Made by a program: the position numbers and the translations under genes
Assembly (NCBI GenBank): GCA_964554485.1
Contig: CAZKOX010000001.1
Span: 9,363-73,362 of the forward strand
Direction of reading: 5' to 3'
Source: an uncultured Candidatus Saccharibacteria bacterium
Lineage (GTDB): Bacteria; Patescibacteriota; Saccharimonadia; Saccharimonadales; JAGQMS01
Length of the DNA stretch: 64,000 bases
Notes under the pieces: generated by a model
What the model saw: only the letters and a program-made list of their open reading frames with translations
Told to the model about the DNA's origin: nothing
Database searches by the model: none
In this document: positions 1-64,000 of the stretch, piece after piece
Position numbering within the stretch: position 1 is the stretch's first letter
How the letters are laid out: the number at the start of each line of letters is the position of its first letter

Positions 1-608
1 AGGTGAACAACAACAATTTTGGGTGCTAATTTTCCTGCAGCTTCGAGTTTTCTCATAACTGAAGATACTGATAGACCATGATAGCCAAAGCGCTTAATAT
101 CAAAGTTTTCAGCGTCTTTAAGCGAGATGCCGTAGTATTTTGAATAATCTGGACGGTTTGCATGAAAGGCGCTGTCTGATGCGCCGAAGATCTGTACGCC
201 TGCAAATTGTTTTCTTAAACTTTCTAGTTCTTCAAGACATGCAGTTACGTGGATAGGCGCAAGACTAATCGCGTTTTCAAGCCGTTTTTGGTATTCATCG
301 TCTATTCGCCGATGTTGCAAAAAATAGCTACCAGGCGCTACTACTCGAAGGCCAATAGCGCTAATCGTTTCTTCGGGCCTTAGAAGTTCGGCGGAACGCA
401 AAATTTGTAATACTTTTGATGACGCCTCCGATAAACTAGCGATATCGGCAAAAACAGATGTTTTAGAGGGAGATGGTGACAGGGTGTATTCTAGTTCTTT
501 ATTGATCCATTCAAAATGTACTTCAGCGCGAAGATTCTCGCCTTCATAAAGTGCATATTTTCGGCTGGCGCTTCCTGGGTTAGCAATAAGAACTAGCGAG
601 CCGTCCAT
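1..608 (-). CDS. ackA: acetate kinase (N-terminal part; 3' end runs off window)
   Basis: Reverse-strand translation from ATG at 608: MDGSLVLIANPGSASRKYALYEGENL...KIVVH, matching the acetate/propionate kinase N-terminal ATP-binding signature. Lies directly downstream of phosphoketolase, the classic xfp-ackA pairing. Confidence 0.75.
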   Translation of the reverse strand, partial: MDGSLVLIANPGSASRKYALYEGENLRAEVHFEWINKELEYTLSPSPSKTSVFADIASLSEASSKVLQILRSAELLRPEETISAIGLRVVAPGSYFLQHRRIDDEYQKRLENAISLAPIHVTACLEELESLRKQFAGVQIFGASDSAFHANRPDYSKYYGISLKDAENFDIKRFGYHGLSVSSVMRKLEAAGKLAPKIVVVH

Positions 609-2938
609 GTCCACTCCTCAATTTCCGGTAAGTCAACGCCATGGCGCTTGATGTACTCGGTGTTTTCGTCGATTTTTTGCTTATATTTTGTTGCAATATG
701 TTCAGCTTCGGAATATGGTAAAACCTCGAGTTTTCCTAGTTTTTCGAAAATTGCTATTACGAGATCGTAGCGGCTTGTATGGTTACGGACATGCATGTCA
801 AATGGTGTAGTGGTGCTACCGTTTTCAATATAGCCGCGCACGTCAAAACGCTGTGGATCGTGCGTGTAGTTAAATAGTAGCGCCTTGACTGTCTCTGGAT
901 ATCCGTGAAAGTTGCAGATAACAGGCTTGTCTTTAGTGAACTGATCTTCAAAGCCAACTTGAGTAACACACAAACCACCTCTTCCAAAACCGCAGCTGGT
1001 AAGCGAGCTAATGTTGACGCATCGGATCTTAACTTCTGGCCACTCCTTTTTTGCAAGATCAATGGCCGCCATAACTTCCTTCATTGGATAGTCACCGGCT
1101 GCCGCAAGGACGATATCTGGGTTGGGGTCGGAGGCAAAATGCCAGGTCATTAGTCCACTCTCAACCTGTTGCTTGGCGAGCTTTGGAGTAAGCCAGCGTG
1201 GCTCTTGAGTCTTCCCAGCCACCATAATATTGATTTGCCGAGTCGTTTTGAGTATGTGGTCAAGAGTTGCTAATGTTGTGTTGCCGTCCGGAGGAAAGAA
1301 GACATCAACAAAATCTCCCTGGCGCTGCAATGCGTCATCAATAAAACCGGGGTTTTGATGACTAAATCCATTGTGGTCTTGCCGCCAGCCAGAACTGGTT
1401 AAGACGTAATTAAGTGAAGGAATGGTGCCGCGCCAAGCTACTTCCCGCGATTGATTTAGGAACTTCGCATACTGGTCCATCATGCTAACTATGACTTGTA
1501 TGAAAGCCTCATAGCTGGCGAAAATACCGTGTCGTCCAGTCATGATATAACCCTGAATCAAACCCTGAAGATTGTGTTCGCTAAGCATTTCCATAACCCT
1601 GCCGTTTGGCGACAGGTCTTTGTCCCAATCTTCGATCGGCCACTGCCAGGCGCGCTTGGTTTCTTCAAAAACGGCGTCAAGTTTATTTGAATAAGTCTCG
1701 TCCGGGGACATTAATCTAAAATTATTATTTTCTTCATTGAGTTTAAAGACTTCTTTTAAGTATAGTCCGGTACGGCGCATACTACTACTGCCGATTGTAC
1801 CGGGGATTGTGGCGTCTTCAGCAAATTTATCAGCTTCAGGTAAAACCAGTGGTTTATATACTGGATCTCCACCAAGGGCGTGTTTACTCATTCCAAGACA
1901 TTTGTGTGGGTCGCTTGGAATAATATCTTTCACAAACTCACCAAATCCTGTTTTCTCATCAAATAGTTCGTCGAATTTGTAACTTCTTAACCAGTCGTTT
2001 AAAAGCTGAAGCTGTTTCTTGTCGGTTTTTGCCTCTGTCAAAACTACTTGATGGCTCAAGCAATTTCCTTCAACTTTTTGGCCGTCTAGTTCTTTTACGC
2101 CGGTCCAGCCTTTTAGCGTACGCATGATAATCATCGGAGACTGTGTCGACGGCTTATGGCTGCCGGTTTTGATTTTTTTAATTAGCTGATGTGCTTTTTC
2201 AAGAGCGTCAGACATTTTTTTATGTGGGTTTTCGCCAACTGTCGTATCAACCAAGATCGGATGGTAGCCGTAGCCACTAAAAAGCGCCATTAATTCGTAA
2301 TTACTCATTCTCCCAAAAATTGTTGGGGCAGAGATCTTGTAACCATTAAGATGAAGAATCGGCAGTACAGTACCGTCAGTTTTTGGGTTAACTAATTTGT
2401 TTAGGTGCCAAGCACCGGCGGTCGGACCGGTCTCGGCTTCACCATCACCAACCAAGCAAGCTACTAGCAGCTCTGGGTTATCAAGAGCCGCACCATAAGA
2501 AGTAGATAAGGAGTATCCAAGTTCACCGCCTTCTAAGATAACTCCTGGTGTACCCGGGTTGCTGTGACTCGGGAATCCGTAAGGCCAACTAAACTGCCGG
2601 CACATATATTCGATACCATCGAGAGTCTGGGGAGTTTCCGGATAAAATCGTCCCAACGTACCTTCTATGAACAAGTTAGCTTGAAGGGCAGGGAACGCGT
2701 GGCCCGGGCCCAACACGAATAACATTTCTTGGTCATAAAATTTCGCCAATCGACTTAGGTGGGCGTAAGCAAAGTTTACGCCAGGCCCGCTACCCCAGTG
2801 CCCTAAAAGACGGGGCTTAATATCATCGAAAGTGTGGTCGCGCTGGCTCAAGAAGTTATTTTGCAAAAATATTTGAGCAGCGGTCAGGTAGTTAGCTGCT
2901 CGTAGGTATTTGTCTATACTTGAAAAGTCGTCGTTCAT
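593..2938 (-). CDS. xfp: xylulose-5-phosphate/fructose-6-phosphate phosphoketolase
   Basis: 781 aa with XFP family hallmarks (GHWGSGPG, EGGELGYSLS, GDGEAETGP thiamine-diphosphate region). Stop overlaps the ackA start by 16 nt. Confidence 0.9.
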   Translation of the reverse strand: MNDDFSSIDKYLRAANYLTAAQIFLQNNFLSQRDHTFDDIKPRLLGHWGSGPGVNFAYAHLSRLAKFYDQEMLFVLGPGHAFPALQANLFIEGTLGRFYPETPQTLDGIEYMCRQFSWPYGFPSHSNPGTPGVILEGGELGYSLSTSYGAALDNPELLVACLVGDGEAETGPTAGAWHLNKLVNPKTDGTVLPILHLNGYKISAPTIFGRMSNYELMALFSGYGYHPILVDTTVGENPHKKMSDALEKAHQLIKKIKTGSHKPSTQSPMIIMRTLKGWTGVKELDGQKVEGNCLSHQVVLTEAKTDKKQLQLLNDWLRSYKFDELFDEKTGFGEFVKDIIPSDPHKCLGMSKHALGGDPVYKPLVLPEADKFAEDATIPGTIGSSSMRRTGLYLKEVFKLNEENNNFRLMSPDETYSNKLDAVFEETKRAWQWPIEDWDKDLSPNGRVMEMLSEHNLQGLIQGYIMTGRHGIFASYEAFIQVIVSMMDQYAKFLNQSREVAWRGTIPSLNYVLTSSGWRQDHNGFSHQNPGFIDDALQRQGDFVDVFFPPDGNTTLATLDHILKTTRQINIMVAGKTQEPRWLTPKLAKQQVESGLMTWHFASDPNPDIVLAAAGDYPMKEVMAAIDLAKKEWPEVKIRCVNISSLTSCGFGRGGLCVTQVGFEDQFTKDKPVICNFHGYPETVKALLFNYTHDPQRFDVRGYIENGSTTTPFDMHVRNHTSRYDLVIAIFEKLGKLEVLPYSEAEHIATKYKQKIDENTEYIKRHGVDLPEIEEWTWTAR

Positions 2939-2993
2939 AACTCTTATGTTAATTGTATCTTTTATGTTTAGTAATATCTAACTTATATATTTG

Positions 2994-4232
2994 TTATTCT
3001 CGTCGCAACGCATCGATAGGGTTAATTTTAGCTGCTCTTCTGGCTGGCAGGAATACTACGGATAGACCGACCAGAATCATGAATAACACCAACCCAACAA
3101 TTAACCAAACCGGGGTAGCAAAGAGATCGAATGACTCATTGACACCTCTTTGACTAGCGAAACGATAAAGGATTACATTAACTATGGCTCCACCTCCAAC
3201 CGCCAGTACTATTCCAAATATTGATCCAACCAAGGAAAGAAGTATTGCCTCAAAAATAAATAGTCGTTTGACATCTCGGTTTCGTGCGCCCAAGGCCATC
3301 ATAAGGCCAATTTCTTTTGTTCTTTCAAGCAAAGAGACGGTTAGGGTGTTAAACATTCCCAATACAGCAACGATCATTCCGATGGCTCCAAAACCGAATA
3401 GTACGTAGTTAAATACCTTAAAAATTTGATTAATCTGGTCAACTGTGTCGGCAGGAGAAGTTGTAAGCAAACCAAGACTCTCAATTTGCTTACGAAGAGG
3501 GAGGACATTTTCTGTGTGATCAACAACTAGTTTCATTTGAGAATATGAGGTAACTCCGGCATTTTCAAATATATAGTTTGGAATAAAAACTTCACTTCCT
3601 GAACCGGAATCGACAATGCCGACAATAGTATAGGTGTCCTCTATCTCCTTAACTTCAGAGGTGGTTTTATCTTTAAGGGGAATAAGTAGGGATATTTTCT
3701 TGTTTATTAAATTGGTTTTTTCGTCTCCGCCGATAGCTTTAATGACAGAGTGGTTTATGACAGCAACTTTTGCGTCATTATCGCTCATACCCCGTCCTTT
3801 GACGAAATTTAGATTAGCTAGATCTTGATAATTCTTATCATATCCATATACGACGCTATCTATCTCGCTACTGTTGATCTTGAGGCTACCAGGGAAAGAG
3901 AATGATGAACCTATTGTTTGAACATGCGGAAGATTTTTTATCTTTTCCTTCATGCCGCTAGTCAACTTAACCACTTTTGAGTTTGGACTAGTAATGTCAA
4001 TAGATTTTATAGATTGGTTGCCGATAATTTCTTCTGTAACAAGATTTCGAACACCTATGCCGAATGATAGTAAGAAGAATATTGCTCCAATTCCAATAGT
4101 AATTCCAAAAACAGTTAAGAATGTGCGAAGTTTTTTTGAAACTAAGTTCTTCCAGGCAACATGAAGCAGTATTTTTATATTTATCCTGCGGCGCTTACGA
4201 AGCATTTTTGTTACTACATCAGATTTTTCCAT
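2994..4232 (-). CDS. ABC transporter permease, MacB/FtsX-like (N-terminal TM, large extracytoplasmic domain, C-terminal 3-TM FtsX domain)
   Basis: 412 aa; an N-terminal TM helix then a roughly 230-aa soluble domain, then the FtsX-type membrane domain (ALGARNRDVKRLFIFEAILLSLVGS...). Overlaps the upstream ATPase gene by 14 nt. Confidence 0.8.
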   Translation of the reverse strand: MEKSDVVTKMLRKRRRINIKILLHVAWKNLVSKKLRTFLTVFGITIGIGAIFFLLSFGIGVRNLVTEEIIGNQSIKSIDITSPNSKVVKLTSGMKEKIKNLPHVQTIGSSFSFPGSLKINSSEIDSVVYGYDKNYQDLANLNFVKGRGMSDNDAKVAVINHSVIKAIGGDEKTNLINKKISLLIPLKDKTTSEVKEIEDTYTIVGIVDSGSGSEVFIPNYIFENAGVTSYSQMKLVVDHTENVLPLRKQIESLGLLTTSPADTVDQINQIFKVFNYVLFGFGAIGMIVAVLGMFNTLTVSLLERTKEIGLMMALGARNRDVKRLFIFEAILLSLVGSIFGIVLAVGGGAIVNVILYRFASQRGVNESFDLFATPVWLIVGLVLFMILVGLSVVFLPARRAAKINPIDALRRE

Positions 4233-5085
4233 GACTACCTCCTAGTAGATTTTCTGCAGCTTGATCTACGGTCGGCGGAGGCGTTAACGTAGCTGGCGCA
4301 GGAGATCTCTTAGCTGAGAAACGATCAATTCGGGATTTCATATCTTGCATTAGTTTATCTGTTGTTGTGGAAATCGAGTCGCTTACCATCTCCTTAACAT
4401 ATCCATCTTCGATATGGATAAGGTGATCGGCGAGTGGAAGATACTCCATGTTATGCGTAACAAGTATGATTGTTCTTTTAGAATCAGTCTGAGTTGAACG
4501 AAGTAGTTCCATGATTTTGTCGCCACTTTTACTATCAAGGCTGCCCGTCGGCTCGTCGGCGATAATAAACATAGGCCTATTAACAATGGCTCTAGCCATC
4601 GCTACTCTTTGTTGCTCACCCCCGGATAGAAGTATTGGATACTTTTTGGAGTAACTCTGCATTCCAACTTGCTCCAAGGCACGATAGGCTGCTTCTGCGG
4701 CCTTAGCCTTTGTGTACCCAAGAAAATATAGTGGCATCGAAACGTTCTCTATTACGCTTAAACTCTTTACCCAAAAGTTTTGCTGATAAACGATGCCTAT
4801 TTCGTTTGCTCGGAAATGTGCAAGGCGATCTGGCGAAAAGTTATATATGTCGCTCTGATCAAATAATATTTCTCCATTAGTTGGCCTGAGCAGTCCAGTT
4901 AGAATATTAAGCAGAGTTGACTTACCTGATCCTGAGGGACCGTAGATAATATTGAATGTGTTTTCTCTAATTTCGAAACTTACATCTTTCAAGACATCAA
5001 AGGTTTCGTCGCTGACTCTAAAGCTTTGATTGACCCCAGTTGCCTTAATAATTACTCTTTTACTATTATCCATTTTATAGTCCAA
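4219..5085 (-). CDS. ABC transporter ATP-binding protein (MacB/LolD-type) with about 60-aa C-terminal extension
   Basis: Walker A GPSGSGKST, ABC signature LSGGEQQRVAMARA, Walker B IIADEPTGSLD. Start overlaps the giant protein stop by 11 nt. Confidence 0.9.
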   Translation of the reverse strand: MDYKMDNSKRVIIKATGVNQSFRVSDETFDVLKDVSFEIRENTFNIIYGPSGSGKSTLLNILTGLLRPTNGEILFDQSDIYNFSPDRLAHFRANEIGIVYQQNFWVKSLSVIENVSMPLYFLGYTKAKAAEAAYRALEQVGMQSYSKKYPILLSGGEQQRVAMARAIVNRPMFIIADEPTGSLDSKSGDKIMELLRSTQTDSKRTIILVTHNMEYLPLADHLIHIEDGYVKEMVSDSISTTTDKLMQDMKSRIDRFSAKRSPAPATLTPPPTVDQAAENLLGGSHGKI

Positions 5086-8000
5086 AAACTTGCTTTAAGG
5101 TATTGAGAATTATTGTTAACACGCTATCTGATGCTCGTCCGACAATCGCAGATTCTGTTGCACCTAGCCCGGTATTTCCGGCCCTGTCTTTAGAGATTGG
5201 AATTAAACTATAAACACGAGATGTAGGTAGGTCGGAAACAATCACGATGTGTTCAGTGGTTAGTTGAGTGTCCTCGGCGGTTTTGTTGTTGTAATTAGCT
5301 GCATTAGATCCTTCAGCATAGCCAACCTGGCTTGTTGCTGGTTCGTCGGTTTTCCATGAAACAACTACCTGGCCTCTTGCTTCCGCGCCAGTTCCACGAA
5401 TTGCGGATTCAATACTTATCTCTGACACTTTTGGCGGTCTTGTGTCTAGGGCTGTATGAAATTGTTGCCTATCAGAGACTGCAATATTTCCACCTTCATC
5501 TCTAGACTGAGCGACTAAGAAGTACTCGCTGTCGTCTTCAAGGTTACGAATTATTATTTCGTGATCAGTAACCAGATCAAGTACTTGTGCTTCCGTTCCA
5601 CTAGTTCCAACTTTCCCGTATGTAACTAAAGAATTGGCAGGCACGTTTGTTGTCCATGTAACAGTTTGGGTACTGGTTGGTTCGCCGATTATTGGCTGGA
5701 AACGGAGATCAGTTATTCGTGGACGCTGTGGTGTAGTAAACGAGAATACGCTACTTTCGTATGATGAGTTTTCATTATCAAATGTCAAAAGCTTGTAGAA
5801 ATATTTTGTACCATCATCAAGACCTTCAAGCTCGATTGAATAGGTAGATTCAGACAGAGAAGTATTAACTGTTGTGATCCCGCCGTAGTTTTCTCCTTTT
5901 CCGTAAAGTATAGACACCTTGGTTGCCTCTTTAGACGTAAAGGTAATTGCGGCTGTTGTTAAGCCGACGCGGCTAACTGTAATTTCTTTTAAGGACGGGG
6001 CAGGCGATGTGGTGAAGCTAAACTCTTGGCTCGTTCCAGTATTACCATCTTCATCAGTCCACTTTGCTATAGCATAGTAGGTTGTACCAGCACTTAAATT
6101 ATCTAGCTCAATTTCGTGAGCACTTACCTGGGCTGATATTGCTACTTCGGAAGGACTGTATTCACCACTAGCAGTGCCAAGCGCGATTTTTGAATCACTA
6201 GCTCTGTCCGTGCTCCATGAAACAGTAGCGCGTTTTGTGGTGATATTGCTAACTTCTGGGTTAGCGACCAAGGTAGCAGGTGAGGTGAATTTTCCGGTCG
6301 GAACTTCATTTACGACCGAACTATTTGCTCCGCAGTTATTTGTACTGTCGCAAGCTCGAAGGCGGTAGTAGTATCTCTGCTGGGCTAAGCCGGCGTCGAT
6401 ATATGTTGTACTTGAGCTACTGCCTACCTGTGAAAAAGTAGCATTATCGGTTGATCTATAAACCTTATATGAAGAGATTCCTGCCCCAACATCTGCTGGC
6501 TCGTTCCAGGTTATCGCAAGCCGCCAATTGTTAGTTGCCTTAATTGACACATCAACAATGTCGAGGTTTTCCGATATTCCAGGTGAAGGTGTGTTGGCGG
6601 TGAATACGGCAGTTCCGTAGTTGTCGTAGTTGATATTGCTAGACTCGTCTCTAGCGACCACATATATAGTATTTTCACCTGGTTGTGTCGCATAAGGACC
6701 AGCGCCTAGTGCCGTTACTCCAGCTGATGTGAAATTACAATTTATAGATGTTGGTATGGCATTTATCGTGTAACAGTACGTCAGGTTATTTACATCTCCA
6801 ACAAAAGTCGCAGGTGCGTCCCAGTCAAAAGCGAAAGAGTTTGTTACATTACTGGAAGGAGAGGCGATAATATTCAAAGGTTCTGAAGGAGCGCCACTAG
6901 TATTAATCTTAAGAGCAGCGGTTGCATAAGTACTGCTAACATTACCGGCATTATCCCAGGTCCTGAAGTAGACAGTATTTATACCCTCCTCTAAATCTAC
7001 AAAGTCTGGTGTGGGTATTGTGGTGTAACTACCGTCGTTGGCGAGTACGTCGTTTGAGTCACCGGTTCCTGTATGCGAGTCTCCGTACCAATTACCTGCA
7101 CCTATACGGTATTGCAGACCAACTAATCCGGAATTTATATCGCTCGGAGAACTAATTCCAGTGGTAGGCCAAGTTAAAGTAACCTCCTTAGAATTAATAA
7201 ACCCAGAAGGTGCGGTTATGTAAGCCGGGTTGGTTGGTGCGGTGTTATCGAACTTAAATGTGAACTGCTCGGTCGTATTGCTTATGTTTCCGGCGTTGTC
7301 GATGGCTTTGGCGAGTAAATAATAATTAGAATTGGAAGTGCTAAGAGGTGTAGCGATATATCCAGCGGTTGCGGTGTCTATGTTGTTGGTAGATATCATA
7401 AATTGGCAGTGGCCACCGGTTTCTACGGGACTTGTGCCAAGTAAACCTTTTGTAGTAACTGGGTCGGCAGTATCATCTGTCCCAAGATATAAACAATATC
7501 CTTTTATTCCGGATTCGCTATCAACCCCGGCTGTCCAGCTGAAATATGGCGATAGCCCATTAGACCAGGCGCCACTATTCAAGACACTACCTCCGTTAGC
7601 TTTTAGTGCAGCGATACTTGTGGCGTTTGCCGAAGGGTCAATAATATCTGAAGTTGCGGTTGCAGTAACACCATTTAAAGTAACTCTTTGGCTGCCGTCG
7701 CCCTGAAGTATCGCCTCCCATCGTAAACCATTGAACGTAACGGGGAAGCTGCTAATGTTGGTACTAATAGTTGTCTTGTTGTTTGCTTCAGCTATTGATC
7801 CGGATGTTTCCCAACTGTCGCCGTCCCAGTACTTCCATGTTGCGCCGTCATCGGACGAAAGGCGATACAGGATAGTTCCTCCATTTAGGGTTTCGTCAGC
7901 GTCAAAACTATCCCAGTGCCATACACCACTTTGTCGAACAGGTTCATTAAGTGAAATGCTCAAGGCGGCGTTGCTGTATGGTTTAGTGTTAAATGACGAC

Positions 8001-11000
8001 CTATTAATATTAGATATCCGAATCTCATCTAAACTACCTTCGAAGAAACCCTGAGAACGTCCATTATCAAACCCGCCATAAGATTTGCCGATTAATAAAT
8101 CCTGGTCACCGTCAGGAATAGTTAAGCTAGTATTATGAGTGCCAACGCTATTACCATCGATTAATATTTCCATGGTGGTGCCATTGTAGCGTCCTGCTAT
8201 GTGGTGCCAATTAGTATCTTGAGTGCTGGTTGAAGACTGAATAAAACCGTTATTACCGTAAGACCAAATCATGGCGTCGCCATTTGCAGTGTTCCCGGTG
8301 CTTGCGTATAACTTGCCTTGATAAACAACCATCGTTGTAACTTCTTCAATTGTGGTGTCTAGCCAGCTATCATTAAAACCATCGCCACCCACTTGCGCCC
8401 AGGATGTCCCGTTATATCTCCATACTTCACCGTCTCCAGTACTTAAACCGAGGCCGGCGTACAAGTCACCGTTATATGTAGCCATTGAACGAACGCGGTC
8501 GTAGTTATTAGAATCTAGCCAGCCCATATTGTCGCTGCCATTGCTGTCGCCGCCAATTTGCTCCCAGACTGGACTGCCGCTATCACAGTCTGAGCACGCC
8601 CAGACTTCGGCATCGTTGTTTGGAGTACCGGTACCAGATAACCCTAGTCCTACAACTAGCTTGTCGTTCCATACAACCAGAGACTGAATGTCCTCATATT
8701 TTGTGTTTGCCCAGCTGCTGTTTATGGCATCTCCTCCGACTTTTGTCCAAGTCGTACCGCTACCACTATACCGCCAGACCTCTGCTAATCCTGCAGCATT
8801 TGCACCTAGCCCAACATAAAGCGAACCCCTGTATGTTGCCATCGAACTGATGGTTGTATAGCTAGCTGTGCCCCAGTTGCCGGAAGCCGTTCCACCGATT
8901 GCTGCGCCACCCCAGTTAGGGCTCCCGCCGTCACATCCGGTGCATTCCCAGACTTCGCCATCTCCAGCACTTGATCCGAGGCCGGCGTATAATTTTCCAT
9001 TAGCAACACCAAGAGAGTAAACATATTCATAAGTCGTACTCCATGAACTGCCGACGGACGGGCTGCCGTCTGCAACCTTTGTCCAGCCTGGATTATCAAA
9101 TCTCCAAACTTCTGCTTCCCCGGCAGTACTTCCTAAACCGACGTATAATTTATTTTTATAATTTACCATCGACCATACTGCTTCATATGTATCGATAGCC
9201 CAACTGGAATCTATGCCTTGTCCACCAACAACCGACCAGAATCCAGTTGAAGGATCAAGCTCCCAGACAGTCGCATCCCCGGCAGTATTATTTCCAGTGC
9301 CGACATACATTTTGCCTCCGGCTGTAGTCGAAGATTCGATACTATCAATATTGTATTGACCCCAGCTTTTATTGACATATTTTCCACCTATACGATTTCC
9401 ACCCCAAGTTGGTGAACCGCCGTTGCAGTTCGTGCACTGCCAAAAATATGCTTCAGTCGTGTTAGTTAAGCCAGCATATACTGTTGTGTCATCTACAACA
9501 AGTGCTCGAATGCTATTATGCGTTGCATTCCAGCCGCTGTTCACATTGTCACCGCCAACTTTTGTCCAAGAACCGTCATATCGCCATACTTCGTCGTCGC
9601 CGTTTGCTGAGTTTCCTGTACCAACATACAGAGTTGAACCGTTATTGGTAATGCTAAAGATACCTTCTTTATCTACTCCAAAGTTCGCCGAACTTCCTAA
9701 TTTTGTCCAACCACTTCCAGTAGGCGTGCAGTTAATGGTGACATCACAAGACCATATTTCGGCATCGGTATTGGCGGTAATACCTGTACCAACATAAATT
9801 GTATTTCCGTTAGATGCCATCGACAAAACATACTCAGCGACAGACCCCCAACTTTGACCGCCGGCTCCAGAGCCATCACCTCCTCGCTTAGTCCAAGATG
9901 CAGAACCCGGAGTGGTGCAACTGGCGGTGCAATGCCATACTTCTGCATCACCAGCCGTAGAGCCAAGTCCTACCACTGGATTACCACCGACAACGGTCAT
10001 TGCATAAACAACTTCATAACCCGCACCCCAGCCACGAGCGCCACCGGTAGCGTTGTAGCCACCAACACGGCTACTTCCCCAGCTAGGGCTAGTCTCACAG
10101 TTAGTGCACGCCCACACTTCTCCCATATTTGCGCCTGTTCCTAGACCAGCAAATAGTGTCGTTCCGCTTACAGCTAACGAATAGACTCCATTAAAAGCAT
10201 TGCCAGCCCATCCACTATTAAGTCCGTCACCGCCAATTTTAGTCCAGGAACCAGACTTAAATCTCCAAACATCTCCGTCGTTAGTACCTGTTCCCAGACC
10301 GGCATAGAGAACATCTGTGCCGTTAGTCGCTAGGGACAATACTGCCTCGTAGGCATTGGTGCTAATCTCATTATTCCAACTGGAAAAAATACCATCTCCG
10401 GCTACTTGAGCCCACAACCCCAAAGAGGTGTCATATTCCCATATCTCAGCGTCATTAGTGCTGCCACCAAGGGCGGCATATATCTTTGACCCCATCTTTA
10501 CAGATGCGTAGGCGGTTTGTTTTCCATTTTGGTCCCAGCTGCGGTTTACCTTAGCTCCATTATTGGCCAACATGTTATATCCGGCCTGTTGTGTCCAACC
10601 CGTTGATCCTGAATTCTCTAATTCATAAGTAACTTTTCCAGTTTCATTATCGTAGTAGAGCTGGTATTCACCCTTATCTAAGATAGTCTGCCTATATTGT
10701 GAGCTTCCAGCGCTAAAGTTGCTGTCAAATTTTGTCCAACCTTCTAGGGTATTACTTGCTGTGAGCGAAAGCGATGCTGAGTCTGGCGAGATAGCATACT
10801 GAGAAGTGCCGTCTAGGGATAGGCTGTTATTTAAATTACCGGTTGCCCAGATTGGTGTATTGTTTGTGATGGCGTCATTATTGTTTGCAGAAGAATCATC
10901 TGCTGTCGTTCCGCCAAGTTCGTCAAGGTGGAATAGGGCCATGGTGTTAGCGTCGCTTGTGTAGTTCTGGGCTTTCATGCGCACGCTACTACCGCTTGTC

Positions 11001-11362
11001 TCAAGGTTGTCGTCGAAGCTGTAATCCGATGGGGTTAAGAAGTCCCAAGTGTTGTTTAGGTCAGCAGCGAATGCGACCCTGTAAGAAGTAAATAAGACAC
11101 CAAAGACTGCAAGAACATAAATAGCAAGAACAGAAAAATGTAACTTTCCATGATGTTGCCAGGTGTGCCAATTTTTGTACCATTCGACCCTTTCCATAAA
11201 GAATAGGTGAGGTCTTTTGGCGGTATGGTGGTGAATAAAAAGAACAATTTTTTTCGTGTAAAGGTGAGAAAATTTAGCAATATTTAAAAAAAGTCGACCG
11301 ACAAAGCCAACAAAGTAGCGTAGTGCACGACCAAGCATAATGATAATGTTTCTAACATTCAT
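5075..11362 (-). CDS. giant (about 2040-2095 aa) membrane-anchored surface protein: about 14 tandem ~55-aa repeats (probable beta-propeller), LamG/ConA-like lectin domain, several FN3-like domains
   Basis: Single ORF. The first ~55 codons of the ORF look non-protein-like; the more likely start is the MERVEWYKNW... ATG near 11197, followed by a TM/signal segment (LAIYVLAVFGVLFTSYRVAFA). Repeats of form WTKxGGDGxNSxW...LYxGLGxxxGDxEVW, a LamG signature (GSLDEIRISN), and C-terminal FN3-like segments (YYYRLRACDSTNNCG). Confidence 0.8.
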   Translation of the reverse strand: MNVRNIIIMLGRALRYFVGFVGRLFLNIAKFSHLYTKKIVLFIHHHTAKRPHLFFMERVEWYKNWHTWQHHGKLHFSVLAIYVLAVFGVLFTSYRVAFAADLNNTWDFLTPSDYSFDDNLETSGSSVRMKAQNYTSDANTMALFHLDELGGTTADDSSANNNDAITNNTPIWATGNLNNSLSLDGTSQYAISPDSASLSLTASNTLEGWTKFDSNFSAGSSQYRQTILDKGEYQLYYDNETGKVTYELENSGSTGWTQQAGYNMLANNGAKVNRSWDQNGKQTAYASVKMGSKIYAALGGSTNDAEIWEYDTSLGLWAQVAGDGIFSSWNNEISTNAYEAVLSLATNGTDVLYAGLGTGTNDGDVWRFKSGSWTKIGGDGLNSGWAGNAFNGVYSLAVSGTTLFAGLGTGANMGEVWACTNCETSPSWGSSRVGGYNATGGARGWGAGYEVVYAMTVVGGNPVVGLGSTAGDAEVWHCTASCTTPGSASWTKRGGDGSGAGGQSWGSVAEYVLSMASNGNTIYVGTGITANTDAEIWSCDVTINCTPTGSGWTKLGSSANFGVDKEGIFSITNNGSTLYVGTGNSANGDDEVWRYDGSWTKVGGDNVNSGWNATHNSIRALVVDDTTVYAGLTNTTEAYFWQCTNCNGGSPTWGGNRIGGKYVNKSWGQYNIDSIESSTTAGGKMYVGTGNNTAGDATVWELDPSTGFWSVVGGQGIDSSWAIDTYEAVWSMVNYKNKLYVGLGSTAGEAEVWRFDNPGWTKVADGSPSVGSSWSTTYEYVYSLGVANGKLYAGLGSSAGDGEVWECTGCDGGSPNWGGAAIGGTASGNWGTASYTTISSMATYRGSLYVGLGANAAGLAEVWRYSGSGTTWTKVGGDAINSSWANTKYEDIQSLVVWNDKLVVGLGLSGTGTPNNDAEVWACSDCDSGSPVWEQIGGDSNGSDNMGWLDSNNYDRVRSMATYNGDLYAGLGLSTGDGEVWRYNGTSWAQVGGDGFNDSWLDTTIEEVTTMVVYQGKLYASTGNTANGDAMIWSYGNNGFIQSSTSTQDTNWHHIAGRYNGTTMEILIDGNSVGTHNTSLTIPDGDQDLLIGKSYGGFDNGRSQGFFEGSLDEIRISNINRSSFNTKPYSNAALSISLNEPVRQSGVWHWDSFDADETLNGGTILYRLSSDDGATWKYWDGDSWETSGSIAEANNKTTISTNISSFPVTFNGLRWEAILQGDGSQRVTLNGVTATATSDIIDPSANATSIAALKANGGSVLNSGAWSNGLSPYFSWTAGVDSESGIKGYCLYLGTDDTADPVTTKGLLGTSPVETGGHCQFMISTNNIDTATAGYIATPLSTSNSNYYLLAKAIDNAGNISNTTEQFTFKFDNTAPTNPAYITAPSGFINSKEVTLTWPTTGISSPSDINSGLVGLQYRIGAGNWYGDSHTGTGDSNDVLANDGSYTTIPTPDFVDLEEGINTVYFRTWDNAGNVSSTYATAALKINTSGAPSEPLNIIASPSSNVTNSFAFDWDAPATFVGDVNNLTYCYTINAIPTSINCNFTSAGVTALGAGPYATQPGENTIYVVARDESSNINYDNYGTAVFTANTPSPGISENLDIVDVSIKATNNWRLAITWNEPADVGAGISSYKVYRSTDNATFSQVGSSSSTTYIDAGLAQQRYYYRLRACDSTNNCGANSSVVNEVPTGKFTSPATLVANPEVSNITTKRATVSWSTDRASDSKIALGTASGEYSPSEVAISAQVSAHEIELDNLSAGTTYYAIAKWTDEDGNTGTSQEFSFTTSPAPSLKEITVSRVGLTTAAITFTSKEATKVSILYGKGENYGGITTVNTSLSESTYSIELEGLDDGTKYFYKLLTFDNENSSYESSVFSFTTPQRPRITDLRFQPIIGEPTSTQTVTWTTNVPANSLVTYGKVGTSGTEAQVLDLVTDHEIIIRNLEDDSEYFLVAQSRDEGGNIAVSDRQQFHTALDTRPPKVSEISIESAIRGTGAEARGQVVVSWKTDEPATSQVGYAEGSNAANYNNKTAEDTQLTTEHIVIVSDLPTSRVYSLIPISKDRAGNTGLGATESAIVGRASDSVLTIILNTLKQVFGL

Positions 11363-11517
11363 TCAGATATTTTTGACTCGACTGTCAAACCCCTAAAACC
11401 CCTAATATTCTGACTCAAATAATAACATAAACACTACAGTTCTTAGCTCGTTATTTTAGCTTAACTTGAGCATAAGCATGTTGTGCAGATCACAAAGAAT
11501 GTTTAACATGTATTTAT

Positions 11518-12354
11518 ATGAGAAAAAACGTCAAAGGTTTTTCGGTAGTCGAAGCAGTTATTATTTTGGTAGTCGTGGCGGTCTTGGGGCTTTCGGGTTG
11601 GTGGTTTTTACAACGTCGTTCTAACACTGACAATTCTCAAAATAATAATGAAACAAGCAAAGAAGAAACCAGTTCAAACGTAAATTGGAGCTTTGACGGC
11701 GAAAAATGGAGCAGTAGCGAAGCACCACCGGCTTGCGATGATCCGTTATCGATACCTTCGCCAGTTGATATTTCAAAAGCTACGGGAATTTTATATCCAG
11801 GGCAGTATCGAGGTGGAAACTACAAACCGCACGGAGGTTTTCGATTTGATAGCAGCACCAACGCAGATATAACAGTCACGGCACCATTTGATTCGGTTGT
11901 CATAAAGGGAAGTCGATATATAGAAAGAGATGAAGTGCAGTATATGTTTGTTCTTACGACTTCCTGCGGAATTATGTATCGTTTCGATCATCTGTTGACC
12001 TTGTCTGCTGCTTTTCAAGCCTTAGCCGACACGTTACCGGCAGCAAAAGTCGATGATTCTCGAACCACTGATTTTACCTCGCCGCCAAAAGTTAAGGCTG
12101 GTGACATTATTGCGACGGCAGTTGGTTTCAAAAACACCGGTAATGTTGCGGTCGACTTCGGGGTATATGACTTAAGGCAAAAAAACAAAGCCTATGAAAG
12201 TGATAGCTGGAAAGCTGAACATTCTAATGACATGGAGGCGGCACCTTACGGTATCTGTTGGTTGAACTATTTGGCTGGTAGTGCCAAGGACGTTGCTTTA
12301 GAACTCCCGGGGGCTGACGGTCAGGCTGGTAAAACTAGTGATTACTGCGAGTAA
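11518..12354 (+). CDS. type IV prepilin-like protein (class III signal peptide)
   Basis: N-terminus MRKNVKGFSVVEAVIILVVVAVLG matches the prepilin peptidase motif [KR]-G|F-x-x-x-E followed by a hydrophobic helix. 278 aa with 4 Cys in the C-terminal half. Confidence 0.65.
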   Translation: MRKNVKGFSVVEAVIILVVVAVLGLSGWWFLQRRSNTDNSQNNNETSKEETSSNVNWSFDGEKWSSSEAPPACDDPLSIPSPVDISKATGILYPGQYRGGNYKPHGGFRFDSSTNADITVTAPFDSVVIKGSRYIERDEVQYMFVLTTSCGIMYRFDHLLTLSAAFQALADTLPAAKVDDSRTTDFTSPPKVKAGDIIATAVGFKNTGNVAVDFGVYDLRQKNKAYESDSWKAEHSNDMEAAPYGICWLNYLAGSAKDVALELPGADGQAGKTSDYCE

Positions 12355-13114
12355 CATCATGATTGAACTATTTCTTGTCAGTATCGCAATAAATTTACTA
12401 ATGTTTATTCCGGCATTTAGGTATAAGACTGACAAACTAACTGACCTGTCGTACGCGTTGTCTTTTATCGTTTTGTCAACGGTGGCGTTTCTTTCAAGTC
12501 AAAAAGATCCAGCTCATCTTATTCTTCTTGTGATGGTTTTAACTTGGTCGATACGACTTGGTGGCTTCTTGTTTTTGAGGATAAGAAAACAAAAACGCGA
12601 CAAACGTTTTGACGAAATGCGTGATAGTTTCTGGAAATTCGGTAGATTTTGGTTACTACAGGGAGTGAGCGTCTATGTAATATTGCTAGCTAGTTTGTTT
12701 GCATGGAATAAAGACGGGTTAATGTTTGGGTGGCTTAACTTGGCTGGACTGGCTGTATTCATCACTGGTTTGTTGATTGAATCGACGGCTGACTATCAGA
12801 AGCGAAAGTTTAGTGCTAAGGCGGAGAATAAGGACAAATGGATAGACACTGGTTTGTGGTCTATAAGCCGGCATCCAAATTATCTAGGCGAAATGTTAGT
12901 TTGGGCGGGAGTATATACCTACACCTTTTCTTATCTATCGAACAGCGAGAGATTAATTGGCTTGCTTAGTCCTTTATATATTGTCTGTTTGCTGCTTTTT
13001 GTTAGCGGGATACCATTACTAGAAAAAGCAGCTGACCAAAAGTGGGGCGAAAACGCAGAATATAAAAAATACAAAAAACGCACCCCAGTATTATTGCCAA
13101 TAAAAATAAGGTAG
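12338..13114 (+). CDS. polytopic membrane protein, DUF1295 / ICMT-steroid 5-alpha-reductase-like superfamily
   Basis: About 6 TM helices; a C-terminal RHPNYLGE motif typical of DUF1295/ICMT-like enzymes. Overlaps the upstream gene by 17 nt (start may be the internal MIELF...). Confidence 0.55.
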   Translation: MITASNIMIELFLVSIAINLLMFIPAFRYKTDKLTDLSYALSFIVLSTVAFLSSQKDPAHLILLVMVLTWSIRLGGFLFLRIRKQKRDKRFDEMRDSFWKFGRFWLLQGVSVYVILLASLFAWNKDGLMFGWLNLAGLAVFITGLLIESTADYQKRKFSAKAENKDKWIDTGLWSISRHPNYLGEMLVWAGVYTYTFSYLSNSERLIGLLSPLYIVCLLLFVSGIPLLEKAADQKWGENAEYKKYKKRTPVLLPIKIR

Positions 13115-13143
13115 GTGTTGCTTAATAAATCTTGTTAAATTCC

Positions 13144-13171
13144 TCGATATATTTATATATAAATATATCGA
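13144..13171. promoter_or_regulatory. perfect 28-bp palindrome (tcgatatatttatatataaatatatcga) in the promoter region of the adhesin-sortase operon; candidate operator
   Basis: Sequence equals its own reverse complement across all 28 nt. About 130 nt upstream of the 13304 start; TTGACT/TTGACA -35-like hexamers follow at 13198-13211. Confidence 0.5.
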
Positions 13172-13303
13172 CGAAACATCTTAAAATCTGTGCAAAAGTT
13201 GACTATTGACATCTTTATGTTTTAAGAGGATAGTAAAGATATAAGGATCGGCTGGAGAGTGGGACCTCGACCCGTATAGTAAAAAGTAACTAACGGAGCA
13301 GAC

Positions 13304-16300
13304 ATGAAAATATTCAATCGTTCAAGCCTCAAAAAAACAAAAAGTGTCTTAATGTCAGCTGTGCTTTTGGCATCACAAGTTGTGCCGTTTTTAGGTTTAT
13401 CAGCAACCGCTAAAGCGGCAGATACTGGATTTAATTTACCAACTACGACACATACTCCGAATGGTTGGGGCGCCGGGGCTCTCGGTGATGCAAGTAATGG
13501 ACTTACTGATAATGGCCAATATGCAGAAGCAAATCCACAAAATCAGCCAGAACAGGGTTTTTCAAATTTTGGTATTTCGATTCCCGCTGGATCAATTATT
13601 GATGGAATCCAACTACAAGCAGAAGCTAAGTCAAATGATAGCGGGACAGACTGTGATCTAGGGGTCGAGCTTTCTTGGAATAACGGTACTAATTTTACTT
13701 CGAGTGGTTTTAATGAGAGCTTGGGTTCTTCAGATGCACTGGAAGTCTTTGGTGGCGCTTCAAGTACTTGGGGTAGAAGCTGGAGTGCAGCTGAATTTAG
13801 TAATGCAAACTTTGTTGTTCGACTTAAGGCCATTGATCCTAGTCAATGTAGTGACAGTTCTATAACATCTGTTGATTATCTACAAGTGAAAGTTTATTAC
13901 ACCGAGCCATCGGACCTAGTAGTAACGAAGTCGAATAATGTAAGCGGGTCGGTTGTTGTCGGTAATTCCTTCAACTGGGTTCTAACAGTTTCAAACAACG
14001 GGCAAGGATCAGCTAGCTTCAGTAATAATCAAGATATTTTGCAAGATAACTTGCCAACAGATGCGAGTTATTCAAACCCTGCGGTATTAACTGGTGGCGG
14101 AGTAACCGGAACGATTGATTGTGGAATATCAAGCGATAACCTTGATTGTGATGCTGATGGTACAGTAGTAATCCCTGCCGGTGGCTGGTTTACTGTCACT
14201 ATCACTGTTACACCTGACGGCGTAGGTACTCTTGCTAATCCCCGAAGTGGTGGCGGTAATATGTGTAAGGTTGATCCAGATAACTTAAAATCTGAATCAA
14301 ATGAAGCAAATAACACCTGTAGCGACAGTGTTTCTGTAACACTAGTCCAACCATCACCTAACCCAGTACTTGGGCAGTCTTGTGGTCTTGATATTGCGCT
14401 CGTTATTGATAACTCAACAAGTATTGATAGCGGTGAGCTTGCAACCATGAAGACAGCAATGACGGCGTTTACGACTGCATTTGCTGGAACCCCAACCCAA
14501 TTTTCTGTTACTAGATTTGCCACAACAGGCGCGGTTTTGCAGCCATTCACTACGGACTTCACAGCCGTAAATTCAGCCATTAATGGCATTCCTGTTGGAG
14601 GCGGATACACTAACTGGGAAGACGGACTTCTAAAAGCTCAAGGCACATTTGACCCACGAACCAACCCGAACCTAGTTGTCTTTGCATCTGATGGCAATCC
14701 AAACCGTGTCGATAATGGTACAGATGTAAGTGAAACACAAGCTACCAACGAAGCAGTCCTAGTTGCTAATAATATAAAAACCGTTACTGGAGCACGCATA
14801 ATTGCCCTTGGTATCGGAAATGATCTTGATACAGCAAACTTACAGGCAGTATCAAGTGCTGATGCGGTAATAACAAGTGATTTTGCAGCGCTAGCGCAGA
14901 CACTTGCCGATCTTGCTGCGACACTATGTGGCGGTACGATCACAACAACCAAACTTGTCGATGTTGACGGTGATCCAAGTACAACCGGTGACCAAACTGT
15001 TGCTGAAAATTGGGAATTTGACGTAAATGGTAGCCCAAGCAACCCAAGTCCAGTTTCTACAGATGCGAATGGACAAACTCCAGCGGTAGAGGTTGATCCT
15101 GGAACTTATTCGGTAAATGAAACAGCAAAGAACGGCTATAAAGTAGTTGGTGCTAAATGTTACAAGAATCAAGAGGCGGTTGGTAGTTGGCAGAACGGCA
15201 GTACATCGGTTACAGGCATAACAGTCGGTGCTACAGATATCGTTTCATGTGTGTTCATCAATACCTTAAATCAAGGCACATTGATTGTTAAAAAGGTGGT
15301 TGTTAATGATAACGGCGGAAAACTTAATGCCGAAGATTTCGGGTTTAAAGTTGATGGTGGATCGACTGTTGCATTTGAATCAGATGGTCAAAATGATTTA
15401 ACAGTTACTGCCGGCGAGTATACAGTTACTGAACAGGAAGTGTCTGGTTACTCAGCAACCTACGATAACTGTACAGATGTCGTAGTACCTATTGCCGGTA
15501 GCGCAACATGCACAATTACAAACAATGACCGTGCACCAAGCCTAACGTTAAACAAGAATCTTGAAGATAACATTTATGGCGGTGGCTACAGTAGTGCGGC
15601 GTGGACACTCATAGCTAAAGGCGCGACAAACTTAAGTGGAAAATCAGGCGTAACAAGCGACTCAGATTTTAGCGCAGGAACGTACGAACTTAGTGAAGAG
15701 GGTCCAGGCGAGCCGGCCTTCATTATGGGTGATTGGGACTGTGGCGATGTCGACCTAACTGATGCAACACTTGTAGTAAATCTTGGCGATAACATCACTT
15801 GCACAGTGACCAATACAGCTGTTCAGCCGAAGTTGACAGTCATAAAAGTGGTTAAAAATGGTGATTCAGAAGGTGGAAAATCGGCCTCAGACTTTACGAT
15901 GAACGTAAGTGGAACCGATGTGAGTGATTCAAGCTTCTCTGGGGACGAAAACGGAACAACAGTTGGCTTGGACGCCGGATCTTACGAAGTAACCGAAGGC
16001 GACCACGAAGGATATGCTGTTGAATACAGTAAAGGTTGCGAAGGCACAATCGAGCTAGGAGAAGAGTTAACCTGTACTGTTACGAACACTAGACTTGGAA
16101 CAATCAAGATTGTTAAGGACGCACAGCCAGATTCAGAACAGGCCTTTACCTTCACTGGTAATTTAACTGGTGACGACGGTCCTAACTTTGAGCTTACTGA
16201 TGACGGAGTTAATCCAGGCCTTGCCTATAGAGAGTTTGCGCTCGAAGAAGGCACTTACACTGTTACAGAACCAAGCGTTAAGGACTGGGATCTTGATTCA

Positions 16301-17338
16301 ATTAACTGTACCGAAGGAAGTGACGTTAATGTCAACGAGCGAAATGTTGTGATCAAGCTTGGAATTGGTGAGAACGTAACATGTACCTTCATAAATAAAC
16401 AGCGCACTGGAAATGTTACGGTTGTTAAGTATAACGATCAAGACCGCGATGGATACTTCGATGAAGACGAAACAACACTACCGAACTGGGACATTGTTCT
16501 TGGCGAAACTACACAAACAACAGATGTTAACGGCGAAACAACCTTTACCAACCTTCTTCCAGGCTGGCATGAGCTAAGTGAAGTTCAGCAGGATGGCTGG
16601 AATTACAGCGATACTTACTGTGAGTACGACGGTGAGCCAGCTGGCACATGGGAAGGTGACTACTATGCTCAAGTCTATGCCGACGAAACAACCCACTGCT
16701 ATATCGGCAACTACAAAGATCCTGCTCTTCAAATCGCCAAGACCAACAACTCTGGCGAATCCAAGAAGGTTGAGGAAACAGTTACTTACAGCATTACACT
16801 TGCAAATGCAGCTGACGGCTCGTTCCTTTACAACCCAAGTGTTAGCGATACGCCACCAGCTGGATTTAGCTACGTAAGCGGCAGCTGGACGGCAACATCC
16901 GACCTTCGCGGCGATCTAAAAGCTGCGCTAGTTGTGGCAGAACCAAACTTTGGCGTTAGCCCAGTGGTCTGGACCTTTGGCGGAGCTGATGCTTCAGAAG
17001 ATGTCTTGATGCCAGGCGAAACAATTACCTTGACTTACCAGATGAAAATTGCCAAAAGTGTAGTACCAGGAACTTACACTAACTATGCAACTGGCTCGGC
17101 TTGCGGAATACGAGAGTTCAACTATGAAGATACAATCTACCGAATCGTTAATGAACAGTTAGTGAATCGTGACTGCGTCACTACAGAAAAAGTTCATAGC
17201 GACGTAAAAGTTAAGGGTGTAACAATTGTTCTTGCGCAGACTGGTGTATCTAGCTACATACCAGTGGCGTTTGGACTGGTCTTAATTGGCGGAGCGCTAC
17301 TTACTACTCGACGAAAATTTGTTCTGGATAAGGAATAG
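13304..17338 (+). CDS. sortase-anchored giant adhesin: signal peptide, vWA (MIDAS DxSxS) domain, multiple ~90-100-aa prealbumin/CnaB-like repeats, C-terminal LAQTG sorting signal
   Basis: N-terminal signal peptide (MKIFNRSSLKKTKSVLMSAVLLASQVVPFLGLSATAKA). DIALVIDNSTSIDSGEL vWA/MIDAS block. Repeated GxYxVTE...GY...C...NxTCTxTN modules. C-terminus LAQTG + hydrophobic stretch + TTRRKF positively charged tail. Confidence 0.85.
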   Translation: MKIFNRSSLKKTKSVLMSAVLLASQVVPFLGLSATAKAADTGFNLPTTTHTPNGWGAGALGDASNGLTDNGQYAEANPQNQPEQGFSNFGISIPAGSIIDGIQLQAEAKSNDSGTDCDLGVELSWNNGTNFTSSGFNESLGSSDALEVFGGASSTWGRSWSAAEFSNANFVVRLKAIDPSQCSDSSITSVDYLQVKVYYTEPSDLVVTKSNNVSGSVVVGNSFNWVLTVSNNGQGSASFSNNQDILQDNLPTDASYSNPAVLTGGGVTGTIDCGISSDNLDCDADGTVVIPAGGWFTVTITVTPDGVGTLANPRSGGGNMCKVDPDNLKSESNEANNTCSDSVSVTLVQPSPNPVLGQSCGLDIALVIDNSTSIDSGELATMKTAMTAFTTAFAGTPTQFSVTRFATTGAVLQPFTTDFTAVNSAINGIPVGGGYTNWEDGLLKAQGTFDPRTNPNLVVFASDGNPNRVDNGTDVSETQATNEAVLVANNIKTVTGARIIALGIGNDLDTANLQAVSSADAVITSDFAALAQTLADLAATLCGGTITTTKLVDVDGDPSTTGDQTVAENWEFDVNGSPSNPSPVSTDANGQTPAVEVDPGTYSVNETAKNGYKVVGAKCYKNQEAVGSWQNGSTSVTGITVGATDIVSCVFINTLNQGTLIVKKVVVNDNGGKLNAEDFGFKVDGGSTVAFESDGQNDLTVTAGEYTVTEQEVSGYSATYDNCTDVVVPIAGSATCTITNNDRAPSLTLNKNLEDNIYGGGYSSAAWTLIAKGATNLSGKSGVTSDSDFSAGTYELSEEGPGEPAFIMGDWDCGDVDLTDATLVVNLGDNITCTVTNTAVQPKLTVIKVVKNGDSEGGKSASDFTMNVSGTDVSDSSFSGDENGTTVGLDAGSYEVTEGDHEGYAVEYSKGCEGTIELGEELTCTVTNTRLGTIKIVKDAQPDSEQAFTFTGNLTGDDGPNFELTDDGVNPGLAYREFALEEGTYTVTEPSVKDWDLDSINCTEGSDVNVNERNVVIKLGIGENVTCTFINKQRTGNVTVVKYNDQDRDGYFDEDETTLPNWDIVLGETTQTTDVNGETTFTNLLPGWHELSEVQQDGWNYSDTYCEYDGEPAGTWEGDYYAQVYADETTHCYIGNYKDPALQIAKTNNSGESKKVEETVTYSITLANAADGSFLYNPSVSDTPPAGFSYVSGSWTATSDLRGDLKAALVVAEPNFGVSPVVWTFGGADASEDVLMPGETITLTYQMKIAKSVVPGTYTNYATGSACGIREFNYEDTIYRIVNEQLVNRDCVTTEKVHSDVKVKGVTIVLAQTGVSSYIPVAFGLVLIGGALLTTRRKFVLDKE

Positions 17339-17343
17339 AACAA

Positions 17344-17961
17344 ATGAAGATAGGGGGTGGGCAGTCTAAGGTTTCTATGCATCGAAAGATTAACAATATT
17401 CTGACTGTTATAGTTATTGGACTTGGTAGCTACTTGCTGCTTGCTCCTTTCACGCCATCGATTGATTTTTGGGTAAAGAAGCGAGGTGGTTTTGATACTC
17501 CAAGCTACGCTATTAAAACTGATGTCAAAAAAGCAGTAGCGGATATTCCTTCTGACAACAGATTAGCAATTCCTAGTATTGGTCTAGACGAACACGTTTT
17601 TGAAAGTACTGTGCCGGACGGTATAAACAAAGGTGTATATCAAAGGCCAAAAACCTCAGATCCTTCTCTGGGAAGTAACACGGTTTTTGTTGGACACCGT
17701 TTTTCGTATTTTCCAAATATTCCATCGCCATTTTATAACCTTGATAAGGTTAGTTTAGGTGATGAGATGGTAGTGGTTTGGAAAGGCGTTATCTACAGAT
17801 ATAAGGTCAAAGAGATTAAAGTAGTCGAGCCGACCGAATTTATGGTTGAAGCACCAACCAAAGAGTCGAAATTAACGATCTATACCTGCACGCCACTTTG
17901 GTCGGCGAGTCAGCGTCTTGTGATTATTAGTGAACTAATAACTGAAAGGGCAGCACAATGA
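17344..17961 (+). CDS. sortase family transpeptidase
   Basis: 205 aa, N-terminal TM anchor, catalytic-type His (VFVGHRF), Cys in LTIYTCTP (TLxTC-like) and a downstream Arg. Located 5 nt after the LAQTG substrate gene. Confidence 0.75.
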   Translation: MKIGGGQSKVSMHRKINNILTVIVIGLGSYLLLAPFTPSIDFWVKKRGGFDTPSYAIKTDVKKAVADIPSDNRLAIPSIGLDEHVFESTVPDGINKGVYQRPKTSDPSLGSNTVFVGHRFSYFPNIPSPFYNLDKVSLGDEMVVVWKGVIYRYKVKEIKVVEPTEFMVEAPTKESKLTIYTCTPLWSASQRLVIISELITERAAQ

Positions 17962-18038
17962 ACCTTGAGTGGCGTCGCACAACTGTATTAGTTTTTTTGT
18001 TACTTCTTGGCGTTCTTTGCCTAATCGTACTAGGTGCA

Positions 18039-18908
18039 TTACAAAACCCTAGTCTTAGTTAATTTGCAGTTGGTATTAGCGCAGTCTTCGCATATGACAT
18101 GTAGTTTACGGCGAATATTGGTGCTATTGACCTGATGGCTAGTCTTTTTACCGCATATTTCGCAAGATGCGATGTCTTTTGATTTGTCAGAAAAGCCCAT
18201 CTTCATGCGGTCGTCAAAAACAAATAACTTACCCTCCCAGAGACCTTCATCGCCAAATTTTTCGCCGTATTTTACGATACCACCGTCGATTTGGTAGACC
18301 TCTTTATAACCTCGGTTTAACATCATGGCGCTTAAGATCTCACAACGAATTCCGCCAGTGCAGTAGCTAACAATCGGTCGGTCCTTGTATTTGCTAATTT
18401 CGCCTTCCTCAAGATCTTTTTTAAAGTCACGGCTGGTAGTAACATTTGGAATAACTGCGTTTTTGAACTTTCCAATCTGGGCTTCGTACATATTGCGGCC
18501 GTCATAAAAGATAACATCGTCGCCGCGCTCTTCAACTAACTTATGAACTTGAGCAGGTTTTAGATGTTTACCGCCGTTTTCTATGCCGTTTTTACCAACC
18601 ACAATTTCGTCGGCGGCGTCGAAGGCTACGATCTCTGGCTTGACCTTAACTCGAAGTTTTGGAAAATGTTCCTCGCCGCCATCGCTCCATTTATAGGTAA
18701 TATCACCAAACAGGCTATGAGCTTTCATTTCACGGGTATAGTATTTGAGGTTTTTAAGATCGCCGCCAAGAGTGGCGTTGATGCCGTGTCTACTAATAAG
18801 AACTCGACCCTTAAGGCCTAGTTTTTCGCACAGTGCACGCTGCCAATGCATAACCGTCTCGGTATCTTCAATCGGCACGAATTTATAAAAAAGAATAATT
18901 TTTTGCAT
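18039..18908 (-). CDS. trhO: rhodanese-domain protein, TrhO/YceA (tRNA U34 hydroxylase) family
   Basis: N-terminal UPF0176 block (ILFYKFVPIEDTE...GRVLISRHGINATLGG), rhodanese active-site loop YCTGGIRCE, C-terminal Cys-rich tail. Confidence 0.75.
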   Translation of the reverse strand: MQKIILFYKFVPIEDTETVMHWQRALCEKLGLKGRVLISRHGINATLGGDLKNLKYYTREMKAHSLFGDITYKWSDGGEEHFPKLRVKVKPEIVAFDAADEIVVGKNGIENGGKHLKPAQVHKLVEERGDDVIFYDGRNMYEAQIGKFKNAVIPNVTTSRDFKKDLEEGEISKYKDRPIVSYCTGGIRCEILSAMMLNRGYKEVYQIDGGIVKYGEKFGDEGLWEGKLFVFDDRMKMGFSDKSKDIASCEICGKKTSHQVNSTNIRRKLHVICEDCANTNCKLTKTRVL

Positions 18909-18919
18909 GATTTACACTG

Positions 18920-19645
18920 TTATTTTAGCAGACCTGATGGTTTGTTGATATCGACCCAGACGATTGGGTGGTCGGAAGCACTGCTGTAGCTGTGGCTAGA
19001 AGATCGAACTTCAACAGTATCTTTATGTAAAATAACGTCAAGGTTCATACCCGGCCACCAATCCGGGATATTTATACCTCTGTAGTTGGGGTGTGGAAAT
19101 ACAGGACGGTCGTCGGCGTGCGCCTCGGCATATCCTGCACGTTCAAAACGTTTGCGCATCAGAAAAAACGGAGGTGAGTTAAGATCGCCGACAAGAATAT
19201 CAGGGCTAACATCAATGATTTTATTGGCATGCAGTCTGCGCTGTCGTAATTTTCTAATAAATTGCCAAGGCATATGACAGCCTAATATCCTTAAGCCATC
19301 AACATTTAACCAATTTACACTATGGTTGTTGTCTATGGTAATTTCTTCTGGTATTGCTCGACTTGCTGTTTGTGGGTCAGCTAAGAAAATGCCGTATTCA
19401 TCATCGTCGTTATACCTAAGTGGATCGCCAAGGGCTACGAGTCCGGCTTCCGAGGTTATGAAGTCGATATTGTCTTTAGTTACGCATTCACAGAGATAAA
19501 TTAAGAATCTTGCCGAACCTTGACGTGTTTTTGCTATAGTTTCAGCGATTTCGTCGAGCCGGTTGGCTTGGCTGGGGTGTTTGGGGACATCTAGATCGCT
19601 TAAAATATTCCAAGATGCAACTCTCATCTCATAATTATCCCACAA
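18920..19645 (-). CDS. endonuclease/exonuclease/phosphatase (EEP) family protein
   Basis: MRVASWNILSD N-terminal EEP signature; conserved D/H residues near the C-terminus (SDHPIV). Confidence 0.55.
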   Translation of the reverse strand: MWDNYEMRVASWNILSDLDVPKHPSQANRLDEIAETIAKTRQGSARFLIYLCECVTKDNIDFITSEAGLVALGDPLRYNDDDEYGIFLADPQTASRAIPEEITIDNNHSVNWLNVDGLRILGCHMPWQFIRKLRQRRLHANKIIDVSPDILVGDLNSPPFFLMRKRFERAGYAEAHADDRPVFPHPNYRGINIPDWWPGMNLDVILHKDTVEVRSSSHSYSSASDHPIVWVDINKPSGLLK

Positions 19646-19834
19646 AATGTCAAGACAGGTTGACTAATAAAGTATTGACATAAGCCTTATATATGTGCTA
19701 TAGTTATCGTTAATAGGTTATTTTATCGTATCTACAGATACGGCTATAAAATAAAAATGAATACCGAGCGACTCTGTTAATCTACATTTTCTCGTTGTTC
19801 ATTGACCTGAACAACATTAAATGAAAGGATTCTT

Positions 19835-21031
19835 TTGAGTTACGCATACAAAATGTCGCGTCGCCCTGGGCAACGCTCAGCTCCGCAACGTCGAGCACCA
19901 AATAACCGAGGTGGACAATATATTCACCCGTCAAAATTTATTAACAAAGCTTCAGTCGAACAAATCGCCGAGGAGGTTTTTACACCTGTTCACAGCTTTG
20001 AAACAATTGGGCTTGATGCTCGAATTGCTGAAAACCTCGCTCGTTTGGGCTATAAAGCTCCAACAGCTATTCAAGACGGTGCAATTCCAAAGGTTATTGA
20101 GGGTAAAGACCTTGTTGGCTTAGCTAACACTGGTACAGGAAAAACCGCGGCTTTTCTATTGCCTCTAATACACCGAATTCTTCAGAAAGAGATCTATCAA
20201 GTGCTGGTAATGGCTCCCACTCGAGAACTTGCCCAGCAAATTGAAGAAGAATGGCGCAAATTCGCCCAGGGTCTTCGACTATATTCGGCAATTTGTGTTG
20301 GTGGTACGAGCATGTATAACCAAATTCGATCATTACAAAAAGATCCGCACGTTGTTATTGGTACTCCTGGACGCCTAAAAGATCTTATCGAACAGGGTGC
20401 TTTGCGTCTTGAAAAATGCGATGGTCTTGTTCTTGACGAAGCCGACCGAATGCTTGATATGGGCTTTTTGCCTGACATTAAGTTCATTATGGATAAACTT
20501 CCAACCGAACGACAATCTCTTTGCTTTAGTGCAACAATTACACCTGAGATTAATCGTTTAATCGACGGAATTTTGAAGAACCCAGAAACTGTTTCTGTAC
20601 GAACCGGCGAAACAGCATCTCATGTCGACCAAGACATTATTGTTGCGAGTTCAAAAGAAGAAAAACTGGCAAAACTTCTTGAACTTCTTGCACAGCCAGA
20701 CTATGACAAGGTTTTGGTCTTTTCGCAGACTAAATGGGGTGCTCAGAAGCTTGCCGAGATGATCACGGCTGCCGGTTATAAGGCAGAAGCTATTCATGGC
20801 AATAAAACTCAGGCTCAGCGACAGAAGGCCCTACGAGCTTTCAAGGAAGGCAATGTTGCCGTACTTGTTGCTACCGATGTTGCAGCCCGTGGATTAGACA
20901 TTTCAAATGTTAGTCATGTGATTAACTTTGACCAACCAAATACCTACCAAGACTATGTTCACCGTATTGGTCGAACGGGTCGTGCTGGCAAAAAGGGTAA
21001 GGCTCTTACCTTTGTTAGTCATCATCCTTAG
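19835..21031 (+). CDS. DEAD-box ATP-dependent RNA helicase
   Basis: Q-motif, Walker A TGTGKTAAFLLP, DEAD, SAT, HRIGRTGRAG. Basic N-terminal extension. Confidence 0.9.
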   Translation: MSYAYKMSRRPGQRSAPQRRAPNNRGGQYIHPSKFINKASVEQIAEEVFTPVHSFETIGLDARIAENLARLGYKAPTAIQDGAIPKVIEGKDLVGLANTGTGKTAAFLLPLIHRILQKEIYQVLVMAPTRELAQQIEEEWRKFAQGLRLYSAICVGGTSMYNQIRSLQKDPHVVIGTPGRLKDLIEQGALRLEKCDGLVLDEADRMLDMGFLPDIKFIMDKLPTERQSLCFSATITPEINRLIDGILKNPETVSVRTGETASHVDQDIIVASSKEEKLAKLLELLAQPDYDKVLVFSQTKWGAQKLAEMITAAGYKAEAIHGNKTQAQRQKALRAFKEGNVAVLVATDVAARGLDISNVSHVINFDQPNTYQDYVHRIGRTGRAGKKGKALTFVSHHP

Positions 21032-21062
21032 TTTCGAATCCCACACCGACAAACGCTAAATA

Positions 21063-21200
21063 CCAGCAAAGCCGGCTATTTATGTTTGTCTCTTGGCTAT
21101 TTTCAGTCTATCCAGTCCAGTACTCACTTCAGCGTAGTTTATCTACGCCTCGTTCCGTGCTTCCCGGATATACCGAAACTAGCTCAAGTGTGGAATCCGA
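21063..21200 (+). repeat. conserved intergenic structured element, copy A (candidate sRNA / repetitive extragenic element family, 4 copies)
   Basis: Shares blocks ccagcaaagcc..tcttggctattttcag..tactcac..hairpin..gttccgtgcttcc..ccgaaactagctcaag with copies at 37561, 32545, 50668. Internal hairpin gcgtag/ctacgc. Confidence 0.6.
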
Positions 21201-21243
21201 GGCCACAAATCGTGCCAGCAAACTTCACTAATACCTGATAAAC

Positions 21244-21275
21244 AAAAAGACCTCGGACAACCGAGGTCTTTTTGG
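21244..21275. terminator. bidirectional Rho-independent terminator between convergent helicase and RRM genes
   Basis: aaaaagacctcgg-acaa-ccgaggtcttttt: 9-bp GC-rich stem, 4-nt loop, flanked by A-run 5' and T-run 3'. Confidence 0.75.
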
Positions 21276-21287
21276 ATCTAACGGATC

Positions 21288-21602
21288 TTAGTAACGGTTG
21301 TAGCCGCCACGGTCACCGCCACGATCGCCACCGAAGTCACGACGAGGTCGTTCTTCTTGTGGTCGGGCTTTGCTAACCATTAGCTTGCGTCCACCGAAAT
21401 CGGTGCCGTCAAGTGCCTGGATAGCTTTTTCGCCGTCTTCGTCGCTAACAAGTTCGACAAAGCCGAACCCTTTGCTACGACCGCTCATGCGGTCAACGAT
21501 AACGCGCGCGCTTTCAACTTCGCCGTGATCAGCGAAAAGTTTCTGCAGCTCTTCATCAGTGGTGCTGTAAGGCAATCCACCTACATATATCTTAAATGCC
21601 AT
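21288..21602 (-). CDS. RNA-binding protein with RRM domain and Gly/Arg-rich tail
   Basis: RNP2 IYVGGL and RNP1 KGFGFVE motifs; C-terminal RDFGGDRGGDRGGY. Confidence 0.85.
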   Translation of the reverse strand: MAFKIYVGGLPYSTTDEELQKLFADHGEVESARVIVDRMSGRSKGFGFVELVSDEDGEKAIQALDGTDFGGRKLMVSKARPQEERPRRDFGGDRGGDRGGYNRY

Positions 21603-21796
21603 ATTTTATTTCAAGCCTTTCATGCTTAATACTTAGCGGTTTCGACTCTTCTTATTGTTCCTTCATTGGACCTGACCAGCACGAAATCGGCTTGAAATGT
21701 CTTCTTTTAGGGGTAGATAAGCTACCGCATCGCTTTATTTATACAACAGTGCAGGTAAAATAGCAATAACGTATTCGTTTTGATAAGATATAAATA

Positions 21797-23047
21797 ATGA
21801 AATTATCGGAAGAATTAAAGTGGCGAAATCAGGTCAAAGACACTACCTTTAGCGACCTCTCGTGGCTTGATACTCCTCGAACTTTTTACTTGGGTAGTGA
21901 TTGTTCCTCGGACAGTCTAACGATCGGTAACCTTGCTGTTTATATGCTTGCCAGACGGCTACGAAAGCATGGCTGGAAGGCGGTTCTATTAGTCGGTGGT
22001 GCAACAAGCTTAATTGGCGATCCGGGTGGTAAAGACTCGGAACGTGATTTAAAGCCACGCACCGTAATTGAAAAAAATGTTAGGGGTATAGCCGAGCAGG
22101 TAAAAAAACTCTTTAGCGGCATGGACTTTAAGTTGGTCGACAACTATGACTGGTTTAAAGACATTGGTTATCTTGATTTTTTGCGTGAAGTTGGCAAAAC
22201 ATTTAGTATGACCGAACTTCTGCAGCGGGAATTTATTGCAAGTCGTTTAGGTAAGGACGGAGTTGGTATTAGCTATGCTGAGTTTAGCTATAACTTGATC
22301 CAGGGCTATGACTACTGGCACTTATTTAAAAAGTACGGCGTTGAATTGCAGATTGGTGGCTCCGACCAGTGGGGAAATATGTTGTCTGGCATTCCTCTTA
22401 TTCGAAAAAAAGAAGGCAAGGAAGACCATGCGCTTAGTATGCCGCTAACAATCAATAAGACAACCGGTGCTAAATTTGGTAAGAGTGAAGATGGAGCAAT
22501 TTGGCTCGACGCCAATAAAACCAGTGTTTTTCAGTTTTATCAGTTTTGGATTAATGTTGATGATGAAGGTGTTGAAGATTACCTAAAAATTTACACCGAA
22601 CTAGATAAATCAGAATTAAACGATTTAATGGCCGATCAAAAGAAGAACCCTGGTCTTCGGCCGGCACAGAAACGTTTAGCCTACGAAGTAACGGCTATTG
22701 TTCATGGCGAGTCCAAGGCTAAAAGCGTCAAGAACGTTAGCGAAGCTTTGTTTGGCTTGAAAGAGTATAAAGAACTTGATAAGGCTGATTTTGCCGAACT
22801 GGCAGGGGAGCTAAAGGTATTAAAAGCAAAATCCGGAGTGTCGTTGATTGATATTTTAGTTGACGGCGGCCTAGCTAGCAGCAAGACTGAAGCTAAACGG
22901 TTCCTCGAAACATCAGCTGTTTATGTAAATGGCCAACAAATTTCACTTAACAAAATGACTTTAGACAACTCGGATTCAATCAAAGGTTTTGTAGTTGTCA
23001 GACGCGGAAAAAATCAGTCCGTGCTAGTAAATTTTAAGGTGATATAA
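21797..23047 (+). CDS. tyrS: tyrosine--tRNA ligase (TyrRS) with S4 domain; HIGH motif reads TIGN
   Basis: Collinear with bacterial TyrRS (YLGSDCSSDSLTIGN..VGGATSLIGDP..KFGKS KMSKS-type motif..C-terminal S4). See finding on the degenerate HIGH motif. Confidence 0.85.
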   Translation: MKLSEELKWRNQVKDTTFSDLSWLDTPRTFYLGSDCSSDSLTIGNLAVYMLARRLRKHGWKAVLLVGGATSLIGDPGGKDSERDLKPRTVIEKNVRGIAEQVKKLFSGMDFKLVDNYDWFKDIGYLDFLREVGKTFSMTELLQREFIASRLGKDGVGISYAEFSYNLIQGYDYWHLFKKYGVELQIGGSDQWGNMLSGIPLIRKKEGKEDHALSMPLTINKTTGAKFGKSEDGAIWLDANKTSVFQFYQFWINVDDEGVEDYLKIYTELDKSELNDLMADQKKNPGLRPAQKRLAYEVTAIVHGESKAKSVKNVSEALFGLKEYKELDKADFAELAGELKVLKAKSGVSLIDILVDGGLASSKTEAKRFLETSAVYVNGQQISLNKMTLDNSDSIKGFVVVRRGKNQSVLVNFKVI

Positions 23048-23058
23048 TTTAGACAAAT

Positions 23059-24183
23059 ATGGGTACAGATAATCAAAAAAGCCAAATGCCGTCTTGGGTG
23101 CTTCGAGCAACTTTTACAGTTATCGGTGCGGTTCTGGCGACATATGTGGGCTTGGTTATCTTAGGACGTTTACAGGACTTAGTTTATTGGTTAGTAACGG
23201 CACTGTTTTTGTCTTTTGCTCTTGAGCCGCTTGTAAATAAGCTAGAAAAACGAAAATGGAACCGAGGACTTGCTACTGGATTGATATTGGTCGGTTTTGT
23301 ATTGCTGATCGTGGTTTTTATTGGCGCTATGGTGCCGCTAGTTATTGATCAGATTCGTGAGCTTGTCAAAGTAGCGCCAGACTGGGTCGAGCGTATCAGT
23401 AAACTAATTAAAGATTGGTTTGGTATTGAAGTAACTACCAAGCAGCTGCTTGAACAAATCCAAAAGGCCGATATCTCACTTGGCTCAACGGCTGGTAATG
23501 TTGCCGGTAATATCATTAACTTGAGTGGTAAGATTGCCGCTGGAGTCTTTCAATTTGTAACCATACTTCTTTTTACTTTCTATCTTGTTGCTGAAGGTCC
23601 TAAGATTAGACGTAAGGTAATGATGCTATTACCACCAAGACAACAAAAACAACTACTCGAAACTTGGGAAATTTCTATTGAAAAAACCGGTGGTTACTTA
23701 TATTCACGATTAATTCTTGCAGCGATCTCTACGGTTATGACCTTAATATTATTGCTTATCATTGGCGTGCCTTTTGCCTTACCACTGGCCTTATTTATGG
23801 GCATTATCTCGCAGTTTATACCTGTTATTGGTACGTACATCGCGGCAGCCGTGCCGCTACTTGTTGCACTTTTGGAGAATCCTTGGAGCGCGTTGGTGTT
23901 TATTATTTATGTTTTGGTTTACCAGCAATTCGAAAATTACGTTCTTGGGCCTCGTATTACTGCTCACACCATGCAGCTACACCCTGCAGTCGCTATTGCT
24001 GCGGCTTTAGCTGGTGCGAGTTTATATGGTGCTGTTGGGGCATTTCTGGCACTACCTCTTGCGGCTATTTTGCAAGCTAGCCTTGGTGCACTTTTGATTC
24101 GTCACGATCTAATTGAAGCCGGAAGCGACCTACTTGGAATTGATGAGAAAGAAGAAGCCAAGTTGTTAGACAAGAAAGCCTAG
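23059..24183 (+). CDS. AI-2E family transporter (UPF0118/PerM-like) membrane protein
   Basis: 374 aa, about 8 TM helices, a central less hydrophobic region (residues ~100-160) between the TM clusters, typical of AI-2E/PerM. Confidence 0.55.
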   Translation: MGTDNQKSQMPSWVLRATFTVIGAVLATYVGLVILGRLQDLVYWLVTALFLSFALEPLVNKLEKRKWNRGLATGLILVGFVLLIVVFIGAMVPLVIDQIRELVKVAPDWVERISKLIKDWFGIEVTTKQLLEQIQKADISLGSTAGNVAGNIINLSGKIAAGVFQFVTILLFTFYLVAEGPKIRRKVMMLLPPRQQKQLLETWEISIEKTGGYLYSRLILAAISTVMTLILLLIIGVPFALPLALFMGIISQFIPVIGTYIAAAVPLLVALLENPWSALVFIIYVLVYQQFENYVLGPRITAHTMQLHPAVAIAAALAGASLYGAVGAFLALPLAAILQASLGALLIRHDLIEAGSDLLGIDEKEEAKLLDKKA

Positions 24184-24222
24184 GCTTTATCTGCTTTATT
24201 TAGGTTAAAATAGCTATAGATT

Positions 24223-25275
24223 ATGGAAATACTAATAATTGTCTTTTTGATTTTAAATGCTGCGTTGGTGTTTTGGCTGATTAGCCGTAAGTCTGGCGTG
24301 AGTGGTGACAGCGCCTCGTTACTAAAACAAGACCTCACGGCCATGACACGCCAACTGGAAAAGCTGCGCGAAGGTGTTTCGGCTCAGCTAGAAACACAGG
24401 CAGATAGAAATCAACGCAGTATGAGTAAGCAGCTAGAAGCTAGCGCTAAACTTGTTAGCGATGTAACAGAGCGACTTACTAAACTAGATGAAACTAATCG
24501 ACGAGTTGTTGACGTGGCAGATGAGTTGAAGGTTTTGCAGAATGTTCTGCAAAATCCAAAGCAACGTGGCGTATTAGGTGAGTTTTATCTTGATCAAATT
24601 CTTCAAAATCTTCTTCCTCCGAGTTCTTACAGTTTGCAATATAAGCTAGATGAAGGCACTATCGTCGATGCAGTAATTCATCTTGACGATAAATTATTAC
24701 CTATCGACAGTAAATTCTCATTAGAAAATTACAATCGTTTAGTTAACGCAAAAACCGCCGATCGACCAGCTCTTGAAAAAGCCTTTAAGGAAGATTTAAA
24801 AAAACGAATCGACGAAACTTCTAAATATATCTTGCCGAAGAAAAAAACTATGGATCAAGCATTGATGTTTATACCAAGTGAGGCGATTTATTACGATTTG
24901 CTAGCAAATAAGGTTGGTGCAGCAGGCGTTTCTGGTCGTGACTTAATGCAATATGCGGCCGTTGAGAAACGGGTAATTATTGTTGGCCCAAGTACTCTTT
25001 CGGCAATGTTGCAGGTTATCGTGCAGGGACTACGAAGCCTAGAAATTCATAAAGACACAGAAATAATTCGTAATAATGTCGAACAACTTCAGCGGCATTT
25101 AATTGCCTATGAGGGTCATTATAAAAAACTTGGATCTTCGTTAGGTGCGACAGTTGGGCATTTTAATAACGCCAGTAAAGAATTAGGCCGAATCGATAAA
25201 GATATTGTAAAGATCGCTGGAGTTGAACCGGTACTTGAACCGATGATGCTCGACAAACCGTCCAGTGACGATTAG
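24223..25275 (+). CDS. rmuC: DNA recombination protein RmuC
   Basis: N-terminal TM, long coiled-coil, C-terminal RmuC nuclease-like block (VIIVGPSTLSAMLQVIVQGLRSLEI). Confidence 0.7.
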   Translation: MEILIIVFLILNAALVFWLISRKSGVSGDSASLLKQDLTAMTRQLEKLREGVSAQLETQADRNQRSMSKQLEASAKLVSDVTERLTKLDETNRRVVDVADELKVLQNVLQNPKQRGVLGEFYLDQILQNLLPPSSYSLQYKLDEGTIVDAVIHLDDKLLPIDSKFSLENYNRLVNAKTADRPALEKAFKEDLKKRIDETSKYILPKKKTMDQALMFIPSEAIYYDLLANKVGAAGVSGRDLMQYAAVEKRVIIVGPSTLSAMLQVIVQGLRSLEIHKDTEIIRNNVEQLQRHLIAYEGHYKKLGSSLGATVGHFNNASKELGRIDKDIVKIAGVEPVLEPMMLDKPSSDD

Positions 25276-26594
25276 TCCTCTGTCATTAGATCGATAATAA
25301 GTGCAGCTGTCCAAGAAAAGTCTGGAGCACCAAGGCCGCGTCCGTCAATTGGTGAAAAGTATTCAAAAACTCCAGATTTAGCAACTGTTTCGATGGTTTT
25401 TTGACGCAGTTCTTCGGCTTTTTCGGTAAAACCGGCACGTTTTAGGCCGTCGATTATTAGCCAGTTTGTATTTATCCAAGTCGGTCCTTGCCAATAACGT
25501 TCATCGTCAAAGTAAGAAGATGTAAGCGGCACGCTAGGAGCCGGGTGATTCGTCCAGTACTCGCGGTGATCACGTAATAAGTCGTGAAGTCTCGATGCGT
25601 GTTGTTTAGATATCGATCCGGCATAAAGTGGCAATAGACCGCCAATAGTTGGTTCGTTAATTAACTGGTGGGTAATAAAGTCACGACTATAAAACTGTCC
25701 GGTTTGTTCGTCCCACAAATCATTTAAAGCTTTTTCTGTTCTTTTCATAGAATCCTGTAAATGCTCAGGAACTTTAATTCTACAAACTTTAGAAATCTGG
25801 CTAAGTCGTTGGTTTGCTCGAACAAGGATACTGTTAAAAGAGATATCTTCGATGCAGAATTCAGAACGGTGAAGGATTTTTGTTATATCCCAAGCTTTGC
25901 GGCGAAAGCGACGAATTACATTCCAGTAAAGTAGGGCGTCAATATTTGTCATTCGTTGTCCTGGTGGGACGAAACGTGTGTCGCGACGAACAAGGTTGAC
26001 GACTTTGTCGAGACGTAGCCATTCGATTGTGTCTATCCACCAAGGCTTTGAATGCTCGTGAAGTTGAATCTGCCATGCTGGGGTACTGTCGAGTCCGGTC
26101 TCGTATGGGTGGATCTGAAGCGTAAGTCCCTCAGCGTGAGGATCTCGTTCGTTATAAAGCCATTCATGATGCCGAATTAAACTCGGGAGTAGTTTTTTGA
26201 ACCAAATGTTTCTTTGAGCTTTCGATAGTTTCTCGCCAACTAACCATATGGCTTCAGCAAGCATGGGTGGTTGTGTAATGCCGCTGGTTGCATGGTTGTC
26301 AGGGCTGAACGGCGAAGCCCAGCTTCGCCATATGTTTCGTTCCGCCTTATAACGAGAACCAGGCTGAAAAATAAGATGAGGTACCATCCCGTTAGCCCAT
26401 TGGGCATCGAGAATACTTTCTATTTCTGTTTTGGCACGTTGCACGTCAACGTGTCTTAGCCCAATTGAAATAAAACAACTATCCCATAGCCATTGATGAG
26501 GGTATAAGCCACTTGCTGGCTTAGTGTGGTTTCCTTGGTCATTCTTGTGCAATACATCTACACAAAGGTCATACAGTTCTTGGTGTTTTTCCAT
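25272..26594 (-). CDS. (alpha/alpha)6-barrel glycoside hydrolase, GH63 / mannosyl-glucosylglycerate hydrolase / debranching-enzyme-like
   Basis: PHQWLWDSCFISIG and NGMVPH blocks characteristic of the GH63-like/MGH1 family; 440 aa. Confidence 0.55.
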   Translation of the reverse strand: MEKHQELYDLCVDVLHKNDQGNHTKPASGLYPHQWLWDSCFISIGLRHVDVQRAKTEIESILDAQWANGMVPHLIFQPGSRYKAERNIWRSWASPFSPDNHATSGITQPPMLAEAIWLVGEKLSKAQRNIWFKKLLPSLIRHHEWLYNERDPHAEGLTLQIHPYETGLDSTPAWQIQLHEHSKPWWIDTIEWLRLDKVVNLVRRDTRFVPPGQRMTNIDALLYWNVIRRFRRKAWDITKILHRSEFCIEDISFNSILVRANQRLSQISKVCRIKVPEHLQDSMKRTEKALNDLWDEQTGQFYSRDFITHQLINEPTIGGLLPLYAGSISKQHASRLHDLLRDHREYWTNHPAPSVPLTSSYFDDERYWQGPTWINTNWLIIDGLKRAGFTEKAEELRQKTIETVAKSGVFEYFSPIDGRGLGAPDFSWTAALIIDLMTED

Positions 26595-26628
26595 TATCTA
26601 TTAGTATACCTAGAAAATGCTTTTGTAT

Positions 26629-27123
26629 TTAACGGAAGTTAGTGAAGTTTATCGGAAACGGAAAATCTTGATTTTTTAAAAGCTGCATAACCGCTTGAAG
26701 TTCGTCTTTTTTTTGGCTCATAACCCGAACTTCGTCACCCTGAATCTGGGTTTTTATCTTCGGCAATGATTCACGAATCTTAGCAGTAATCTTCTTAGCT
26801 TTTTCTTGGTCGAGACCTTTAACAAAGGGCACGTCCCAATACATCTTTAGGTTTGTAGTTAGTGGTTCTTTACTCACGTCAAAAGTTTTTTGGCTTATAC
26901 CGCGTGTAGCAGCCTTTTTGCGAATAATATCGATAATCGAATCTAGGTGTAGCTGGCTGTCGCCGGTTATCTTAAAACCATTTTTATCTGGCAGCCAATC
27001 AAGCGAAGCGCTTGAACCTTTAAAATCATAACGCGCCACGATTTCGCGCTGTGCTTGGTCGAAGACGTTGTTCATCTCGCCTTTGTCATAATCTGAAACG
27101 ATATCGAAAGAGAATGTAGCCAT
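26629..27123 (-). CDS. yajQ: YajQ family nucleotide-binding protein (UPF0234)
   Basis: MATFSFDIVSDYDKGEMNNVFDQAQREIVARYDFKG is the YajQ N-terminal signature; 164 aa. Confidence 0.85.
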   Translation of the reverse strand: MATFSFDIVSDYDKGEMNNVFDQAQREIVARYDFKGSSASLDWLPDKNGFKITGDSQLHLDSIIDIIRKKAATRGISQKTFDVSKEPLTTNLKMYWDVPFVKGLDQEKAKKITAKIRESLPKIKTQIQGDEVRVMSQKKDELQAVMQLLKNQDFPFPINFTNFR

Positions 27124-27211
27124 TGGCTCTAGTATACTTATTTGAGTAAAGATAGTGAAGTTATCATCTCAATTATCGCCACTCTGACGTATAATATTTA
27201 TAGAGATAAAA

Positions 27212-28246
27212 ATGGCTGAAAATCAATCCGCTAGTATTACAAAAACGCGCAAACTTTTACTTGAGCGTATTAAGACTGCCGAAGATCCTAGCTCGGTATT
27301 GCGTTCGGTGGAACTTCGAAGTTTGTTTGATCAGCTAAAAGTAATTGATAAAAAAGATCGAGCAAGTTTTGGCAAAGCCTTAAACGAACTAAAAAAGGAA
27401 CTTGAAGATCAGGTTAAAACTAAGAAATCGAAGGTTAGTGATGTTGAGCCAATTGACGTTACGGCGCCATGGGATATTAATACTAAGAATGATCAGAAGC
27501 CTCGAACGCTTGCTAGCGAGATCGGTAGTCAGCATCCGCTAATGGCAGAACTCAAAACGATCCTTGATATTTATTATCGAATGGGTTTTACGGCTGTCGA
27601 ATCACGTGAGCTGGACGATGATCATCATATGTTCGGAAGTTTAAACTTTCCAGAAGGTCATCCGGCACGTGACGACTACGACACCTTTATGACGGACGAA
27701 GGCTTGATTGCGCCGGCCCATACCTCGACCATGCAGAATCGTGTTCTTAAAGAATATAAATCAAACTTAGAAAAAGGTGAGCCGATTGCCGTGGTTATTC
27801 CGGGCCGGGTTTTTCGAAACGAAGATGTTGACGTAACTCACGAACATACTTTTTATCAATTGGAGGGCGTTTATGTTGGTGAGGGAATCAACGTCGGGAA
27901 TCTCATCGCCGTACTACAATCTTTTATGTCCGAATATTTTGGCCAGGAGCTTAAGACCAAGTTGCAGCCATTTTATTTTCCGTTTACTGAACCTAGTTTT
28001 GAATTTGCGATTGAACGCCCAGAAGCCTTAAAAAAGGGTGAATCTGAAGCCGACCAATGGTTGGAGCTTTTAGGATGCGGCATGATTCACCCCAATGTTC
28101 TTAAAATGGCAGGCATCGACCCCGAAAAATATTCTGGCTTTGCCTGGGGCGGAGGCATTGATCGGTTGGTGCTTATGAAATACGGCATTGAAGATATAAG
28201 GCATTTTGAATCAGGAAAACTAGAATTTTTGAGGCAATTCTCATGA
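27212..28246 (+). CDS. pheS: phenylalanine--tRNA ligase alpha subunit
   Basis: FPEGHPARD motif, class II core motifs. TGA stop overlaps the pheT ATG (ATGA). Confidence 0.9.
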   Translation: MAENQSASITKTRKLLLERIKTAEDPSSVLRSVELRSLFDQLKVIDKKDRASFGKALNELKKELEDQVKTKKSKVSDVEPIDVTAPWDINTKNDQKPRTLASEIGSQHPLMAELKTILDIYYRMGFTAVESRELDDDHHMFGSLNFPEGHPARDDYDTFMTDEGLIAPAHTSTMQNRVLKEYKSNLEKGEPIAVVIPGRVFRNEDVDVTHEHTFYQLEGVYVGEGINVGNLIAVLQSFMSEYFGQELKTKLQPFYFPFTEPSFEFAIERPEALKKGESEADQWLELLGCGMIHPNVLKMAGIDPEKYSGFAWGGGIDRLVLMKYGIEDIRHFESGKLEFLRQFS

Positions 28247-30771
28247 AGGTAAGTATTAACTTAGCGCAGTATTATTCGAATGTTGATTTGAAGTCTATTC
28301 CTCATGACGAATTGCTGAAAAGAATCGGCTCACAGCTGGGTGCTGTTGAAGAAGTTGTTGACTGGACACCAAAATACCAAGGAGTAGTTGTTGCAGAAAT
28401 AAAATCTTGCGAGAAACATCCTAATGCCGACAAGTTGCATGTTGTTATGTTAGACGACGGCGGAAAAGTTAAAGGAGTTAAGAGAGATAAAGACGGTCTT
28501 GTTCAGGTGGTGTGCGGTGCGCCAAATGTACGTGCTACGCTACAGGTAGCGTGGATACCACCAGGGGTGGTGGTGCCATCAACATTCGGAACAGATGATC
28601 CGTTTACTTTAGAGACCCGTGAACTTCGCGGAGTTATTAGCAACGGCATGTTAGCCAGTCCGAAAGAGCTTGGCATTTCTGATGATCATGAAGGCATTTT
28701 GGAAATTACAGCCGAGGGTGCGAATAAAAAACCAAAAGCCGGCGACCAATTTGTTGAATACTTTGGTCTTGATGATTTAGTGATTGATTGCGAAAACAAA
28801 ATGTTTACGCATCGGCCGGATTGTTTTGGAAATCTTGGTGTAGCCCGTGAACTAGCCGGTATTTCTGGCCTTAAATTTGTAAGCCCGGAGTGGTATTTAA
28901 AGTCGCCAAGGTTTGGAAGCAGTAGCAAACTACCATTAAGAGTTAAGGTCGAAAGTAATTTCGTGCCAAGATTTATGGCTGTTGCCCTTGAAAACATAAC
29001 GGTCACGAAAAGTCCTTATTGGTTACAGTCGGCACTGACGCGAGTTGGGATCAAGCCGATTAATAATGTTGTTGACGTAACAAATTATGTTATGCATTTA
29101 ACCGGCCAGCCACTGCACGCTTTTGATTATGACAAACTTAAGATGCGTTCTGGTGTCGGTGTAGTTATTGGACCGAGACAAGCTAAAAAAGGTGAAAAGC
29201 TAACACTACTTGGCGGAAAAGAAATTGAACTAAGCAGCGAAGATATCGTGATAGCCACCGATAAAAAAGCCGTTGCTCTAGCTGGGATTATGGGCGGTCA
29301 AGAAACAGAAGTTGATGAAACGACTAAAAGAATAGTTATTGAGTGTGCGACATTTGACATGTTTACGATTCGCCGCAGCAGTATGCGTCATGGTTTATTT
29401 ACGGATGCATCTACTAGGTATACGAAAGGTCAAAGTCCACTACAAAACGACCGAGTATTGGCCTATTGCATGAAGTTGATTGGCGAATTGTCTGATGGTG
29501 TTCAAGCTAGTGATGTTAAAGATGAACGGCAAAAAATCAAAAAGCCGGAGGCCGTAAAAGTTAGCGTTGATTTTATAAATAGTCGTCTTGGCTCAAAACT
29601 TCGAAGCCAAGAAATTGTTAAGTTGCTCGAAAATGTAGAATTTGAAGTTGCTACTAGTAATGGAAATCTAAGAGTTGTTCCACCTTTTTGGCGAACAGAT
29701 ATTGAAATTAAAGAAGATGTTGTTGAGGAGGTTGGGCGGTTGTATGGTTACGACAAATTGCCTGTCGCTCTGCCATCGCGAAGCGCCAAGCCAACATCTC
29801 GCAACGAGCTACTAGAACTTAAGCAAAATATTCGAGAAAGACTCAGTGCGGCAGGAGCCAATGAAATTCTAACTTACAGCTTTGTGCACGGAGATCTAAT
29901 GCGAAACTCTGGAATAGATCCAGATAAATGGGCATACCATATTCGAAACGCCATTAGTCCAGGCCTGCAGTACTGTCGAACCAGCTTAGTACCTAGCCTT
30001 CTTGAAAAAGTTTATTCTAATATTCGAAGTGATTTTATTAAGCCAAATGATGATAATGAATTTGCGATATTTGAGATCGGCAAGGCACATATAAAAGGAC
30101 ACGATGATGATGAAAAACTGCCTGGAGAATTTGAACGTCTTGCTTTAGTTTTTTCGGCAGACCAAAAAACTGCCAAGAACAAATATAACGGTTCGGCATA
30201 CTACCAGGCTAAAAAATACTTAGAAGTATTACTCGGTGAGCAGGCAACATTTGCACCGCTTTCAAATAATAGCTACCCGATAACAAGTGCTTATGAATTA
30301 AGTCGAAGCGCTACGATCATGGTTGGTGGCGAGACGTTTGGTGTCATCGGTGAATTTAATCAAACCTTCAAAAAAGCCTTAAAGCTACCCGATTTTACAG
30401 CTGGCTTTGAAATTGACTTAAATTTGTATCAAAAACTTACCGGTACGAATAAGCAGAAATATTCACCTCTTTCTGTGTTTCCGAAAACCGAACAAGATAT
30501 TACCTTTAAGATCACAAGCAAAACTGCTGTTTACGAATTGTATAATCTTGTTTGCTCGGAACTAGATAGGGAGTCTAGGGAAAATGGTTTTATATCAACA
30601 ACTAAGGTTCGCGACATATATCAGTCGGAGGAAGATAAAAATCATCGAAATATCACCCTAAGACTTTGGTTAAGTCACCCGGCAAAAACTTTGAAAACAG
30701 ATGAGGTAAATAAGTTGTTAGATAACATAGCAAAGAGGGCACATGAAAAGTTGGCTGCAAAACGCATCTAG
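28243..30771 (+). CDS. pheT: phenylalanine--tRNA ligase beta subunit
   Basis: 842 aa with N-terminal tRNA-binding (EMAP-like) domain, B3/4, B5 and C-terminal FDX-ACB regions. Confidence 0.9.
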   Translation: MKVSINLAQYYSNVDLKSIPHDELLKRIGSQLGAVEEVVDWTPKYQGVVVAEIKSCEKHPNADKLHVVMLDDGGKVKGVKRDKDGLVQVVCGAPNVRATLQVAWIPPGVVVPSTFGTDDPFTLETRELRGVISNGMLASPKELGISDDHEGILEITAEGANKKPKAGDQFVEYFGLDDLVIDCENKMFTHRPDCFGNLGVARELAGISGLKFVSPEWYLKSPRFGSSSKLPLRVKVESNFVPRFMAVALENITVTKSPYWLQSALTRVGIKPINNVVDVTNYVMHLTGQPLHAFDYDKLKMRSGVGVVIGPRQAKKGEKLTLLGGKEIELSSEDIVIATDKKAVALAGIMGGQETEVDETTKRIVIECATFDMFTIRRSSMRHGLFTDASTRYTKGQSPLQNDRVLAYCMKLIGELSDGVQASDVKDERQKIKKPEAVKVSVDFINSRLGSKLRSQEIVKLLENVEFEVATSNGNLRVVPPFWRTDIEIKEDVVEEVGRLYGYDKLPVALPSRSAKPTSRNELLELKQNIRERLSAAGANEILTYSFVHGDLMRNSGIDPDKWAYHIRNAISPGLQYCRTSLVPSLLEKVYSNIRSDFIKPNDDNEFAIFEIGKAHIKGHDDDEKLPGEFERLALVFSADQKTAKNKYNGSAYYQAKKYLEVLLGEQATFAPLSNNSYPITSAYELSRSATIMVGGETFGVIGEFNQTFKKALKLPDFTAGFEIDLNLYQKLTGTNKQKYSPLSVFPKTEQDITFKITSKTAVYELYNLVCSELDRESRENGFISTTKVRDIYQSEEDKNHRNITLRLWLSHPAKTLKTDEVNKLLDNIAKRAHEKLAAKRI

Positions 30772-32512
30772 ATTTTTACTAGCATTCTTAGTGATAAGTT
30801 TGTTATTACCAGTGAATGCCGCAAGGGCTGATGTTAATGATTTTGTGATCAACGATTTTTCGGCAACCTATGAACTTAATCGTGACGACCCACAGGGCAA
30901 GCTGACAATTGATGAAAAGATTGACTTAACGTTTTCTGACAACAACCATGGAATTTTAAGGTCTATTCCTGAAAAATATGGCAGCGACGACACTAATCTT
31001 AGGATTATTAGTGTGATGCGCGACGGAGCAAGCGAACCCTACACAACGTATTCACAAAACGACAATCTTGTACTCCAAATTGGCGATGCCGGGAGAACAA
31101 TCACAGGTGCGCATAGCTATGAAATAAAATATTCCGTCGAAAATATTATTCGTTTTTATAAAGATCATGATGAACTGTATTGGGACGTTAATGGGGATGA
31201 TTGGTCGCAGAAATTTGAGTCTGTAAGCGCTAATATTACTATTCCTGGCGGCATAGATTATGCGCAGGGCATGGAGCCACAGTGCTATACAGGTAGCTTT
31301 GGATCTAGTGCCCAAGAATGTGAGATAGTAAAAATTGACGATGACGCTTTGAGTGTTCGTACAAAAACAGAATTGCAGTCAACGCAAACCTTAACCTTCA
31401 TCGCTGCTTTTCAAAAAGGTTACTTTACGCCTGTTCCGCTATGGCGAAAACTTATCAAGTACATTCCGGCGTTAGCTTTCGTAACTATTGAACTTTTGGT
31501 TATTGCGTCGGCTTATAGAAAATGGCGTAAATTCGGCAAGGACTATCCGAGTTCGCCGGTAATAGCTCCAGCTTTCGGAGCGCCAAAAAATTTGGATTTA
31601 CTGAGTTCGGCGTATGTTTATGATGAAGCTACACTGCCAAAGCACATATCAGCAAGTATTATTGATCTTGCGGTTCGTGGCTATGTTCAAATAATTGAGT
31701 CTGATGGTGGTGGTTTGATAAAGAAAAAAACAAAGCGTTCACTAAAACTACTTAAGCCATTTAATGAGCTAAGAAACCAAGAGACTATAATTTTGTCGGC
31801 ACTTTTTGATGATTCTGAACCGGGTGCGGTAATCGATCTCGATGACAAAAAATCAAAACTTTATAAAGAAGTAAATAAACTATCGAAGTCATTAAGTGAC
31901 GCAACAGCAAAAAAAGGTCTATACGAGGTATCGCCGGAAAAAGGGCAGAGTATGCTTATGAAACAGATATTTGCCATGATCATTCTACTGTTTGTGGCAT
32001 TCATGGCGGTTGCTCTGTCCTCAGCAGCGCCTATCGTACTTGGCTTTATTGGTTTGTTCATTATTATCGGCCTTCAGTCGGCTATGAAAAAGCGCAGTAT
32101 GCGGGGTGTTCAGGTTAAGAATGAGCTCGAAGGCTTAAAGTTATATCTTGGCATGACCGAAAAAGAACGAATGACGCAGTTGCAGGGCGCCAACGCACCG
32201 CTGGCAGAAAATGCACACGAACCAATACGCAATGTTAAGTTATTCGAAAAACTATTACCCTACGCCATTATTTTTGGAGTTGAAAAAACCTGGGCAGAAG
32301 CCTTTAAAGATTTGTATACTACTCCACCGGATTGGTACCAGGGTAATTGGTCAACCTTTAATACTGCCATGTTTGTGTCGCATTTGAACAGCAGTGTATC
32401 GGCAGTTAGTTCATCGTTTACTGCGCCGTCGAGTAGTGGTAGTTCAGGCTTTTCTGGAGGGGGAGGGTTTTCGGGTGGCGGCGGCGGAGGTGGTGGCGGA
32501 GGAGGCTGGTAA
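30743..32512 (+). CDS. DUF2207-family membrane protein with signal peptide and C-terminal poly-Gly tail
   Basis: Signal peptide, a roughly 220-aa exported domain, TM helices, C-terminal SSGSSGFSGGGGFSGGGGGGGGGGGW typical of DUF2207. Confidence 0.6.
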   Translation: MKSWLQNASRFLLAFLVISLLLPVNAARADVNDFVINDFSATYELNRDDPQGKLTIDEKIDLTFSDNNHGILRSIPEKYGSDDTNLRIISVMRDGASEPYTTYSQNDNLVLQIGDAGRTITGAHSYEIKYSVENIIRFYKDHDELYWDVNGDDWSQKFESVSANITIPGGIDYAQGMEPQCYTGSFGSSAQECEIVKIDDDALSVRTKTELQSTQTLTFIAAFQKGYFTPVPLWRKLIKYIPALAFVTIELLVIASAYRKWRKFGKDYPSSPVIAPAFGAPKNLDLLSSAYVYDEATLPKHISASIIDLAVRGYVQIIESDGGGLIKKKTKRSLKLLKPFNELRNQETIILSALFDDSEPGAVIDLDDKKSKLYKEVNKLSKSLSDATAKKGLYEVSPEKGQSMLMKQIFAMIILLFVAFMAVALSSAAPIVLGFIGLFIIIGLQSAMKKRSMRGVQVKNELEGLKLYLGMTEKERMTQLQGANAPLAENAHEPIRNVKLFEKLLPYAIIFGVEKTWAEAFKDLYTTPPDWYQGNWSTFNTAMFVSHLNSSVSAVSSSFTAPSSSGSSGFSGGGGFSGGGGGGGGGGGW

Positions 32513-32544
32513 CTTCCTGCCTTCTGCACCGCAACATAAAGCCA

Positions 32545-32680
32545 CAGCCAAGCTGTACCTTTATGTTGCTTTTGGCGCATTTGCAATCTTTCTTCTCCGC
32601 TACTCACTTCAGCGTACAAAGTACGCTTTGTTCCGTTGCTCGAAGAAATATCGCAACTACACTCAAATGCAAAACGCAGG
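32545..32680 (+). repeat. conserved intergenic structured element, copy C
   Basis: cagccaagctg..tttggcgcatttgcaa..tactcacttcagcgtac-aaa-gtacgct..gttccgttgctcgaag..caactacactcaaatg; hairpin agcgtac/gtacgct. Confidence 0.55.
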
Positions 32681-32754
32681 ATCGCGCCTTGCCCAGAACT
32701 AAACGCAAACTCGGAAGGAAATGGCTTATAATTTAAGGAACAGGAGGAATTACT

Positions 32755-33576
32755 ATGTCGATGCCGCTTCACTTAGTTTTTGTAAGACACGGATTATCAG
32801 AAGGAAACTTTGCTCGTGAAAAAGCTAAAGTTGGCGACAAAAGCTATTTTAATGATGGGTTTCTCGAAAGGCCGGGGCATGAATGGCGTTTAATGCCCGA
32901 GGGGGTTGAGCAAGCTAAAAATGCCGGTGTTTGGATTAATAAGTACGTACTAAAAGCATACAATCTAGATAAGTTTGATAGATATATGTATTCGCCGCAC
33001 CGTAGAACGCGCGAAACAGCAGCCTCTTTGGGGCTTGAAGGTGCAAAATGGCGCTTGAATCGAATGCTTCGCGAAAGGTCTTGGGGAGAAACCGAAGAGC
33101 TAAGTCGCGAAGAACACGCCAAGCTTTATCCAAGAAATTACGCTTGGCAACAAAAAGATATTCTTAACTGGACGCCTCCGGGGGGTGAATCGATTGTCCA
33201 AATTTCTGACGGTCGAGTACGAGAATTCTTTGACACTCTACACCGCGAACATGATCACGATGGTGTGGATTCTGTACTGGCAGTGACGCACGGTGAGTGG
33301 ATGTGGGCGGCAAGATTAACGCTTGAATATATGTTCAACGAAGACTGGGTTGAATCTAGTAAGAACCCAGAAGAAAAAATACATAATTGCCAAGTACTGC
33401 ACTACACAAGAGTTGACCCGAAAACTGGCGAGATAGCGCCTTATTTGAAGTGGGTAAGATTGGTTAATGCAGGGTTTGAAAAAGCTGATGTAGGGGAGTG
33501 GCGAGAAAATGGGCGTAAATATTTGGATAATGAAGAGCTTCTAAAACAGGCAGAAGAGCTACCAAGACTTTGGTGA
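32755..33576 (+). CDS. histidine phosphatase family protein (phosphoglycerate mutase-like)
   Basis: RHG catalytic motif (LVFVRHGLSEGN) and a second His (VTHGEW). Confidence 0.75.
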   Translation: MSMPLHLVFVRHGLSEGNFAREKAKVGDKSYFNDGFLERPGHEWRLMPEGVEQAKNAGVWINKYVLKAYNLDKFDRYMYSPHRRTRETAASLGLEGAKWRLNRMLRERSWGETEELSREEHAKLYPRNYAWQQKDILNWTPPGGESIVQISDGRVREFFDTLHREHDHDGVDSVLAVTHGEWMWAARLTLEYMFNEDWVESSKNPEEKIHNCQVLHYTRVDPKTGEIAPYLKWVRLVNAGFEKADVGEWRENGRKYLDNEELLKQAEELPRLW

Positions 33577-33800
33577 ATATATTCATTGACAGAAGTATAC
33601 GAAAGTTGTAGATTAATGTTCAGCCTCGTTGAGCAATTAGCTCCGAGGAGTTATTTAACAGGTGTTGGCAAACAAATTGTTTCTTCTTCCCACAGGAGTT
33701 TTTATAGAAATCTTGCCGATACAGACGGCCGCTACTATGTCTTATATTTTAAGATCTAGCAGTGGCCGGCTGTCTCGTATGCAGCTTTCCTAAAAGAAAT

Positions 33801-33874
33801 AGCCCTGTGGTGAAGCTCGGAGTTCACATCTCCCGCACAAGGAGAAGGTCGCGGGTTCAAATCCCGCCAGGGCA
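33801..33874 (+). tRNA. tRNA-like gene, anticodon loop cgCACaa (Val-CAC by position), non-canonical G33 and A1:A72 mismatch
   Basis: Hand-folded cloverleaf: acceptor gccctg/cagggc, D-arm gtga-agctcggagt-tcac (G18G19 present), anticodon stem tctcc/ggaga, T-arm gcggg-ttcaaat-cccgc. Loop lacks U33. Confidence 0.5.
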
Positions 33875-34026
33875 GCGATGATTACAAGTCGAATATCGTC
33901 CGGTTTAATCCGGGGTAGTCATTAGCGAGCAGAGTAATCTGCTTGCGAGGGTTGGCAGACGCGCTAGCGCAGAAAGCCAATTGGGGTGGCGGTCGACCGG
34001 CAACGGTCGACTGCCACTTCACCAAG

Positions 34027-34100
34027 CGGGGATTAGCTCAATCGGTAGAGCACCCACCGTAATACGTGGCAGGTTGTGGATTCGAGTTCCGCATCCCCGA
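34027..34100 (+). tRNA. tRNA gene, identity unresolved (anticodon arm folds as 4-bp stem with 8-nt loop cgtaatac)
   Basis: Acceptor cggggat/atccccg, U8, D-arm gctc-aatcggta-gagc, T-arm gtgga-ttcgagt-tccgc, discriminator A. The anticodon region cccaccgtaatacgtgg cannot form a canonical 5-bp/7-nt arm. Confidence 0.55.
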
Positions 34101-34224
34101 CTGCTTGGAGTGTGAGCGTAAGTCTAGCTTTCCTTGAAGTGAAGGTCTTCGTGTACGAAAGTAAATGGTGGACGGTACTTTTTCACCTAACGAGACCGAC
34201 GACGACACACTCCAGGCAACCCCC

Positions 34225-34297
34225 GCCCTTGTAACTCAGTTGGCAGAGTAGCCGCCTTCAAAGCGGTATGTCATGGGTTCGAATCCCATCAGGGGCA
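34225..34297 (+). tRNA. tRNA with anticodon UCA (UGA-decoding; opal suppressor-like or recoding tRNA), canonical 73-nt class I cloverleaf
   Basis: Acceptor gcccttg/caggggc (one G-U), D-arm actc-agttggca-gagt, anticodon stem gccgc/gcggt with loop c-u-UCA-a-a, variable loop 5 nt, T-arm atggg-ttcgaat-cccat, discriminator A73. Confidence 0.7.
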
Positions 34298-34343
34298 CGT
34301 TTCCGACCACGAAGCGCACGGTATGTGTTCGTGGCGAAACAGG

Positions 34344-34388
34344 GGTGGGGCGACGAGCGAAAGCTTGTTGCCCCACCTATCTTCTTTT
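34344..34388 (+). terminator. Rho-independent terminator after tRNA cluster
   Basis: ggtggggc...gccccacc 8-bp GC stem enclosing an inner stem-loop (gagcgaaagctt), followed by tatcttctttt. Confidence 0.7.
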
Positions 34389-34616
34389 AGTCTGAACATG
34401 TTGGCGTGAGTGCTTGTGTGTTTAGATTAATAGTCTTGCCTGAAGCAGCCGGGGGGCCGGCTTCAGGCGAGCTGCCGAAGAGCGTGTGGTTCACCCCCTC
34501 GAACCGCGCACCGGCAGTGCCGAGGATTAGGAGGTGCGTACCCGTGAACGGCGCACTGACTTTTCCTCGGCAAAATCGATTGGAAGAATCCGAGACTCAC
34601 CTTGAAAGGGGTGAAG

Positions 34617-34754
34617 ATGACAACTCCGGGCTACAAGCCTTGCCCGAATCCCAAGTGCCAGGGCGGAAAGCATTACGCCAATGGCGCGCAAGTTTTTCTC
34701 GGGCTAGGGACGACTTGCACTACCTGCAATGGCAAGGGCGAAGTGAAGAAGTAA
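34617..34754 (+). CDS. small ORF (45 aa) encoding a zinc-ribbon / DnaJ-type CxxCxGxG finger peptide inside a GC-rich island
   Basis: MTTPGYKPCPNPKCQGGKHYANGAQVFLGLGTTCTTCNGKGEVKK. Strong SD aaaggggtgaag 5-7 nt upstream. Two Cys pairs (CPNPKC, CTTCNGKG). Local GC is clearly above the window average. Confidence 0.4.
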   Translation: MTTPGYKPCPNPKCQGGKHYANGAQVFLGLGTTCTTCNGKGEVKK

Positions 34755-35095
34755 CTTGATCGTCCGCCGGAGCTTATGCGAAGGAGGATGATCGAGGGGA
34801 TACTAAAAAGGTGGCCAACACCTGTATCTCCAATTAGCGTTAAACAAAATGTTTGACGGTAGCTGGAGATAAATATCATACAAAACAAAAGAGGCCGGAT
34901 TTCCAGCCCCTTTATGGGAAGGATTTTGGAGTACTCCACCCCTAGTCTCTTCCACACAATTAGGTTAGCATGGGTCTACTATTAATACGCAAGCATTTTA
35001 ATGATAAATTCGATGTTCGCTTCACAAAATTAACATCTTGAGCTATACTGTTGGGAACTGTTATAAATATTACTAATTGTTAGAGGAGTTTTTTA

Positions 35096-35758
35096 ATGTC
35101 AATTGCCCTGTCTGTCAAAAAACGTGAAGTTTTTGGTAACCGCGTAAAGAGTCTTTACCGCGATGGACTGATTGTTGGCAATGTTTTTGGTCGTGGCCAA
35201 ACATCGGTCGCGATTGAGGGTGATTATGAAACTATTCGAAAAGTTGTCACCGAAGCTGGCAAAAACCATCCAATTGAGCTAAAGATTGAGGGCGAAGGTG
35301 ATCATCTTGTACTAGTTAAGAATATAGACGTTGATCCGTCAAAAGGTCGAATCCGTCACGTTGAAATGCAAATGGTCAATCGAAATGAAAAAGTTGAAGC
35401 TGAAGTTCCGATTGAACTTGTTGGTACAGCGCCGGCAGTGCTTGCAGGCAACATGGTCATGACTCTAAACGACACGGTTATTGTGTCTGCTAACCCGACA
35501 AATCTTCCTGACCATCTTGAAGTGTCGGCCGAGCTACTTGTGGATCCAGAAGATATGATTACAGTTGCAAATATATCTGTTCCAAGCGGTGTCGAAATCA
35601 TGACTGAAGCTGATACGCCTTTATTTAAGGTTGAAGTACCTCGTAGCCAGGTTGAAGAAGCTGCTGAAGAGGGTGCTGAAGGTGAAGTTAGTGCGGCTGA
35701 TGTTCCAGCTGAACACGGCAGTGAAGATGCTGGATCTGAAGAAGCAAGCGAAAAGTAA
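35096..35758 (+). CDS. rplY: 50S ribosomal protein L25 / general stress protein Ctc (long form with acidic tail)
   Basis: N-terminal L25 fold block (LSVKKREVFGNRVKSLYRDGLIVGNVFG), C-terminal Glu/Ala-rich extension. SD agaggag upstream. Confidence 0.85.
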   Translation: MSIALSVKKREVFGNRVKSLYRDGLIVGNVFGRGQTSVAIEGDYETIRKVVTEAGKNHPIELKIEGEGDHLVLVKNIDVDPSKGRIRHVEMQMVNRNEKVEAEVPIELVGTAPAVLAGNMVMTLNDTVIVSANPTNLPDHLEVSAELLVDPEDMITVANISVPSGVEIMTEADTPLFKVEVPRSQVEEAAEEGAEGEVSAADVPAEHGSEDAGSEEASEK

Positions 35759-35776
35759 AAAACTAGCAAAAACCCC

Positions 35777-37546
35777 GTGAAGCCAATACTAAAAATTCTA
35801 GCTCAAGCCAAAAGTTTGTGGCCATATTACACAGTTATTAGCATATTTTCAGTATTACTTGCAGCCTCAAACTTACTTTGGCCGATATTTAGTGGAATGT
35901 TAATTGACGAGATTAGACTTGGCGCGTCGGCTGACACCGGGCGGGTAGTATTTTTAGTCAGCATGGTTTTTTTGCAAGACCTTGGCACGACTGTATTTTC
36001 TAATTTAGGTGGCTATATCGGCGATATGATGACAGTAAGACTGAGGCGAACGCTTAGTAATAAGTATTTTGAACACCTGCTTAGCCTGCCGCAGAGTTAT
36101 TTTGATACAGAACTTACTGGCAAAATAATTAACCGACTAAGCCGCTCTATTGACCAAATTACCGTATTCATTCAGGCCATGAGTAACAACTTTTTGCAAT
36201 TCATCTTTACGGCAGTATTTTCTTTAATTTTTGTGGCACTGATAAGTTGGCCAACAGCATTGATGTTGGCGACTCTATACCCAATATTTATTTTTATGAC
36301 GGTTCGCACTAGTAATAAGTGGCAGAGTTATCAGCAGGACATAAACGTTCATCGTGACATTGCTACAGGCCGTTTCGCAGAAGCTATATCGCAAATTAAG
36401 GTTGTCAAAAGCTTTATCCGTGAAAAGACAGAATTGTTATTTTTTGATCGTCACTTAAATTCTGCCAATAATATTTCTAAACCTCAAAGTATACTTTGGC
36501 ACCGCGAAGATACTAAACGGCGAACCATCTTAAACGTAGTCTTTTTTGCGGTTTATATGTTTATTTTTGTGCAAGCTTCAAAAGGAACATTTACGCCGGG
36601 GCAGGCGGTAACCTTATTCCTTCTAGCTTTCAATATTCGTTTTCCGATCTTTACGATTAGTTTCTTAGTTGAAAACACCCAAAAAGCTGTGGCTGATAGC
36701 AAAGATTATTTTGAAGTTATGGACATTAAGTCGACTATTATGGATATTGAAAATGCTAAAAAATTAAACGTAAACAAGGGCGCGATTAGTTTTTCTGACG
36801 TTAAGTTTTCTTATTCTAAAGAGGCCGTACTGCGCGGTCTTAACTTCGATATTAAGCCCGACACGAAGGTAGCATTAGTTGGTGAGAGCGGTGAAGGAAA
36901 AACAACAATAACTAATTTATTGATGCGTTTGTATGAGCCAACAGGTGGAACGATACAAATTGACGGACAAGATATAACAAAAGTTACTCAAAAAAGTCTT
37001 CGCGAGAACATTGGTGTAGTTTTTCAAGAACCGGCGTTATTTAGTGGCACGATACGCGAAAACATTGCCTATGCTAATCCTAAAGCGTCTGATGCGATGA
37101 TTATCGCTGCGGCAAAAGCTGCAAATGCTCATGAATTCATTATTAAATTTGAAGAAAAATACGATTCTCAGATAGGTGAACGCGGCTTAAAGTTATCTGG
37201 TGGCCAAAAGCAACGTATTGCGATTGCTAGAGCGATCTTAAAGGACGCGCCAATATTAATATTGGATGAGGCAACTAGTAGCTTAGATAATAAAAGCGAA
37301 CTTCTTGTTCAGGAAGCACTGGAGCGTCTAATGAAAGGACGCACTACAATTATTATCGCCCACCGCCTCAGTACTATTCAGAACGTCGATACGATTATTA
37401 CCCTGCAGAAGGGTGTTGTTCAAGAGATCGGTTCGCCAGAAAGTCTTGCTAAAAGTGGTGGTATATATGCAAGACTTCTCGAGCTGCAGCATCATAAAAG
37501 CACAGAGGCTTCTAAGAAACAACTCAAGTCCTTTGAACTTGCCTAG
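35777..37546 (+). CDS. ABC transporter, fused permease/ATP-binding (type I exporter, MsbA-like)
   Basis: 6-TM N-terminal domain, Walker A GESGEGKTT, signature LSGGQKQRIAIARA, Walker B ILILDEATS. Confidence 0.9.
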   Translation: MKPILKILAQAKSLWPYYTVISIFSVLLAASNLLWPIFSGMLIDEIRLGASADTGRVVFLVSMVFLQDLGTTVFSNLGGYIGDMMTVRLRRTLSNKYFEHLLSLPQSYFDTELTGKIINRLSRSIDQITVFIQAMSNNFLQFIFTAVFSLIFVALISWPTALMLATLYPIFIFMTVRTSNKWQSYQQDINVHRDIATGRFAEAISQIKVVKSFIREKTELLFFDRHLNSANNISKPQSILWHREDTKRRTILNVVFFAVYMFIFVQASKGTFTPGQAVTLFLLAFNIRFPIFTISFLVENTQKAVADSKDYFEVMDIKSTIMDIENAKKLNVNKGAISFSDVKFSYSKEAVLRGLNFDIKPDTKVALVGESGEGKTTITNLLMRLYEPTGGTIQIDGQDITKVTQKSLRENIGVVFQEPALFSGTIRENIAYANPKASDAMIIAAAKAANAHEFIIKFEEKYDSQIGERGLKLSGGQKQRIAIARAILKDAPILILDEATSSLDNKSELLVQEALERLMKGRTTIIIAHRLSTIQNVDTIITLQKGVVQEIGSPESLAKSGGIYARLLELQHHKSTEASKKQLKSFELA

Positions 37547-37560
37547 TCACGCCATCTGCA

Positions 37561-37715
37561 CCAGCAAAGCCTGCTCTTTAGCAACAAAGCTAAAGACACC
37601 GCTTAGCTTCTTGGCTATTTTCAGCCTACCTAGTCCAGTACTCATGTCGGAGTAGTATTGCCTACACCTTGTTCCGTGCTTCCTAGGTATGCCGAAACTA
37701 GCTCAAGCGCGGAAG
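37561..37715 (+). repeat. conserved intergenic structured element, copy B (with extra inserted hairpin ctttagc/gctaaag)
   Basis: ccagcaaagcc..tcttggctattttcag..tactcatgtcggagtag-tattgc-ctacacc..gttccgtgcttcc..ccgaaactagctcaagcgcgg. Confidence 0.6.
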
Positions 37716-37787
37716 GCGTGCGGTGCTGGGTGTGGTGAAAAAAGCTTTGAGGGATTGGGTCCTGTATGGCTATACTAAAACTCACAA

Positions 37788-38336
37788 ATGGCAACATCAA
37801 AAGCAGTTCGGGGGTTATCGCTAGCAATGGCTTTATTCTTCTTAGCTAGCTCGATCGTCACCGTAATATTAATATCCCAGCAATCTAAAAACAACGCCGA
37901 ACAAGATGCTATTCAGCAACAGTCGGCACAGGAGGTGTGTGAAGTGGCAGATAACGCAACAAGTACAACAGTAGTGGGTGATCCGCTTAAACTTGACGGA
38001 CCAGTAAGTGAACTACAGATTATCGATACTAAAGCAGGTAGCGGTGATACTGTGCAGCTTAACGACTGCATTACGGTTAACTATCGACTAAATCTTGCCG
38101 ATGGCTCGATTGTTGCCGGCAACGATACTTTCACCAGCGGTAGCCCGATCGCTTTTCAACTTAGTGAAGGTGGGTTAATTGCTGGCTGGATCCAAGGATT
38201 GCCGGGCATGAAGGTTGGCGGCTTGAGGCGCCTGGTTGTGCCTGCAGCGCTTGCTTATGGCGACAGAGCTACCGGCAGCGTACCGGCTAATTCGGATCTA
38301 GTTTTTGATATTGAGGTACTTGACACTAAGCGTTAG
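37788..38336 (+). CDS. FKBP-type peptidyl-prolyl cis-trans isomerase, membrane-anchored
   Basis: N-terminal TM; FKBP domain block VTVNYRLNLADGSIV..FQLSEGGLIAGWIQGLPGMKVGGLRRLVVPAALAYG. Confidence 0.85.
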   Translation: MATSKAVRGLSLAMALFFLASSIVTVILISQQSKNNAEQDAIQQQSAQEVCEVADNATSTTVVGDPLKLDGPVSELQIIDTKAGSGDTVQLNDCITVNYRLNLADGSIVAGNDTFTSGSPIAFQLSEGGLIAGWIQGLPGMKVGGLRRLVVPAALAYGDRATGSVPANSDLVFDIEVLDTKR

Positions 38337-38385
38337 CACTATATATAGTGTATTAAAAGCATTAATAAACACTAGGGAGATAAAA

Positions 38386-38634
38386 ATGCCAAAACACATC
38401 GCCATTTATACCACTAATACCTGTTCGTACTGTGTGATGGTTAAACGTTGGTTGCAGAGTAAGCAGCTGACTTATGAAGAAATTAATCTTGATGAACATC
38501 CAGAGCGTCGACAAGAAGCCAAAGAGATTAGTGGAGCAGTAACAGTGCCGGTAACGGTAGTTACCAAGCAGGATGATAGCAAGGAAGTCGTGACTGGTTG
38601 GAACTTAGCAAAATTAGCGCCGGCGGTAGCATAG
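38386..38634 (+). CDS. glutaredoxin-like protein (NrdH/Grx family, CxxC redox motif)
   Basis: MPKHIAIYTTNTCSYCVMVKRWL... CSYC active site. The ORF-track start at 38305 is upstream of the SD (agggagataaaa) and the ATG at 38386. Confidence 0.75.
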   Translation: MPKHIAIYTTNTCSYCVMVKRWLQSKQLTYEEINLDEHPERRQEAKEISGAVTVPVTVVTKQDDSKEVVTGWNLAKLAPAVA

Positions 38635-38638
38635 TTTT

Positions 38639-39577
38639 ATGGCTCCGGACAAACCATATGACGTTTTAGTTATAGGCGCAGGGCCTGCAGCTCTGAGCGC
38701 CGCTATCTATACGACTCGCGAAGATCTATCGACAGTGCTTATTGAAAAAGGCGTAGTTGGTGGTCTTGCTGCGATTACCGACAAGGTTGATAACTACCCA
38801 GGATTTCCTGAAGGTGTAACAGGCATGGATCTTGCAGATAATCTCTGGAAACAAGCCGAACGCTTTGGGACAAAGATAGAGTATGGTGAAGTGACCGCCC
38901 TCGATGGTAAAGATAAAATCAAGAAAGTATCAACCACTGCTGGAGATATGTATTCCAGAGCAGTATTGATTGCGACAGGTACAGACTGGAAGAAGCTCGG
39001 TATACCCGGAGAAGATACATACTATGGACGGGGTGTGCATTTTTGTGCGACCTGCGATGGTCCACTTTATCGTGACAAGAATTTAGTTGTTGTGGGTGGC
39101 GGAAATTCGGCAATTCAGGAATCGATTTTTCTTACTAAGTTTGCCAAGCATGTCGATCTACTGGTGCGGGGAGACGCGCTACGAGCATCCGATATTCTTC
39201 AACAGGAACTTGAGGAAGTTAAGGATAAAATAACAATTCACTTCAATACAACTACAGATGAGATTTTGGGTGACGAGGAATCGGTTAAAAAAGTTATTGG
39301 AACTGACAAAAAATTAGGTGAAAAGAAAGAATTTGTTTGCGATGGAGTCTTTATATTTATCGGTCTTAAGCCAACTACGGGCTTTTTAGAAAGTAGTGGG
39401 GTTGAGAGAAGTGAAATTGGCTTTGTTAAGACTAACGAAGAATTGATGACAAATATTGAAGGTGTCTTTGCGGCTGGCGATGTTCGTGACGGCGCTACCA
39501 TGCAGATCGCCAGTGCTGTTGGCGAGGGTGCGACAGCGGCTCTTAAGATCCGAGAATATTTACATAAAAATCGTTAA
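38639..39577 (+). CDS. trxB: thioredoxin-disulfide reductase
   Basis: FAD motif GAGPAALSAAIY, redox-active CATCDG, NADPH motif GGGNSA. Confidence 0.9.
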   Translation: MAPDKPYDVLVIGAGPAALSAAIYTTREDLSTVLIEKGVVGGLAAITDKVDNYPGFPEGVTGMDLADNLWKQAERFGTKIEYGEVTALDGKDKIKKVSTTAGDMYSRAVLIATGTDWKKLGIPGEDTYYGRGVHFCATCDGPLYRDKNLVVVGGGNSAIQESIFLTKFAKHVDLLVRGDALRASDILQQELEEVKDKITIHFNTTTDEILGDEESVKKVIGTDKKLGEKKEFVCDGVFIFIGLKPTTGFLESSGVERSEIGFVKTNEELMTNIEGVFAAGDVRDGATMQIASAVGEGATAALKIREYLHKNR

Positions 39578-39606
39578 ACCGCTCATGGTATAATCTAAGG
39601 CAAGTT

Positions 39607-40212
39607 ATGAAGTGGCTGCCTAGATCAAAAAAATCCCTACTCCTGCTGATACCAGTAATAATTCTGGCCGCCGGTCTTGTATATTTTGTAATCTGGACCG
39701 GCAATAAGAATGATGCCGCGCTAAGCGAGTCGAGTAGCGTAAATCAAGTTAAAGAAGTCAGTGTGCCTGACATACTTCTGGCTCTTACAGAAAATACTAA
39801 TCTTAAAGAATTTGGTGACTTTATGTCCGCTACAGATATTTCTACAAAGCTTGTAGCAAATGCAGCAGGAGTTCTACCAAAATTAGTACTTTTCGCGCCT
39901 AGTAACGCGGCCTTCAAAAAAGCAGAGGTTGCACCACTTGCTAGCACTCCAGAACCAGCTAAAGAAGAACTACGGCTTTATCATGCGGCGATCTTTTATG
40001 CCGCTGCAGACGGTACTGGACCAGATCTTACGTTGAGTGTTGGGCAGAAGATAAAGACCTTGTCGGGACGTGAGATTCAGGTTACGAAGAAAGGTTCGCA
40101 TTTTATTTTGACTGATGCTAAAGGACGTACCTCGAAGGTGGATCTAACTTATTTTAAGGACGATTCGGGCAATAGGTTGTATTTTATTGATTCGGTTTTA
40201 CTTCTTCAGTAG
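39607..40212 (+). CDS. fasciclin (FAS1) domain protein, membrane-anchored
   Basis: N-terminal TM; FAS1 H1-like motif VLFAPSNAAFKK. Confidence 0.55.
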   Translation: MKWLPRSKKSLLLLIPVIILAAGLVYFVIWTGNKNDAALSESSSVNQVKEVSVPDILLALTENTNLKEFGDFMSATDISTKLVANAAGVLPKLVLFAPSNAAFKKAEVAPLASTPEPAKEELRLYHAAIFYAAADGTGPDLTLSVGQKIKTLSGREIQVTKKGSHFILTDAKGRTSKVDLTYFKDDSGNRLYFIDSVLLLQ

Positions 40213-40863
40213 ATGTTTTGGGTAACGATCTGGGCGATTTGTGATCATAATAACGTGCGGGAAAAGCTTGGCGACTAATCTCATGGTGATAGACCTGTCG
40301 ACTGTGTAGTTTAAATATTCAAGATTTGACCGACGGCAGGCGAAGTATGGATACGGACCAAGCCACCATTTATTTAAACTAACACCAGTAAAATTATATT
40401 TTCTAGCAAGCTGGATGGGTCTAAAAGGACCCTCGTGAAATGGTTGAGAGATATAGATTTTTGACTTCGGAAAAGCTTCGCTTAAAGCTTTCATGGCAGT
40501 TACGTGTGGTGACGTAAATGCCAAACCCTCAGGCTGCCACTTTTTAAATATTTTTATAAGTTCATCTGTTGAATTTCGAACTTTAATATCAAACAAGATG
40601 TTTGAATTAAAATCGTGTTTCAAAAAATCTTCTAGAGTTATAAGAGTGGGAACCTTTGATTTTAGTTCGTCATAAGTATCATCTAGTGGTGTACCGAGGT
40701 AGGTGCGTTTAATATCACCATGGTGCAATACAAAAACTCCATCCTTAGTGCGATGGATATCAACTTCTATAAATTCGGGGTCATACGAATCGCCGATCTG
40801 AACAGCTTGCAACGAATTTTCGCGCGCCAAACCGCCAGCACCTGCGTGGCTGACTAATCTCAT
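40198..40863 (-). CDS. glycerophosphodiester phosphodiesterase family protein
   Basis: N-terminal HAGAGGLARENSLQA (GDPD H-R-x-ENT-type motif) and EVDIHRTKDGVFVLHHGD. Confidence 0.7.
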   Translation of the reverse strand: MRLVSHAGAGGLARENSLQAVQIGDSYDPEFIEVDIHRTKDGVFVLHHGDIKRTYLGTPLDDTYDELKSKVPTLITLEDFLKHDFNSNILFDIKVRNSTDELIKIFKKWQPEGLAFTSPHVTAMKALSEAFPKSKIYISQPFHEGPFRPIQLARKYNFTGVSLNKWWLGPYPYFACRRSNLEYLNYTVDRSITMRLVAKLFPHVIMITNRPDRYPKHLLKK

Positions 40864-40904
40864 GGTAGAATTATACGTTAGAAACTAAGGAGAATAAATT
40901 TTTT

Positions 40905-41435
40905 ATGGGATATCCGTTTAATAAATTACCATTTGGTGTGTACGACAAGTACATAACAACTATCGTTGAAGTTCCAAAGGGTTCTATGCTCAAGATAGAG
41001 TGGGACAGACATGGAGAATACTTTGTCTTAGATCGAGTAGAACCAGGGATCTTTTCTAAGCCTGTAAATTACGGCTTTATCCCGCAGACTTTAGACGAAG
41101 ATGGAGATCCGCTGGACACCCTACTCGTTACAGACGAGCCGGTACCGACTGGTGTGGTTGTCCCGAAAGCTATTGTCATTGGAATGGTAGACTTCGAAGA
41201 TGACGGAGAAAACGACCATAAGATTATCTGCGTGCCTAAAGACGACTATCATCTAGGTCAGATAAGAAGCTTTGAAGAACTAGGGCCGCAATGGCACAAG
41301 CAAATTGAGCATCACTTCAATAACTATAAGACCCTTAGAAAAGGCGAGACTAAGGTTCGAAGTTTTAAGGGTGTTAAGGAGGCTTGGAAAGTTATCAACG
41401 AATGTGTTGAACGAGCTAAGATCGACGAGCAATAA
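40905..41435 (+). CDS. ppa: inorganic pyrophosphatase (family I)
   Basis: Family I PPase collinear blocks (EVPKGS, DGDPLD, DEDGENDHKII). Confidence 0.9.
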   Translation: MGYPFNKLPFGVYDKYITTIVEVPKGSMLKIEWDRHGEYFVLDRVEPGIFSKPVNYGFIPQTLDEDGDPLDTLLVTDEPVPTGVVVPKAIVIGMVDFEDDGENDHKIICVPKDDYHLGQIRSFEELGPQWHKQIEHHFNNYKTLRKGETKVRSFKGVKEAWKVINECVERAKIDEQ

Positions 41436-41507
41436 AGTACTTCTGTCTTCTTGCTAAAGATGATAGTTTGGTGCAAAATAAGCTTAAGAAGTAAATGATA
41501 GGGTGGG

Positions 41508-42524
41508 ATGAAAATAAAAGTAGCAATTAATGGATTTGGGCGGATTGGCCGTAATGCTTTTCGTGTTGCTTTTGCGCGTACTGACATTGAAATTGTGGCT
41601 ATTAATGACTTAACTGACACAAAAACTCTGGCGCACTTACTTAAACATGACACCAGTTACGGGTTGTTTAATAAAGATGTTAAGTATGACGAAAAGAATA
41701 TTATCGTCGATGGTATATCTGTTCCGGTATTTGCAGAAAAAGATCCAAGTTTACTGTCATGGGGCAACCTTGGCGTAGATGTGGTGATTGAGTCAACTGG
41801 TCACTTTACAGATAAACAAGGTGCTAGTGCCCACCTTAAAGCGGGTGCGAAAAAGGTTGTCATTACAGCGCCACCGAAAGGTGAAGGTGTTGAGACTTTA
41901 ATGCTGGGAGTCAACGAAGATAAGCTCAAAGACGCTGGCGATATTATCAGTAATGCTAGCTGTACGACCAACAGTATTGCAGCAATCATGGACATTCTTG
42001 ACCGCGAATTTGGTATCGAAAAAGCAATGCTAACAACCGTTCATAGCTACACAGCCAGTCAAGTTTTGCAGGATGGACCAGCGAAAGATTTGCGCGAAGC
42101 TCGTGCAGCCGCCGAAAACATCGTACCAACTACGACTGGAGCAGCTATTTCTGTAGCTAAGACCGTGCCAAGTCTTGAAGGAAAATTTGACGGTCTAAGC
42201 ATTCGTGTGCCCAGCCCAGTGGTGTCGCTAAGTGATGTAACGATGGTGTTGAAACGCGAAACTACCAAAGAAGAAATAAATGATGTACTGAAGAAGGCTG
42301 CCGGTGAACCATTCTATCAAGGCATTATTGGCATTTCCGAAGAACCACTTGTTAGCAAGGACTATGTTGGCAACAGTTTTTCTGGTGTGGTTGATACTCT
42401 ACTTACGAACGTCGTAGCCGGCAATCTGGCGAAAGTAGTTGTATGGTACGACAACGAATGGGGCTACAGTAACCGTTTAGTTGAACTAGTTGCCGATTTT
42501 GGTAAGTTAATATCCACGACTTAA
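41508..42524 (+). CDS. gap: glyceraldehyde-3-phosphate dehydrogenase (type I)
   Basis: NGFGRIGR NAD-binding motif, active site SNASCTTN. Confidence 0.95.
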   Translation: MKIKVAINGFGRIGRNAFRVAFARTDIEIVAINDLTDTKTLAHLLKHDTSYGLFNKDVKYDEKNIIVDGISVPVFAEKDPSLLSWGNLGVDVVIESTGHFTDKQGASAHLKAGAKKVVITAPPKGEGVETLMLGVNEDKLKDAGDIISNASCTTNSIAAIMDILDREFGIEKAMLTTVHSYTASQVLQDGPAKDLREARAAAENIVPTTTGAAISVAKTVPSLEGKFDGLSIRVPSPVVSLSDVTMVLKRETTKEEINDVLKKAAGEPFYQGIIGISEEPLVSKDYVGNSFSGVVDTLLTNVVAGNLAKVVVWYDNEWGYSNRLVELVADFGKLISTT

Positions 42525-42532
42525 GCGATGCT

Positions 42533-42982
42533 ATGAAGATATATATTGGCGCCGATCATCAAGGATACTCACCAAAAGAAGAACTTGAAAAGTATTTAAT
42601 TGCCCGAGGTTACGATGTTGATGATGAGGGCAGTCAAAAACTAGACCCTGACGATGACTACCCGGTGTTCGCCTCTAGGGTAGTGGCGAAGATGTTGTCT
42701 TCTGGTGATATCGAACCAAGAGGAATATTGCTATGTGGAAGTGGCCAAGGAATGGCTATGACGGCAAACCGTTTTCGAGGTATCCGTGCAGCTGTTGCTT
42801 GGAATGAGGAAGAAGCACGACTGGCGCGCAATGACGACGACAGTAATGTATTGGCTTTACCGGCCAGTTTGTTGAAGAATGACAAACAATTAATGTTTGA
42901 CATAGTGGATATTTGGCTAAAGACTCCTTTTGAAAGATTAGCGCGCCGAACTAGGCGGATTAAAGAGATGGATGAACTTTAG
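42533..42982 (+). CDS. rpiB: ribose-5-phosphate isomerase B (RpiB/LacAB family)
   Basis: MKIYIGADHQGY N-terminal signature, 149 aa. Confidence 0.85.
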   Translation: MKIYIGADHQGYSPKEELEKYLIARGYDVDDEGSQKLDPDDDYPVFASRVVAKMLSSGDIEPRGILLCGSGQGMAMTANRFRGIRAAVAWNEEEARLARNDDDSNVLALPASLLKNDKQLMFDIVDIWLKTPFERLARRTRRIKEMDEL

Positions 42983-43621
42983 ATGGCGGTAGTTTGCCCA
43001 ACCGTAACCTGTCAAAAGGATGATCTTCATGAGTATCGAACTCAGATGGAGCGGGTCGAAAATATTTCTAACCGTATTCAAGTTGATTTGATGGATGGAG
43101 AGTTTGCTCCTACGAAATCACCTGATATTGAAAAAATTTGGTTTCCTGAAGGTAAGCAAATTGATCTGCACTTAATGTACAAACACCCTAGTGATGTCTT
43201 AAATGAAGTTTTAGAACTAAATCCTAGCATGTTGATTGTTCATAAAGAAGCGAGCGTTGATTTTGCGACACTAGCAGGAGCTCTTCATGCTAGCGGTATA
43301 AAGTTCGGGATGGCGATCTTGCCGCAAACTCAAGTTGCTGACTGTCTTGAGGAACTAGAATATATCGATCACGTATTGATCTTTTCTGGCGACTTAGGAC
43401 ATTTTGGCGGTAAGGTTGATTTTGGTCTGTTAAAAAAGATTGAACAGTTAAGAAAATACAAACCAGGAATAGAGATTGGTTGGGACGGCGGAATTAATGC
43501 TGAAAACGCCAAACAACTAGTTGACGGTGGTGTTGACGTGTTGAACGTCGGAGGGTTTATTCAGACATCCGAGGATCCTTCCGTCGCCTACAATCAACTT
43601 ACCAATCTGTTACAATCATAA
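42983..43621 (+). CDS. rpe: ribulose-phosphate 3-epimerase family protein
   Basis: TIM-barrel epimerase blocks (VDLMDGEFAP..HLMY..GWDGGI). Confidence 0.75.
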   Translation: MAVVCPTVTCQKDDLHEYRTQMERVENISNRIQVDLMDGEFAPTKSPDIEKIWFPEGKQIDLHLMYKHPSDVLNEVLELNPSMLIVHKEASVDFATLAGALHASGIKFGMAILPQTQVADCLEELEYIDHVLIFSGDLGHFGGKVDFGLLKKIEQLRKYKPGIEIGWDGGINAENAKQLVDGGVDVLNVGGFIQTSEDPSVAYNQLTNLLQS

Positions 43622-43626
43622 GCAAT

Positions 43627-44496
43627 ATGGCTAACAACTATAATGATAAGCAGCGGACTATTCTTCAGCTAGAAGAAATTGCCGTTGAACTCAGAAAAAG
43701 TATTATCACGATGCTGGAAGAAGCCGGCAGCGGACATTCTGCTGGACCTTTAGGGCTTGCCGACATACTGACAGTTTTGTATTTCTCGGTTTTAAAGCAT
43801 GATCCCGAAGATCCGGCTTGGGAAGATCGCGATTTATTTTTGCTCAGTAATGGTCACTGCGTTCCAGTCCAATATGCAGCGATGGCAGAATCTGGCTACT
43901 TTCATAAGACAGAATTAAAATCTCTTCGTAAGTTTGGTAGTCGTTTGCAGGGTCATCCGGAGAGAATTAAGCTACCAGGACTTGAAACAACTAGCGGTCC
44001 TCTTGGAAGTGGCTTGAGTCAGGCGATTGGTATGGCACTGGGGCTGCGTCTTCAAGGTTCGGATCGCCGAGTTTATGTAGTTATGGGTGATGGCGAGTTG
44101 GACGAAGGTAACATCTGGGAAGCCGCTATGCTTGGTGCAAAGTACCAAGTGTCAAATCTAATAGCTCTAATCGATCGAAACAATATACAAATTGATGGTC
44201 CGACTGAAGTTGTTATGCCGCTTGAAGATTTAAAGGCCAAATGGGAGGCCTTTGGATGGCATGTTATTGAAGTTGACGGTAATAACATTGAAGCGATAAT
44301 CGATGCCTATGCTATGGCAAAGGCGATTGTTGAAAAACCAGTAGTGATTTTAGCTCACACTGTACCAGGTATGGGCGTAGATTTTATGGAGTATGATTTT
44401 CGTTGGCACGGTAAGCCGCCAAATCACGAAGAAGCAATAAAGGCACTACATGAGCTTCGGACGCTCGGCGGCAAAATTAAAAGTGAGCATCAATAA
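43627..44496 (+). CDS. transketolase, N-terminal (thiamine-diphosphate-binding) subunit of split enzyme
   Basis: GHSAGPLGLADIL, LSNGHC, TPP-binding GDGELDEGNIWEA. Confidence 0.9.
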   Translation: MANNYNDKQRTILQLEEIAVELRKSIITMLEEAGSGHSAGPLGLADILTVLYFSVLKHDPEDPAWEDRDLFLLSNGHCVPVQYAAMAESGYFHKTELKSLRKFGSRLQGHPERIKLPGLETTSGPLGSGLSQAIGMALGLRLQGSDRRVYVVMGDGELDEGNIWEAAMLGAKYQVSNLIALIDRNNIQIDGPTEVVMPLEDLKAKWEAFGWHVIEVDGNNIEAIIDAYAMAKAIVEKPVVILAHTVPGMGVDFMEYDFRWHGKPPNHEEAIKALHELRTLGGKIKSEHQ

Positions 44497-45473
44497 TGGA
44501 CATGAATATTGAGGATATTACAAAAAAACTAGCCAGCGATACGATTCGCAAGGGTTTTGGCGAGGGCTTAAAAAAGCTTGGTGAAACTAATGATAAAGTT
44601 GTAGCTCTGTGCGCTGATTTAACCGGGTCGACTAACATGAACTTTTTTGCAGAAAGCTTCCCGGATCGATTCTTTCAAGTTGGTATTGCAGAACAGAATC
44701 TGGTAACTACCGGAAGTGGCCTAGCGGCAGTTGGGCTCATCCCGTTTGTTAGCTCGTATGCTGCTTTTAGTCCTGGACGCAATTGGGAGCAAATTAGAAC
44801 AACCATCTGCCTAAATAATCAGCCGGTGAAAATTGTTGGATCTCATGCTGGGCTTTCAGTAGGCCCAGACGGTGCTACTCATCAGATGTTAGAGGATATC
44901 GCCTTGATGCGAGTGCTACCAAATATGGTCGTTATTGCTCCTTGTGATAAAAACGAAGCCTACAAGGCCACAATTGCTCTCGCGGCTGATAAACGTCCGG
45001 CATACCTGCGTCTTGCACGTGAGGCGGTGCCGATCATTACTTCTGAGCAGACACCGTTTGAAATTGGCAAAGCCTATGTCTATGACGTCGGACGCGACAT
45101 CACAATTATTACGACCGGCATAATGACATACCAAGCGCTGAGGGCGGCAGAGAAACTATACAAGGATGGTATAGATGTTGAAGTTATTCATTGTCCTACA
45201 ATAAAGCCTCTTGATAAAGAAACGATATTGGCGAGCGTTCGAAAAACCGGAGCTGTAATAACCTGCGAAGAAGCACAAATTAACGGTGGACTTGGTGGTG
45301 CGGTTGCCGAACTACTTGGCGAGAATTATCCGGTTCCGATTAAGCGAATTGGAGTTGAAGACCACTTTGGCGAAAGCGGTGAACCAGAGGAACTGTATGA
45401 GCTTTTTGGGTTAACAGACAGGCACATTGAAGAGGTGGCCCATAAACTGATGAAGTCGCTCGACCGAATATAA
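44496..45473 (+). CDS. transketolase, C-terminal (pyrimidine-binding + C-terminal domain) subunit
   Basis: Overlaps the N-subunit stop (TAATG). Pyrimidine-binding domain blocks (FQVGIAEQN..GSHAGLSVGPDGATHQ). Confidence 0.9.
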   Translation: MDMNIEDITKKLASDTIRKGFGEGLKKLGETNDKVVALCADLTGSTNMNFFAESFPDRFFQVGIAEQNLVTTGSGLAAVGLIPFVSSYAAFSPGRNWEQIRTTICLNNQPVKIVGSHAGLSVGPDGATHQMLEDIALMRVLPNMVVIAPCDKNEAYKATIALAADKRPAYLRLAREAVPIITSEQTPFEIGKAYVYDVGRDITIITTGIMTYQALRAAEKLYKDGIDVEVIHCPTIKPLDKETILASVRKTGAVITCEEAQINGGLGGAVAELLGENYPVPIKRIGVEDHFGESGEPEELYELFGLTDRHIEEVAHKLMKSLDRI

Positions 45474-45520
45474 AGGTTATCAAAAACAGCCGCAGGTGTT
45501 AGCATATAAGCAAAACCATT

Positions 45521-46432
45521 ATGTCGCTTACACTTCGAGAAATCAGAGAGAATTGTCAAAAAGCTCGTGCCACTATGGCGCGGACTCGCTCAGAGCATTT
45601 TGCTTTAGGCGCATTTAACATCGACAACCAGGAAACTTTAGTGGCCGTTATGCGCGCTGCCAAAAAACTTCAAGCACCGGTGCTGATTGAAATCACCGAC
45701 GGTGAAGTAAAAGCTTTAGGGCTTGAAAACATAAGAGACATGGTCGATAACTATAAAGCCGAATATGGTGTCGAAGTATATATCAATCTTGACCACAGTC
45801 CATCTGTAAAAGCTGCCGTCGCCGGTATCGAAGCTGGTTTTGAATTTATTCATATTGATATTTCGCAGGCAAACCATAATGCCTCTGACAAGGAGATAAT
45901 TGAAGCCACGAAGCAAGTTGTAGAATATGCAAAATTTACAGGCGCACTGGTTGAAAGCGAGGCACATTATTTTGCAGGTGGATCAAATATCCACACCGAA
46001 GCTATTGATTACGCCGAAATAAAAAAGAGTTTTAGTACGCCGAGTGGTGTTGCTAAGTTCGTGAAGGCTACGGGAGTTGATACTTATGCTGTGGCGATCG
46101 GTAACTTGCACGGTAGCTACCCTGTGCCAAAGATCTTGGATCTTAGCTTATTACAAAAGATACGTAAAGAAGTTGATTGTTATTTAAGCCTTCACGGAGG
46201 CAGTGGAACGGCCAGTCATTTCTTCGAAGAAGCCTGTCGGATTGGTGTGAGTAAGATCAATATTAATACAGATATACGGATCGCTTATCGCAAGACCCTT
46301 GAAAGAGTATTGCGTGAACACCCTGAAGAAGTCGCCATAATGAAGATCAACCAAGATGTTTATGACGCCGTGCAGGCGGTAGTGGAGTCTAAGCTACATA
46401 TGTTCAATTCCACTGGTCGAGCTCAGCCCTAA
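45521..46432 (+). CDS. fba: class II fructose/ketose-bisphosphate aldolase
   Basis: Class II aldolase blocks (ALGAFN, LDHSPS, GNLHGSY, SLHGGSG). Confidence 0.85.
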   Translation: MSLTLREIRENCQKARATMARTRSEHFALGAFNIDNQETLVAVMRAAKKLQAPVLIEITDGEVKALGLENIRDMVDNYKAEYGVEVYINLDHSPSVKAAVAGIEAGFEFIHIDISQANHNASDKEIIEATKQVVEYAKFTGALVESEAHYFAGGSNIHTEAIDYAEIKKSFSTPSGVAKFVKATGVDTYAVAIGNLHGSYPVPKILDLSLLQKIRKEVDCYLSLHGGSGTASHFFEEACRIGVSKININTDIRIAYRKTLERVLREHPEEVAIMKINQDVYDAVQAVVESKLHMFNSTGRAQP

Positions 46433-47517
46433 AGTCGTTTTGAGATTGATTGAATGATCTCGTCGTAAGAATTTATAAATTTCTTAATGCCATCATTTTC
46501 AAGTGCTTCGGTGATCTTTTTCATTTTTATTCCTTCTGCCTCAACAGATGCAAGAATCTGATGGGCGTCCAGGACGAAAGTTTCTTGAGGTAATTGCCAA
46601 TCTTCTGATTTTGCTTGATGGGCTAATTGCAGAGTACTAATCGGCATAGTGTTAACCGTGCAGGGTAAAAGCAATGAATTAACATACAACAGTGGGTTAT
46701 ATTTAGGGTTTTTTACGGATGTCGAAGCCCATAATGGTCTTTGGATATTCGCCCCACGACTCTTTAGTGCCTGCCAGCGATGGGCGACGGGGTTGAACAT
46801 CTCCAAGAATAAACCATAGGCTGCCTGACTCTGTGCAACAGCGGTTTTACCACAGAGTGCACGCACTGATTGTGAACTTGACTTACTAAGCAGATGATCA
46901 ACCACAGTATCGATGCGACTAACGAAAAACGAGGCTACACTATGCACATGCCGTAAGCTACCCTCGCGTTTTTCTAGGCCACTGAGGTAGGCATTCATAA
47001 CTTCAAGATATCGGTGAAGACTAAAGATCAGGGTAACATTAACATTGATTCCCTCAGAGACAAGTTTGGTTATGGCTATTAGACCTTCGGGCGTTGCCGG
47101 TATCTTTATCATTAGGTTAGCTCTTCGAACACTGTGCCATAGCAGTCGCGCCTGGGCGATGGTTTTGATATGATCATGCGCAAACTTCGGACTAACTTCT
47201 AATGAAACATAACCATCTTCTCCGTTAGTTTTGGTGTATAGGGGTTTAAGCACATCGGCGGCATCACGGGTGTCTTTAATAGCTAATTCCCAATATATTG
47301 CCTCTGAGCGCCGACCACTGGCGGCCATTTTTTTTATATCTGCAGTGTAGATATCGCTAGACAGTACGGCTTTTGCAAAAATTGTTGGATTGGATGTGAC
47401 GCCTCGAACACCCTTAGTAACAAGTTCCAAGAGATGACCCTTATTAATCAGATCACGACTTAGATCATCGCACCACGGACTGACTGAAAAGTTTTCATAA
47501 AGCGCCTTTAATGACAT
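46429..47517 (-). CDS. tal: transaldolase (long, actinobacterial-type)
   Basis: N-terminal SPWCDDLSR and GVTSNPTIF blocks; 362 aa. Confidence 0.85.
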   Translation of the reverse strand: MSLKALYENFSVSPWCDDLSRDLINKGHLLELVTKGVRGVTSNPTIFAKAVLSSDIYTADIKKMAASGRRSEAIYWELAIKDTRDAADVLKPLYTKTNGEDGYVSLEVSPKFAHDHIKTIAQARLLWHSVRRANLMIKIPATPEGLIAITKLVSEGINVNVTLIFSLHRYLEVMNAYLSGLEKREGSLRHVHSVASFFVSRIDTVVDHLLSKSSSQSVRALCGKTAVAQSQAAYGLFLEMFNPVAHRWQALKSRGANIQRPLWASTSVKNPKYNPLLYVNSLLLPCTVNTMPISTLQLAHQAKSEDWQLPQETFVLDAHQILASVEAEGIKMKKITEALENDGIKKFINSYDEIIQSISKRL

Positions 47518-47617
47518 ATCATAAGCAGTATACGATATATTGATTTAAAACGAAGGTACCAACACCTTGAATGCTGTATAATACATAAAGACTATAAATG
47601 GTGGAACAAATAAAAAA

Positions 47618-48625
47618 ATGTCAGAATCTAAAAAACTAGATGTTTTATGTATAGGCGATGCCTACATTGATGTTTTTATCAAACTTAACGACGAAAATGC
47701 TTCTGTTGAGGAGCGAAGCGACGCTAAATTCTTAGTAATGGACTATGGTTCGAAAGTACCGTTTGATCATTCGGAAGTTATTGCCGGTGTCGGAAATGCT
47801 GCAAATGCAGCCGTATCTATCTCAAGGCTCGGAGATGGTGCGGCATTGATTGCAAATGTCGGAGGTGACGAAAATGGCCGAGCAGTAATTAATGCCTTAG
47901 GAAAAGAACAAGTTGATACGCGATTTATTAGAACCAATCCAAGCGACAAAACCAGCGTTCATTATATTTTGTGGTACAAATCAGATAGAACGATTCTTAT
48001 AAAACATGAACCGTATGATTATCATTTTCCCCATATTCGACCTAAAGAAACTCCGTCATGGGTCTATTTAACTTCAGTAGCAGAAGATACACTAGATTAT
48101 CACGATGATATTTCAGATTGGCTAGACGAAAATCCAAACATCAAACTTGCTTTTCAGCCGGGTACTTTTCAGATGAAGTTCGGTGTTGAAAGACTTAAGC
48201 GAATATATCAGCGAACCAATATTCTGTTTTTAAATCGCGAAGAAGCGGTGACGGTCGGTGGAGGAAAGTATGAAGACCTTAATGATTTATTTGATAAATT
48301 GCACGTACTAGGACCGAAGATTGTTTGTATTACAGATGGCCCGAGCGGCGCCTATGCATCTGATGGCCATAACCGATACAAAATGCCAAATTATCCGGAT
48401 CTAGCACCTCCACTAGAACGTACAGGAGCAGGAGATGCTTTTTCTAGTACTTTTTTGGCGGCGATATTAAAAGGTTTAAGTTTGGAAGAGGCCCTTCGGT
48501 ATGCACCTATTAATTCGATGAGTGTCGTCCAAAAGGTTGGGGCTCGAGAGGGGTTATTAACCATGGATGAGTTAAAGGCCTATTTAGCGCATGCACCAGA
48601 GTGGTATAAGCCAGAAAAACTATGA
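47618..48625 (+). CDS. PfkB-family carbohydrate kinase (ribokinase-like; candidate sugar-phosphate kinase)
   Basis: N-terminal VLCIGDAYIDVF and C-terminal GAGDAFSSTF PfkB signatures. Confidence 0.8.
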   Translation: MSESKKLDVLCIGDAYIDVFIKLNDENASVEERSDAKFLVMDYGSKVPFDHSEVIAGVGNAANAAVSISRLGDGAALIANVGGDENGRAVINALGKEQVDTRFIRTNPSDKTSVHYILWYKSDRTILIKHEPYDYHFPHIRPKETPSWVYLTSVAEDTLDYHDDISDWLDENPNIKLAFQPGTFQMKFGVERLKRIYQRTNILFLNREEAVTVGGGKYEDLNDLFDKLHVLGPKIVCITDGPSGAYASDGHNRYKMPNYPDLAPPLERTGAGDAFSSTFLAAILKGLSLEEALRYAPINSMSVVQKVGAREGLLTMDELKAYLAHAPEWYKPEKL

Positions 48626-48648
48626 AACAAGTCTTAAAACAGTAAATA

Positions 48649-49806
48649 ATGGCAAGATTACTTCGCAATTTATTAGGTGGTAGCGAACCAATGTTCTCGC
48701 TTAAACTTCGAGCTCTAGAATCAGCTACAGGGAATCAAAAAACTGATCTCAAACTTCTTAGCGATGTAGTTGCAGGTAGTAGTAAAACTTTAAAAGCGTT
48801 AAATCTTGATCCAGCCGATACTACACCGGTTGAGCTACACGCCTTAGTTTTAAATAAAGCCAAGAGTGATGACGAGGAATTGGGCAGAGCATTTAATAAT
48901 GATGCCCAAAAAATGATCGACCGTCTTGCGTCAAAAGCGCCATTAACCCAAGTGCCGGTTATAAAAGATGTGAAAATAAAAACAATTCTCGGGAGTAATC
49001 CTCCTCGGAAAGTAATGCTGGCGCTTGGCTTTAGATCAACCGAATCAATGCTAAAACGTGCTCCATTGGAGCAACTTCTTCTTGGAGCTTTTTTATTGGA
49101 ATCTATTAATTGGCATCGAACATTCGCAAAAAGCCTGAAGGCATTAACTCCTGCCGATATCACAATGGCCACCCCGAAGGTCGCCCTTATTAACCCAAGA
49201 CTCATAAAAAATGGTCGCTACACACAGATAGTTGCTTTGCAATGTATAGGCTTAGTAGGTGTTCCAAAATTTCCAAAAGTAACTGGTTCAGCACTGCTTA
49301 CTGCTGTCTTGGCGAGCGAAGGACTTTTCCATCTTCACGCTCGGGGAGTTTTGTTAAAACTAAGCCGATTTGAAGAATCGTGCGCCAGACAAATCGCTCA
49401 CTTTACCTATACAAGCCCTGAGCCGATAGGTGAAGTCGGAAAGGTGAATATCCCTTGGTTGAGCTGTTATTCGCTCGTAGCCAGCAATAAACAACTTCAA
49501 AATAGTATGACTGAGGGGGTTGTTGAGGCTAGTGATTTTTTCTGGCAGCATCCAAGCCAAGTTCTCCCGATGCTTAATCAACGGATAGAAATTTGGGACA
49601 AAACAACGATATTCGGCCTAGCCGATGAAACCCATCCCATATCTTTAAACATTAGCGATATTGCACATGACCTATATTATCGTGTACCTTTAAGTAACAG
49701 TACTTGTACCGCCATGCGCAGAGGTCTTAATACTGAACTCCTTGCTCGGTATCTGGACAAGTCTGCAAATAAAGAAAATATCTTAAAGAAGTTAGGGCTA
49801 TTCTAA
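48649..49806 (+). CDS. hypothetical protein (385 aa), no recognisable motif
   Basis: Long ORF with coding-like composition, 1-nt spacing to the downstream gene. No signal peptide or TM. Confidence 0.5.
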   Translation: MARLLRNLLGGSEPMFSLKLRALESATGNQKTDLKLLSDVVAGSSKTLKALNLDPADTTPVELHALVLNKAKSDDEELGRAFNNDAQKMIDRLASKAPLTQVPVIKDVKIKTILGSNPPRKVMLALGFRSTESMLKRAPLEQLLLGAFLLESINWHRTFAKSLKALTPADITMATPKVALINPRLIKNGRYTQIVALQCIGLVGVPKFPKVTGSALLTAVLASEGLFHLHARGVLLKLSRFEESCARQIAHFTYTSPEPIGEVGKVNIPWLSCYSLVASNKQLQNSMTEGVVEASDFFWQHPSQVLPMLNQRIEIWDKTTIFGLADETHPISLNISDIAHDLYYRVPLSNSTCTAMRRGLNTELLARYLDKSANKENILKKLGLF

Positions 49807-49807
49807 G

Positions 49808-50431
49808 ATGAGTCGAAATAATACACCGCTAATCCGTTATTCAATCTGTATATCCGGTGCAGCAGCCGGCAAGACTGTCGAATCCGGGCAGGATATGGCG
49901 GAAAGGCTTGGAAAAGCAATAGCTGAATCGGGCCACATAGTAACAACCGGCGCAACGGTTGGCCTGCCTTACTTTGCAGCCTCGGCGGCTACAAAAGAGG
50001 GTGGAATGTCGGTTGGCTTTTCTCCTGCCTCATCAATTCGAGAACATTTGCGTAAATATCGTCTGCCAGTCGATGCTTTTGACTTTATTAACTACACCGG
50101 CATGAGTTATGTCGGGCGAGATCTCTATCTAGTCCAATCTAGTGATGCGATTATTACTATCGGTGGAAGATTCGGAAGCTTACATGAATTTACTTCAGCG
50201 CTAGAGGCTGGCAAACCTTGTGGTGTTTTGCTTGGCAGTCACGGTGCAGCCGATGCAATACCACAGCTTATTAAAACTCTCGACCCATCGGTTAGCTCGC
50301 AAGTTATTTATGACGAGTCACCCGAAAAGCTGGTAGAGAAAATCATCACAATCTTAAACAGAGAACACATGGATTTATTCAAAGAGCTCAAGAACGGGCA
50401 CTGGTATTTGAATGGTAAGCATCAGGGGTAG
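49808..50431 (+). CDS. LOG / TIGR00725-like Rossmann-fold protein (predicted nucleotide-binding)
   Basis: Pattern ISGAAAG..HIVTTGATVG..GG(M)SVGF..IITIGGRFGSLHEF resembles the LOG family GGxGxMG / PGGxGT motifs. Confidence 0.45.
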   Translation: MSRNNTPLIRYSICISGAAAGKTVESGQDMAERLGKAIAESGHIVTTGATVGLPYFAASAATKEGGMSVGFSPASSIREHLRKYRLPVDAFDFINYTGMSYVGRDLYLVQSSDAIITIGGRFGSLHEFTSALEAGKPCGVLLGSHGAADAIPQLIKTLDPSVSSQVIYDESPEKLVEKIITILNREHMDLFKELKNGHWYLNGKHQG

Positions 50432-50667
50432 GAACGTTGTAAAGATTACTGCTTGTGCTTATTCAATTTTAGTCGTAAGATTCGACTAACAAATCTTAAA
50501 AAAACAAAAAAGGTGCTACAAATGAACGAATCATCATTGAGAGAGATTTTAGTTGTTTCTGGACTCACGGTTTTTAGCTTCTGTGCTGTTGTCGCTGGCG
50601 TCATGTCCTAACATCCAACGCACACACCGCGTTTTATTAGATCGAAGTAAATTCGAACTAATAAAAC

Positions 50668-50780
50668 GTTCTTGGTATCCAGAACATTTTTCGGTTGCGT
50701 CTACTCACCAGGCAGTACCATCGTACAGCCTGGCTCCGTTGCTCACCGAGAAAATGCCCTAGATACTCAAGTGTGTGCGT
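50668..50780 (+). repeat. conserved intergenic structured element, copy D
   Basis: cttggtatccagaacatttttcgg..tactcacc-aggcagtaccatcgtacagcctgg..ctccgttgctcaccgag..ctagatactcaagtgtg; hairpin ccaggc/gcctgg. Confidence 0.55.
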
Positions 50781-50843
50781 TGTTGTGTCTGGAGTGTCGT
50801 ATGTGTGCATTGTTGCGACGATAGGTGTCGTACAATATAGGGT

Positions 50844-52823
50844 ATGCAAGAGTTATTTGAGTTGAATTCTAACTATCAGCCTGCTGGCGATCAGCCAGCG
50901 GCAATTTCGAAGTTAGTACAAGGCTTAGAGTCTGGCTCCAAGGAACAGGTACTACTTGGTGTTACTGGTTCGGGTAAGACTTTTACGATGGCTAATGTTG
51001 TTTCTAGGCTTCAAAAACCGACACTTGTATTAGCCCACAATAAAACCCTCGCAGCCCAGTTATATAATGAATTTCGAGAGTTTTTTCCGAACAACGCGGT
51101 TCATTATTTTGTTAGCTATTTTGACTATTATCAACCAGAAGCCTATATCCCGCGGTCGGACACATTTATAGAAAAAGATAGTCAAATTAATGAAGAGATA
51201 GACCGTTTGCGGCACGCTGCCACTGACGCACTATTGTCGAGACGAGACGTGCTGATAGTGGCATCGGTAAGTTGTATCTATGGCATTGGTTCGGTCGAAG
51301 ACTATAGCGGTATGTCTATAGATGTCGTAAAAGGTGAAAAGAAGGTTCGGGACAAGTTTTTAAGACAACTAAGCGATATTCAATATAAACGAAACGATAT
51401 TGATTTTTTCCGTAGTACTTTTCGGGTCCGCGGCGATGTCGTTGATGTATATCCAGCCAGTGAAGATACTGCATACCGTATTGACTTCTTCGGAGACGTG
51501 GTCGATCGGATTACCAAAATTAATCCCTTAACAGGCGAGATTGAAGCTGAGCTTGATTCATACCGTATTTTCCCGGGAAGCCACTATGTTACTCCGCGCG
51601 AAAAACTAAAAGAAGCCATGGTGCATATTCGTGACGAACTAGACGATCGTTTAGCTGGTTTTCAGAAACAGGGCAAACTTCTCGAGGCTCAGCGTTTAAA
51701 GCAAAGAACTGATTTTGACCTTGAAATGCTTGAGGAAACTGGTTTCGTGAAGGGCATTGAGAACTATTCACGCTACCTAACTAATCGTCAGGAAGGTGAG
51801 CAGCCAGCAACGCTATTGGATTATTTTCCGGATGATTTCTTGATGTTTATCGATGAGTCGCACATGACCATTCCTCAAGTTAGGGGTATGTACAACGGTG
51901 ACCGCGCAAGAAAAGAAGTTCTTGTGGAACACGGTTTTCGTTTACCGAGTGCACTTGATAATCGTCCGCTGACATTCGATGAGTTTCAAAGACATATTAA
52001 TAAGGTGGTTTATGTATCGGCTACTCCGGCACCATACGAGTTAGAGAGAAGTGGCGAGCCAGTAGAACAGGTGATTAGACCAACAGGATTAATCGACCCT
52101 GTTATCAACGTAAGACCCGTAGCTGGGCAAGTCGATGATTTAATCGCTGAAATACGTGAGACGGTTAAAAAGGGTCAAAGAGTGCTCGTCACGACCCTCA
52201 CCAAACGTATGAGCGAAGACTTAACAGACTATTTAAAGGACCTTGGGATCAAAGTTCAATATCTTCATAGCGATGTCGACACACTAGATCGCAGCGATAT
52301 TTTACGTGACCTTAGGTTAGGGGTATTTGATGTTTTGGTTGGTATTAACCTTCTTCGTGAAGGGCTAGACTTACCTGAAGTTAGCTTGGTGGCAATTTTG
52401 GATGCAGATAAAGAAGGTTTCTTGCGTTCCAGTCAGGCACTTATTCAAACCATTGGTCGAGCAGCACGACATCAAGAAGGACGAGTCATTATGTATGCCG
52501 ACACTATTACGGGGTCTATGAAAAAAGCTATCGATGAAACTTATCGACGTCGCAAAATTCAAGAAACTTATAATAAAAAGCACGGCATTACGCCTACCAG
52601 TATCTCAAAGCTTATCGGCAAAGGTATTGAACGAACTTCACCAATCGAACCAGTTAAAAAGCTTGATCTGCGAAAAATTCCAAAAGAAGAGTATGGTCAT
52701 CTTATACGTGAACTTACTGGACAGATGGACCTGGCGAGCGCCAACCTTGAATTCGAAAAGGCCGCTGAACTACGTGATTTGATTGAAGAGATCAAAGCAA
52801 AACTTGATCAACCAAAGAAATAG
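50844..52823 (+). CDS. uvrB: excinuclease ABC subunit B
   Basis: N-terminal YQPAGDQP, Walker A GVTGSGKT, helicase motifs, C-terminal UvrB/UvrC interaction helix. Confidence 0.95.
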
Positions 52824-52867
52824 TCTTCTTTGCAACAGGGGTGGTTTCGGTGGTATACTTCTCTGTA

Positions 52868-53158
52868 ATGACGAAACTATCAAAGGATGATGTTAAGCGC
52901 TTGAGCGATTTGGCTAGATTAAGGCTAACCGATCAAGAACTTCAGCAGTTTAGTGGTGAATTTAGTGCGATTTTAGATTACGTCGAACAACTTAAAGATG
53001 CTGATACGGAGGGTCTTAAGCCGACATATCAAGTAAACAGATTATCAACAGTAACTCGACCAGATGAGTTGATTGACTACGGGGCCGATCAGGCAAGCCT
53101 TTTAAAGAATGTGCCGGTGGTCAAGGACAATCAAATTCAGGTAAAGCGGGTAATCTAA
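52868..53158 (+). CDS. gatC: Asp-tRNA(Asn)/Glu-tRNA(Gln) amidotransferase subunit C
   Basis: MTKLSKDDVKRLSDLARLRLTDQE.. GatC signature. The ORF-track GTG at 52841 is probably upstream of the true ATG. Confidence 0.8.
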   Translation: MTKLSKDDVKRLSDLARLRLTDQELQQFSGEFSAILDYVEQLKDADTEGLKPTYQVNRLSTVTRPDELIDYGADQASLLKNVPVVKDNQIQVKRVI

Positions 53159-54577
53159 ATGAGCTGGAAATCCATAACTGAAATTGCTAAAGAAGTTAAC
53201 TCTGGAAAAACTAGCGCTGTTGAGAACGTCAAAAATTCTCTAAAAACAATTGAGTCAAAAAGTGAGTTTAAAGCCATAATCGCTACTCTTGAAAAAAGAG
53301 CATTGGAGCGAGCAAGGCAAATAGACGATATGATCAAGCAAGGAAAAAATGCTGGTCGTTTGGCGGGCGTGCCGTTTATCGCTAAAGATAATATTTTAGT
53401 TTTCGGAGCTGATACAACTGCCGCCAGTAATATCCTGAAAGGCTTTGATGCACCATATCAAGCAACTGTAATAGAGAAGCTAGAAGCCGAGGGGGCAATT
53501 TGTGTAGCAAAAGCAAATCTTGATGCTTTTGGTCATGGCGCAAGTACAGAAAACAGTGACTTTTTTACGACCTTAAACCCGAAAGATAAATCACGGGTAT
53601 CTGGCGGTTCATCAGGTGGACCGGTGGCTGCAGTAATGCTTGATATGGCCCCATTTGCTCTTGCCACCGACACCGGCGGATCTATTCGTTTACCAGCGTC
53701 TTTTTCTGGAGCTGTAGGTTACAAACCAACCTATGGACTAGTGTCGCGCTACGGTGTTGTAGCAATGAATTCTAGTACCGATACCGTTGGACCGATTGCT
53801 AAAACTGTGGAAGATGCAGCTTTGATATTAGATATCATTGCTGGTAAAGACATACTAGATAGCACGACAATCATGAGAGAAGATGGCTATGAAGCAACAC
53901 CTCTTGATTTGAAGGGTGTAAAAATTGGGGTTGTTGAAGAATACATGGGTGAAGGAGTGGATCCAGGGGTTAAAAAGATAATAAAAGAAGCCATTAGCAT
54001 TCTTCAGGGTAGAGGTGCAGAAATCGTAGAAGTTAGTTTGCCGAGCCTTGCGTATTCTTTGGCGGTTTATTACATTATTTGTCCGGCAGAGGTTAGTAGT
54101 AACCTTGGTCGTTATGATGGTCAGCGTTTTGGGCATTCGTCTAAGGGCGCGAAAGACCTCGAAGGTAGCTATGCTATGTCCCGCGCCGAGGGTTTTGGGG
54201 CTGAAGCTAAGCGTCGAATCATGATTGGCACCTATGTGCTGTCTAGTGGTTATTATGAGGCTTATTATAAAAAAGCAGCTCTCGTTAGAACTAAACTTAT
54301 AAACGAATTTAACGATGTCTTTAACAGCGTTGATTTTCTTGTCGGTCCAGTTTCTCCGGTAACTGCTTTTAAGGTTGGTGAAAATATAAACGATCCACTA
54401 AAGATGTATCTAATTGACATTATGACGGTCGCTGCCAGTCTAATTGGCTCACCGGCAATTAGTGTTCCCGCCGGTCTAAGTGACGGTCTGCCGGTTGGAT
54501 TGCAAATAATTGCACCTTGGGGTAAAGATAAAAGTCTACTAAATGCAGCGGCGGCATTTACGGGAGAGAATAAATAA
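53159..54577 (+). CDS. gatA: Glu-tRNA(Gln) amidotransferase subunit A (amidase signature enzyme)
   Basis: Amidase signature GGSSGG..ALATDTGGSIR. Confidence 0.9.
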   Translation: MSWKSITEIAKEVNSGKTSAVENVKNSLKTIESKSEFKAIIATLEKRALERARQIDDMIKQGKNAGRLAGVPFIAKDNILVFGADTTAASNILKGFDAPYQATVIEKLEAEGAICVAKANLDAFGHGASTENSDFFTTLNPKDKSRVSGGSSGGPVAAVMLDMAPFALATDTGGSIRLPASFSGAVGYKPTYGLVSRYGVVAMNSSTDTVGPIAKTVEDAALILDIIAGKDILDSTTIMREDGYEATPLDLKGVKIGVVEEYMGEGVDPGVKKIIKEAISILQGRGAEIVEVSLPSLAYSLAVYYIICPAEVSSNLGRYDGQRFGHSSKGAKDLEGSYAMSRAEGFGAEAKRRIMIGTYVLSSGYYEAYYKKAALVRTKLINEFNDVFNSVDFLVGPVSPVTAFKVGENINDPLKMYLIDIMTVAASLIGSPAISVPAGLSDGLPVGLQIIAPWGKDKSLLNAAAAFTGENK

Positions 54578-54978
54578 TGTTGGCGCTTGTTGTAGCGATT
54601 GTAGCGGCTGTTATTGTACTTTTTGCGCTGTTTGGCTTAGTAGGCAAGAATCAACCTGGGCTTGAAAAAGGACCGTTTCGTGAAGCTTGGCGAGGAATAA
54701 TTGAGAAGGCTGCAAGTGAATCTACCTTTGCACTTGCGATTATAAATGCCGATAAGCTTCTTGACAGTGCTTTGAAGAAACGTAACTTTAAAGGTGAAAC
54801 AATGGGTGAACGACTCGTTAGCGCGAAAAATACACTTAGTAGACGTCAGCGAGTCTGGGAGGCACACAAATTACGTAATCGACTAGTTCATGATGAGGCT
54901 GTTCGTCTTGACCGTAAAAAAACCTTGGAAGCACTTAAGGGCTATGAGTCAGCGTTAAAAGATTTAGGAGCACTATGA
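54577..54978 (+). CDS. hypothetical membrane-anchored protein (133 aa) inserted between gatA and gatB
   Basis: N-terminal TM helix then a charged soluble part. Start overlaps the gatA stop; its TGA stop overlaps the gatB ATG. Confidence 0.5.
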   Translation: MLALVVAIVAAVIVLFALFGLVGKNQPGLEKGPFREAWRGIIEKAASESTFALAIINADKLLDSALKKRNFKGETMGERLVSAKNTLSRRQRVWEAHKLRNRLVHDEAVRLDRKKTLEALKGYESALKDLGAL

Positions 54979-56414
54979 AAACCTATTTTCCGACTATTGG
55001 TATTGAATGCCATGTTCAGCTAAAGACTAAAACAAAATTGTTTGATGGTATTGATAATGACGCCCGAGAAGCTGCACCAAATACTCTTATAGGTCCACTA
55101 TGCTTTGGGCTACCAGGAACGTTGCCGGTATTAAACGCCAAAGCAATAAAACTTGCCATAAGAGCAGGTGTTGCGTTGAACGCCGAGATTGCTGGGTTTA
55201 GTAAGTTTGACCGCAAACACTATTTTTATCCCGACCTGCCAAAAGGTTATCAGATTACACAATATGATGAACCAATAATACTAAATGGAAGAGTTGATGC
55301 GGTTTTACCAAACGGTGAGAATGTTACGGTTCGAGTCGAAAGAGCTCATTTAGAGGAAGACGCCGGTAAGTCAACTCATCCTGCGGGGTCTGACTATAGC
55401 CTCGTGGATCTAAACCGAGCCGGCACGCCATTGCTCGAAATCGTTTCGTTTCCAGATATTCATTCTCCTATCGAGGCGAAGGCTTACGCCAGAGAATTAT
55501 ATCTGTTAATGCGGTATGCCGGAGTAAGCGAAGCCGATCTTTTTTATGGCAATATGCGTTTTGACGTTAACGTCAGTATAAGTGATGACCCAACAAAATT
55601 AGGAACCAGAAGTGAGACTAAAAATCTAAATTCTTTCCGTTCTGTCGAAAAAGCAGTTGAATATGAGATTAAACGCCAAACGGAATTATTAGAAAAAGGT
55701 GAAAAAGTTGTTCAAGAAACTCGCGGCTGGGATGACGCAAAACAAAAAACATTCTCGCAGCGCAGCAAAGAAGATGCCCATGACTATCGTTATTTTCCAG
55801 ATCCAGATATTCCGCCAGTCGTGATTAGCCCTGAAGAAATTGAAGCTGTCCGAGGGGATATGCCGGTTATGCCTGGTGAGTTACGAAAGGAGTTTGCAGA
55901 AATTGGATTAGAAAGATCACAGGTTGAAACGTTACTTGATGCACCGGAGGCAGCCGAAGCTATGCACTTTATATTAACTGCTCATGATGCGAAAACTGCT
56001 CGTACGATCGGAAATTGGCTAACTGGAGAAATCCAAAGACTGGTCGCTGCCGCAGAGCTCAACTGGAAACAGGTTATTCTTGCAACCGATAAGCTTGTAA
56101 AACTAGCAGCCATGCAAGACGGTGGGTTGTTAAGTTCTAGTGCTGCAAAAGGAATAATAAAGCAAGTTATCAATGATAATTCTGATCCTGAAGAAATAGC
56201 TAAAGAATCAAACCTATTACAGCTCTCTGACGAATCAGAATTGATGACCATTATTGAGCAGGTGATCAACGACAATCAAACCGCAGCAGACGATGTTAGA
56301 AAAGGCGAAGTCAAGGCTATAGGGTTCTTGGTGGGACAAGTAATGAGGCATAGTGGCGGTAAGGCTAATCCAAGTGTTGTGGCTGAGCTAGTAAAAAAAC
56401 AACTACAAAAATAG
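54975..56414 (+). CDS. gatB: Asp-tRNA(Asn)/Glu-tRNA(Gln) amidotransferase subunit B
   Basis: IGIECHVQL N-terminal motif, C-terminal GatB/YqeY domain. Confidence 0.9.
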   Translation: MKTYFPTIGIECHVQLKTKTKLFDGIDNDAREAAPNTLIGPLCFGLPGTLPVLNAKAIKLAIRAGVALNAEIAGFSKFDRKHYFYPDLPKGYQITQYDEPIILNGRVDAVLPNGENVTVRVERAHLEEDAGKSTHPAGSDYSLVDLNRAGTPLLEIVSFPDIHSPIEAKAYARELYLLMRYAGVSEADLFYGNMRFDVNVSISDDPTKLGTRSETKNLNSFRSVEKAVEYEIKRQTELLEKGEKVVQETRGWDDAKQKTFSQRSKEDAHDYRYFPDPDIPPVVISPEEIEAVRGDMPVMPGELRKEFAEIGLERSQVETLLDAPEAAEAMHFILTAHDAKTARTIGNWLTGEIQRLVAAAELNWKQVILATDKLVKLAAMQDGGLLSSSAAKGIIKQVINDNSDPEEIAKESNLLQLSDESELMTIIEQVINDNQTAADDVRKGEVKAIGFLVGQVMRHSGGKANPSVVAELVKKQLQK

Positions 56415-56431
56415 TGCTATACTAGGCGTAT

Positions 56432-56704
56432 ATGGATGCATTTGAAATTTTAGTGGTTGTGCTTTCAAGTGTTCTAGCCCTCTGTTTAGTTCTAGCGGTA
56501 GTCGCGCTAATACTGTTTATAATGATTCTAAAACAGCTAAAAAAGGTTTCTGAAAAAGCTGTTTTAGTTGCAGACAATGTTGAAGCAGCCAGTGAGTTCT
56601 TCAAAAATACTTCAATGAGTGGTGCAGCGGTAAAAATTATGTCTAACGCTTTCGAATTCTTTAAGCACAAGAAATCTAATAAGAAAAGCAAGAAGGATAA
56701 GTAA
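56432..56704 (+). CDS. DUF948-like small membrane protein
   Basis: N-terminal TM helix plus a Lys-rich coiled tail; 90 aa. Confidence 0.45.
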   Translation: MDAFEILVVVLSSVLALCLVLAVVALILFIMILKQLKKVSEKAVLVADNVEAASEFFKNTSMSGAAVKIMSNAFEFFKHKKSNKKSKKDK

Positions 56705-57114
56705 TGTTGGGGCGTAATAGCGGAAAGAAATTTGCCCTAGGGGCGCTATTTGCTGGAGTCGTCGGATTTTTAGTTGGAATATTAACTGCTCCAAAAAGCG
56801 GTAAAGAAACCAGAGAAGATTTAAAGGAATCAACCCGTATTGCAATCTCCCAAGCAGAAAAAGATCTAAAAGCAATGCATACTGACTTGCAAGGTCTTAT
56901 TAATTCAGCAACTTCAAATATAAAAATTACAAGCAAGCAGGCAAAAAAAGATTTTGAAAAAGCAATACAAAGAGCAAAGAAATCTCAGGTTAAGGTTAAA
57001 ACTGTCCTAAGTTCAATACATGAAGGAACGAGCGACGATCCAGAATTGCGCGCGGCGTTAGATGAGGCTAAGGCAGCAAAAACTCATCTAAAAAAATTTT
57101 TCGATAAAAAGTAA
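56704..57114 (+). CDS. YtxH-domain protein
   Basis: GALFAGVVGFLVGILTAPKSGKETREDLKE matches the YtxH N-terminal signature. Confidence 0.65.
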   Translation: MLGRNSGKKFALGALFAGVVGFLVGILTAPKSGKETREDLKESTRIAISQAEKDLKAMHTDLQGLINSATSNIKITSKQAKKDFEKAIQRAKKSQVKVKTVLSSIHEGTSDDPELRAALDEAKAAKTHLKKFFDKK

Positions 57115-57174
57115 TCCTTAAGTACTAAACACAACGGCTATTACTGGTTGTGATTGCTATAATTTAAGTTAAGT

Positions 57175-60100
57175 ATGGGATCAAAAAAACCAGCGACTAA
57201 AGCTGTAAATGAACCAGTGGTAAAACCCATAGATTTTGTTCACTTACACAATCACACTCATTACAGTGTACTGGATGGTTTACAAAAAATCCCTGACATG
57301 TTGGATCGTGTTAAGGAACTAGGCATGAGTTCGGTAGCTTTAACTGATCACGGCACAATGTCTGGGGCGATTGAATTTTATAAAGGTTGCCTAGAGCGTG
57401 AACTCAAGCCAATTATTGGTATCGAAGCCTATGTCGCTAATCGCAAGCACACCGACAAAGATCCGCAAAAAGATCGATCTCGTTATCACCTAACACTGCT
57501 GGCGATGAACGAAACTGGCTATAAGAATCTTATGAAGCTGTCGACGATTGCGAACTTGGATGGTTTTTATTTTAAACCTAGAATCGACCAAGAATTGTTA
57601 GAAAAACATGGAGAAGGTTTGATTGTTTTGAGTGGCTGTATTGGTGGTGTTGTCGGTGAGTATTTGCGCTATGACGATCCGAAGAAAGCTGAGGAGTATG
57701 CGCTTTGGTACAAAGAAAAGTTTGGAGACAGATACTATATTGAAATACAAGATCATGATTGGGATGAGCAAAAGCGCGTTAACGAAAAACTCATCGAACT
57801 TGCAAGAAAACTAGATATTCAAATGGTGGTGACGAGTGATGCTCATTATTGTCGACACGAAGATCAAGAGGCACACGAAATTTTACTTTGTGTTCAAACA
57901 GGCGCATTTTTAAGCGACGAAGGAAGATTTAGCTTAAAAGAAACTCCGCTTTTTGTGTCAGACCCACAAGATATTTATAAGCGTTGGGCGGATGTAATTC
58001 CTGATGCAATTGCTAACACAAAAAAAATTGCAGATCTTTGTAATGTTAAGTTAGAACTCGGTGGAATTTTAATTCCAAAATTTGACGTTCCAGATGGTGA
58101 AAAATCTAAATCATATCTAGAAAAGCTTGCTTATAGAGGTTTAGTGGAACGTTATATGCCAACAAAGAAATTTAGTGAATCTACCACTGTCGATCAGTTA
58201 AAAAAGATGCTACCAAAAAATATACTTGACCGAGCTGATTTTGAACTGGCAGTTATGAATAATATGAACTTTAATGATTACTTTTTGATCATTTGGGACT
58301 TTATCAAATGGGGGAAAGACAACGGAATTGTTTTTGGACCAGGAAGAGGAAGTGCTGCTGGTTCAATTATTTCCTATGCTCTCCATATTACCGACCTTGA
58401 TCCTCTGCAGTACGACTTGCTGTTTGAAAGATTCTTAAATCCAGATCGTATATCAATGCCCGATATCGATATCGATATTCAACATGATCGCCGCGACGAG
58501 GTGATTCAATACGTTAGTGAAAAATACGGTTCAGAGCGGGTTGCAAATATTGTGACTTTCGGAAAGATGTTTGCTCGTAATGCCGTTCGTGATGTAGCAC
58601 GGGTTTTGCAGGTGCCATATGCCGATGCTGATCGTTTAGCAAAAATGATTCCACCTCCTGTTCAGGGCAGGCATATCCCACTTGCCAAATCGATAGAAGA
58701 CAATGAAGAGTTAAAGGAGGTTTATCACTCCGATCCGGTAACAAAACAAGTTATTGATTTGGCCGTAAAACTTGAAGGTACAATACGCTCGCACGGTGTT
58801 CATGCCGCCGGCGTGGTTGTTGCCCCTGAAGATATTGTTAACTACGCACCACTAGAAATGGCCCAAAAAGGGGTAGTTTCGACGCAGTATTCTATGAATC
58901 CAATCGAAGAGATCGGACTATTAAAAATGGACTTCTTGGGCCTTTCAAACTTAACGATTATTAAAAATGCCTTACGTATCGTGAAGAAAGTTTATGGCAA
59001 GGAAATTGATATCTCGAAAATACCACTTGATGATAAAAAAACATTTGAACTTCTGGCCCGTGGTGAAACAACTGGAGTTTTTCAGCTTGAGTCTGCTGGC
59101 ATGAAGCGCTATCTGAAAGAGCTTAAGCCGACGGTTTTCGACGACATTATTGCGATGGTAGCCCTTTATCGACCCGGTCCAATGCAATGGATTGATGATT
59201 TTATTGCACGAAAAAATGGTAAGAGTCAGATCGAATTCATGCACCCCGCCATGGAACCGTCTTTGAAAAATACTTACGGAATTATTGTTTATCAAGAGCA
59301 GGTTATGCAGATTAGTAAAGAAATGTGCGGCTTTACTGGCGGTCAAGCCGATACCCTAAGAAAAGCTATCGGTAAGAAGAATCCAGAAATGATGGCCAAG
59401 ATGAAATCCGACTTTATAAGCGGTGGCGTAAAAACCTCAAATGCCGACCCTGAGATGATGGGAATATTCTGGCGACAACTTGAAGATTTTGCTGCCTATT
59501 GTTTTAACAAATCGCATGCTGCTTGCTATGCCATGATTGCTTACCAGACGGCATACATCAAAGCCCATTATCCGGCAGCTTTAATGGCGGCATTAATGAC
59601 CAACGACTACGACGACACAGATCGCTTAACGATTGACATAACAGAATGCAAGCACATCGGAATTGAGGTTTTACCGCCAGACGTTAACCAGTCTTTTCAT
59701 GAGTTTGCCGTTATTGAGAACAAAGGTAAGACTAGCATCCGCTTTGGATTGGATGCAATTAAGAACGTAGGCCGTGGAGCAGTAGAAGAAATTCTTGTGG
59801 CGCGTGACGGCCAGCCATTTACCGACCTAAATAACTTTGCTGAGCGAGTTAGCGTGCGGACAGTAAATAAGAAAAATTGGGAAAGCTTAATCAAGGCCGG
59901 GGCGATGGACGGTTTTGGTAGTCGCAGTGCTCTACTCAACTCGCTGGAAGCGATCTTACTAGTTGCTAATCGCCGTCAAAAAGAAGCAGCTAGCGCTCAG
60001 GCTGATTTATTCGGAGAAACCGAATCGGCTAGCATGAATACAATGCCAAAATTGACGTTAACAGAACCTGAGGGCGGCGTAAACAAACATGAGTTTTTGC

Positions 60101-60816
60101 TTTGGGAGAGGGAGCTACTAGGACTGTATTTGTCGGAGCACCCCTTAAAAGACTATGAGCTAATATTGCAAGAAAAAGCCGTTCCGCTCGGCACTATTAA
60201 ACCCGAACACGATGGCAAGATTGCTGAAGTTGGCGGAACAATTACGGCTATCCGTCAAATTGTCACAAAAAATGGTCAGCCAATGGCCTTCGTAAAATTA
60301 GAAGACATGAGTGGTGAGATGGAGTTGGTTGTTTTCCCGACAACCTTTAAAGAAACATCTAAAATCTGGGAACGTGACAATGTTGTGCTAGTTAAGGGAA
60401 GGGTTAGCGGTACCGATCAAAATGGCTCTACTTTAAGCGAGCCGAAAATACTTGTTGAGTCGGCGCAGGCAGTGAGTGTCGAAGAGGCGGCGAGTTATGA
60501 GGTGAAAGGTATAACACCAGAGCTGACTGAGGCTGGTCGTAAATCGAGGAAGAAATCTCCGAAGGTCTATGAAGAAGACGCTGCTCCAAAAGTCGCAAAG
60601 TTGTTTATTCGTATTGAAAACACCAGTGAGGCCGATAAACTCATTGCATTAAAAAAATTACTAGAAACTAAAAGCGGTGTTACTGATGTTGTCTTAGTTA
60701 TGGGTCCGGCACCTGATAAACAAGCCGTTCGTTTACCGTACAAAGTAACAATCGATGAAGAAACTGTCAGAGAAGTTGCCGAGCTTGTTGGTTCTGCAAA
60801 CGTGATATCTCAGTAG
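57175..60816 (+). CDS. dnaE: DNA polymerase III subunit alpha
   Basis: PHP domain HLHNHTHYSVLDG, polymerase core (PDIDIDI), OB-fold C-terminal region; 1213 aa. Confidence 0.95.
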   Translation: MGSKKPATKAVNEPVVKPIDFVHLHNHTHYSVLDGLQKIPDMLDRVKELGMSSVALTDHGTMSGAIEFYKGCLERELKPIIGIEAYVANRKHTDKDPQKDRSRYHLTLLAMNETGYKNLMKLSTIANLDGFYFKPRIDQELLEKHGEGLIVLSGCIGGVVGEYLRYDDPKKAEEYALWYKEKFGDRYYIEIQDHDWDEQKRVNEKLIELARKLDIQMVVTSDAHYCRHEDQEAHEILLCVQTGAFLSDEGRFSLKETPLFVSDPQDIYKRWADVIPDAIANTKKIADLCNVKLELGGILIPKFDVPDGEKSKSYLEKLAYRGLVERYMPTKKFSESTTVDQLKKMLPKNILDRADFELAVMNNMNFNDYFLIIWDFIKWGKDNGIVFGPGRGSAAGSIISYALHITDLDPLQYDLLFERFLNPDRISMPDIDIDIQHDRRDEVIQYVSEKYGSERVANIVTFGKMFARNAVRDVARVLQVPYADADRLAKMIPPPVQGRHIPLAKSIEDNEELKEVYHSDPVTKQVIDLAVKLEGTIRSHGVHAAGVVVAPEDIVNYAPLEMAQKGVVSTQYSMNPIEEIGLLKMDFLGLSNLTIIKNALRIVKKVYGKEIDISKIPLDDKKTFELLARGETTGVFQLESAGMKRYLKELKPTVFDDIIAMVALYRPGPMQWIDDFIARKNGKSQIEFMHPAMEPSLKNTYGIIVYQEQVMQISKEMCGFTGGQADTLRKAIGKKNPEMMAKMKSDFISGGVKTSNADPEMMGIFWRQLEDFAAYCFNKSHAACYAMIAYQTAYIKAHYPAALMAALMTNDYDDTDRLTIDITECKHIGIEVLPPDVNQSFHEFAVIENKGKTSIRFGLDAIKNVGRGAVEEILVARDGQPFTDLNNFAERVSVRTVNKKNWESLIKAGAMDGFGSRSALLNSLEAILLVANRRQKEAASAQADLFGETESASMNTMPKLTLTEPEGGVNKHEFLLWERELLGLYLSEHPLKDYELILQEKAVPLGTIKPEHDGKIAEVGGTITAIRQIVTKNGQPMAFVKLEDMSGEMELVVFPTTFKETSKIWERDNVVLVKGRVSGTDQNGSTLSEPKILVESAQAVSVEEAASYEVKGITPELTEAGRKSRKKSPKVYEEDAAPKVAKLFIRIENTSEADKLIALKKLLETKSGVTDVVLVMGPAPDKQAVRLPYKVTIDEETVREVAELVGSANVISQ

Positions 60817-60821
60817 GTTGA

Positions 60822-61667
60822 TTATTTAGTATGTCGCCAACTACGTGGATGTTTGAATAGACGCCTTGTTTCAATAGCCATGCCACCTACGGACAAAGTC
60901 GTTCCAAGAGTCAGTAAGCCAAAGGAGAGTTGTTTGTTCATGGCAAATCTATTTTCCGTAAGAGTCTTGGTTCCGGGCGCCGTTTTTTCTGGGGTGGCAG
61001 TTTGTGGCGAGGTTGTTTCAACTACCTCTTTTGGCTGTGGGTTTTCGACGACAACCGGAGTGGTAACTTCAGTGACTGTGGGCTGAGTTGAAGTAGCGGC
61101 GACAGGCGCTGGCACAACACTTACTTTAGATACAACTGGCTGTGGTTTTGCATAAAGAGCAACAATAAAATAAACACCCCCATATCCTAAATAATCTCCA
61201 ATATAAGAAATTCCATAACCAACTTCAGTATAGGTTGGATTTAAAAGATTATCACGATGAGCTTGGCTATTTAACCATCCGTTAACCACACCGGCATCGT
61301 CCTCATTGCTAGCCGCAAGATTTTCTCCTGCCGACAAATAACTATATCCTGCCGAACTTATATAATCCCAACCAGTCGTGCCGTCTGGTGCAGTATGTTC
61401 AAAGTAATTATTAGCAACCATTGCATTGGCTTTATTCTGGGCGGCGCTTGTTAATTTTGAGTTGATCGTCAAGGAAGCTAGACCGTTACTGTTTCTTGCG
61501 CTATTCGACAGATCACTAATAACTGATGACCCAAAAGCAACCGCAGATATGGATGAAACCGCCGATAGTAGTAGAGATAGGCATAAAAATACAAATACCC
61601 CACTCGCCATTAAGGCGTGCCCGATACTTAAACGCGTGTGAACGGATGTTGGTTGAAGACTGTCCAT
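60822..61667 (-). CDS. CAP (SCP/PR-1-like) domain protein with Pro/Thr-rich linker and C-terminal TM anchor
   Basis: N-terminal TM/signal, CAP block (NYFEHTAPDG..GENLA..VNGWLNSQAHRDNLLNPTYTEVGYG), PT-rich segment, C-terminal hydrophobic helix + RRLFKH. Confidence 0.65.
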   Translation of the reverse strand: MDSLQPTSVHTRLSIGHALMASGVFVFLCLSLLLSAVSSISAVAFGSSVISDLSNSARNSNGLASLTINSKLTSAAQNKANAMVANNYFEHTAPDGTTGWDYISSAGYSYLSAGENLAASNEDDAGVVNGWLNSQAHRDNLLNPTYTEVGYGISYIGDYLGYGGVYFIVALYAKPQPVVSKVSVVPAPVAATSTQPTVTEVTTPVVVENPQPKEVVETTSPQTATPEKTAPGTKTLTENRFAMNKQLSFGLLTLGTTLSVGGMAIETRRLFKHPRSWRHTK

Positions 61668-61675
61668 TAATAGAT

Positions 61676-62176
61676 TTAGTATAACTCAGAGCGCTTAAGC
61701 TCATACATAGCTACAGCACCGGCAATGCTGACGTTGAGAGATTCTTTCTGTCCAAGCATTGGAATCTCTAGGGTCAAATCACAAAGTTTTAAAATTTCTT
61801 CAGGTATTCCAGTTGTTTCTGTTCCTAGGATAAGGGCTAACTTTGCTTTCTTATCAAATTTTTTTAGCGGTACAGAAGAAGCTGATTGTTCAAGGGCGGC
61901 GATAGCATATCCGGTAGTTCGGAGTTCTTGAATTAAATCCTTGAGACTTGAGTGGTGGATAATATTAACCGATTCTTCAGCACCAAGCGCTGTTTTATGG
62001 ATATCGATGCTAATTTTCTGACGAATATGCGGCGGTCTTTCGTCAGGGTTTGCCTTTATGTAAGGTGTATAGCCGGTGCAAAAGATAGTTAATACCCCAA
62101 AGCCGTCGGCGCTGCGGGCAAGGGAACCGATATTATGAGTGCTTCGAACATCGTGAGCGATTAAAACTATATCCAT
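61676..62176 (-). CDS. trmL: SpoU/TrmH-family tRNA/rRNA 2'-O-methyltransferase (TrmL-like)
   Basis: 166 aa; SPOUT motifs (IAHDVRSTHNIGSLARSADGFG, LILGTETTGIPEE, ESLNVSIAGAVAMYE). Confidence 0.75.
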   Translation of the reverse strand: MDIVLIAHDVRSTHNIGSLARSADGFGVLTIFCTGYTPYIKANPDERPPHIRQKISIDIHKTALGAEESVNIIHHSSLKDLIQELRTTGYAIAALEQSASSVPLKKFDKKAKLALILGTETTGIPEEILKLCDLTLEIPMLGQKESLNVSIAGAVAMYELKRSELY

Positions 62177-62218
62177 TTACTCTGATAGTACCTTATTTTT
62201 TGATATACTGTCGTTAAT

Positions 62219-63814
62219 ATGGCACTGGATGGGCGTGCAATCGACGAACAAAATACTGCACAGCGAGCTGGACTTCTCGGCATCGCTTATTTTGATACTT
62301 CAAGGTTGGTCGATAAGGTGCTTTATCGTCAGTATCTGAGCGTTCCAGAGATGTATTCGTTGCGCATTGTGCCGCTACAGGCCAATAGTGGATCAGTAAC
62401 GTTCGGTATCACCACCACGACCTCGCAAACAACAATGACATCTGTGGCTCAAAGATTCGGCGACCAGCGCGTGTCTTTTGTTTTGATTAGCGATAGTGGT
62501 TATAAGGACTATATGAGGCTTTATGACCCGCCACAAACTGTTGAATATCAAGACATCTCGCTGGTGTCGGACGAAAAAAAGTCCGTAACTGACATTTCTG
62601 CAACCCTTACGCAAGTTAGAGCCGATGATATGCTTGCTTACTTGGTTCAGCAGGCATTTAAACTTGGAGCAAGCGATATTCATCTTGAAACATCAATTAA
62701 GAATGCTCGAGTGCGATTTAGGGTACATGGAGTTTTACATCCAATCGCCACACTTGATAACGATAAATATCGACAGTTAATGTCAGTACTTGCTAGTGCC
62801 GCAGATATTAGCACTAGTGCCACAGACGACCAAACCGGTCATATAAACAGAGCTTATAAGCTGGCTACCGGCGAAGACGTGGTTGTGAATCTTCGAGTCG
62901 AAACAGTACCGGCAGTTAATGGAATAGACGCCGTACTCAGACTATTCAATTTCCAGCAAGAGAGACTGCGGCTAAATCGTTTAGGGCTAGATAAGTGGCA
63001 AGAGGACGAAATTAATGACATCGTTCATCATCCTAGCGGACTGGTGCTAATTGTTGGACCGACGGGTTCTGGAAAAACCACAACTCTCTATAGTATTTTA
63101 AACGAACTCAATAACCCAGAACGTAAAATAATAACCTTGGAAGATCCAGTTGAGTTCCAGATTGAAGGAATATCGCAGATCCCGGTTAAATCTCGAGAAG
63201 GAGCTAATTTTGCTGATAAATTCCGGTCTGTGATGCGACTTGATCCAGATGTAGTGATGGTTGGCGAGATTCGCGACAATGATACGGCTAAAACGGCTCT
63301 ACAGGCTGCTCTGACAGGGCATCTTGTCTTAAGCACCTATCATGCTAGTTCTGCGTCGGCAGCAATGACTAGATTAATAGATGCAATTGGCGAAAATCCT
63401 TTGTATGTTAGTGCCATTCGACTTGTTCAAGCGCAGCGACTTGTTCGGCAGTTAGATGACGCAACAAAGCAAGCCTATGCTCCAGATGAGCACCTAAAGG
63501 GATTACTCAGCAAAATTATCGAGGGTTTCCCCGAAGGTGTAAATCGCCCAGACATTAACTCGATTCAACTATATAAGCCCGGCGCGTCACCAGAAAATCC
63601 TTTTGGCTATGTTGATCAGTTCGCAATTCGTGAGCTTTTGATTATGTCGCCGGCTATGCAAAAGTTACTAATGCGACCGGCACGAGAAATTAGTACTGCC
63701 GAGATTGAAAAAGTTGCTGTTGAGCAAGGAATGCTGACCATGTTGCAGGATGGCGTGTTAAAAGCAATAGCCGGAAAAACGTCAATCGAAGAGATTTTTA
63801 GGGTGGTCGGTTAG
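62219..63814 (+). CDS. type II/IV secretion-system ATPase (GspE/PilB family)
   Basis: N-terminal GSPII_E_N-like domain (RAGLLGIAYFD), Walker A GPTGSGKTTTL, Asp box, Walker B/His box (VVMVGEIRD..TGHLVLSTYHA). Confidence 0.85.
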   Translation: MALDGRAIDEQNTAQRAGLLGIAYFDTSRLVDKVLYRQYLSVPEMYSLRIVPLQANSGSVTFGITTTTSQTTMTSVAQRFGDQRVSFVLISDSGYKDYMRLYDPPQTVEYQDISLVSDEKKSVTDISATLTQVRADDMLAYLVQQAFKLGASDIHLETSIKNARVRFRVHGVLHPIATLDNDKYRQLMSVLASAADISTSATDDQTGHINRAYKLATGEDVVVNLRVETVPAVNGIDAVLRLFNFQQERLRLNRLGLDKWQEDEINDIVHHPSGLVLIVGPTGSGKTTTLYSILNELNNPERKIITLEDPVEFQIEGISQIPVKSREGANFADKFRSVMRLDPDVVMVGEIRDNDTAKTALQAALTGHLVLSTYHASSASAAMTRLIDAIGENPLYVSAIRLVQAQRLVRQLDDATKQAYAPDEHLKGLLSKIIEGFPEGVNRPDINSIQLYKPGASPENPFGYVDQFAIRELLIMSPAMQKLLMRPAREISTAEIEKVAVEQGMLTMLQDGVLKAIAGKTSIEEIFRVVG

Positions 63815-64000
63815 TTCAGTGAGCTAGTAGCGCCAGCACTCTTTTAGAAACGTATATTTGACAAATCTTATAACTATGTGCGAATATTCCGAATATGACG
63901 CATGCAACTATCGAAGGCATTGATTGGCCAAGACCGTGGACGAGTTTTGCCGACGCAGATCGGACCCCGCCGAAATTTTACGGAGTTACTGTTACGGCCG

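Follow-up and report, generated by a model that had tools for sequence, protein, structure and literature searches.

What does a bacterium with a reduced genome do with a protein of some 2000 residues whose gene is directly followed by the two genes of an ABC system? This question is raised by a window of 64,000 nucleotides of Candidatus Saccharibacteria DNA (the whole stretch analyzed; positions are counted from its first letter, and all features described below lie on the minus strand). The three genes form a module of Saccharibacteria that encodes a giant protein, an ABC ATPase and a MacB-type permease. This module suggests an adhesin system of the cell surface, coupled to an ABC pair, that has not been described so far, the adhesin function being putative; our literature search found no publication describing such a giant together with a MacB-type ABC system. 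An episymbiont-type organism had already been suspected in a sequence-only reading of this DNA, which agrees with the Saccharibacteria lineage and with homologues named Saccharibacteria or Saccharimonadales.

A conserved three-gene module

The giant gene (5075..11362) had been noticed as an open reading frame of 6.3 kb, and it is real: ORF list and translation give 2095 amino acids from the first ATG (M1), ending in a TAA stop at 5077-5075. This stop was thought to overlap the start of the ATPase gene. Instead, a single base lies between the TAA and the ATPase ATG at 5073, and an overlap exists only if an upstream TTG at 5085 is the ATPase start; near-zero spacing of the two genes is also seen in homologues. 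The ATPase (4219..5073; 284 aa from this ATG; Pfam ABC_tran, 113 bits) has intact motifs as read from the sequence, namely Walker A (GPSGSGKST), signature (LSGGEQQR), Walker B (IIADEPT) and H-loop (VTHN). The overlap reported between ATPase and permease genes holds: both lie on the same strand and share 14 nt up to the ATPase stop, the permease starting with an ATG at 4232 that has a GGAGG 6 nt upstream.

The permease (2994..4232; 412 aa) has the large extracytoplasmic domain that had been ascribed to it. Its layout comprises TM1, an extracytoplasmic MacB_PCD domain at aa 37-252 (PF12704, 70.1 bits against a cut-off of 27, profile positions 1-206 of 207), and an FtsX three-helix region at aa 281-405 (PF02687, 74 bits against a cut-off of 25.5). 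With FtsX bundle, MacB_PCD and cognate nucleotide-binding domain (NBD) all found, the pair is a type VII (MacB-superfamily) ABC system. Such systems are described as mechanotransducers working with extracytoplasmic partners (PMC11466899; PMC12646458). A PDB sequence search returned B. subtilis YtrF (9o9x), MacB (5gko, 5lil, 5nik) and 5xu1 as the nearest solved chains of the permease. The closest NCBIfam models of the ATPase are LolD, FtsE, DevA and MacB, all below their cut-offs: FtsE reaches 178 bits against 264.85 and LolD 200 bits against 307.75, while on the permease side FtsX models score 33-39.5 bits against 225-255 and lolCE 57 bits against 362. The MacB and YbbP models likewise stay below their cut-offs. 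Hence, the pair is not an orthologue of any named system. A tripartite efflux pump of the MacAB-TolC type was considered and ruled out, since no MacA/HlyD-family adaptor is encoded nearby; in keeping with the sequence-only reading, no HlyD/MFP (MacA-type) adaptor occurs among the window neighbours or the called genes of eight further loci (L001, L002, L083-L088).

The giant family is conserved at full length and 52-74% identity in at least 203 species-level genomes, and more than 120 full-length homologue clusters of near-constant length lie in the same identity range; among the matches listed, almost all are labelled Saccharibacteria or Patescibacteria. Wherever 300 nt or more of downstream sequence is available (79 loci), the giant is directly followed by the ATPase (median gap 2 nt; at most 10 nt in 70 of the 79), and the permease comes next in every locus with at least 2.1 kb available. 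Look-ups anchored on the permease found a giant upstream in 4 of 4 cases. The genes flanking the module differ between loci, and most of the genomes examined appear to have just one giant gene per locus. No ABC copy without a giant was found among homologues at 55% identity or more. The tie between giant and MacB/FtsX pair claimed earlier thus extends across genomes as a conserved pairing with near-zero spacing, and the search for such ABC genes without the giant, proposed along with it, came back empty for the 79 giant-anchored and 4 permease-anchored loci. No ConA-like, PF13385 or PF16656 protein is present in the annotation tables of Southlakia epibionticum, and the giant family appears to be missing from the cultured Saccharibacterium for which Tn-seq data exist.

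Gene order supports well that giant and ABC pair work together; the manner of their cooperation is what we infer below. Synteny as such shows a functional link and not its kind. The pair might be an independent efflux or envelope-defence transporter of the MacB/YtrEF/YknYZ type, handling antimicrobial peptides or lipids and merely co-transcribed with the giant, with no mechanical link. This would fit the name given by JGI to homologues ("ABC-type antimicrobial peptide transport system permease"), the generic nature of the nearest NCBIfam models, and the fact that YtrF, the nearest solved chain, comes from a system whose function is listed as unknown (PMC11466899). However, an unrelated pump would hardly keep near-zero spacing in all these giant- and permease-anchored loci while the flanking genes are fully turned over, and the pairing outlasts head swap, duplication and split of the giant gene (see below). 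Together with the missing giant-less copies, this renders an independent pump improbable.

Anatomy of the giant protein

The alignment of homologues suggests that the giant begins with a variable, positively charged cytoplasmic tail (aa 1-44, 11231..11362), which is rich in K and R, variable in length and conserved at 19% mean identity. It is followed by a conserved His/Trp motif, HHHxAxRPHxxL(5)WYxxWHxWxxHxHVH (aa 45-75, 11138..11230). The sequence-only reading had placed the true start at M56 (nt 11197). The motif spans M56, and its first half lies upstream of it; as it begins upstream in 22 of 24 aligned homologues, translation should start at or near 11362 (M1) or 11338 (M9). An HMM of the motif matches giants only, among 6531 ORFs of the window and the examined loci. 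Next comes a single hydrophobic helix (aa 76-99, 11066..11137), recognized by hydropathy and alignment, which forms the only Kyte-Doolittle peak above 1.5 in the giant (peak region aa 71-101) and ends in a putative signal-peptidase-I-type site, VAFA↓ADL. Most of the 24 aligned homologues have a small residue at -3 and Ala at -1, followed by [AS]-D-L. The basic tail, the one hydrophobic peak and the site pattern [A/V/S/T]-x-A↓[A/S]-D-L, which was read from the alignment, are best read as those of a Sec-exported protein with its own N-terminal Sec-type signal or anchor and a putative cleavage site. As the AxA-type site is conserved, the anchor may be cleaved off, in which case one candidate contact with the ABC pair would be lost.

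The region behind the helix holds a LamG domain of the sugar-binding type, interrupted by an insertion of 780 amino acids that carries all repeats. In the native giant, Laminin_G_3 matches at aa 1026-1122 over profile positions 52-146 only (44.6 bits, cut-off 27.6). In silico deletion of aa 254-1033 restores a match over profile positions 1-146 with 70.4 bits, which is why we regard the domain as present and interrupted. The C-terminal half alone (aa 1034-1125, 7988..8263, including GSLDEIRISN) scores 52.8 bits, and adding the N-terminal half contributes 17.6 bits. This N-terminal half (aa ~120-250, 10613..11005) has no Pfam match by itself and is seen by profile when joined to its counterpart; it is modelled by AF2 as beta strands with pLDDT above 90. 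Hence, a LamG-like domain had been recognized correctly in the sequence-only reading, which placed it downstream of the repeats, whereas its two halves flank them.

The repeats expected at about 14 tandem copies of about 55 aa turn out as 14 units, each 48-61 aa long, which are arranged in tandem over aa 251-1033. Their Trp positions are invariant, and the units are 24-51% identical to one another. They show no tandem repeat at the DNA level, which indicates that the protein repeats are old. In the AF2 model of aa 95-1135 (pLDDT 88.1, pTM 0.89) each unit has four strands, giving ~56 strands over 14 units, and the best Foldseek matches are tandem 7+7 propellers with 800-970 aligned columns. Relatives tend to have 7, 14 or 21 repeats. 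On the basis of unit boundaries, AF2 and Foldseek, the 14 blades most likely form two seven-bladed, distantly Kelch-like propellers, predicted at units 1-7 (aa 251-641, 9440..10612) and 8-14 (aa 642-1033, 8264..9439), which bears out the large propeller-type array surmised before. That the repeats could not be placed in a known family is superseded, since they can be placed near Kelch: the giant's own units stay below the Pfam gathering cut-offs (Kelch_4 10.4 bits, E 0.65; Kelch_6 and Kelch_3 weaker, overall range E 0.65-8.4), and relatives found by the repeat profile pass Kelch models (P0144, Kelch_4 31.3 bits versus 21.6 and Kelch_3 26.7 versus 22). A PDB search by sequence detected no relative of the giant.

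Like Kelch and galactose-oxidase propellers, the giant is predicted to have four-stranded blades of ~50 aa, with a hydrophobic run followed by Gly (LYAGLG), EVW[RY] and Trp in Kelch order. The probable 7+7 arrangement is shared, by Foldseek, with the tandem double propellers of the periplasmic sensor domain of BT4663 (4a2l) and of Elp2 (4xfv), at ~10% identity and TM-scores of 0.3-0.4. In contrast to all of these, the predicted propeller pair of the giant sits inside a LamG domain. Two propellers within a LamG loop would be an unusual and confidently predicted domain insertion.

The C-terminal half comprises four predicted beta-sandwich domains D1-D4 (aa 1134-1589, 6596..7963; AF2, weak Big_13, Big_3_2 and OmpL47-type matches) and five domains D5-D9 of FN3 or Pur_ac_phosph_N type (aa 1598-2074, 5141..6571; Pfam and AF2). 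The several FN3-like modules described earlier are thereby recovered, with Pfam fn3 and Pur_ac_phosph_N matches at aa 1605-1785. Foldseek relates the FN3-type part to FN3/Ig strings, with matches in titin/MyBP-C, contactin, gp130, ROS1 and the GhpA base. The AF2 model of aa 1120-2095 (pLDDT 86.8, pTM 0.42) predicts a flexible string of domains. Invariant Cys pairs in D1-D4 (C1290/C1319 and C1530/C1542) and in D5-D9 (C1671/C1677) would fit an extracytoplasmic location. The protein ends in a tail, IVGRASDSVLTIILNTLKQVFGL (aa 2075-2095, 5078..5140), which is the most conserved segment of the giant (74% mean pairwise identity) and is predicted to form an amphipathic helix (AF2, aa 2079-2093, low pLDDT); its hydropathy of 1.0 is too low for a transmembrane helix. 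A sortase-anchored surface protein was also considered and ruled out: the C-terminus of the giant (...SVLTIILNTLKQVFGL) and those of 24 homologues lack LPXTG, and the giant has no LPXTG_anchor match.

A conserved, uncleaved-looking C-terminal tail beside an ABC system is superficially like RTX/LapA-type systems. On this view, the ABC transporter would recognize the tail as a signal for export and move the giant across the membrane in a type I-like manner. We consider this very improbable, and domain content largely refutes it. The permease is of FtsX/MacB type and not of the ABC_membrane (PF00664) fold of HlyB-type exporters, profile searches with the giant gave no ABC_membrane, HlyD or RTX matches, and there are neither RTX repeats nor a membrane-fusion or outer-membrane component. 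Moreover, the giant has its own putative N-terminal Sec-type signal or anchor, and no passage of polypeptides through the membrane is known for type VII systems (PMC11466899). The dedicated export system put forward in the sequence-only reading is unlikely as well, given this signal and because MacB-type systems act on partners outside the membrane without protein threading (PMC11466899; PMC12646458).

Exchangeable heads and a possible mode of action

Variation in the family appears to be the swapping of whole heads. In a variant with an FG-GAP head (L084), located before an equivalent ABC pair, the N-terminal motif is kept at 39% identity and the last 883 aa are shared at 58% identity, from aa 1213 of the giant onward, so that the chassis common to head-swap variants begins at about aa 1213. 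Another locus (L079) has a paralogue with a DUF2341 head, and a third (L088) has two tandem giants and one ABC pair. Head swaps leave unchanged the anchor motif at the N-terminus, the eight C-terminal beta-sandwich domains, the terminal helix and the ABC pair. The extracytoplasmic domain of the permease is at least as conserved in FG-GAP loci (54-55% identity) as in Kelch loci (52 +/- 2.6%), so that a contact, if there is one, should involve the conserved chassis and not the head. Exchangeable heads offer a natural handle for specificity studies.

This resembles phage tail fibres and polymorphic adhesins, in which a conserved shaft bears alternative heads (LamG/Kelch, FG-GAP and DUF2341 in the giants). 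LamG/propeller combinations recur among structural matches in phage structural and tail-fibre proteins, and the C-terminal domain of one phage tail protein (P0164) is built of the giant's blade type, both of which favour a binding role for the head. On the other hand, the giant is chromosomal and cellular with a putative Sec-type signal, has its head at the N-terminal end and, unlike phage fibres, has an ABC system coupled to it.

Based on this dataset, we tentatively propose that the giant may be a modular binding protein acting as extracytoplasmic partner of a mechanotransmitting type VII ABC pair, its head binding a ligand. The Sec pathway would insert the giant by means of the basic tail, the cytoplasmic His/Trp motif, the hydrophobic helix and the AxA-type site, leaving the remainder outside the cell. 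The outer part would consist of an exchangeable binding head (the LamG jelly roll, one loop of which would hold the two Kelch-like seven-bladed propellers) and a chassis that is conserved and comprises eight of nine beta-sandwich domains and the terminal amphipathic helix. The ABC pair would not carry the giant across the membrane; rather, cytoplasmic ATP hydrolysis would move the extracytoplasmic domain of the permease and thus exert mechanical work on the conserved parts of the giant. Deployment, holding or actuation of the surface protein might be the outcome, comparable to FtsEX acting on EnvC/PcsB or LolCDE on lipoproteins. The most likely ligand of the head would be a glycan or protein on another cell or surface, and the host-interaction adhesin surmised in the sequence-only reading is plausible as a putative role.

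A stronger form, which we hold to be unlikely, is that the MacB-type complex both anchors a modular adhesin of 2000 aa in the membrane and actuates it at the expense of ATP. The complex would hold either the C-terminal helix, by means of its extracytoplasmic domain (as FtsX does with EnvC or PcsB helices), or the N-terminal His/Trp anchor, and ATP hydrolysis would serve to extend, retract, tension or release the fibre. If true, type VII ABC systems would gain a new functional class, and wall-bearing episymbionts would have a new route to control attachment.

The head adjoins the membrane anchor instead of crowning the stalk. For an adhesin this would be an unusual position, except where the signal is removed and the protein is held by its C-terminus. 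Conservation is even along the domains of the giant (53-74%), which is unlike a fast-evolving specificity factor; it includes the stalk domains (58-70%), unlike typical adhesin spacers, and could mean a structural or assembly role.

The giant could accordingly be an S-layer-like or wall-spanning structural component that the ABC pair assembles or remodels. Conservation of 53-74% over all domains, FN3-type ones included, and the near-constant length suggest many constrained surfaces as in assemblies, and the one giant gene per locus that most of the genomes appear to have would agree with this. Replacement of the head by FG-GAP or DUF2341 and tandem paralogues are, however, typical of binding proteins and untypical of subunits of a lattice. 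Binding is also what the LamG, Kelch and FG-GAP folds are for, the giant's blade type occurs on a phage tail protein, and the C-terminal half is predicted to be a flexible string (pTM 0.42). Such a scaffold therefore seems hardly probable.

The ABC pair could also serve biogenesis only, as a Lol/Aat-like extractor that pulls the uncleaved N-terminal helix or the cleaved signal peptide once from the outer leaflet and releases the giant to wall, surface or medium, with no later interaction. We regard this as somewhat unlikely. The His/Trp motif and helix are conserved with the ABC pair despite head swap, and one ABC pair for two giants in L088 is what would be expected of an enzyme-like processing machine; pulling of membrane-embedded groups is a recurrent type VII job, as in LolCDE and YbbAP-TesA (PMC12646458; PMC11466899). 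Yet the conserved signal-peptidase-type site already provides a standard release route, the module has no gene for a LolA-like acceptor or chaperone, and the top conservation of the extreme C-terminal helix would be left unexplained.

Comparison with known systems

To our knowledge, little is understood, apart from type IV pili, of the means by which Patescibacteria recognize other cells and stay attached to them. The giant gene is among the largest that these reduced genomes contain, and it is always accompanied by an ATP-driven machine whose class is known for mechanical work outside the membrane. Giant surface proteins have been proposed as host-attachment factors in Patescibacteria/CPR, e.g. 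in Absconditicoccaceae (PMC13059738), and essential envelope proteins with FN3, VCBS and dockerin domains are known from Southlakia epibionticum (PMC10633639). The giant family resembles these in its very large size, its putative signal or transmembrane segment, its FN3, concanavalin-A-like and integrin-type (FG-GAP) domains, and its occurrence in episymbiotic bacteria with reduced genomes. Both reports only list domain content, and neither describes the giant family, the nested LamG/propeller head, the chassis or an obligatory MacB-type partner (PMC13059738; PMC10633639).

Among type VII systems, FtsEX-EnvC/PcsB/RipC, LolCDE-LolA, YbbAP-TesA and MacAB-TolC share with the present module a separate NBD, a permease of TM1/MacB_PCD/FtsX type, and a position beside a gene for a protein located outside the membrane. 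The class is described in terms of mechanical work and not of transmembrane transport (PMC11466899, PMC12646458). MacAB-TolC differs in that the module has no MacA/HlyD adaptor. Partners elsewhere are a hydrolase activator, a lipoprotein chaperone, a thioesterase or an adaptor, whereas the presumed partner here comprises ~2000 aa of LamG, propellers and FN3-like domains, with which the permease would be in contact. If this coupling is real, a giant modular binding protein would be a new kind of partner in the type VII ABC repertoire, and a defined candidate for energy-dependent control of surface attachment.

The giant gene and its conserved termini

The gene of the giant surface protein proposed by the sequence-only reading is real: the ORF occupies 5075..11362 on the minus strand and encodes 2095 aa, counted from the first ATG (ORF list, translation). 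The same reading had placed the true start at M56 and regarded the first 55 codons as not protein-like, neither of which holds. In an alignment of 24 homologues, the N-terminus opens with a variable tail rich in K/R; the conserved motif HHHxAxRPHxxL(5)WYxxWHxWxxHxHVH follows, then a single hydrophobic helix and a conserved site ([A/V/S/T]-x-A|[A/S]-D-L). In the giant of the window this His/Trp motif comprises aa 45–75 and spans M56, and just one homologue starts close to this residue, which argues for a start at or near 11362 (M1) or 11338 (M9). The first 55 codons are instead a real basic N-region and half of the conserved motif. An HMM of the N-terminal region, run against 6531 ORFs from the window and sampled loci, matches giants only (64 matches, and two in a locus with two giants). 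Hence, this region is not a generic signal-peptide feature. As judged from its sequence, the giant appears to carry its own Sec-type N-terminal signal.

Pfam matches to fn3 and Pur_ac_phosph_N lie between aa 1605 and 1785, in the C-terminal beta-sandwich part that we call the chassis. AlphaFold2 (aa 1120–2095; pLDDT 86.8, pTM 0.42) predicts a flexible string of nine such domains and a terminal helix at aa 2079–2093. With Foldseek, the chassis matches strings of FN3/Ig domains, namely titin/MyBP-C, contactin, gp130, ROS1/Sevenless and the basal part of the Aureispira grappling-hook protein, and no enzyme fold is found among the matches. The giant as a whole may also be read as an envelope scaffold, which we consider improbable. 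Conservation is uniformly high along the giant (53–74% mean pairwise identity per region) and highest in the last 25 residues (IIGRASDSVLTIILNTLQKVFG[FL], family consensus). The giant also has three invariant Cys pairs (C1290/C1319, C1530/C1542, C1671/C1677), as expected for a part outside the cytoplasm. The C-terminal tail is too polar for a membrane span. It lacks an LPXTG motif, and sortase anchoring was dismissed for this reason; an autotransporter was dismissed because there is no barrel and the organism is of the cell-wall type.

The head and its relatives

Cutting aa 251–1033 at a recurring ...G-D-A-E-V-W motif yields 14 consecutive units of 48–61 aa, the number of tandem repeats that had been proposed. 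These units align with two invariant Trp positions as well as one nearly invariant Trp and Gly, at 24–51% identity to each other. Tandem Repeats Finder detects no DNA-level repeat in the gene, hence the repeats are old at the protein level rather than the product of recent duplication. A LamG domain had been placed simply downstream of the repeats; the domain itself is confirmed, but its position is not, since its halves flank all repeats. The native Pfam Laminin_G_3 match (aa 1026–1122) spans profile positions 52–146 only, whereas in silico removal of aa 254–1033 leads to a continuous match (positions 1–146, 70.4 bits). On its own, the C-terminal half scores 52.8 bits, and the N-terminal half (aa ~120–250) has no Laminin_G_3 match.

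An AlphaFold2 model of aa 95–1135, computed from an 81-sequence alignment (mean pLDDT 88.1, pTM 0.89), places about 56 strands over the 14 units, i.e. four per blade. Foldseek against the PDB retrieves tandem 7+7 propeller proteins over 800–970 aligned columns: Elp2 (4xfv), Utp-type SSU processome subunits, the BT4663 heparin-sensor ectodomain (4a2l), and DDB1, all at an identity of about 10% and TM-scores of 0.3–0.4. This data may suggest two closed seven-bladed rings, so that the head would be a LamG domain split by two propellers. CxxC or Cx3-6C mini-loops open blades 4, 5, 6, 8, 11 and 13 (aa 418–981, nt ~8420–10111); they are absent from most homologues, and in the family consensus a single pair of this kind is left.

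The repeat region alone reaches no family at cut-off in Pfam and NCBIfam, and a PDB sequence search with the 783-aa repeat region or the 14-unit profile displays no relative. Searching the 14-unit profile against 1.84 billion representative proteins, we obtained 1461 proteins at E ≤1e-3 and 110 at ≤1e-30. The number of repeats in these proteins groups around 7, 14 and 21, which supports the two seven-bladed rings. Several of these relatives pass or come near Pfam Kelch models (P0144 scores 31.3 bits against Kelch_4, cut-off 21.6), and the blade motif order LYAGLG, EVW[RY], W is the Kelch order; the repeats of the window giant themselves stay below the Pfam Kelch cut-offs. Hence, the repeats that had been called unplaceable in a known family are probably a divergent Kelch-type blade not captured by Pfam. 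Proteins of WWE3 and of a 'CPR2' Saccharibacterium also contain the LamG-with-14-blades unit. In a phage tail protein of 813 aa (P0164; Phage-tail_3 and Rcc01698_C), the C-terminal end is a propeller of seven repeats with this type of blade, and matches in BFVD include phage structural proteins, tail-fibre proteins and LamG-jellyroll proteins. The phage-tail and LamG associations are compatible with a ligand-binding role.

A family search in 5.8 billion proteins displays more than 120 full-length clusters (2000–2140 aa, 52–74% identity, 100% coverage); those with a name are always Candidatus Saccharibacteria, Saccharimonadales or Patescibacteria. With each GTDB species represented by a single genome, a relative is encoded in 203 genomes; among the matches listed (80 of 203), nearly all are labelled as Saccharibacteria/Patescibacteria MAGs, with a few uninformative names and one label of Bacillota. 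These labels support the episymbiotic, reduced-genome lineage that had been assumed. No ConA-like, PF13385 or PF16656 protein appears in the annotation tables of Southlakia epibionticum, which is genetically tractable (PMC10633639 supplements), so that the family seems to be absent from this cultured strain and has no Tn-seq phenotype. SEML1_0890 and SEML1_0384 from the Southlakia Tn-seq data are ruled out as orthologues, being only 588 and 372 bp long. Southlakia SEML1_0053/0054 is a MacB-type pair adjoining a tRNA, without a giant, and only putatively orthologous to the pair in the window.

The ABC pair and exchangeable heads

Downstream of the giant gene, on the same strand, lie genes for an ABC ATPase (4219..5073; ABC_tran, 113 bits) and a 412-aa permease (2994..4232; MacB_PCD 70 bits, FtsX 74 bits). 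The giant's stop had been described as overlapping the ATPase start, which is true only if TTG 5085 is the start; with ATG 5073, one base separates it from the stop TAA (5077–5075). The permease gene starts at ATG 4232, with a 14-nt overlap to the ATPase stop and a GGAGG placed 6 nt before it. A promoter/terminator scan of 2700–11700 gave the same counts as shuffled sequence and is therefore uninformative. Nearest solved relatives of the permease are B. subtilis YtrF (9o9x), MacB and Spr0695; against the NCBIfam FtsX, LolC/E, MacB and YbbP models it stays below all cut-offs. We assign it, from its sequence, to the type VII (MacB) class. No MacA-like adaptor is encoded with the pair, as had been noted. 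A T1SS/RTX-like reading of the module was rejected and appears very improbable to us. Beyond the NBD, the ATPase continues for about 50 aa to a Pro-rich C-terminal end (aa 235–284; 4219–4380, minus strand); homologue alignments end at about aa 250–257, thus the last part is variable.

Linkage was counted over 82 loci, scoring the ATPase where at least 300 nt (n=79) and the permease where at least 2.1 kb follow the giant gene. An ATPase homologue (44–70% identity) is located within a few bases after the giant in 79/79 loci, and the permease (43–62% identity) in every locus scored. The gap between giant and ATPase has a median of 2 nt and is at most 10 nt in 70/79 loci, with eight 4-nt overlaps. 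The genes flanking the module are unrelated between loci. Look-ups anchored on the permease, on contigs outside the giant list, display ATPase and giant directly upstream in 4/4 cases. The check for conservation in related genomes that had been suggested is thus passed, and within the sampled range (permease identity at least 55%) ABC genes conserved without the giant, which had been named as a refutation, were not encountered. That the pair is a pump without any link to the giant is, beside these counts, quite unlikely. In one CPR2 genome (L083, 6001–12011, plus strand) the giant is split into ORFs of 1166 and 837 aa with a 4-nt overlap, still ahead of the ABC pair; it is also split or fragmented in L037, L063 and L082. 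These splits may be real fission, or frameshift or assembly errors.

Some loci carry a different head. In L084, a permease-anchored locus, the giant has 1665 aa. Its N-terminus retains the tail, the His/Trp motif, the helix and the AxA site and is 39% identical to window aa 44–90, its middle consists of FG-GAP / FG-GAP_3 repeats without similarity to the LamG/Kelch head, and its last 883 aa are 58% identical to window aa 1213–2095. Six clusters share this FG-GAP architecture, and in a further protein (P0403) the giant's chassis bears a DUF2341 head. Locus L088 (598–12364, plus strand) has two tandem FG-GAP giants (1619 and 1603 aa), followed by a single ABC ATPase and permease. A divergently oriented paralogue in L079 (~1–4096, minus strand) has a degenerate N-terminal motif, a DUF2341/LamG-type head and a chassis 46% identical to window aa 1107–2019, its sequence ending at the locus edge. 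Permease ectodomain identity to the window is 54–55% in FG-GAP loci vs 52 ± 2.6% in LamG/Kelch loci (n=116). The ectodomain is hence no more divergent with an FG-GAP head, which points to the anchor region at the N-terminus and the chassis at the C-terminus as co-varying with the ABC pair; the head is apparently not among these parts.

Among neighbouring genes, a phosphoketolase gene (XFP domains; 593–2938, minus strand) begins 55 nt after the permease stop and may be co-transcribed with the module in the window; in other loci it is outside the conserved module. Divergent from the giant gene, 11518–12354 (plus strand) encodes a 278-aa ORF without a match in Pfam or NCBIfam, and a DUF1295 membrane protein comes next. 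Also divergent is a sortase pilus or adhesin locus of Gram-positive type: 13304–17961 (plus strand) encodes a 1344-aa protein with VWA, four SpaA_2, SpaA_4 and an isopeptide domain and an LPXTG-like C-terminus, and a sortase gene follows. Beside the giant in L001 or L002, no such locus was found. Two tRNA genes lie between ORFs (33801–33875 and 34225–34297, plus strand), a gene for a T2SSE/PilB-type ATPase is found close to the end of the window (62219–63814, plus strand), and the remaining genes are housekeeping genes (aminoacyl-tRNA synthetases, UvrB, GatA/B, DnaE).

A possible mechanism and its relation to known systems

FtsX binds helices of EnvC, PcsB and RipC. Type VII systems are described as mechanotransducers with dedicated extracytoplasmic partners: they switch on extracellular enzymes, pull out lipoproteins or hydrophobic compounds, or drive molecules away from the membrane's outer face (PMC11466899; PMC12646458). 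A permease of this class, the lack of an adaptor and the giant's own Sec-type signal suggest that the giant is such a partner. What we observe for anatomy, family, synteny, modularity and ABC class leads us to favour, tentatively, a Sec-exported modular binding protein that would act as partner of a type VII ABC mechanotransmitter. The giant would be exported by Sec, contact the ABC pair with one of its ends, bind a ligand and contribute to some output, and the ABC machine would use ATP to do mechanical work on the giant's conserved parts.

Two sub-models may be considered. In the first, actuation or anchoring would continue, with the conserved C-terminal helix as candidate docking element by analogy to EnvC/PcsB/RipC–FtsX; if the signal is cleaved, the head would be at the distal end. 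In the second, a one-off, Lol/Aat-like extraction of the N-terminal anchor would take place. We regard this variant, with extraction as the only task of the ABC pair, as less likely than the favoured partner reading.

CPR bacteria are known to encode surface proteins of very large size that contain FN3, ConA or integrin domains (PMC13059738, PMC10633639). These reports make generic statements only and do not describe the giant family, and in our literature search we found neither this family described nor any pairing of a giant adhesin with an ABC system of the MacB type. Compared to known systems, the components are hence of known kinds, and it is their combination that is new: a nested LamG/double-propeller head, a conserved anchor motif and terminal helix, and exchangeable heads.

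Follow-up and report, generated by a model that had tools for sequence, protein, structure and literature searches.

A vWA adhesin, its sortase and a 34-residue membrane protein as the probable functional unit of a Saccharibacteria surface-attachment locus

Do genes that lie closely packed on one strand also work together? The question is raised by a locus in a 64,000-nucleotide stretch of DNA from an uncultured Candidatus Saccharibacteria bacterium (the whole stretch is referred to here as the window), where an earlier note had read a prepilin-like gene, a DUF1295 gene, a giant vWA adhesin gene and a sortase gene as a regulated cell-surface attachment module with a palindromic operator. An ORF check of the sequence found all four reading frames as they had been described. 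Our analysis makes it quite probable that the region comprises one true functional unit, namely the promoter-like site, the 1344-aa adhesin, the sortase and a 34-aa membrane ORF, plus three bystanders, namely the 278-aa gene, the DUF1295 gene and the palindrome. The four genes originally noted are not one module (Table 1). The best 80 genome matches used for comparison all come from the candidate phyla radiation (80/80), mostly from Saccharibacteria.

Table 1. Features of the locus, numbered by position in the window.
Feature	Position	Strand	Basis or remark
278-aa protein: anchor helix, linker, LytM/M23-like beta domain	11518-12354	+	homologues, AlphaFold2, Foldseek
DUF1295 membrane protein, 251 aa from ATG 12359	12359-13114	+	PF06966 E 9e-59; mechanical ORF from GTG 12338
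AT-rich palindrome TCGATATATTTATATATAAATATATCGA	13144-13171, extended 13140-13175	.	perfect 28 nt; 36 nt with 17/18 pairs
Sigma-70-like promoter candidate, TTGACA, 17 nt, GATAGT	13206-13234	+	10/12 consensus positions
Leader (5' UTR) with GGAG ribosome-binding site	13235-13303	+	91% identical to L090
Adhesin gene, 1344 aa	13304-17338	+	VWA PF00092, SpaA_2 x4, SpaA_4 x2, SpaA matches
Adhesin signal peptide, aa 1-39, end ...TAKA↓ADTG	13304-13420	+	read from sequence
Adhesin N-terminal domain, aa 40-202	13421-13909	+	predicted beta-rich; without curated family
CARDB/DUF11-like domain, aa 203-346	13910-14341	+	PF07705 E 5e-5; PF01345 E 9e-3
vWA domain with complete MIDAS	14345-14947	+	PF00092 E 1.7e-13, residues 363-532
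Stalk, six prealbumin/CnaB-type domains (SpaA_2, SpaA_4, SpaA)	14948-16717	+	Pfam matches, repeat alignment
C-terminal DUF11/DUF7507-like domain, aa 1139-1309	16718-17230	+	PF01345 E 3e-7
Cell-wall sorting signal: LAQTG, 21 hydrophobic residues, RRKF, stop codon	17231-17338	+	read from sequence
Sortase, 205 aa, membrane-anchored, TM about residues 17-37	17344-17961	+	PF04203 E 3e-21, 76 bits
Micro-protein MNLEWRRTTVLVFLLLLGVLCLIVLGALQNPSLS, 34 aa, single-pass membrane	17958-18062	+	ORF; missing from earlier note

The idea of a cell-surface attachment unit is supported for the adhesin and the sortase, because the sorting signal, the catalytic triad, the tight spacing and the MIDAS are all intact, and it falls for the prepilin-like gene, the DUF1295 gene and the palindrome as members. 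In particular, the adhesin does carry the signal peptide and the LAQTG-hydrophobic-RRKF sorting signal attributed to it; in P0242 and P0243 the signal-peptide junction AKAADTGF is kept and the sorting signal is identical, and the latter reaches 17.1 bits with TIGR01167 (cut-off 15.9). The vWA domain was rightly credited with an intact MIDAS (DNSTS): within a domain matching PF00092, residues D369, S371, S373, T436 and D463 do not vary among 29 homologues (motif D369-N-S371-T-S373), and in Foldseek the model of this domain matched vWA/I-domains with target-normalised TM-scores up to 0.84. The prealbumin/CnaB-like repeats, put at six or more, are represented by six aligned stalk domains with SpaA-family matches, in which K, G-x-Y-x-V-x-E, C and N are invariant, giving each domain its Lys, E-box Glu and C-terminal Asn. 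The CARDB/DUF11-like unit occurs in tandem repeats in other proteins. The N-terminal domain (aa 40-202), which has no Pfam match at E<=1, consists mostly of strands in a structure model (pLDDT 85.8) and also heads many other Saccharibacteria vWA proteins, at their N-terminus. This domain is swapped between near-identical strains, in an allelic replacement of the tip domain: window positions 13445-13928 have no blastn match in L089, despite 97-98% identity on both sides, and in the adhesin protein alignment the N-terminal segment is clearly divergent while the remainder is near-identical. Stalk domains 4-5 (aa 843-1039) vary between strains in number and sequence as well.

The sortase gene starts 5 nt past the adhesin stop codon, as had been observed, and the truncated or inactive enzyme that was named as a possible objection is not what one finds. 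Namely, the His-Cys-Arg triad is intact, with H118, C182 and R191 invariant in an alignment of 27 relatives. The enzyme fits none of classes C, D and E: TIGR01076 gives 61 bits (cut-off 39), the models for the three classes give 52-60.5 bits against cut-offs of 140-165, and a profile search of the PDB places it roughly equidistant from the classes, with class C highest and C and D above E. The class E assignment, to which the LAxTG motif had pointed, is therefore not sustained, with NF033747 at 52.6 bits against a cut-off of 160 and PDB classes C and D outscoring E. Of the 80 related loci, 23 have a sorting-signal protein no more than 600 bp from the sortase, and large vWA/SpaA adhesin homologues adjoin it in a minority (14/80). 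The motifs of these neighbours are LVNTG (13), LADTG (3), LVDTG (2) and, once each, LAETG, LANTG, LARTG, LVKTG, LINTG and YVNTG; sortase-neighbour substrates across Saccharibacteria carry L-[V/A]-x-T-G.

Directly behind the sortase lies the micro-protein gene, its ATG start and the TGA stop of the sortase sharing the four letters ATGA. In 75 of 83 related sortase loci a similar ORF follows (31-64 aa, mostly 31-42), 57 times with the identical 4-nt overlap, and the alignment is near gap-free, reading M-x-E-[WK]-x-[RK]-[TF] and then a transmembrane segment. The 34-aa ORF is called as a gene in both L089 and L090, and it has no family in Pfam and NCBIfam. By position, the micro-protein is an analogue of actinobacterial SafA, a partner of housekeeping sortases in that group. 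That said, it has neither PGP nor FPW, the defining motifs of SafA, and the alignment reveals no obvious AXA signal-peptidase site after the sortase transmembrane segment, so that a SafA-like mechanism is an analogy only. It is in this sense that we propose a SafA-like association of the micro-protein with the sortase.

Could all four genes still be one regulated module, with the prepilin-like protein serving a type IV pilus and the palindrome acting as operator for a dimeric factor? All four genes run in one direction with little space between them, the GspE/PilB-type ATPase at 62219-63814 is indeed there (PF00437, E 3e-86), and the 278-aa protein, which has the sole prepilin-like N-terminus in 64 kb, starts with MRKNVKG↓FSVVE and a hydrophobic helix, carrying the full KG↓FSVVE motif. 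While the prepilin signal is thus present, a type IV prepilin heading the cluster is not supported. The protein, without a match in Pfam/NCBIfam, has more than 1385 homologues and an AlphaFold2 model (pLDDT 91.9) whose top 17 PDB matches in Foldseek are all M23/LytM domains; of 65 relatives only 12 retain the G↓FxxxE signal, the majority being without Glu+5, and some carry lipobox/lipoprotein-type signals. Synteny breaks as well: a homologue within 10 kb of the sortase occurs in 0 of 80 related loci, relatives of the gene adjoin unrelated genes, and the closest orthologous locus, L090, lacks it through an indel. With its LytM/M23-like globular fold, rare Glu+5 and broken synteny, the protein is not supported as a pilin; it is a conserved Saccharibacteria LytM-like envelope protein outside the adhesin module. 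The DUF1295 gene, which probably starts at ATG 12359 and not at GTG 12338 because the gene calls in L001, L090 and L091 and the homology to L090 begin there, adjoins the adhesin operon only in close relatives, and just one of the 80 related loci has it close to the sortase. It does not belong to the module as had been supposed; it is a bystander, and a link to the adhesin module was not detected. As for the palindrome, it is perfect over 28 nt between the DUF1295 gene and the adhesin, just as reported, has a single mismatched pair in its 36-nt extension, is the longest inverted repeat of the 64 kb, and is unique in the window, far above chance (0 matches expected, 100 shuffles). It is identical in the independent Logan contig L091 and therefore not an artefact of the present assembly, and its distance upstream of the -35 hexamer, about 35-62 nt, is one at which activators can bind. 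However, in L001, which is 99.7% identical, it is degenerate, with 6 of the 10 differences over 3.7 kb sitting inside it, and in L090 it is absent, while the promoter and leader just downstream are 89-93% conserved relative to L090 (the promoter 93%, compared with 79% for flanking coding sequence). For this reason it is not a conserved operator, and similar half-sites elsewhere in the window are not enriched either (15 matches vs 9.4 expected). Its degeneration or absence in orthologous loci largely refutes the regulated four-gene module, which we regard as highly improbable.

The palindrome alone might instead fold, as RNA, into a hairpin by which the upstream 278-aa/DUF1295 transcript is terminated or stabilised and the promoter of the adhesin insulated, beginning as it does 26 nt past the DUF1295 stop codon and having a predicted folding energy of -13.1 kcal/mol (z -4.7). 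Such a hairpin would lack a U-tract, its stem is nearly all A-U, a terminator scan did not report it, and it falls to only -3 kcal/mol in L001 and is missing at the same junction in L090 (z +0.65), which makes this role unlikely. A neutral quasi-palindrome fits better, and the clustering of strain differences within it suggests template-switch or slippage mutation; what lies in the spacer past DUF1295 is a strain-polymorphic AT-rich quasi-palindrome. More doubtful still is a reading that concerns the adhesin itself, namely that it forms the tip of a pilus assembled by sortase, with the threonine of LAQTG linked not directly to peptidoglycan but to a lysine in a major pilin whose gene lies elsewhere in the genome. 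Pilus tip adhesins, RrgA and SpaC for example, are built in this way from a vWA domain, CnaB domains and a sorting signal; TIGR04226, an isopeptide fimbrial domain, weakly matches the last domain (27.5 bits, under the cut-off of 30); among PDB sortases, those of class C (pilus) get the best score with the family profile; and in other Saccharibacteria the sortase has neighbours of 249-463 aa that carry LVNTG, LADTG or LANTG. These small substrates, however, consist of one DUF11 domain or match no pilin family, the class C model reaches just 60.5 bits against a cut-off of 160, and the YPK pilin motif was not found in the adhesin. Moreover, a scan of the 64-kb window found one sortase, in which no DP[FWY] lid can be recognised (the Asp ahead of FW is not conserved), and the adhesin as sole sorting-signal protein, in agreement with the earlier remark that no LPxTG-type major pilin is visible.

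Returning to the adhesin-sortase unit, the order of DUF1295, adhesin, sortase and 34-aa genes is kept in the orthologous operon of L090, together with the promoter and leader, and the leader is identical in L001, L089 and L091. The candidate promoter is the best such site in 11000-18500 by consensus match only, promoter-like sites there being no more numerous than in shuffled sequence, and the leader has no Rfam family and a folding z-score of -0.01. From this promoter (13206-13234), the leader of about 70 nt, the adhesin, the sortase and the micro-protein gene would be transcribed as one unit. After export via Sec, the adhesin precursor would stay in the membrane through its C-terminal segment of hydrophobic residues and RRKF. 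The sortase, itself anchored by its N-terminus and using His118, Cys182 and Arg191, would then cleave LAQT↓G and transfer the adhesin to a peptidoglycan precursor, leaving it covalently bound to the cell wall; the translationally coupled micro-protein would associate with the sortase in the membrane. The mature protein would be a single chain, its stalk made of six CnaB/SpaA-type domains that each have a Lys/Glu/Asn triad, in which isopeptide bonds may form, on a DUF11-like base. The stalk would present the MIDAS-bearing vWA, CARDB-like and strain-variable N-terminal beta domains, which would bind an external ligand in a metal-dependent manner; a plausible ligand is a host bacterium's surface. 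Most of the locus is of a kind already known, a vWA/CnaB adhesin with its own sortase, to which it adds two modest new points: a small sortase partner and a non-proline sorting motif in the Saccharibacteria phylum.

The genes at issue include a predicted sortase-adhesin operon, an ordinary if handsome one, of a Saccharibacterium, and two of the four genes that had been grouped together, along with a neighbouring palindrome, are incidental to it. The earlier note had read a 278-residue prepilin-like protein, a DUF1295 membrane protein, a giant adhesin and a sortase as one regulated surface-attachment module. All of the open reading frames that it listed are present in the window as described, and the module stands as far as adhesin and sortase are concerned; the 278-residue protein gene, the DUF1295 gene and the palindrome drop out of it. 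Namely, we took the best 80 sortase loci of species-representative genomes with 10 kb on either side, all of them from the candidate phyla radiation (mostly Saccharibacteria, with a few Dojkabacteria) and with identities of at most 48%. A homologue of the 278-residue protein lies within these distances of the sortase in none of the 80 loci and a DUF1295 gene in one, 3.7 kb off and on the opposite strand, which argues against a single four-gene cluster. Clustering of the neighbours across the same loci brought out no recurrent regulator, signal peptidase or pilin beside the sortase; the only near-universal neighbour is a micro-ORF, the adhesin family clustering in 15 loci. Wherever the source names the organism, homologues of the 278-residue protein, the sortase and the adhesin belong to Saccharibacteria/Saccharimonadales assemblies. 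For the scanning of genomes the lesson is a negative one, in that co-directional neighbours and a striking palindrome fell on comparison with related loci. What is worth following is the micro-protein partner, the combination of an unclassified sortase with L[V/A]xTG motifs, and the exchange of the tip domain.

The closest orthologous locus, L090, has 79-90% nucleotide identity to the window and carries, in order, a giant protein gene (-), the DUF1295 gene, an adhesin gene (1232 aa), the sortase gene, a 34-residue gene, a rhodanese gene (-) and a DEAD helicase gene. The window segment 11438-12358, which holds the entire 278-residue protein gene, has no counterpart there; it amounts to an indel relative to L090 4673-4718 in genomes otherwise alike to the degree just given. 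What follows the 278-residue protein gene in relatives varies: among other things, one meets a restriction-modification island of type I, a gene for an amino-acid permease, or an AAA kinase gene and then the rhodanese gene. In another related locus, L088, a 415-residue ORF with no Pfam hit on record directly abuts it, and there is no giant protein gene between. The DUF1295 assignment itself is clear (PF06966, 199 bits against a cut-off of 20.4, E 9e-59), and its start is probably ATG 12359, since homology with L090 begins at that position and the gene calls in L001 (a near-identical strain), L090 and L091 (an independent Logan contig) concur.

Features of the locus and of the rest of the window, with the predicted domains of the adhesin
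Feature	Position	Remarks
Giant protein gene	2994-11362 (-)	2095 aa
278-residue protein gene	11518-12354 (+)	
Palindrome	13144-13171	
Promoter-like site	13206-13234	
Adhesin leader	13235-13303	
Adhesin gene	13304-17338 (+)	1344 aa
Sortase gene	17344-17961 (+)	205 aa
Micro-ORF	17958-18062 (+)	34 aa
tRNA-like call	34027-34101	two-base anticodon
tRNA	34225-34297 (+)	anticodon UCA
GspE/PilB-type ATPase gene	62219-63814	
Adhesin: signal peptide	residues 1-39	Sec-type
Adhesin: uncharacterised domain	residues 40-202	beta-rich
Adhesin: CARDB/DUF11-like domain	residues 203-346	
Adhesin: vWA domain	residues 348-548	PF00092 match 363-532; MIDAS residues invariant
Adhesin: six CnaB/SpaA-type domains	residues 549-1138	each with invariant Lys, E-box Glu and terminal Asn
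Adhesin: DUF11-like domain	residues 1139-1309	
Adhesin: sorting signal	residues 1310-1344	

The adhesin is largely what it had been taken for. For the vWA domain, family model (PF00092, 51.6 bits against a cut-off of 23.8), the five MIDAS residues and predicted fold (Foldseek E-values down to 1e-10 against vWA/I-domains) agree, and the MIDAS is a predicted metal site. At least six prealbumin/CnaB-like repeats had been proposed, and six are found, with matches to SpaA_2, SpaA_4 and SpaA and a K, E, N triad, putatively isopeptide-forming, that is the same in every repeat. The N-terminal domain gave no Pfam match at E<=1, and a Foldseek search with the fragment was dominated by vWA matches, its fold not being identified; likewise, no Pfam family covers this domain in the homologues P0341, which has five copies of it, P0268 and P0311. 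A sequence search of the PDB with the adhesin returned no match. The C-terminus consists of LAQTG, then VSSYIPVAFGLVLIGGALLTT, then RRKF, that is, all three parts of a sorting signal, and TIGR01167 scores 17.1 bits on it against a cut-off of 15.9, in keeping with the cell-wall anchor signal predicted previously.

Is this protein the tip of a pilus? Sortase substrates with vWA domains include the pilus tip adhesins RrgA, GBS104 and SpaC, alongside which stand the Cna/Sdr-type MSCRAMM adhesins. With the Gram-positive vWA substrates our protein shares the signal peptide, the distal MIDAS-bearing vWA region, the CnaB/prealbumin-like stalk with Lys-Glu-Asn triads, the C-terminal sorting signal and the adjacent sortase gene. 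It differs from them in that neither major or basal pilins nor a lid-bearing class C sortase are encoded nearby, in its added uncharacterised N-terminal and CARDB-like domains, in LAQTG instead of LPxTG, and in the lack of a whole-protein PDB match. The earlier remark that no major pilin is visible holds throughout the 64-kb window, which contains no other sorting-signal protein or pilin. Because the adhesin has no YPK pilin motif and is the only protein with a sorting signal in these 64 kb, a monomeric, wall-anchored stalk adhesin is favoured over a pilus tip. A link to type IV pili is known for Streptococcus sanguinis PilB (7b7p, 7ba2), the case that truly joins vWA adhesion with such pili (bioRxiv 10.1101/2021.01.27.428410). 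PilB resembles our protein in using a MIDAS vWA domain for adhesion and is among its Foldseek matches, but there the vWA domain is fused to a pilin, whereas here the vWA protein has Sec and sortase signals, and the pilin-like N-terminus sits on a separate, unlinked LytM-like protein. The distant GspE/PilB-type ATPase noted before is real.

The 278-residue protein does begin as a type IV prepilin might, with MRKNVKG|FSVVE and a hydrophobic helix. That said, the motif is the only feature of a type IV pilin that it has: there is no match to PF07963 (N_methyl) and no alpha-beta pilin fold, and Glu+5 is not kept, G|FxxxE occurring in just 12 of 65 relatives; most of the 65 are of the G-F-A-H-V type without this residue, and several have lipoprotein-like signals. 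The family is large and well conserved (more than 1385 proteins). An AlphaFold2 model built from 65 sequences (pLDDT 91.9) has a helix at the N-terminus, joined by a disordered linker to a beta-rich domain, and the top 17 PDB matches of the globular domain in Foldseek are all M23/LytM proteins, among them lysostaphin, EnvC, ShyA, SpoIIQ and DipM, with probabilities of 0.87-1.00 and target-normalised TM-scores of up to 0.61. Proteins with this fold include active enzymes (lysostaphin, LytM, ShyA) as well as non-catalytic members (EnvC, NlpD, SpoIIQ, DipM). Ours is like them in the fold of its globular domain and unlike them in its pilin- or lipoprotein-like N-terminal tether, in the absence of any Pfam or NCBIfam match, PF01551 (M23) included, and in that the canonical Zn-binding HxxxD and HxH are not present as such; H105, D157-H158 and D213 are invariant in the family, and H235 is found in 60 of 65 relatives. 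A sequence search of the PDB gave no match. Given the LytM-like fold and an N-terminus mostly without Glu+5 and in several cases lipoprotein-like, what the family conserves appears to be the holding of a LytM-like domain outside the membrane and not incorporation into a pilus; the prepilin assignment is, consequently, one that we do not retain.

The palindrome, in turn, is real, though hardly an operator. It is a perfect palindrome of 28 nt, as had been claimed, reaches 36 nt if a single mismatched pair is allowed, occurs just once in the window and exceeds chance expectation. An assembly artefact can be dismissed, since L091 independently carries the identical sequence, over 211 aligned nt. 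In the near-identical strain L001, on the other hand, which over 3.7 kb has 99.73% identity to the window, six of the ten differences fall within 13140-13175 and degrade the left arm, the predicted hairpin weakening from -13.1 kcal/mol in the window to -3 kcal/mol. The corresponding stretch of L090 is 28-53% identical and forms no hairpin, while just downstream the promoter-like site is 93% and the leader 91% identical, against approximately 79% for neighbouring coding sequence. An operator for a transcription factor should be conserved in orthologous loci; the palindrome is identical in L091 only, degenerate in L001 and absent from L090, precisely the kind of outcome that had been named beforehand as speaking against this role. 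Its half-site is not enriched elsewhere in the window.

Another possibility is that the palindrome terminates the transcript from upstream by forming a weak hairpin, for which its predicted folding would be suitable, but a U-tract is lacking and the element is not conserved. From the aligned sequences we read it as a strain-polymorphic, AT-rich quasi-palindrome, and that the changes gather in one arm would point to template-switch or slippage mutation. Two alleles among near-identical strains point either to a local mutational hotspot, through quasi-palindrome template switching, or to an assembly error at low coverage. The contig of L089, another near-identical locus, breaks off exactly where the palindrome ends on its right side, as might be expected if assembly failed at an inverted repeat, but this proves nothing. 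As regards RNA, an Rfam E-value scan of 12900-13500 yielded chance-level matches only, and a structured leader was rejected, given its folding z-score of -0.01. Exact-match scans of public JGI metagenomes found neither the conserved promoter 26-mer nor the leader 22-mer (0 matches each).

We now turn to the sortase, whose gene starts 5 nt past the adhesin stop codon and is intact. It passes the general family models (PF04203, 76 bits against 26.6, E 3e-21; TIGR01076, 61 against 39.35), and none of 27 relatives departs from its catalytic H118, C182 (in LTIYTC) and R191. The models for classes C, D and E give 52-60 bits against cut-offs of 140-165, so that the general model alone is passed; in particular, the class E model NF033747 scores 52.6 bits and the class C model NF033745 60.5 bits, each against 160. 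When the family profile is compared with the PDB, class C (83 bits) and class D (74 bits) enzymes score above the class E enzyme SrtE1 (5cuw, approximately 53 bits) and class A (approximately 50 bits). What is more, an alignment with the 27 relatives has no recognisable DP[FWY] lid, the FW after the transmembrane segment lacking a conserved Asp-Pro. Taking these model scores, PDB profile scores and the missing lid together, the enzyme is, as judged from its sequence, an unclassified sortase and not a member of class E, with which its substrate motif had been associated. In class E sortases a conserved Tyr in the beta3/beta4 loop recognises Ala at P3 (PMC5148588). In the alignment of our sortase with its 27 relatives there is an aromatic residue 19 positions ahead of the catalytic His, Y99 in the window and W in most of the others, which may or may not be the counterpart of SrtE1 Tyr229. 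In three Dojkabacteria loci (L038, L042 and L058) the called sortase ORF has 336-392 aa instead of the usual approximately 200, either because the start was called too far upstream or because an extra segment is fused; L042 and L058 have no comparable micro-ORF after the sortase, and the candidate in L038 looks spurious.

The substrates tell a different story, for they resemble those of class E though the sortase, by its predicted relationships, is not of that class. Class E sortases of Actinobacteria use LAxTG as their signal (PMC5148588), and the motifs seen here, LAQTG as well as the L[V/A]xTG of the neighbours, likewise have a non-proline residue at P3. In 23 of the 80 loci the sortase has a sorting-signal protein no more than 600 bp away, with the motif LVNTG in 13, LADTG in three, LVDTG in two, and LAETG, LANTG, LARTG, LVKTG, LINTG and YVNTG in single cases. 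Large adhesin homologues adjoin the sortase in 14 of the 80 loci and are usually divergent; across 120 adhesin homologues, position 2 of the motif is Ala, Val, Pro or Gly. Small substrates stand beside the sortase in other Saccharibacteria (L029, L043, L045, L046 and further loci): single-DUF11 proteins of 249-271 aa with LVNTG or LADTG at the end, and proteins of approximately 102 residues with an LTDTG-like signal, which form a family seen in 11 loci. LVNTG has been described as non-canonical in Gardnerella, in the fibrinogen-binding Cna protein of G. vaginalis (PMC12095359). The likeness lies in the LVNTG/LVxTG motif, LVNTG being the commonest one by Saccharibacteria sortases, and in the Ig-fold stalk; the Gardnerella protein differs in its N2/N3 binding region, which is not a vWA domain, in its phylum and in the motif, the window having LAQTG.

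Directly behind the sortase comes the micro-ORF, whose ATG overlaps the sortase TGA as ATGA and whose 34 codons encode MNLEWRRTTVLVFLLLLGVLCLIVLGALQNPSLS. Of 83 sortase loci, 75 have an ORF of this kind behind the sortase, the 4-nt overlap being the same in 57, and the gene is called in both L089 and L090. The micro-proteins, mostly of 31-42 aa, align nearly without gaps and share the pattern M-x-E-[WK]-x-[RK]-[TF], a hydrophobic segment of about 20 residues and a short tail; they have no Pfam or NCBIfam family. The 3' ends of the micro-ORF and of a convergent rhodanese-like (UPF0176) gene overlap by 24 nt (18039-18062). A small membrane protein encoded next to a sortase recalls SafA, which protects sortase from signal peptidase, has conserved PGP and exoplasmic FPW motifs and is reported to be absent from Firmicutes (PMC9282373). 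The PGP and FPW motifs are missing from all 69 aligned micro-proteins. By analogy, the micro-protein may perhaps work like SafA, without being a member of its family.

The closest known parallel is the actinobacterial class E SrtA/SafA system (Actinomyces oris, Corynebacterium, Streptomyces SrtE1/E2; PMC9282373, PMC5148588). Both have a single N-terminally anchored sortase, a non-proline motif (L[V/A]xTG across the phylum here) and, immediately downstream, the gene of a small single-pass membrane protein of the same predicted N-in/C-out topology. They part in the class E scores, both model and PDB, in the size of the partner (SafA has 52 aa), in the sortase, which has no evident AXA cleavage site, and in the organism, which belongs to the candidate phyla radiation and not to Actinobacteria.

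The adhesin also varies between strains. In L089 the flanks are 97-98% identical to the window and the sortase is identical, and the window segment 13445-13928, approximately the N-terminal domain, has no nucleotide match; in the protein alignment residues 44-195 are visibly divergent and the rest is near-identical. The window adhesin moreover has a divergent SpaA_2 and an extra SpaA_4 domain (aa 843-1039). Like the first segment, 15831-16420, covering stalk domains 4-5, finds no nucleotide match in strains with 97%-identical flanks. These two segments indicate, at the level of sequence, allelic cassette replacement together with domain gain or loss; silent donor cassettes for the variable domains were not found within the window. 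Replacement of the tip domain between near-identical strains is to be expected of a surface protein under diversifying selection, and would suit a role in recognising a host or ligand.

A few observations concern the remainder of the window. A scan at Rfam gathering thresholds returned two tRNAs only. One is well formed (Rfam, 70 bits), its anticodon would read UGA, and ARAGORN calls it tRNA-SeC; a second, odd tRNA-like call lies close by. Recoding of UGA is unsupported, as long ORFs are intact under code 11 and five of 43, the sortase included, end in TGA. The giant protein has an N-terminal transmembrane segment, propeller-like Gly/Trp repeats and LamG, fn3 and Pur_ac_phosph_N-like domains; at its 3' end the gene runs into the start of one for an ABC ATPase, behind which comes a MacB/FtsX permease gene, in an apparent operon.

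Sortases are frequent in the candidate phyla radiation (PMC6744442), and our literature searches found no account of sortase substrates, sorting motif or small partner in Saccharibacteria. One may go further and propose, as a tentative reading that we consider rather unlikely, that Saccharibacteria and some other lineages of the radiation possess a sortase class of their own, outside A-F by the available class models, which would act on L-[V/A]-x-T-G, would almost always be translationally coupled to an obligatory membrane partner of 31-42 aa without a curated family, and would serve adhesins whose swappable tips set the host. Were this so, the micro-protein would be a functional analogue of SafA, arisen independently or diverged beyond recognition, and the system would display giant vWA adhesins whose tip domain determines the bacterium to which the cell attaches. 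In any case, to judge by the conserved micro-ORF, Actinobacteria are probably not alone in having small partners for their sortases, and its discovery shows again how readily genes of this size escape notice in genomes of the candidate phyla radiation. Attachment to other bacteria is how Saccharibacteria live, and the means by which these hosts are recognised and held are only partly understood: type IV pili have been implicated, and work on TM7x proposes that close-range surface adhesins take over after first contact by these pili (PMC11623550). A predicted wall-anchored MIDAS adhesin whose tip is exchanged between near-identical strains offers a concrete candidate for an adhesin of this kind, acting at close range and specific to the host.

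Follow-up and report, generated by a model that had tools for sequence, protein, structure and literature searches.

Four intergenic stretches of Saccharibacteria DNA share the same ordered sequence blocks around a hairpin and follow genes with unrelated functions. The question that this locus raises is whether the stretches are genes for a structured small RNA (sRNA) or copies of a REP/MITE-like repeat, the two options between which an earlier note on this DNA had left the choice. The matter is of some interest because non-coding RNA and mobile DNA are barely known in the tiny, streamlined genomes of Saccharibacteria and other Patescibacteria. Here, we report an analysis of the 64-kb window (the whole stretch of DNA that was analysed) and of related sequences, with an emphasis on the structure of the element, the strand on which it is selected and the turnover of its copies.

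Extent, novelty and architecture of the element

The window contains exactly four copies, at approximately 21033-21206 (copy A), 32513-32686 (copy C), 37547-37740 (copy B) and 50609-50790 (copy D), as determined with nhmmer and with covariance models, including a run with filters off (E-values 2e-27 to 2e-15). Neither nhmmer nor the filters-off covariance model returned a fifth copy in the 64 kb, where the best non-element match has an E-value of about 3. The four repeats thus lie where the earlier note had placed them, in one shared orientation, and they are larger than it had drawn them: each copy spans approximately 175-195 nt, typically about 180 nt, and the sequences beyond the earlier limits pair as a closing helix, P0.

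Rfam 15 holds no match to the element: scans of the window and of 19 loci at the gathering threshold gave tRNAs and the L10 leader and nothing else, and permissive scans of copies A and D yielded only terminator-type or chance matches, all outside the element. A known RNA family was therefore rejected, in agreement with the earlier impression. An origin from phages, plasmids or viruses was likewise rejected, since collections of such sequences contained no matches, and a full-text literature search turned up no account of an element of this kind from Saccharibacteria. It is largely established that the copies form a family, so far undescribed, of structured intergenic elements in Saccharimonadales (Saccharibacteria) that are dispersed and insertable.

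Read on the minus strand of the window, the element consists of three helices that meet at a three-way junction, namely P0 (12-17 bp), a 100-nt hairpin (H1) and a 40-nt hairpin (H2), in the order P0 5' strand, H1, one linker A, H2, GG and P0 3' strand. H1 is composed of P1, P2, P3, a conserved, pseudo-symmetric, G/A-rich internal loop (the core) and P4. This architecture replaces the single hairpin with a closing helix that had been described at first, in which the complementarity of the outer blocks was correctly perceived.

Copy A (21033-21206, minus strand, delimited by covariance-model matches) sits between a DEAD-box helicase gene, with its stop codon at 21031, and the terminator of a convergent RRM gene. 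The 5' strand of its P0 (21189-21206, ending in CCUCGGAUUCCACA) forms a duplex at -21 kcal/mol with the 3' strand (21033-21045, beginning with UGUGGGAUUCG), which is preceded by the junction GG at 21046-21047; both strands share in the P0 covariation. According to fold energies and pair counts, H1 (21092-21188) comprises P1 with a bulged A, a G.A mismatch, P2, an A.G mismatch, P3, the core loop and P4. The 5' strand of the core, GAAGCACGGAAC (21152-21163), is the complement of a block that the earlier note had listed on the plus strand as gTTCCGTGCTTc, and the 3' strand, GUGAGUACUGGA (21116-21127), corresponds in the same manner to its TACTCAC block; across copies, the P3b pairs of the core are 100% paired and its N-N' pair occurs as AU (18), CG (9), GC (9) and GU (5). 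The first of the blocks listed there, ccagcaaagcc (ccagcaaagccgg in copy A), belongs to H2 (21048-21090), which ends in the apical stem-loop CCGGC-UUU-GCUGG and is supported by the H2 covariation. The intrinsic terminator that had been noticed behind copy A is indeed separate from the element (21243-21274, aaaaagacctcgg-acaa-ccgaggtcttttt, with terminator-type partial Rfam matches), but it belongs to the end of the convergent RRM gene and has the shape of a bidirectional terminator.

The other three copies, also on the minus strand, are built in the same way. Copy C (32513-32686) begins directly past the stop codon of a DUF2207 gene (32512), with H1 at 32571-32667, carrying the core variant GAGCAACGGAAC / GUGAGUAGCGGA, and H2 at 32531-32569. 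In copy B, the boundaries of the whole inserted unit (37547-37740) come from an empty orthologous site (TAG followed by TGAAAAAAGCTTTGAG in L011); P0 pairs 37708-37727 with 37547-37560, H1 occupies 37610-37707 by fold and covariance model, and H2 occupies 37563-37608. The inner stem of this H2, ctttagc-aacaaa-gctaaag, had been taken for an extra hairpin inserted into copy B alone; it is part of a helix present in every copy. Copy D (50609-50790), which exists in two allelic forms, has an H1 (50671-50771) that folds on the minus strand at -53 kcal/mol (z -6.7) and a long, A/U-rich H2 (50630-50668), and the 3' strand of its P0 shares bases with the stop codon of a 29-codon ORF (50523-50612). That ORF is hydrophobic and convergent with the element; a type I toxin-antitoxin arrangement was considered and rejected, there being no parallel at the other copies.

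Strong sequence conservation is limited to three places: the H1 core, the foot of P1 (YUUG-A-G...C-CAAR) and small motifs in H2. The termini, that is, the outer part of P0, are the least conserved part of the element. The core has a pseudo-two-fold form, GA-NNNNN-G-GA on both strands: its two 5-mers pair with each other around a mismatch in the middle, with tandem G.A pairs on either side. The metagenome copies were gathered with a pattern derived from the core, so that core conservation is over-estimated in that set.

Covariation and the folding strand

The ordered blocks and the covarying central hairpin proved genuine. Between window copies, the positions at which both partners have changed and pairing is kept number 9 for A versus B, 17 for A versus C and 20 for C versus D, and the covariation, very strong in all three helices, extends to the wider set of copies. 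Among 47 distinct sequences of H1, 89.6% of the pair cells are standard, compared with 63% after shuffling and 21-41% when the partners are slid, and 33 of the 36 pairs have changed on both sides; none of 500 shuffles matched the observed covariation. A MAFFT alignment of 19 full-length copies (A5), which was not fitted to the structure, shows the same for the other two helices: P0 reaches 94.7% pairing, with covariation (both sides changed) in 13/13 pairs, and the outer stem of H2 is 93.9% paired with covariation in 6/6 pairs. The median energy of the P0 duplex is -21.5 kcal/mol for cognate strands versus -10.5 kcal/mol for non-cognate ones. Covariation in a long quasi-palindrome can in principle also arise through template-switch "correction" at the DNA level.

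The covariation is accompanied by a clear strand preference. In the minus sense, 122 G.U pairs stand against 53 A.C mismatches; this strand is the more stable one in 45/47 copies for H1 and in 36/47 for H2, the plus strand being weaker by 8 kcal/mol on average. Copy A may serve as an example, with an H1 that folds at -49 kcal/mol (z -5.2) on the minus strand and at -36 kcal/mol (z -3.1) on the plus strand. The single conserved G.A mismatches and the tandem G.A pairs occur on the minus strand only; at the positions of its G.U and G.A, the plus-strand helices have A.C and pyrimidine-pyrimidine mismatches. Structural selection acts on the minus strand of the window, antisense to the flanking plus-strand genes, and covariation on a strand-specific structure, the generic criterion of a structured non-coding RNA, is found throughout the family. 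On fold energies, the G.U and A.C counts and the G.A motifs, the plus-strand RNA that the earlier note had in mind was rejected.

Distribution, turnover and genomic context

The family occurs well beyond the window. Approximately 50 further copies come from metagenomes and one more from a Saccharibacteria MAG, and three subtypes co-exist across different organisms. The distribution is patchy: four copies in the 64 kb of the window and three in 11.7 kb of one contig (L076), compared with none in five other Saccharibacteria loci (98 kb, filters-off covariance model). At the density of the window and L076, one copy per 4-16 kb, the element would make up about 1% or more of the carrier genomes.

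Copies are gained or lost precisely. At the site of copy B, a syntenic contig (L011, with an ABC exporter of 85% amino-acid identity) reads TAG followed directly by TGAAAAAAGC, and the window has 194 extra bases between the two; comparison of the filled and empty sites, with an ambiguity of at most 1 nt, shows no target-site duplication. The same holds for a second copy (L041:8572), whose site is empty in L054 and shows no duplication either, and no conserved tetranucleotide was found flanking the ends of the elements. One intergenic region can hold different subtypes or orientations depending on lineage, as illustrated by copy C and its L026 counterpart, which belong to different subtypes, and by the interval between the L10 leader and rplJ, where L053 and L035 carry the element in opposite orientations. 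The latter two copies are not mutual closest relatives, which speaks against inversion in place, and they may have been inserted independently. Within the window, the copies are 49-83% identical in H1, and there is no sign of a burst of near-identical copies in the genome. Nested, tandem, truncated and mini copies also occur (L049, L072, L055, L054:6888 and L043).

No transposase, integrase or reverse transcriptase is encoded among the proteins of the 64-kb window or beside the copies examined, and the sites provide no clue to an insertion mechanism in the form of conserved terminal inverted repeats, target-site duplications or an associated enzyme. Replication-oriented insertion of the IS200/IS605 kind was rejected, as the orientation of copies tracks neither the lagging-strand template nor one direction within single contigs (L046, L053, L054, L073 and L074); in the window, GC skew makes the folding strand the template of leading-strand synthesis and not the exposed template of the lagging strand. 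An invertible promoter switch was rejected as well, given that all strain contigs keep the orientation seen in the window and that flanking repeats are not conserved.

Once in place, copies A, B and C change slowly. They differ between strains at 0-2 positions per 175-194 nt (copy B, in addition, by a 3-nt indel in two strains). Four-fold degenerate sites in the same strain pairs differ by 3.6-7.4%, copies A-C being significantly slower (P 1.7e-6 to 1.2e-3), and other intergenic DNA differs by 1.8%. We infer that selection at the level of the host maintains each copy intact. The two alleles of copy D are 69% identical, and their flanks are 98-99% identical.

Copies are found in 5' leaders (rplJ, rpmA and mnmA), in the intercistronic spacer between rplJ and rplL, after tuf and other genes, and between divergent promoters, and the core genes next to them across the family include tuf, rplJ/rplL, rpmA, ATP synthase genes and uvrB. 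In L054 and L041, the Shine-Dalgarno sequence and AUG of rpmA lie within the P0 3' strand. The copies contain no ORF of their own, and on the sense strand neither P0 nor H2 leads into a U tract. Placement behind co-oriented genes, which the earlier note had taken to be general, fails family-wide, but we agree that a gene-specific riboswitch is unlikely: leaders account for a minority of the copies, most copies being located after genes or antisense to them, and the neighbours are unrelated.

Three window copies out of four run antisense to the genes on both sides, and copy A lies behind a terminator. For tandem genes across the family, antisense and sense copies number 10 and 7, a non-significant difference; an initial tally of 14:3 had suggested an "anti-antisense barrier" as the main model, and this was abandoned when removal of duplicate loci and tighter ORF calls reduced it to 10:7. 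On these numbers, roughly every second copy of an element whose sole active form is sense RNA would face the wrong way, unless transcription is often antisense or divergent.

Possible functions and relationship to known systems

Between the two options with which we began, the repeat-like one is favoured by precise presence and absence, both orientations, varied intergenic contexts, lack of an own promoter and patchiness. The element is not a classical MITE, as it has neither conserved terminal inverted repeats nor target-site duplications. The reading that we prefer, tentatively, is that of a structured dispersed element of the REP/ERIC/MITE-like kind, which is co-transcribed, acts in cis as RNA and has a core that docks a dimeric protein. 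The family would have spread through intergenic DNA in both orientations, by insertion or duplication, and its copies would be transcribed passively with their neighbours, through read-through, location in operon spacers and leaders, or divergent promoter activity. Where the sense strand is transcribed, it would fold into the three-way junction and might then serve as a cis module for transcript boundary, processing or stability. The long closing helix is a plausible stalk for processing of the RNase III type, and at some copies it might occlude the downstream ribosome-binding site; the symmetric G/A core is a putative docking site for a dimeric protein. We infer the protein-binding and processing steps from the form of the structure. 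Should the element act as RNA, it would represent a new way to shape transcript ends and translation, with a defined candidate RNA-protein interaction.

Two alternatives, both unlikely to our mind, deserve to be weighed against this preferred reading. One holds that each copy is a gene for a trans-acting sRNA, or for the RNA part of a ribonucleoprotein (RNP), of about 180 nt, in which P0 protects the ends or defines processing, the G/A core binds a dimeric protein and the paralogues provide dosage or variant scaffolds. The strand-specific structural selection, the conserved loops with freely covarying stems, the paired 5' and 3' ends, which resemble those of many stable RNAs, the purifying selection in place and the occurrence of three subtypes across different organisms all agree with such genes. 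A -10-like box just upstream of P0 (L026, L063 and L068) or a terminator-like hairpin just downstream (A, B, L050, L061, L070 and L076) accompanies some copies, and the -10 boxes of the plus-strand genes beside copies B, C and D also read TANNNT on the other strand (TAGTAT, TAAATT and TATTGT). These signals are inconsistent, however: TANNNT occurs 3-12 nt before P0 in 10/35 copies versus 5/35 on the control side, and terminators in 17/45 versus 11/45 on the other strand, several of them inside H2, so that neither is enriched. Many copies abut a stop or start codon, leaving no room for such signals, some lie inside operons or 5' leaders, and close relatives lack copies in the loci covered, which would be unusual for a core RNP.

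The other alternative, to which we give similarly little weight, is purely selfish, non-autonomous mobile DNA of the REPIN/PATE type, in which the folded sense single strand is read by an HUH/RAYT-like or other recombinase encoded elsewhere and the structure serves transposition, not the host. The precise presence and absence at orthologous sites, the use of both orientations in every type of intergenic context, the nested, tandem, truncated and mini copies, and the patchiness, with differing subtypes at one site by lineage, are what such DNA would leave behind, and G.T wobble and tandem G.A pairs are possible without RNA. Against it stand the divergence of the copies within a genome, the poorly conserved ends without target-site duplication or flanking tetranucleotide, the want of a candidate enzyme in the window or beside the copies examined, and the folding strand of the window, which is the leading-strand template. 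The conservation of copies A-C between strains, far above that of four-fold sites and other intergenic DNA, is not expected of a host-neutral insertion. If the element were mobile DNA nonetheless, it would be a repeat family that is unusual in architecture and bears no recognisable mark of transposition.

It is still less probable that the copies are composite polar terminators or attenuators, in which plus-strand H2 followed by UCUUGG or UUUUGG(CUAUUUU) stops transcription of the upstream gene and the reverse orientation reads through, such that orientation sets operon boundaries. Where B, C and D separate tandem genes, no further terminator precedes the next promoter; the complement of H2 invariably runs into U(C/U)UUGG; and sense-oriented copies lie inside operons and leaders, and the antisense ones are followed by a promoter. 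Yet the U tract has only 3-4 residues, which are part of helix P1, and a scan of the plus strand calls a terminator in copy C alone. Furthermore, H2 by itself would suffice for termination, which leaves the 100-nt H1, the conserved core, P0 and the stability of the opposite strand unexplained, and copy A adjoins a canonical terminator. The original version, a plus-strand structured sRNA or 3'-UTR hairpin behind plus-strand genes, is very improbable: that strand is certainly transcribed at least at copy A, from the helicase stop to the terminator, and it still folds (z -2.1 to -3.4 among the window copies), but less well than its complement by all of the measures given above, and other members of the family are reversed relative to their genes.

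A bolder reading, which we regard as unlikely, is that the element constitutes the RNA or single-stranded DNA half of a new system peculiar to some Patescibacteria, in which a dedicated dimeric protein reads the GA-N5-GGA core and then either excises the element from any transcript or moves it. The excision variant would amount to a "punctuation" system that, in genomes poor in conventional signals, sets mRNA ends and gives rise to an abundant RNP, and the mobility variant would be a new mechanism without terminal repeats or target duplication. On the practical side, the covariance model is ready for use in annotating such genomes, and caution is advisable when engineering at "neutral" intergenic sites in Saccharibacteria, which can be modified by natural transformation (PMC10633639).

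The closest counterparts among known systems are REP sequences and REPINs, intergenic palindromes and doublets that are mobilised by RAYT and for which roles in mRNA stability and termination have been proposed (PMC3116915, PMC3337134, bioRxiv 10.64898/2026.03.23.713779). Our element resembles them in being dispersed in intergenic DNA, often at gene ends and in both orientations, in its imperfect hairpin of about 100 nt, in its presumed co-transcription and in long persistence. It differs in that it has no GTAG-type foot, its motifs being the GA-N5-GGA loops and YUUG/CAAR, in that no RAYT gene was seen in the window or the short contigs, and in the high divergence of its copies, as opposed to the cloud around a master sequence that is typical of REPINs. 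Moreover, with about 180 nt, three helices, a closing helix and an internal-loop core, it is more elaborate than the simple REPIN doublet of 20-40 nt palindromes.

Elements of the ERIC, BOX, RUP and Correia types, patchily distributed and 100-200 bp in size, form long RNA hairpins in intergenic DNA, including operons, and can alter the processing, stability or translation of their neighbours. Their terminal inverted repeats are conserved, target-site duplications are frequent, and copies are highly identical to one another. In our element, by contrast, the outer P0 is the most variable part, the conserved sequence is internal and the strand asymmetry is strong. From MITEs it is set apart by P0, which pairs in every copy but covaries in sequence (13/13 pairs) and therefore provides no sequence-conserved terminal inverted repeats.

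Integron attC sites share with the element the primacy of structure over sequence, the folding of one specific strand, imperfect pairing and a location at gene 3' ends, but the element lacks the R'/R'' core sites (GTTRRRY / RYYYAAC), a cassette array and an integrase; its copies lie 5-13 kb apart among housekeeping genes and form a three-way junction. The msr-msd region of retrons likewise has paired ends (a1/a2) and one short and one long hairpin, and the complement of its transcribed strand could fold. Unlike a retron, the element has many dispersed copies, all three of its helices favour one strand, and no reverse transcriptase domain was seen in the proteins of the window. The intervening sequences that RNase III excises from 23S rRNA, and rRNA stalks in general, are a further parallel, being patchy, insertable modules released by cleavage of an end helix; our element differs from them in being intergenic, not within rRNA, in having a conserved, putatively protein-binding core, and in that its putative processing is proposed by analogy. 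From riboswitches and other 5' leaders it differs in not being consistently upstream of, and co-oriented with, related genes.

The core was also compared with known internal loops. A sarcin-ricin reading (AGUA/GAA) fits neither the covariation of the N-N' pair nor the register of P3b, and resemblances to SRP-like and 5S loop-E-like motifs are presumably limited to short strings in common. The kink-turn topology of helix, bulge, GA / GA and helix fits both P3b sides, the bulge, which has three nucleotides in a kink-turn, being a single G in the register that covariation supports.

A family of three-way junctions

An earlier note on the window described four intergenic stretches sharing ordered sequence blocks, and the listed blocks are indeed present in all four. 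An nhmmer profile built from these stretches and run over the whole window recovered the four copies and none beyond: A (about 21033-21206), B (37547-37740), C (32513-32686) and D (50609-50790), all on the minus strand. Covariance models, including a run with all filters off, gave them E values from 2e-27 to 2e-15, with the next match in the window at E of about 3. The four-copy element family is real, robust and undescribed: no family in Rfam 15 matches the element, and full-text literature searches returned no description of such an element in Saccharibacteria. Homology of the flanking genes identifies the host as a member of Saccharimonadales (Saccharibacteria), its best relatives being MAGs of the same group. 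All these flanking genes are housekeeping genes, namely those for a DEAD-box helicase and an RRM protein (A), an ABC exporter and FKBP (B), a DUF2207 protein and a histidine phosphatase (C), and a SLOG protein and UvrB (D).

In full, the element measures about 175-195 nt and forms a three-way junction. Its ~100-nt hairpin H1 begins with P1 (YUUG, a bulged A and 4-5 bp), which a G.A mismatch separates from the 7-bp P2; an A.G mismatch lies between P2 and the 7-bp P3, beyond which come the core loop and P4, a 7-bp hairpin in which GUA/UAC is nearly invariant. Among 47 distinct sequences, standard pairs occupy 89.6% of H1 cells, compared with 63% after shuffling and 21-41% with partners slid, and 33 of 36 pairs are changed on both sides. 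The hairpin H2 (~40 nt), present in every copy, lies downstream of H1 past a single A and is followed by GG; its outer stem often reads AGCUAGN, its internal loop lies around GUGC/GCAGG and its apex carries GCUNNGC. The tail after GG pairs with the 12-17 nt directly upstream of H1, forming the closing helix P0, with a median duplex energy of -21.5 kcal/mol for cognate tail and flank versus -10.5 for mismatched partners. When 19 full-length copies were aligned independently with plain MAFFT, pairing reached 94.7% in P0 (13 of 13 pairs changed on both sides), 93.9% in the H2 outer stem (6 of 6 pairs covarying) and 87.7% over the entire structure, the last against 65% shuffled and 35-41% with partners slid. 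P0 falls outside the extent proposed in the earlier note; the outer-block complementarity read there as a closing helix exists, but it represents P1-P3 of H1, the true element-closing helix being P0. The hairpin thought to be inserted in copy B is part of H2, as is the first of the listed blocks.

The core is not an open loop. Its strands, 5' GA-AGCAC-G-GA-N-C and 3' G-N'-GA-GUACU-G-GA, contain two 5-mers that flank a central C.A or A.A mismatch and pair as a helix, P3b. This helix is 100% paired, with A-U swapped for G-C and G-C for C-G in variant copies, and N pairs with N' (AU 18, CG 9, GC 9, GU 5). The unpaired remainder on either side of P3b is a bulged G and tandem G.A/A.G, so that the core is pseudo-two-fold symmetric. 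More diverged copies retain this form with different letters, such as GA-GCAGC-GCA on each strand. The strand arrangement of the core would fit a kink-turn topology, but the bulge is a single base. The gene for ribosomal protein L25/CTC (window 35096-35758), two genes upstream of copy B, encodes a protein that binds loop E of 5S rRNA, and is of note only since the element core is a symmetric G/A-rich loop.

Structural variants were seen among relatives at L049 2731-2900, L072, L041 (~8480-8570), L055 21-452, L043 522-583 and L045/L047. They include P2/P3 strands with extra inserted hairpins, a tandem pair of copies spaced 226 nt apart, a mini version of 62 nt consisting of P3, core and P4 only, and copies in which H1 runs directly into a U8 stretch or a canonical terminator in place of H2.

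The folding strand

Taking the minus strand of the window as sense, the four copies fold at -49, -42, -50 and -53 kcal/mol (z of -5.2, -3.8, -4.4 and -6.7), compared with -36, -37, -33 and -42 (z of -3.1, -2.9, -2.1 and -3.4) for the plus strand. A.C and pyrimidine-pyrimidine mismatches on the plus strand correspond to G.U pairs and fixed-position single G.A mismatches on the minus strand. Family-wide, in the minus sense, G.U and U.G account for 122 cells versus 53 for A.C and C.A, and the minus sense is the more stable one for H1 in 45 of 47 copies and for H2 in 36 of 47. By GC skew, the plus strand is the leading strand, on which cytosine deamination would bias mismatches in the opposite direction. 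Such an asymmetry thus speaks for the single-stranded minus strand, either as RNA or as DNA, being under selection.

Distribution, contexts and turnover

The distribution among relatives is patchy. In a protein-anchored scan with one genome per species, only one of 23 Saccharibacteria loci (L026) carried a copy, and a search with filters off through 98 kb of five other Saccharibacteria, L011 among them, found zero copies. The core pattern GAAGCACGGANC-N15-40-GAGTACTGGA had no match in viral contigs and matched 46 metagenome loci, whose sources include soil, groundwater and wastewater, a set in which core conservation is inflated by this mode of collection; the true core variation is visible in copies without the pattern. 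A model from copies A-C matches nearly all 46 loci full-length and also detects further copies that lack the core pattern, and a second model, derived from 51 hits, detects 57 copies, three of them within 11.7 kb of L076. At least three subtypes, differing in P1-P2 sequence and core letters, occur together within single genomes.

Copies occupy any intergenic context in either orientation: after tuf, as the mnmA leader, between a methyltransferase gene and rpmA, or as two divergent copies flanking a bidirectional terminator between convergent genes. Many fill the whole gap between a stop codon and the promoter or start codon that follows it. A first impression of strong antisense bias was lost once duplicate loci were removed, tandem-gene contexts then numbering 10 antisense versus 7 sense. 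Promoter-like and terminator-like sites are not enriched at element ends across copies. Minus-strand terminator-like hairpins with U tracts lie 25-45 nt past the 3' ends of copies A and B (window 20996-21010 and 37525-37541), within the final codons of the genes for the helicase and the ABC exporter; this arrangement is not family-wide.

Before rpmA (L27; L054 6590-6610, L041 ~7000-7010), the P0 3' strand holds the SD (AAGAGG) and AUG, so that P0 formation would sequester the ribosome-binding site. In two different organisms, a copy separates the canonical Rfam L10 leader from the rplJ start, antisense in L053 (1759-2170) and sense in L035 (2300-2680); the rplJ-rplL spacer also carries a copy, H1-only in L053, degenerate and flipped in L035. 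In L041, an element lies between divergent -10 boxes that overlap in the empty L054 site. In several genes just 6-12 nt separate the -10 box from the start codon (window 37747-37788; L041 8436-8451 and 8686-8702; L026 ~11930-11950), implying leaderless or nearly leaderless mRNAs.

In the syntenic locus L011, with an ABC exporter of 85% amino-acid identity, the exporter stop codon is directly followed by TGAAAAAAGCTTTGAG; in the window, the 194 bases of copy B lie exactly between the two, without duplication. L041:8572 and L054 form a second filled and empty pair. After the DUF2207 gene, L026 carries a subtype different from that in the window. Copy D has two alleles, about 69% identical with 11 compensated pairs, within strain flanks that are 98-99% identical; the allelic tract (~240 bp, window 50563-50800, loci L001-L010) spans the element and the last codons of a 29-codon ORF. 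This hydrophobic ORF (MNESSLREILVVSGLTVFSFCAVVAGVMS, window 50523-50612) has an SD-like sequence, and its end falls within the 3' strand of P0 in copy D. Between strains of this species with 3.6-7.4% divergence at four-fold degenerate sites, copies A, B and C differ by 0-2 substitutions per 175-194 nt and, at B, by one additional 3-nt indel (P = 1.7e-6 to 1.2e-3); for other intergenic DNA the difference is 1.8%. Neither the window nor the surroundings of the copies examined showed a transposase, integrase or reverse transcriptase, and there was no plasmid or phage similarity.

Nature of the element

We class the element as a dispersed structured intergenic element of a previously undescribed type. 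Tests of membership speak against attC sites, retrons and riboswitches and, less clearly, against plain terminators. REP/REPIN or ERIC-type repeats are nearest in working, but their defining features, the GTAG foot, conserved terminal repeats, target duplication and near-identical copies, are absent. The family joins the habits of a dispersed, insertable repeat (lack of signals of its own, indifference to context, presence/absence, same-site turnover and patchiness) with the marks of a structured nucleic acid that has a function (covariation specific to one strand, loops that are conserved, and purifying selection locus by locus).

Given the observed structure, strand, modularity, contexts and selection, we tentatively favor a REP/ERIC/BOX-like structured intergenic module that acts in cis as RNA. 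Such a family would have spread through intergenic DNA, with copies passively transcribed along with neighbouring genes and acting whenever the sense strand is made. The element RNA might be processed, and could set or protect the ends of transcripts or affect translation, with P0 serving as a stalk for processing or as a means of occluding ribosome-binding sites and the symmetric core as a protein site, putatively a docking site for a dimeric protein.

A trans-acting sRNA or RNP family seems unlikely; the main weakness of this and every other RNA model, including the favored cis-acting module, is that about half of the copies are oriented against local transcription. Similarly unlikely is a purely selfish element that is recognised in the form of single-stranded DNA, the main weakness here being slow evolution in place and the lack of conserved ends. 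A polar composite terminator is improbable. The plus-strand RNA of the earlier note can be given very little credence, because the minus strand folds better, with G.U and G.A in place of mismatches. There is also a small chance that the element is part of something new, either a dedicated 'punctuation' system of protein and RNA or a novel mobility system.

Elsewhere in the window, three unusual tRNA-like genes (33801-34298) lie within an 830-nt non-coding stretch: tRNA-Val(CAC), a gene of tRNA shape whose anticodon loop has 8 nt and which ARAGORN cannot assign, and a tRNA of 74 nt with a UCA anticodon, labelled SeC by ARAGORN but too short for tRNA-Sec. As TGA is the stop of 7 of the 50 window ORFs, a UGA-reading tRNA is unexpected.
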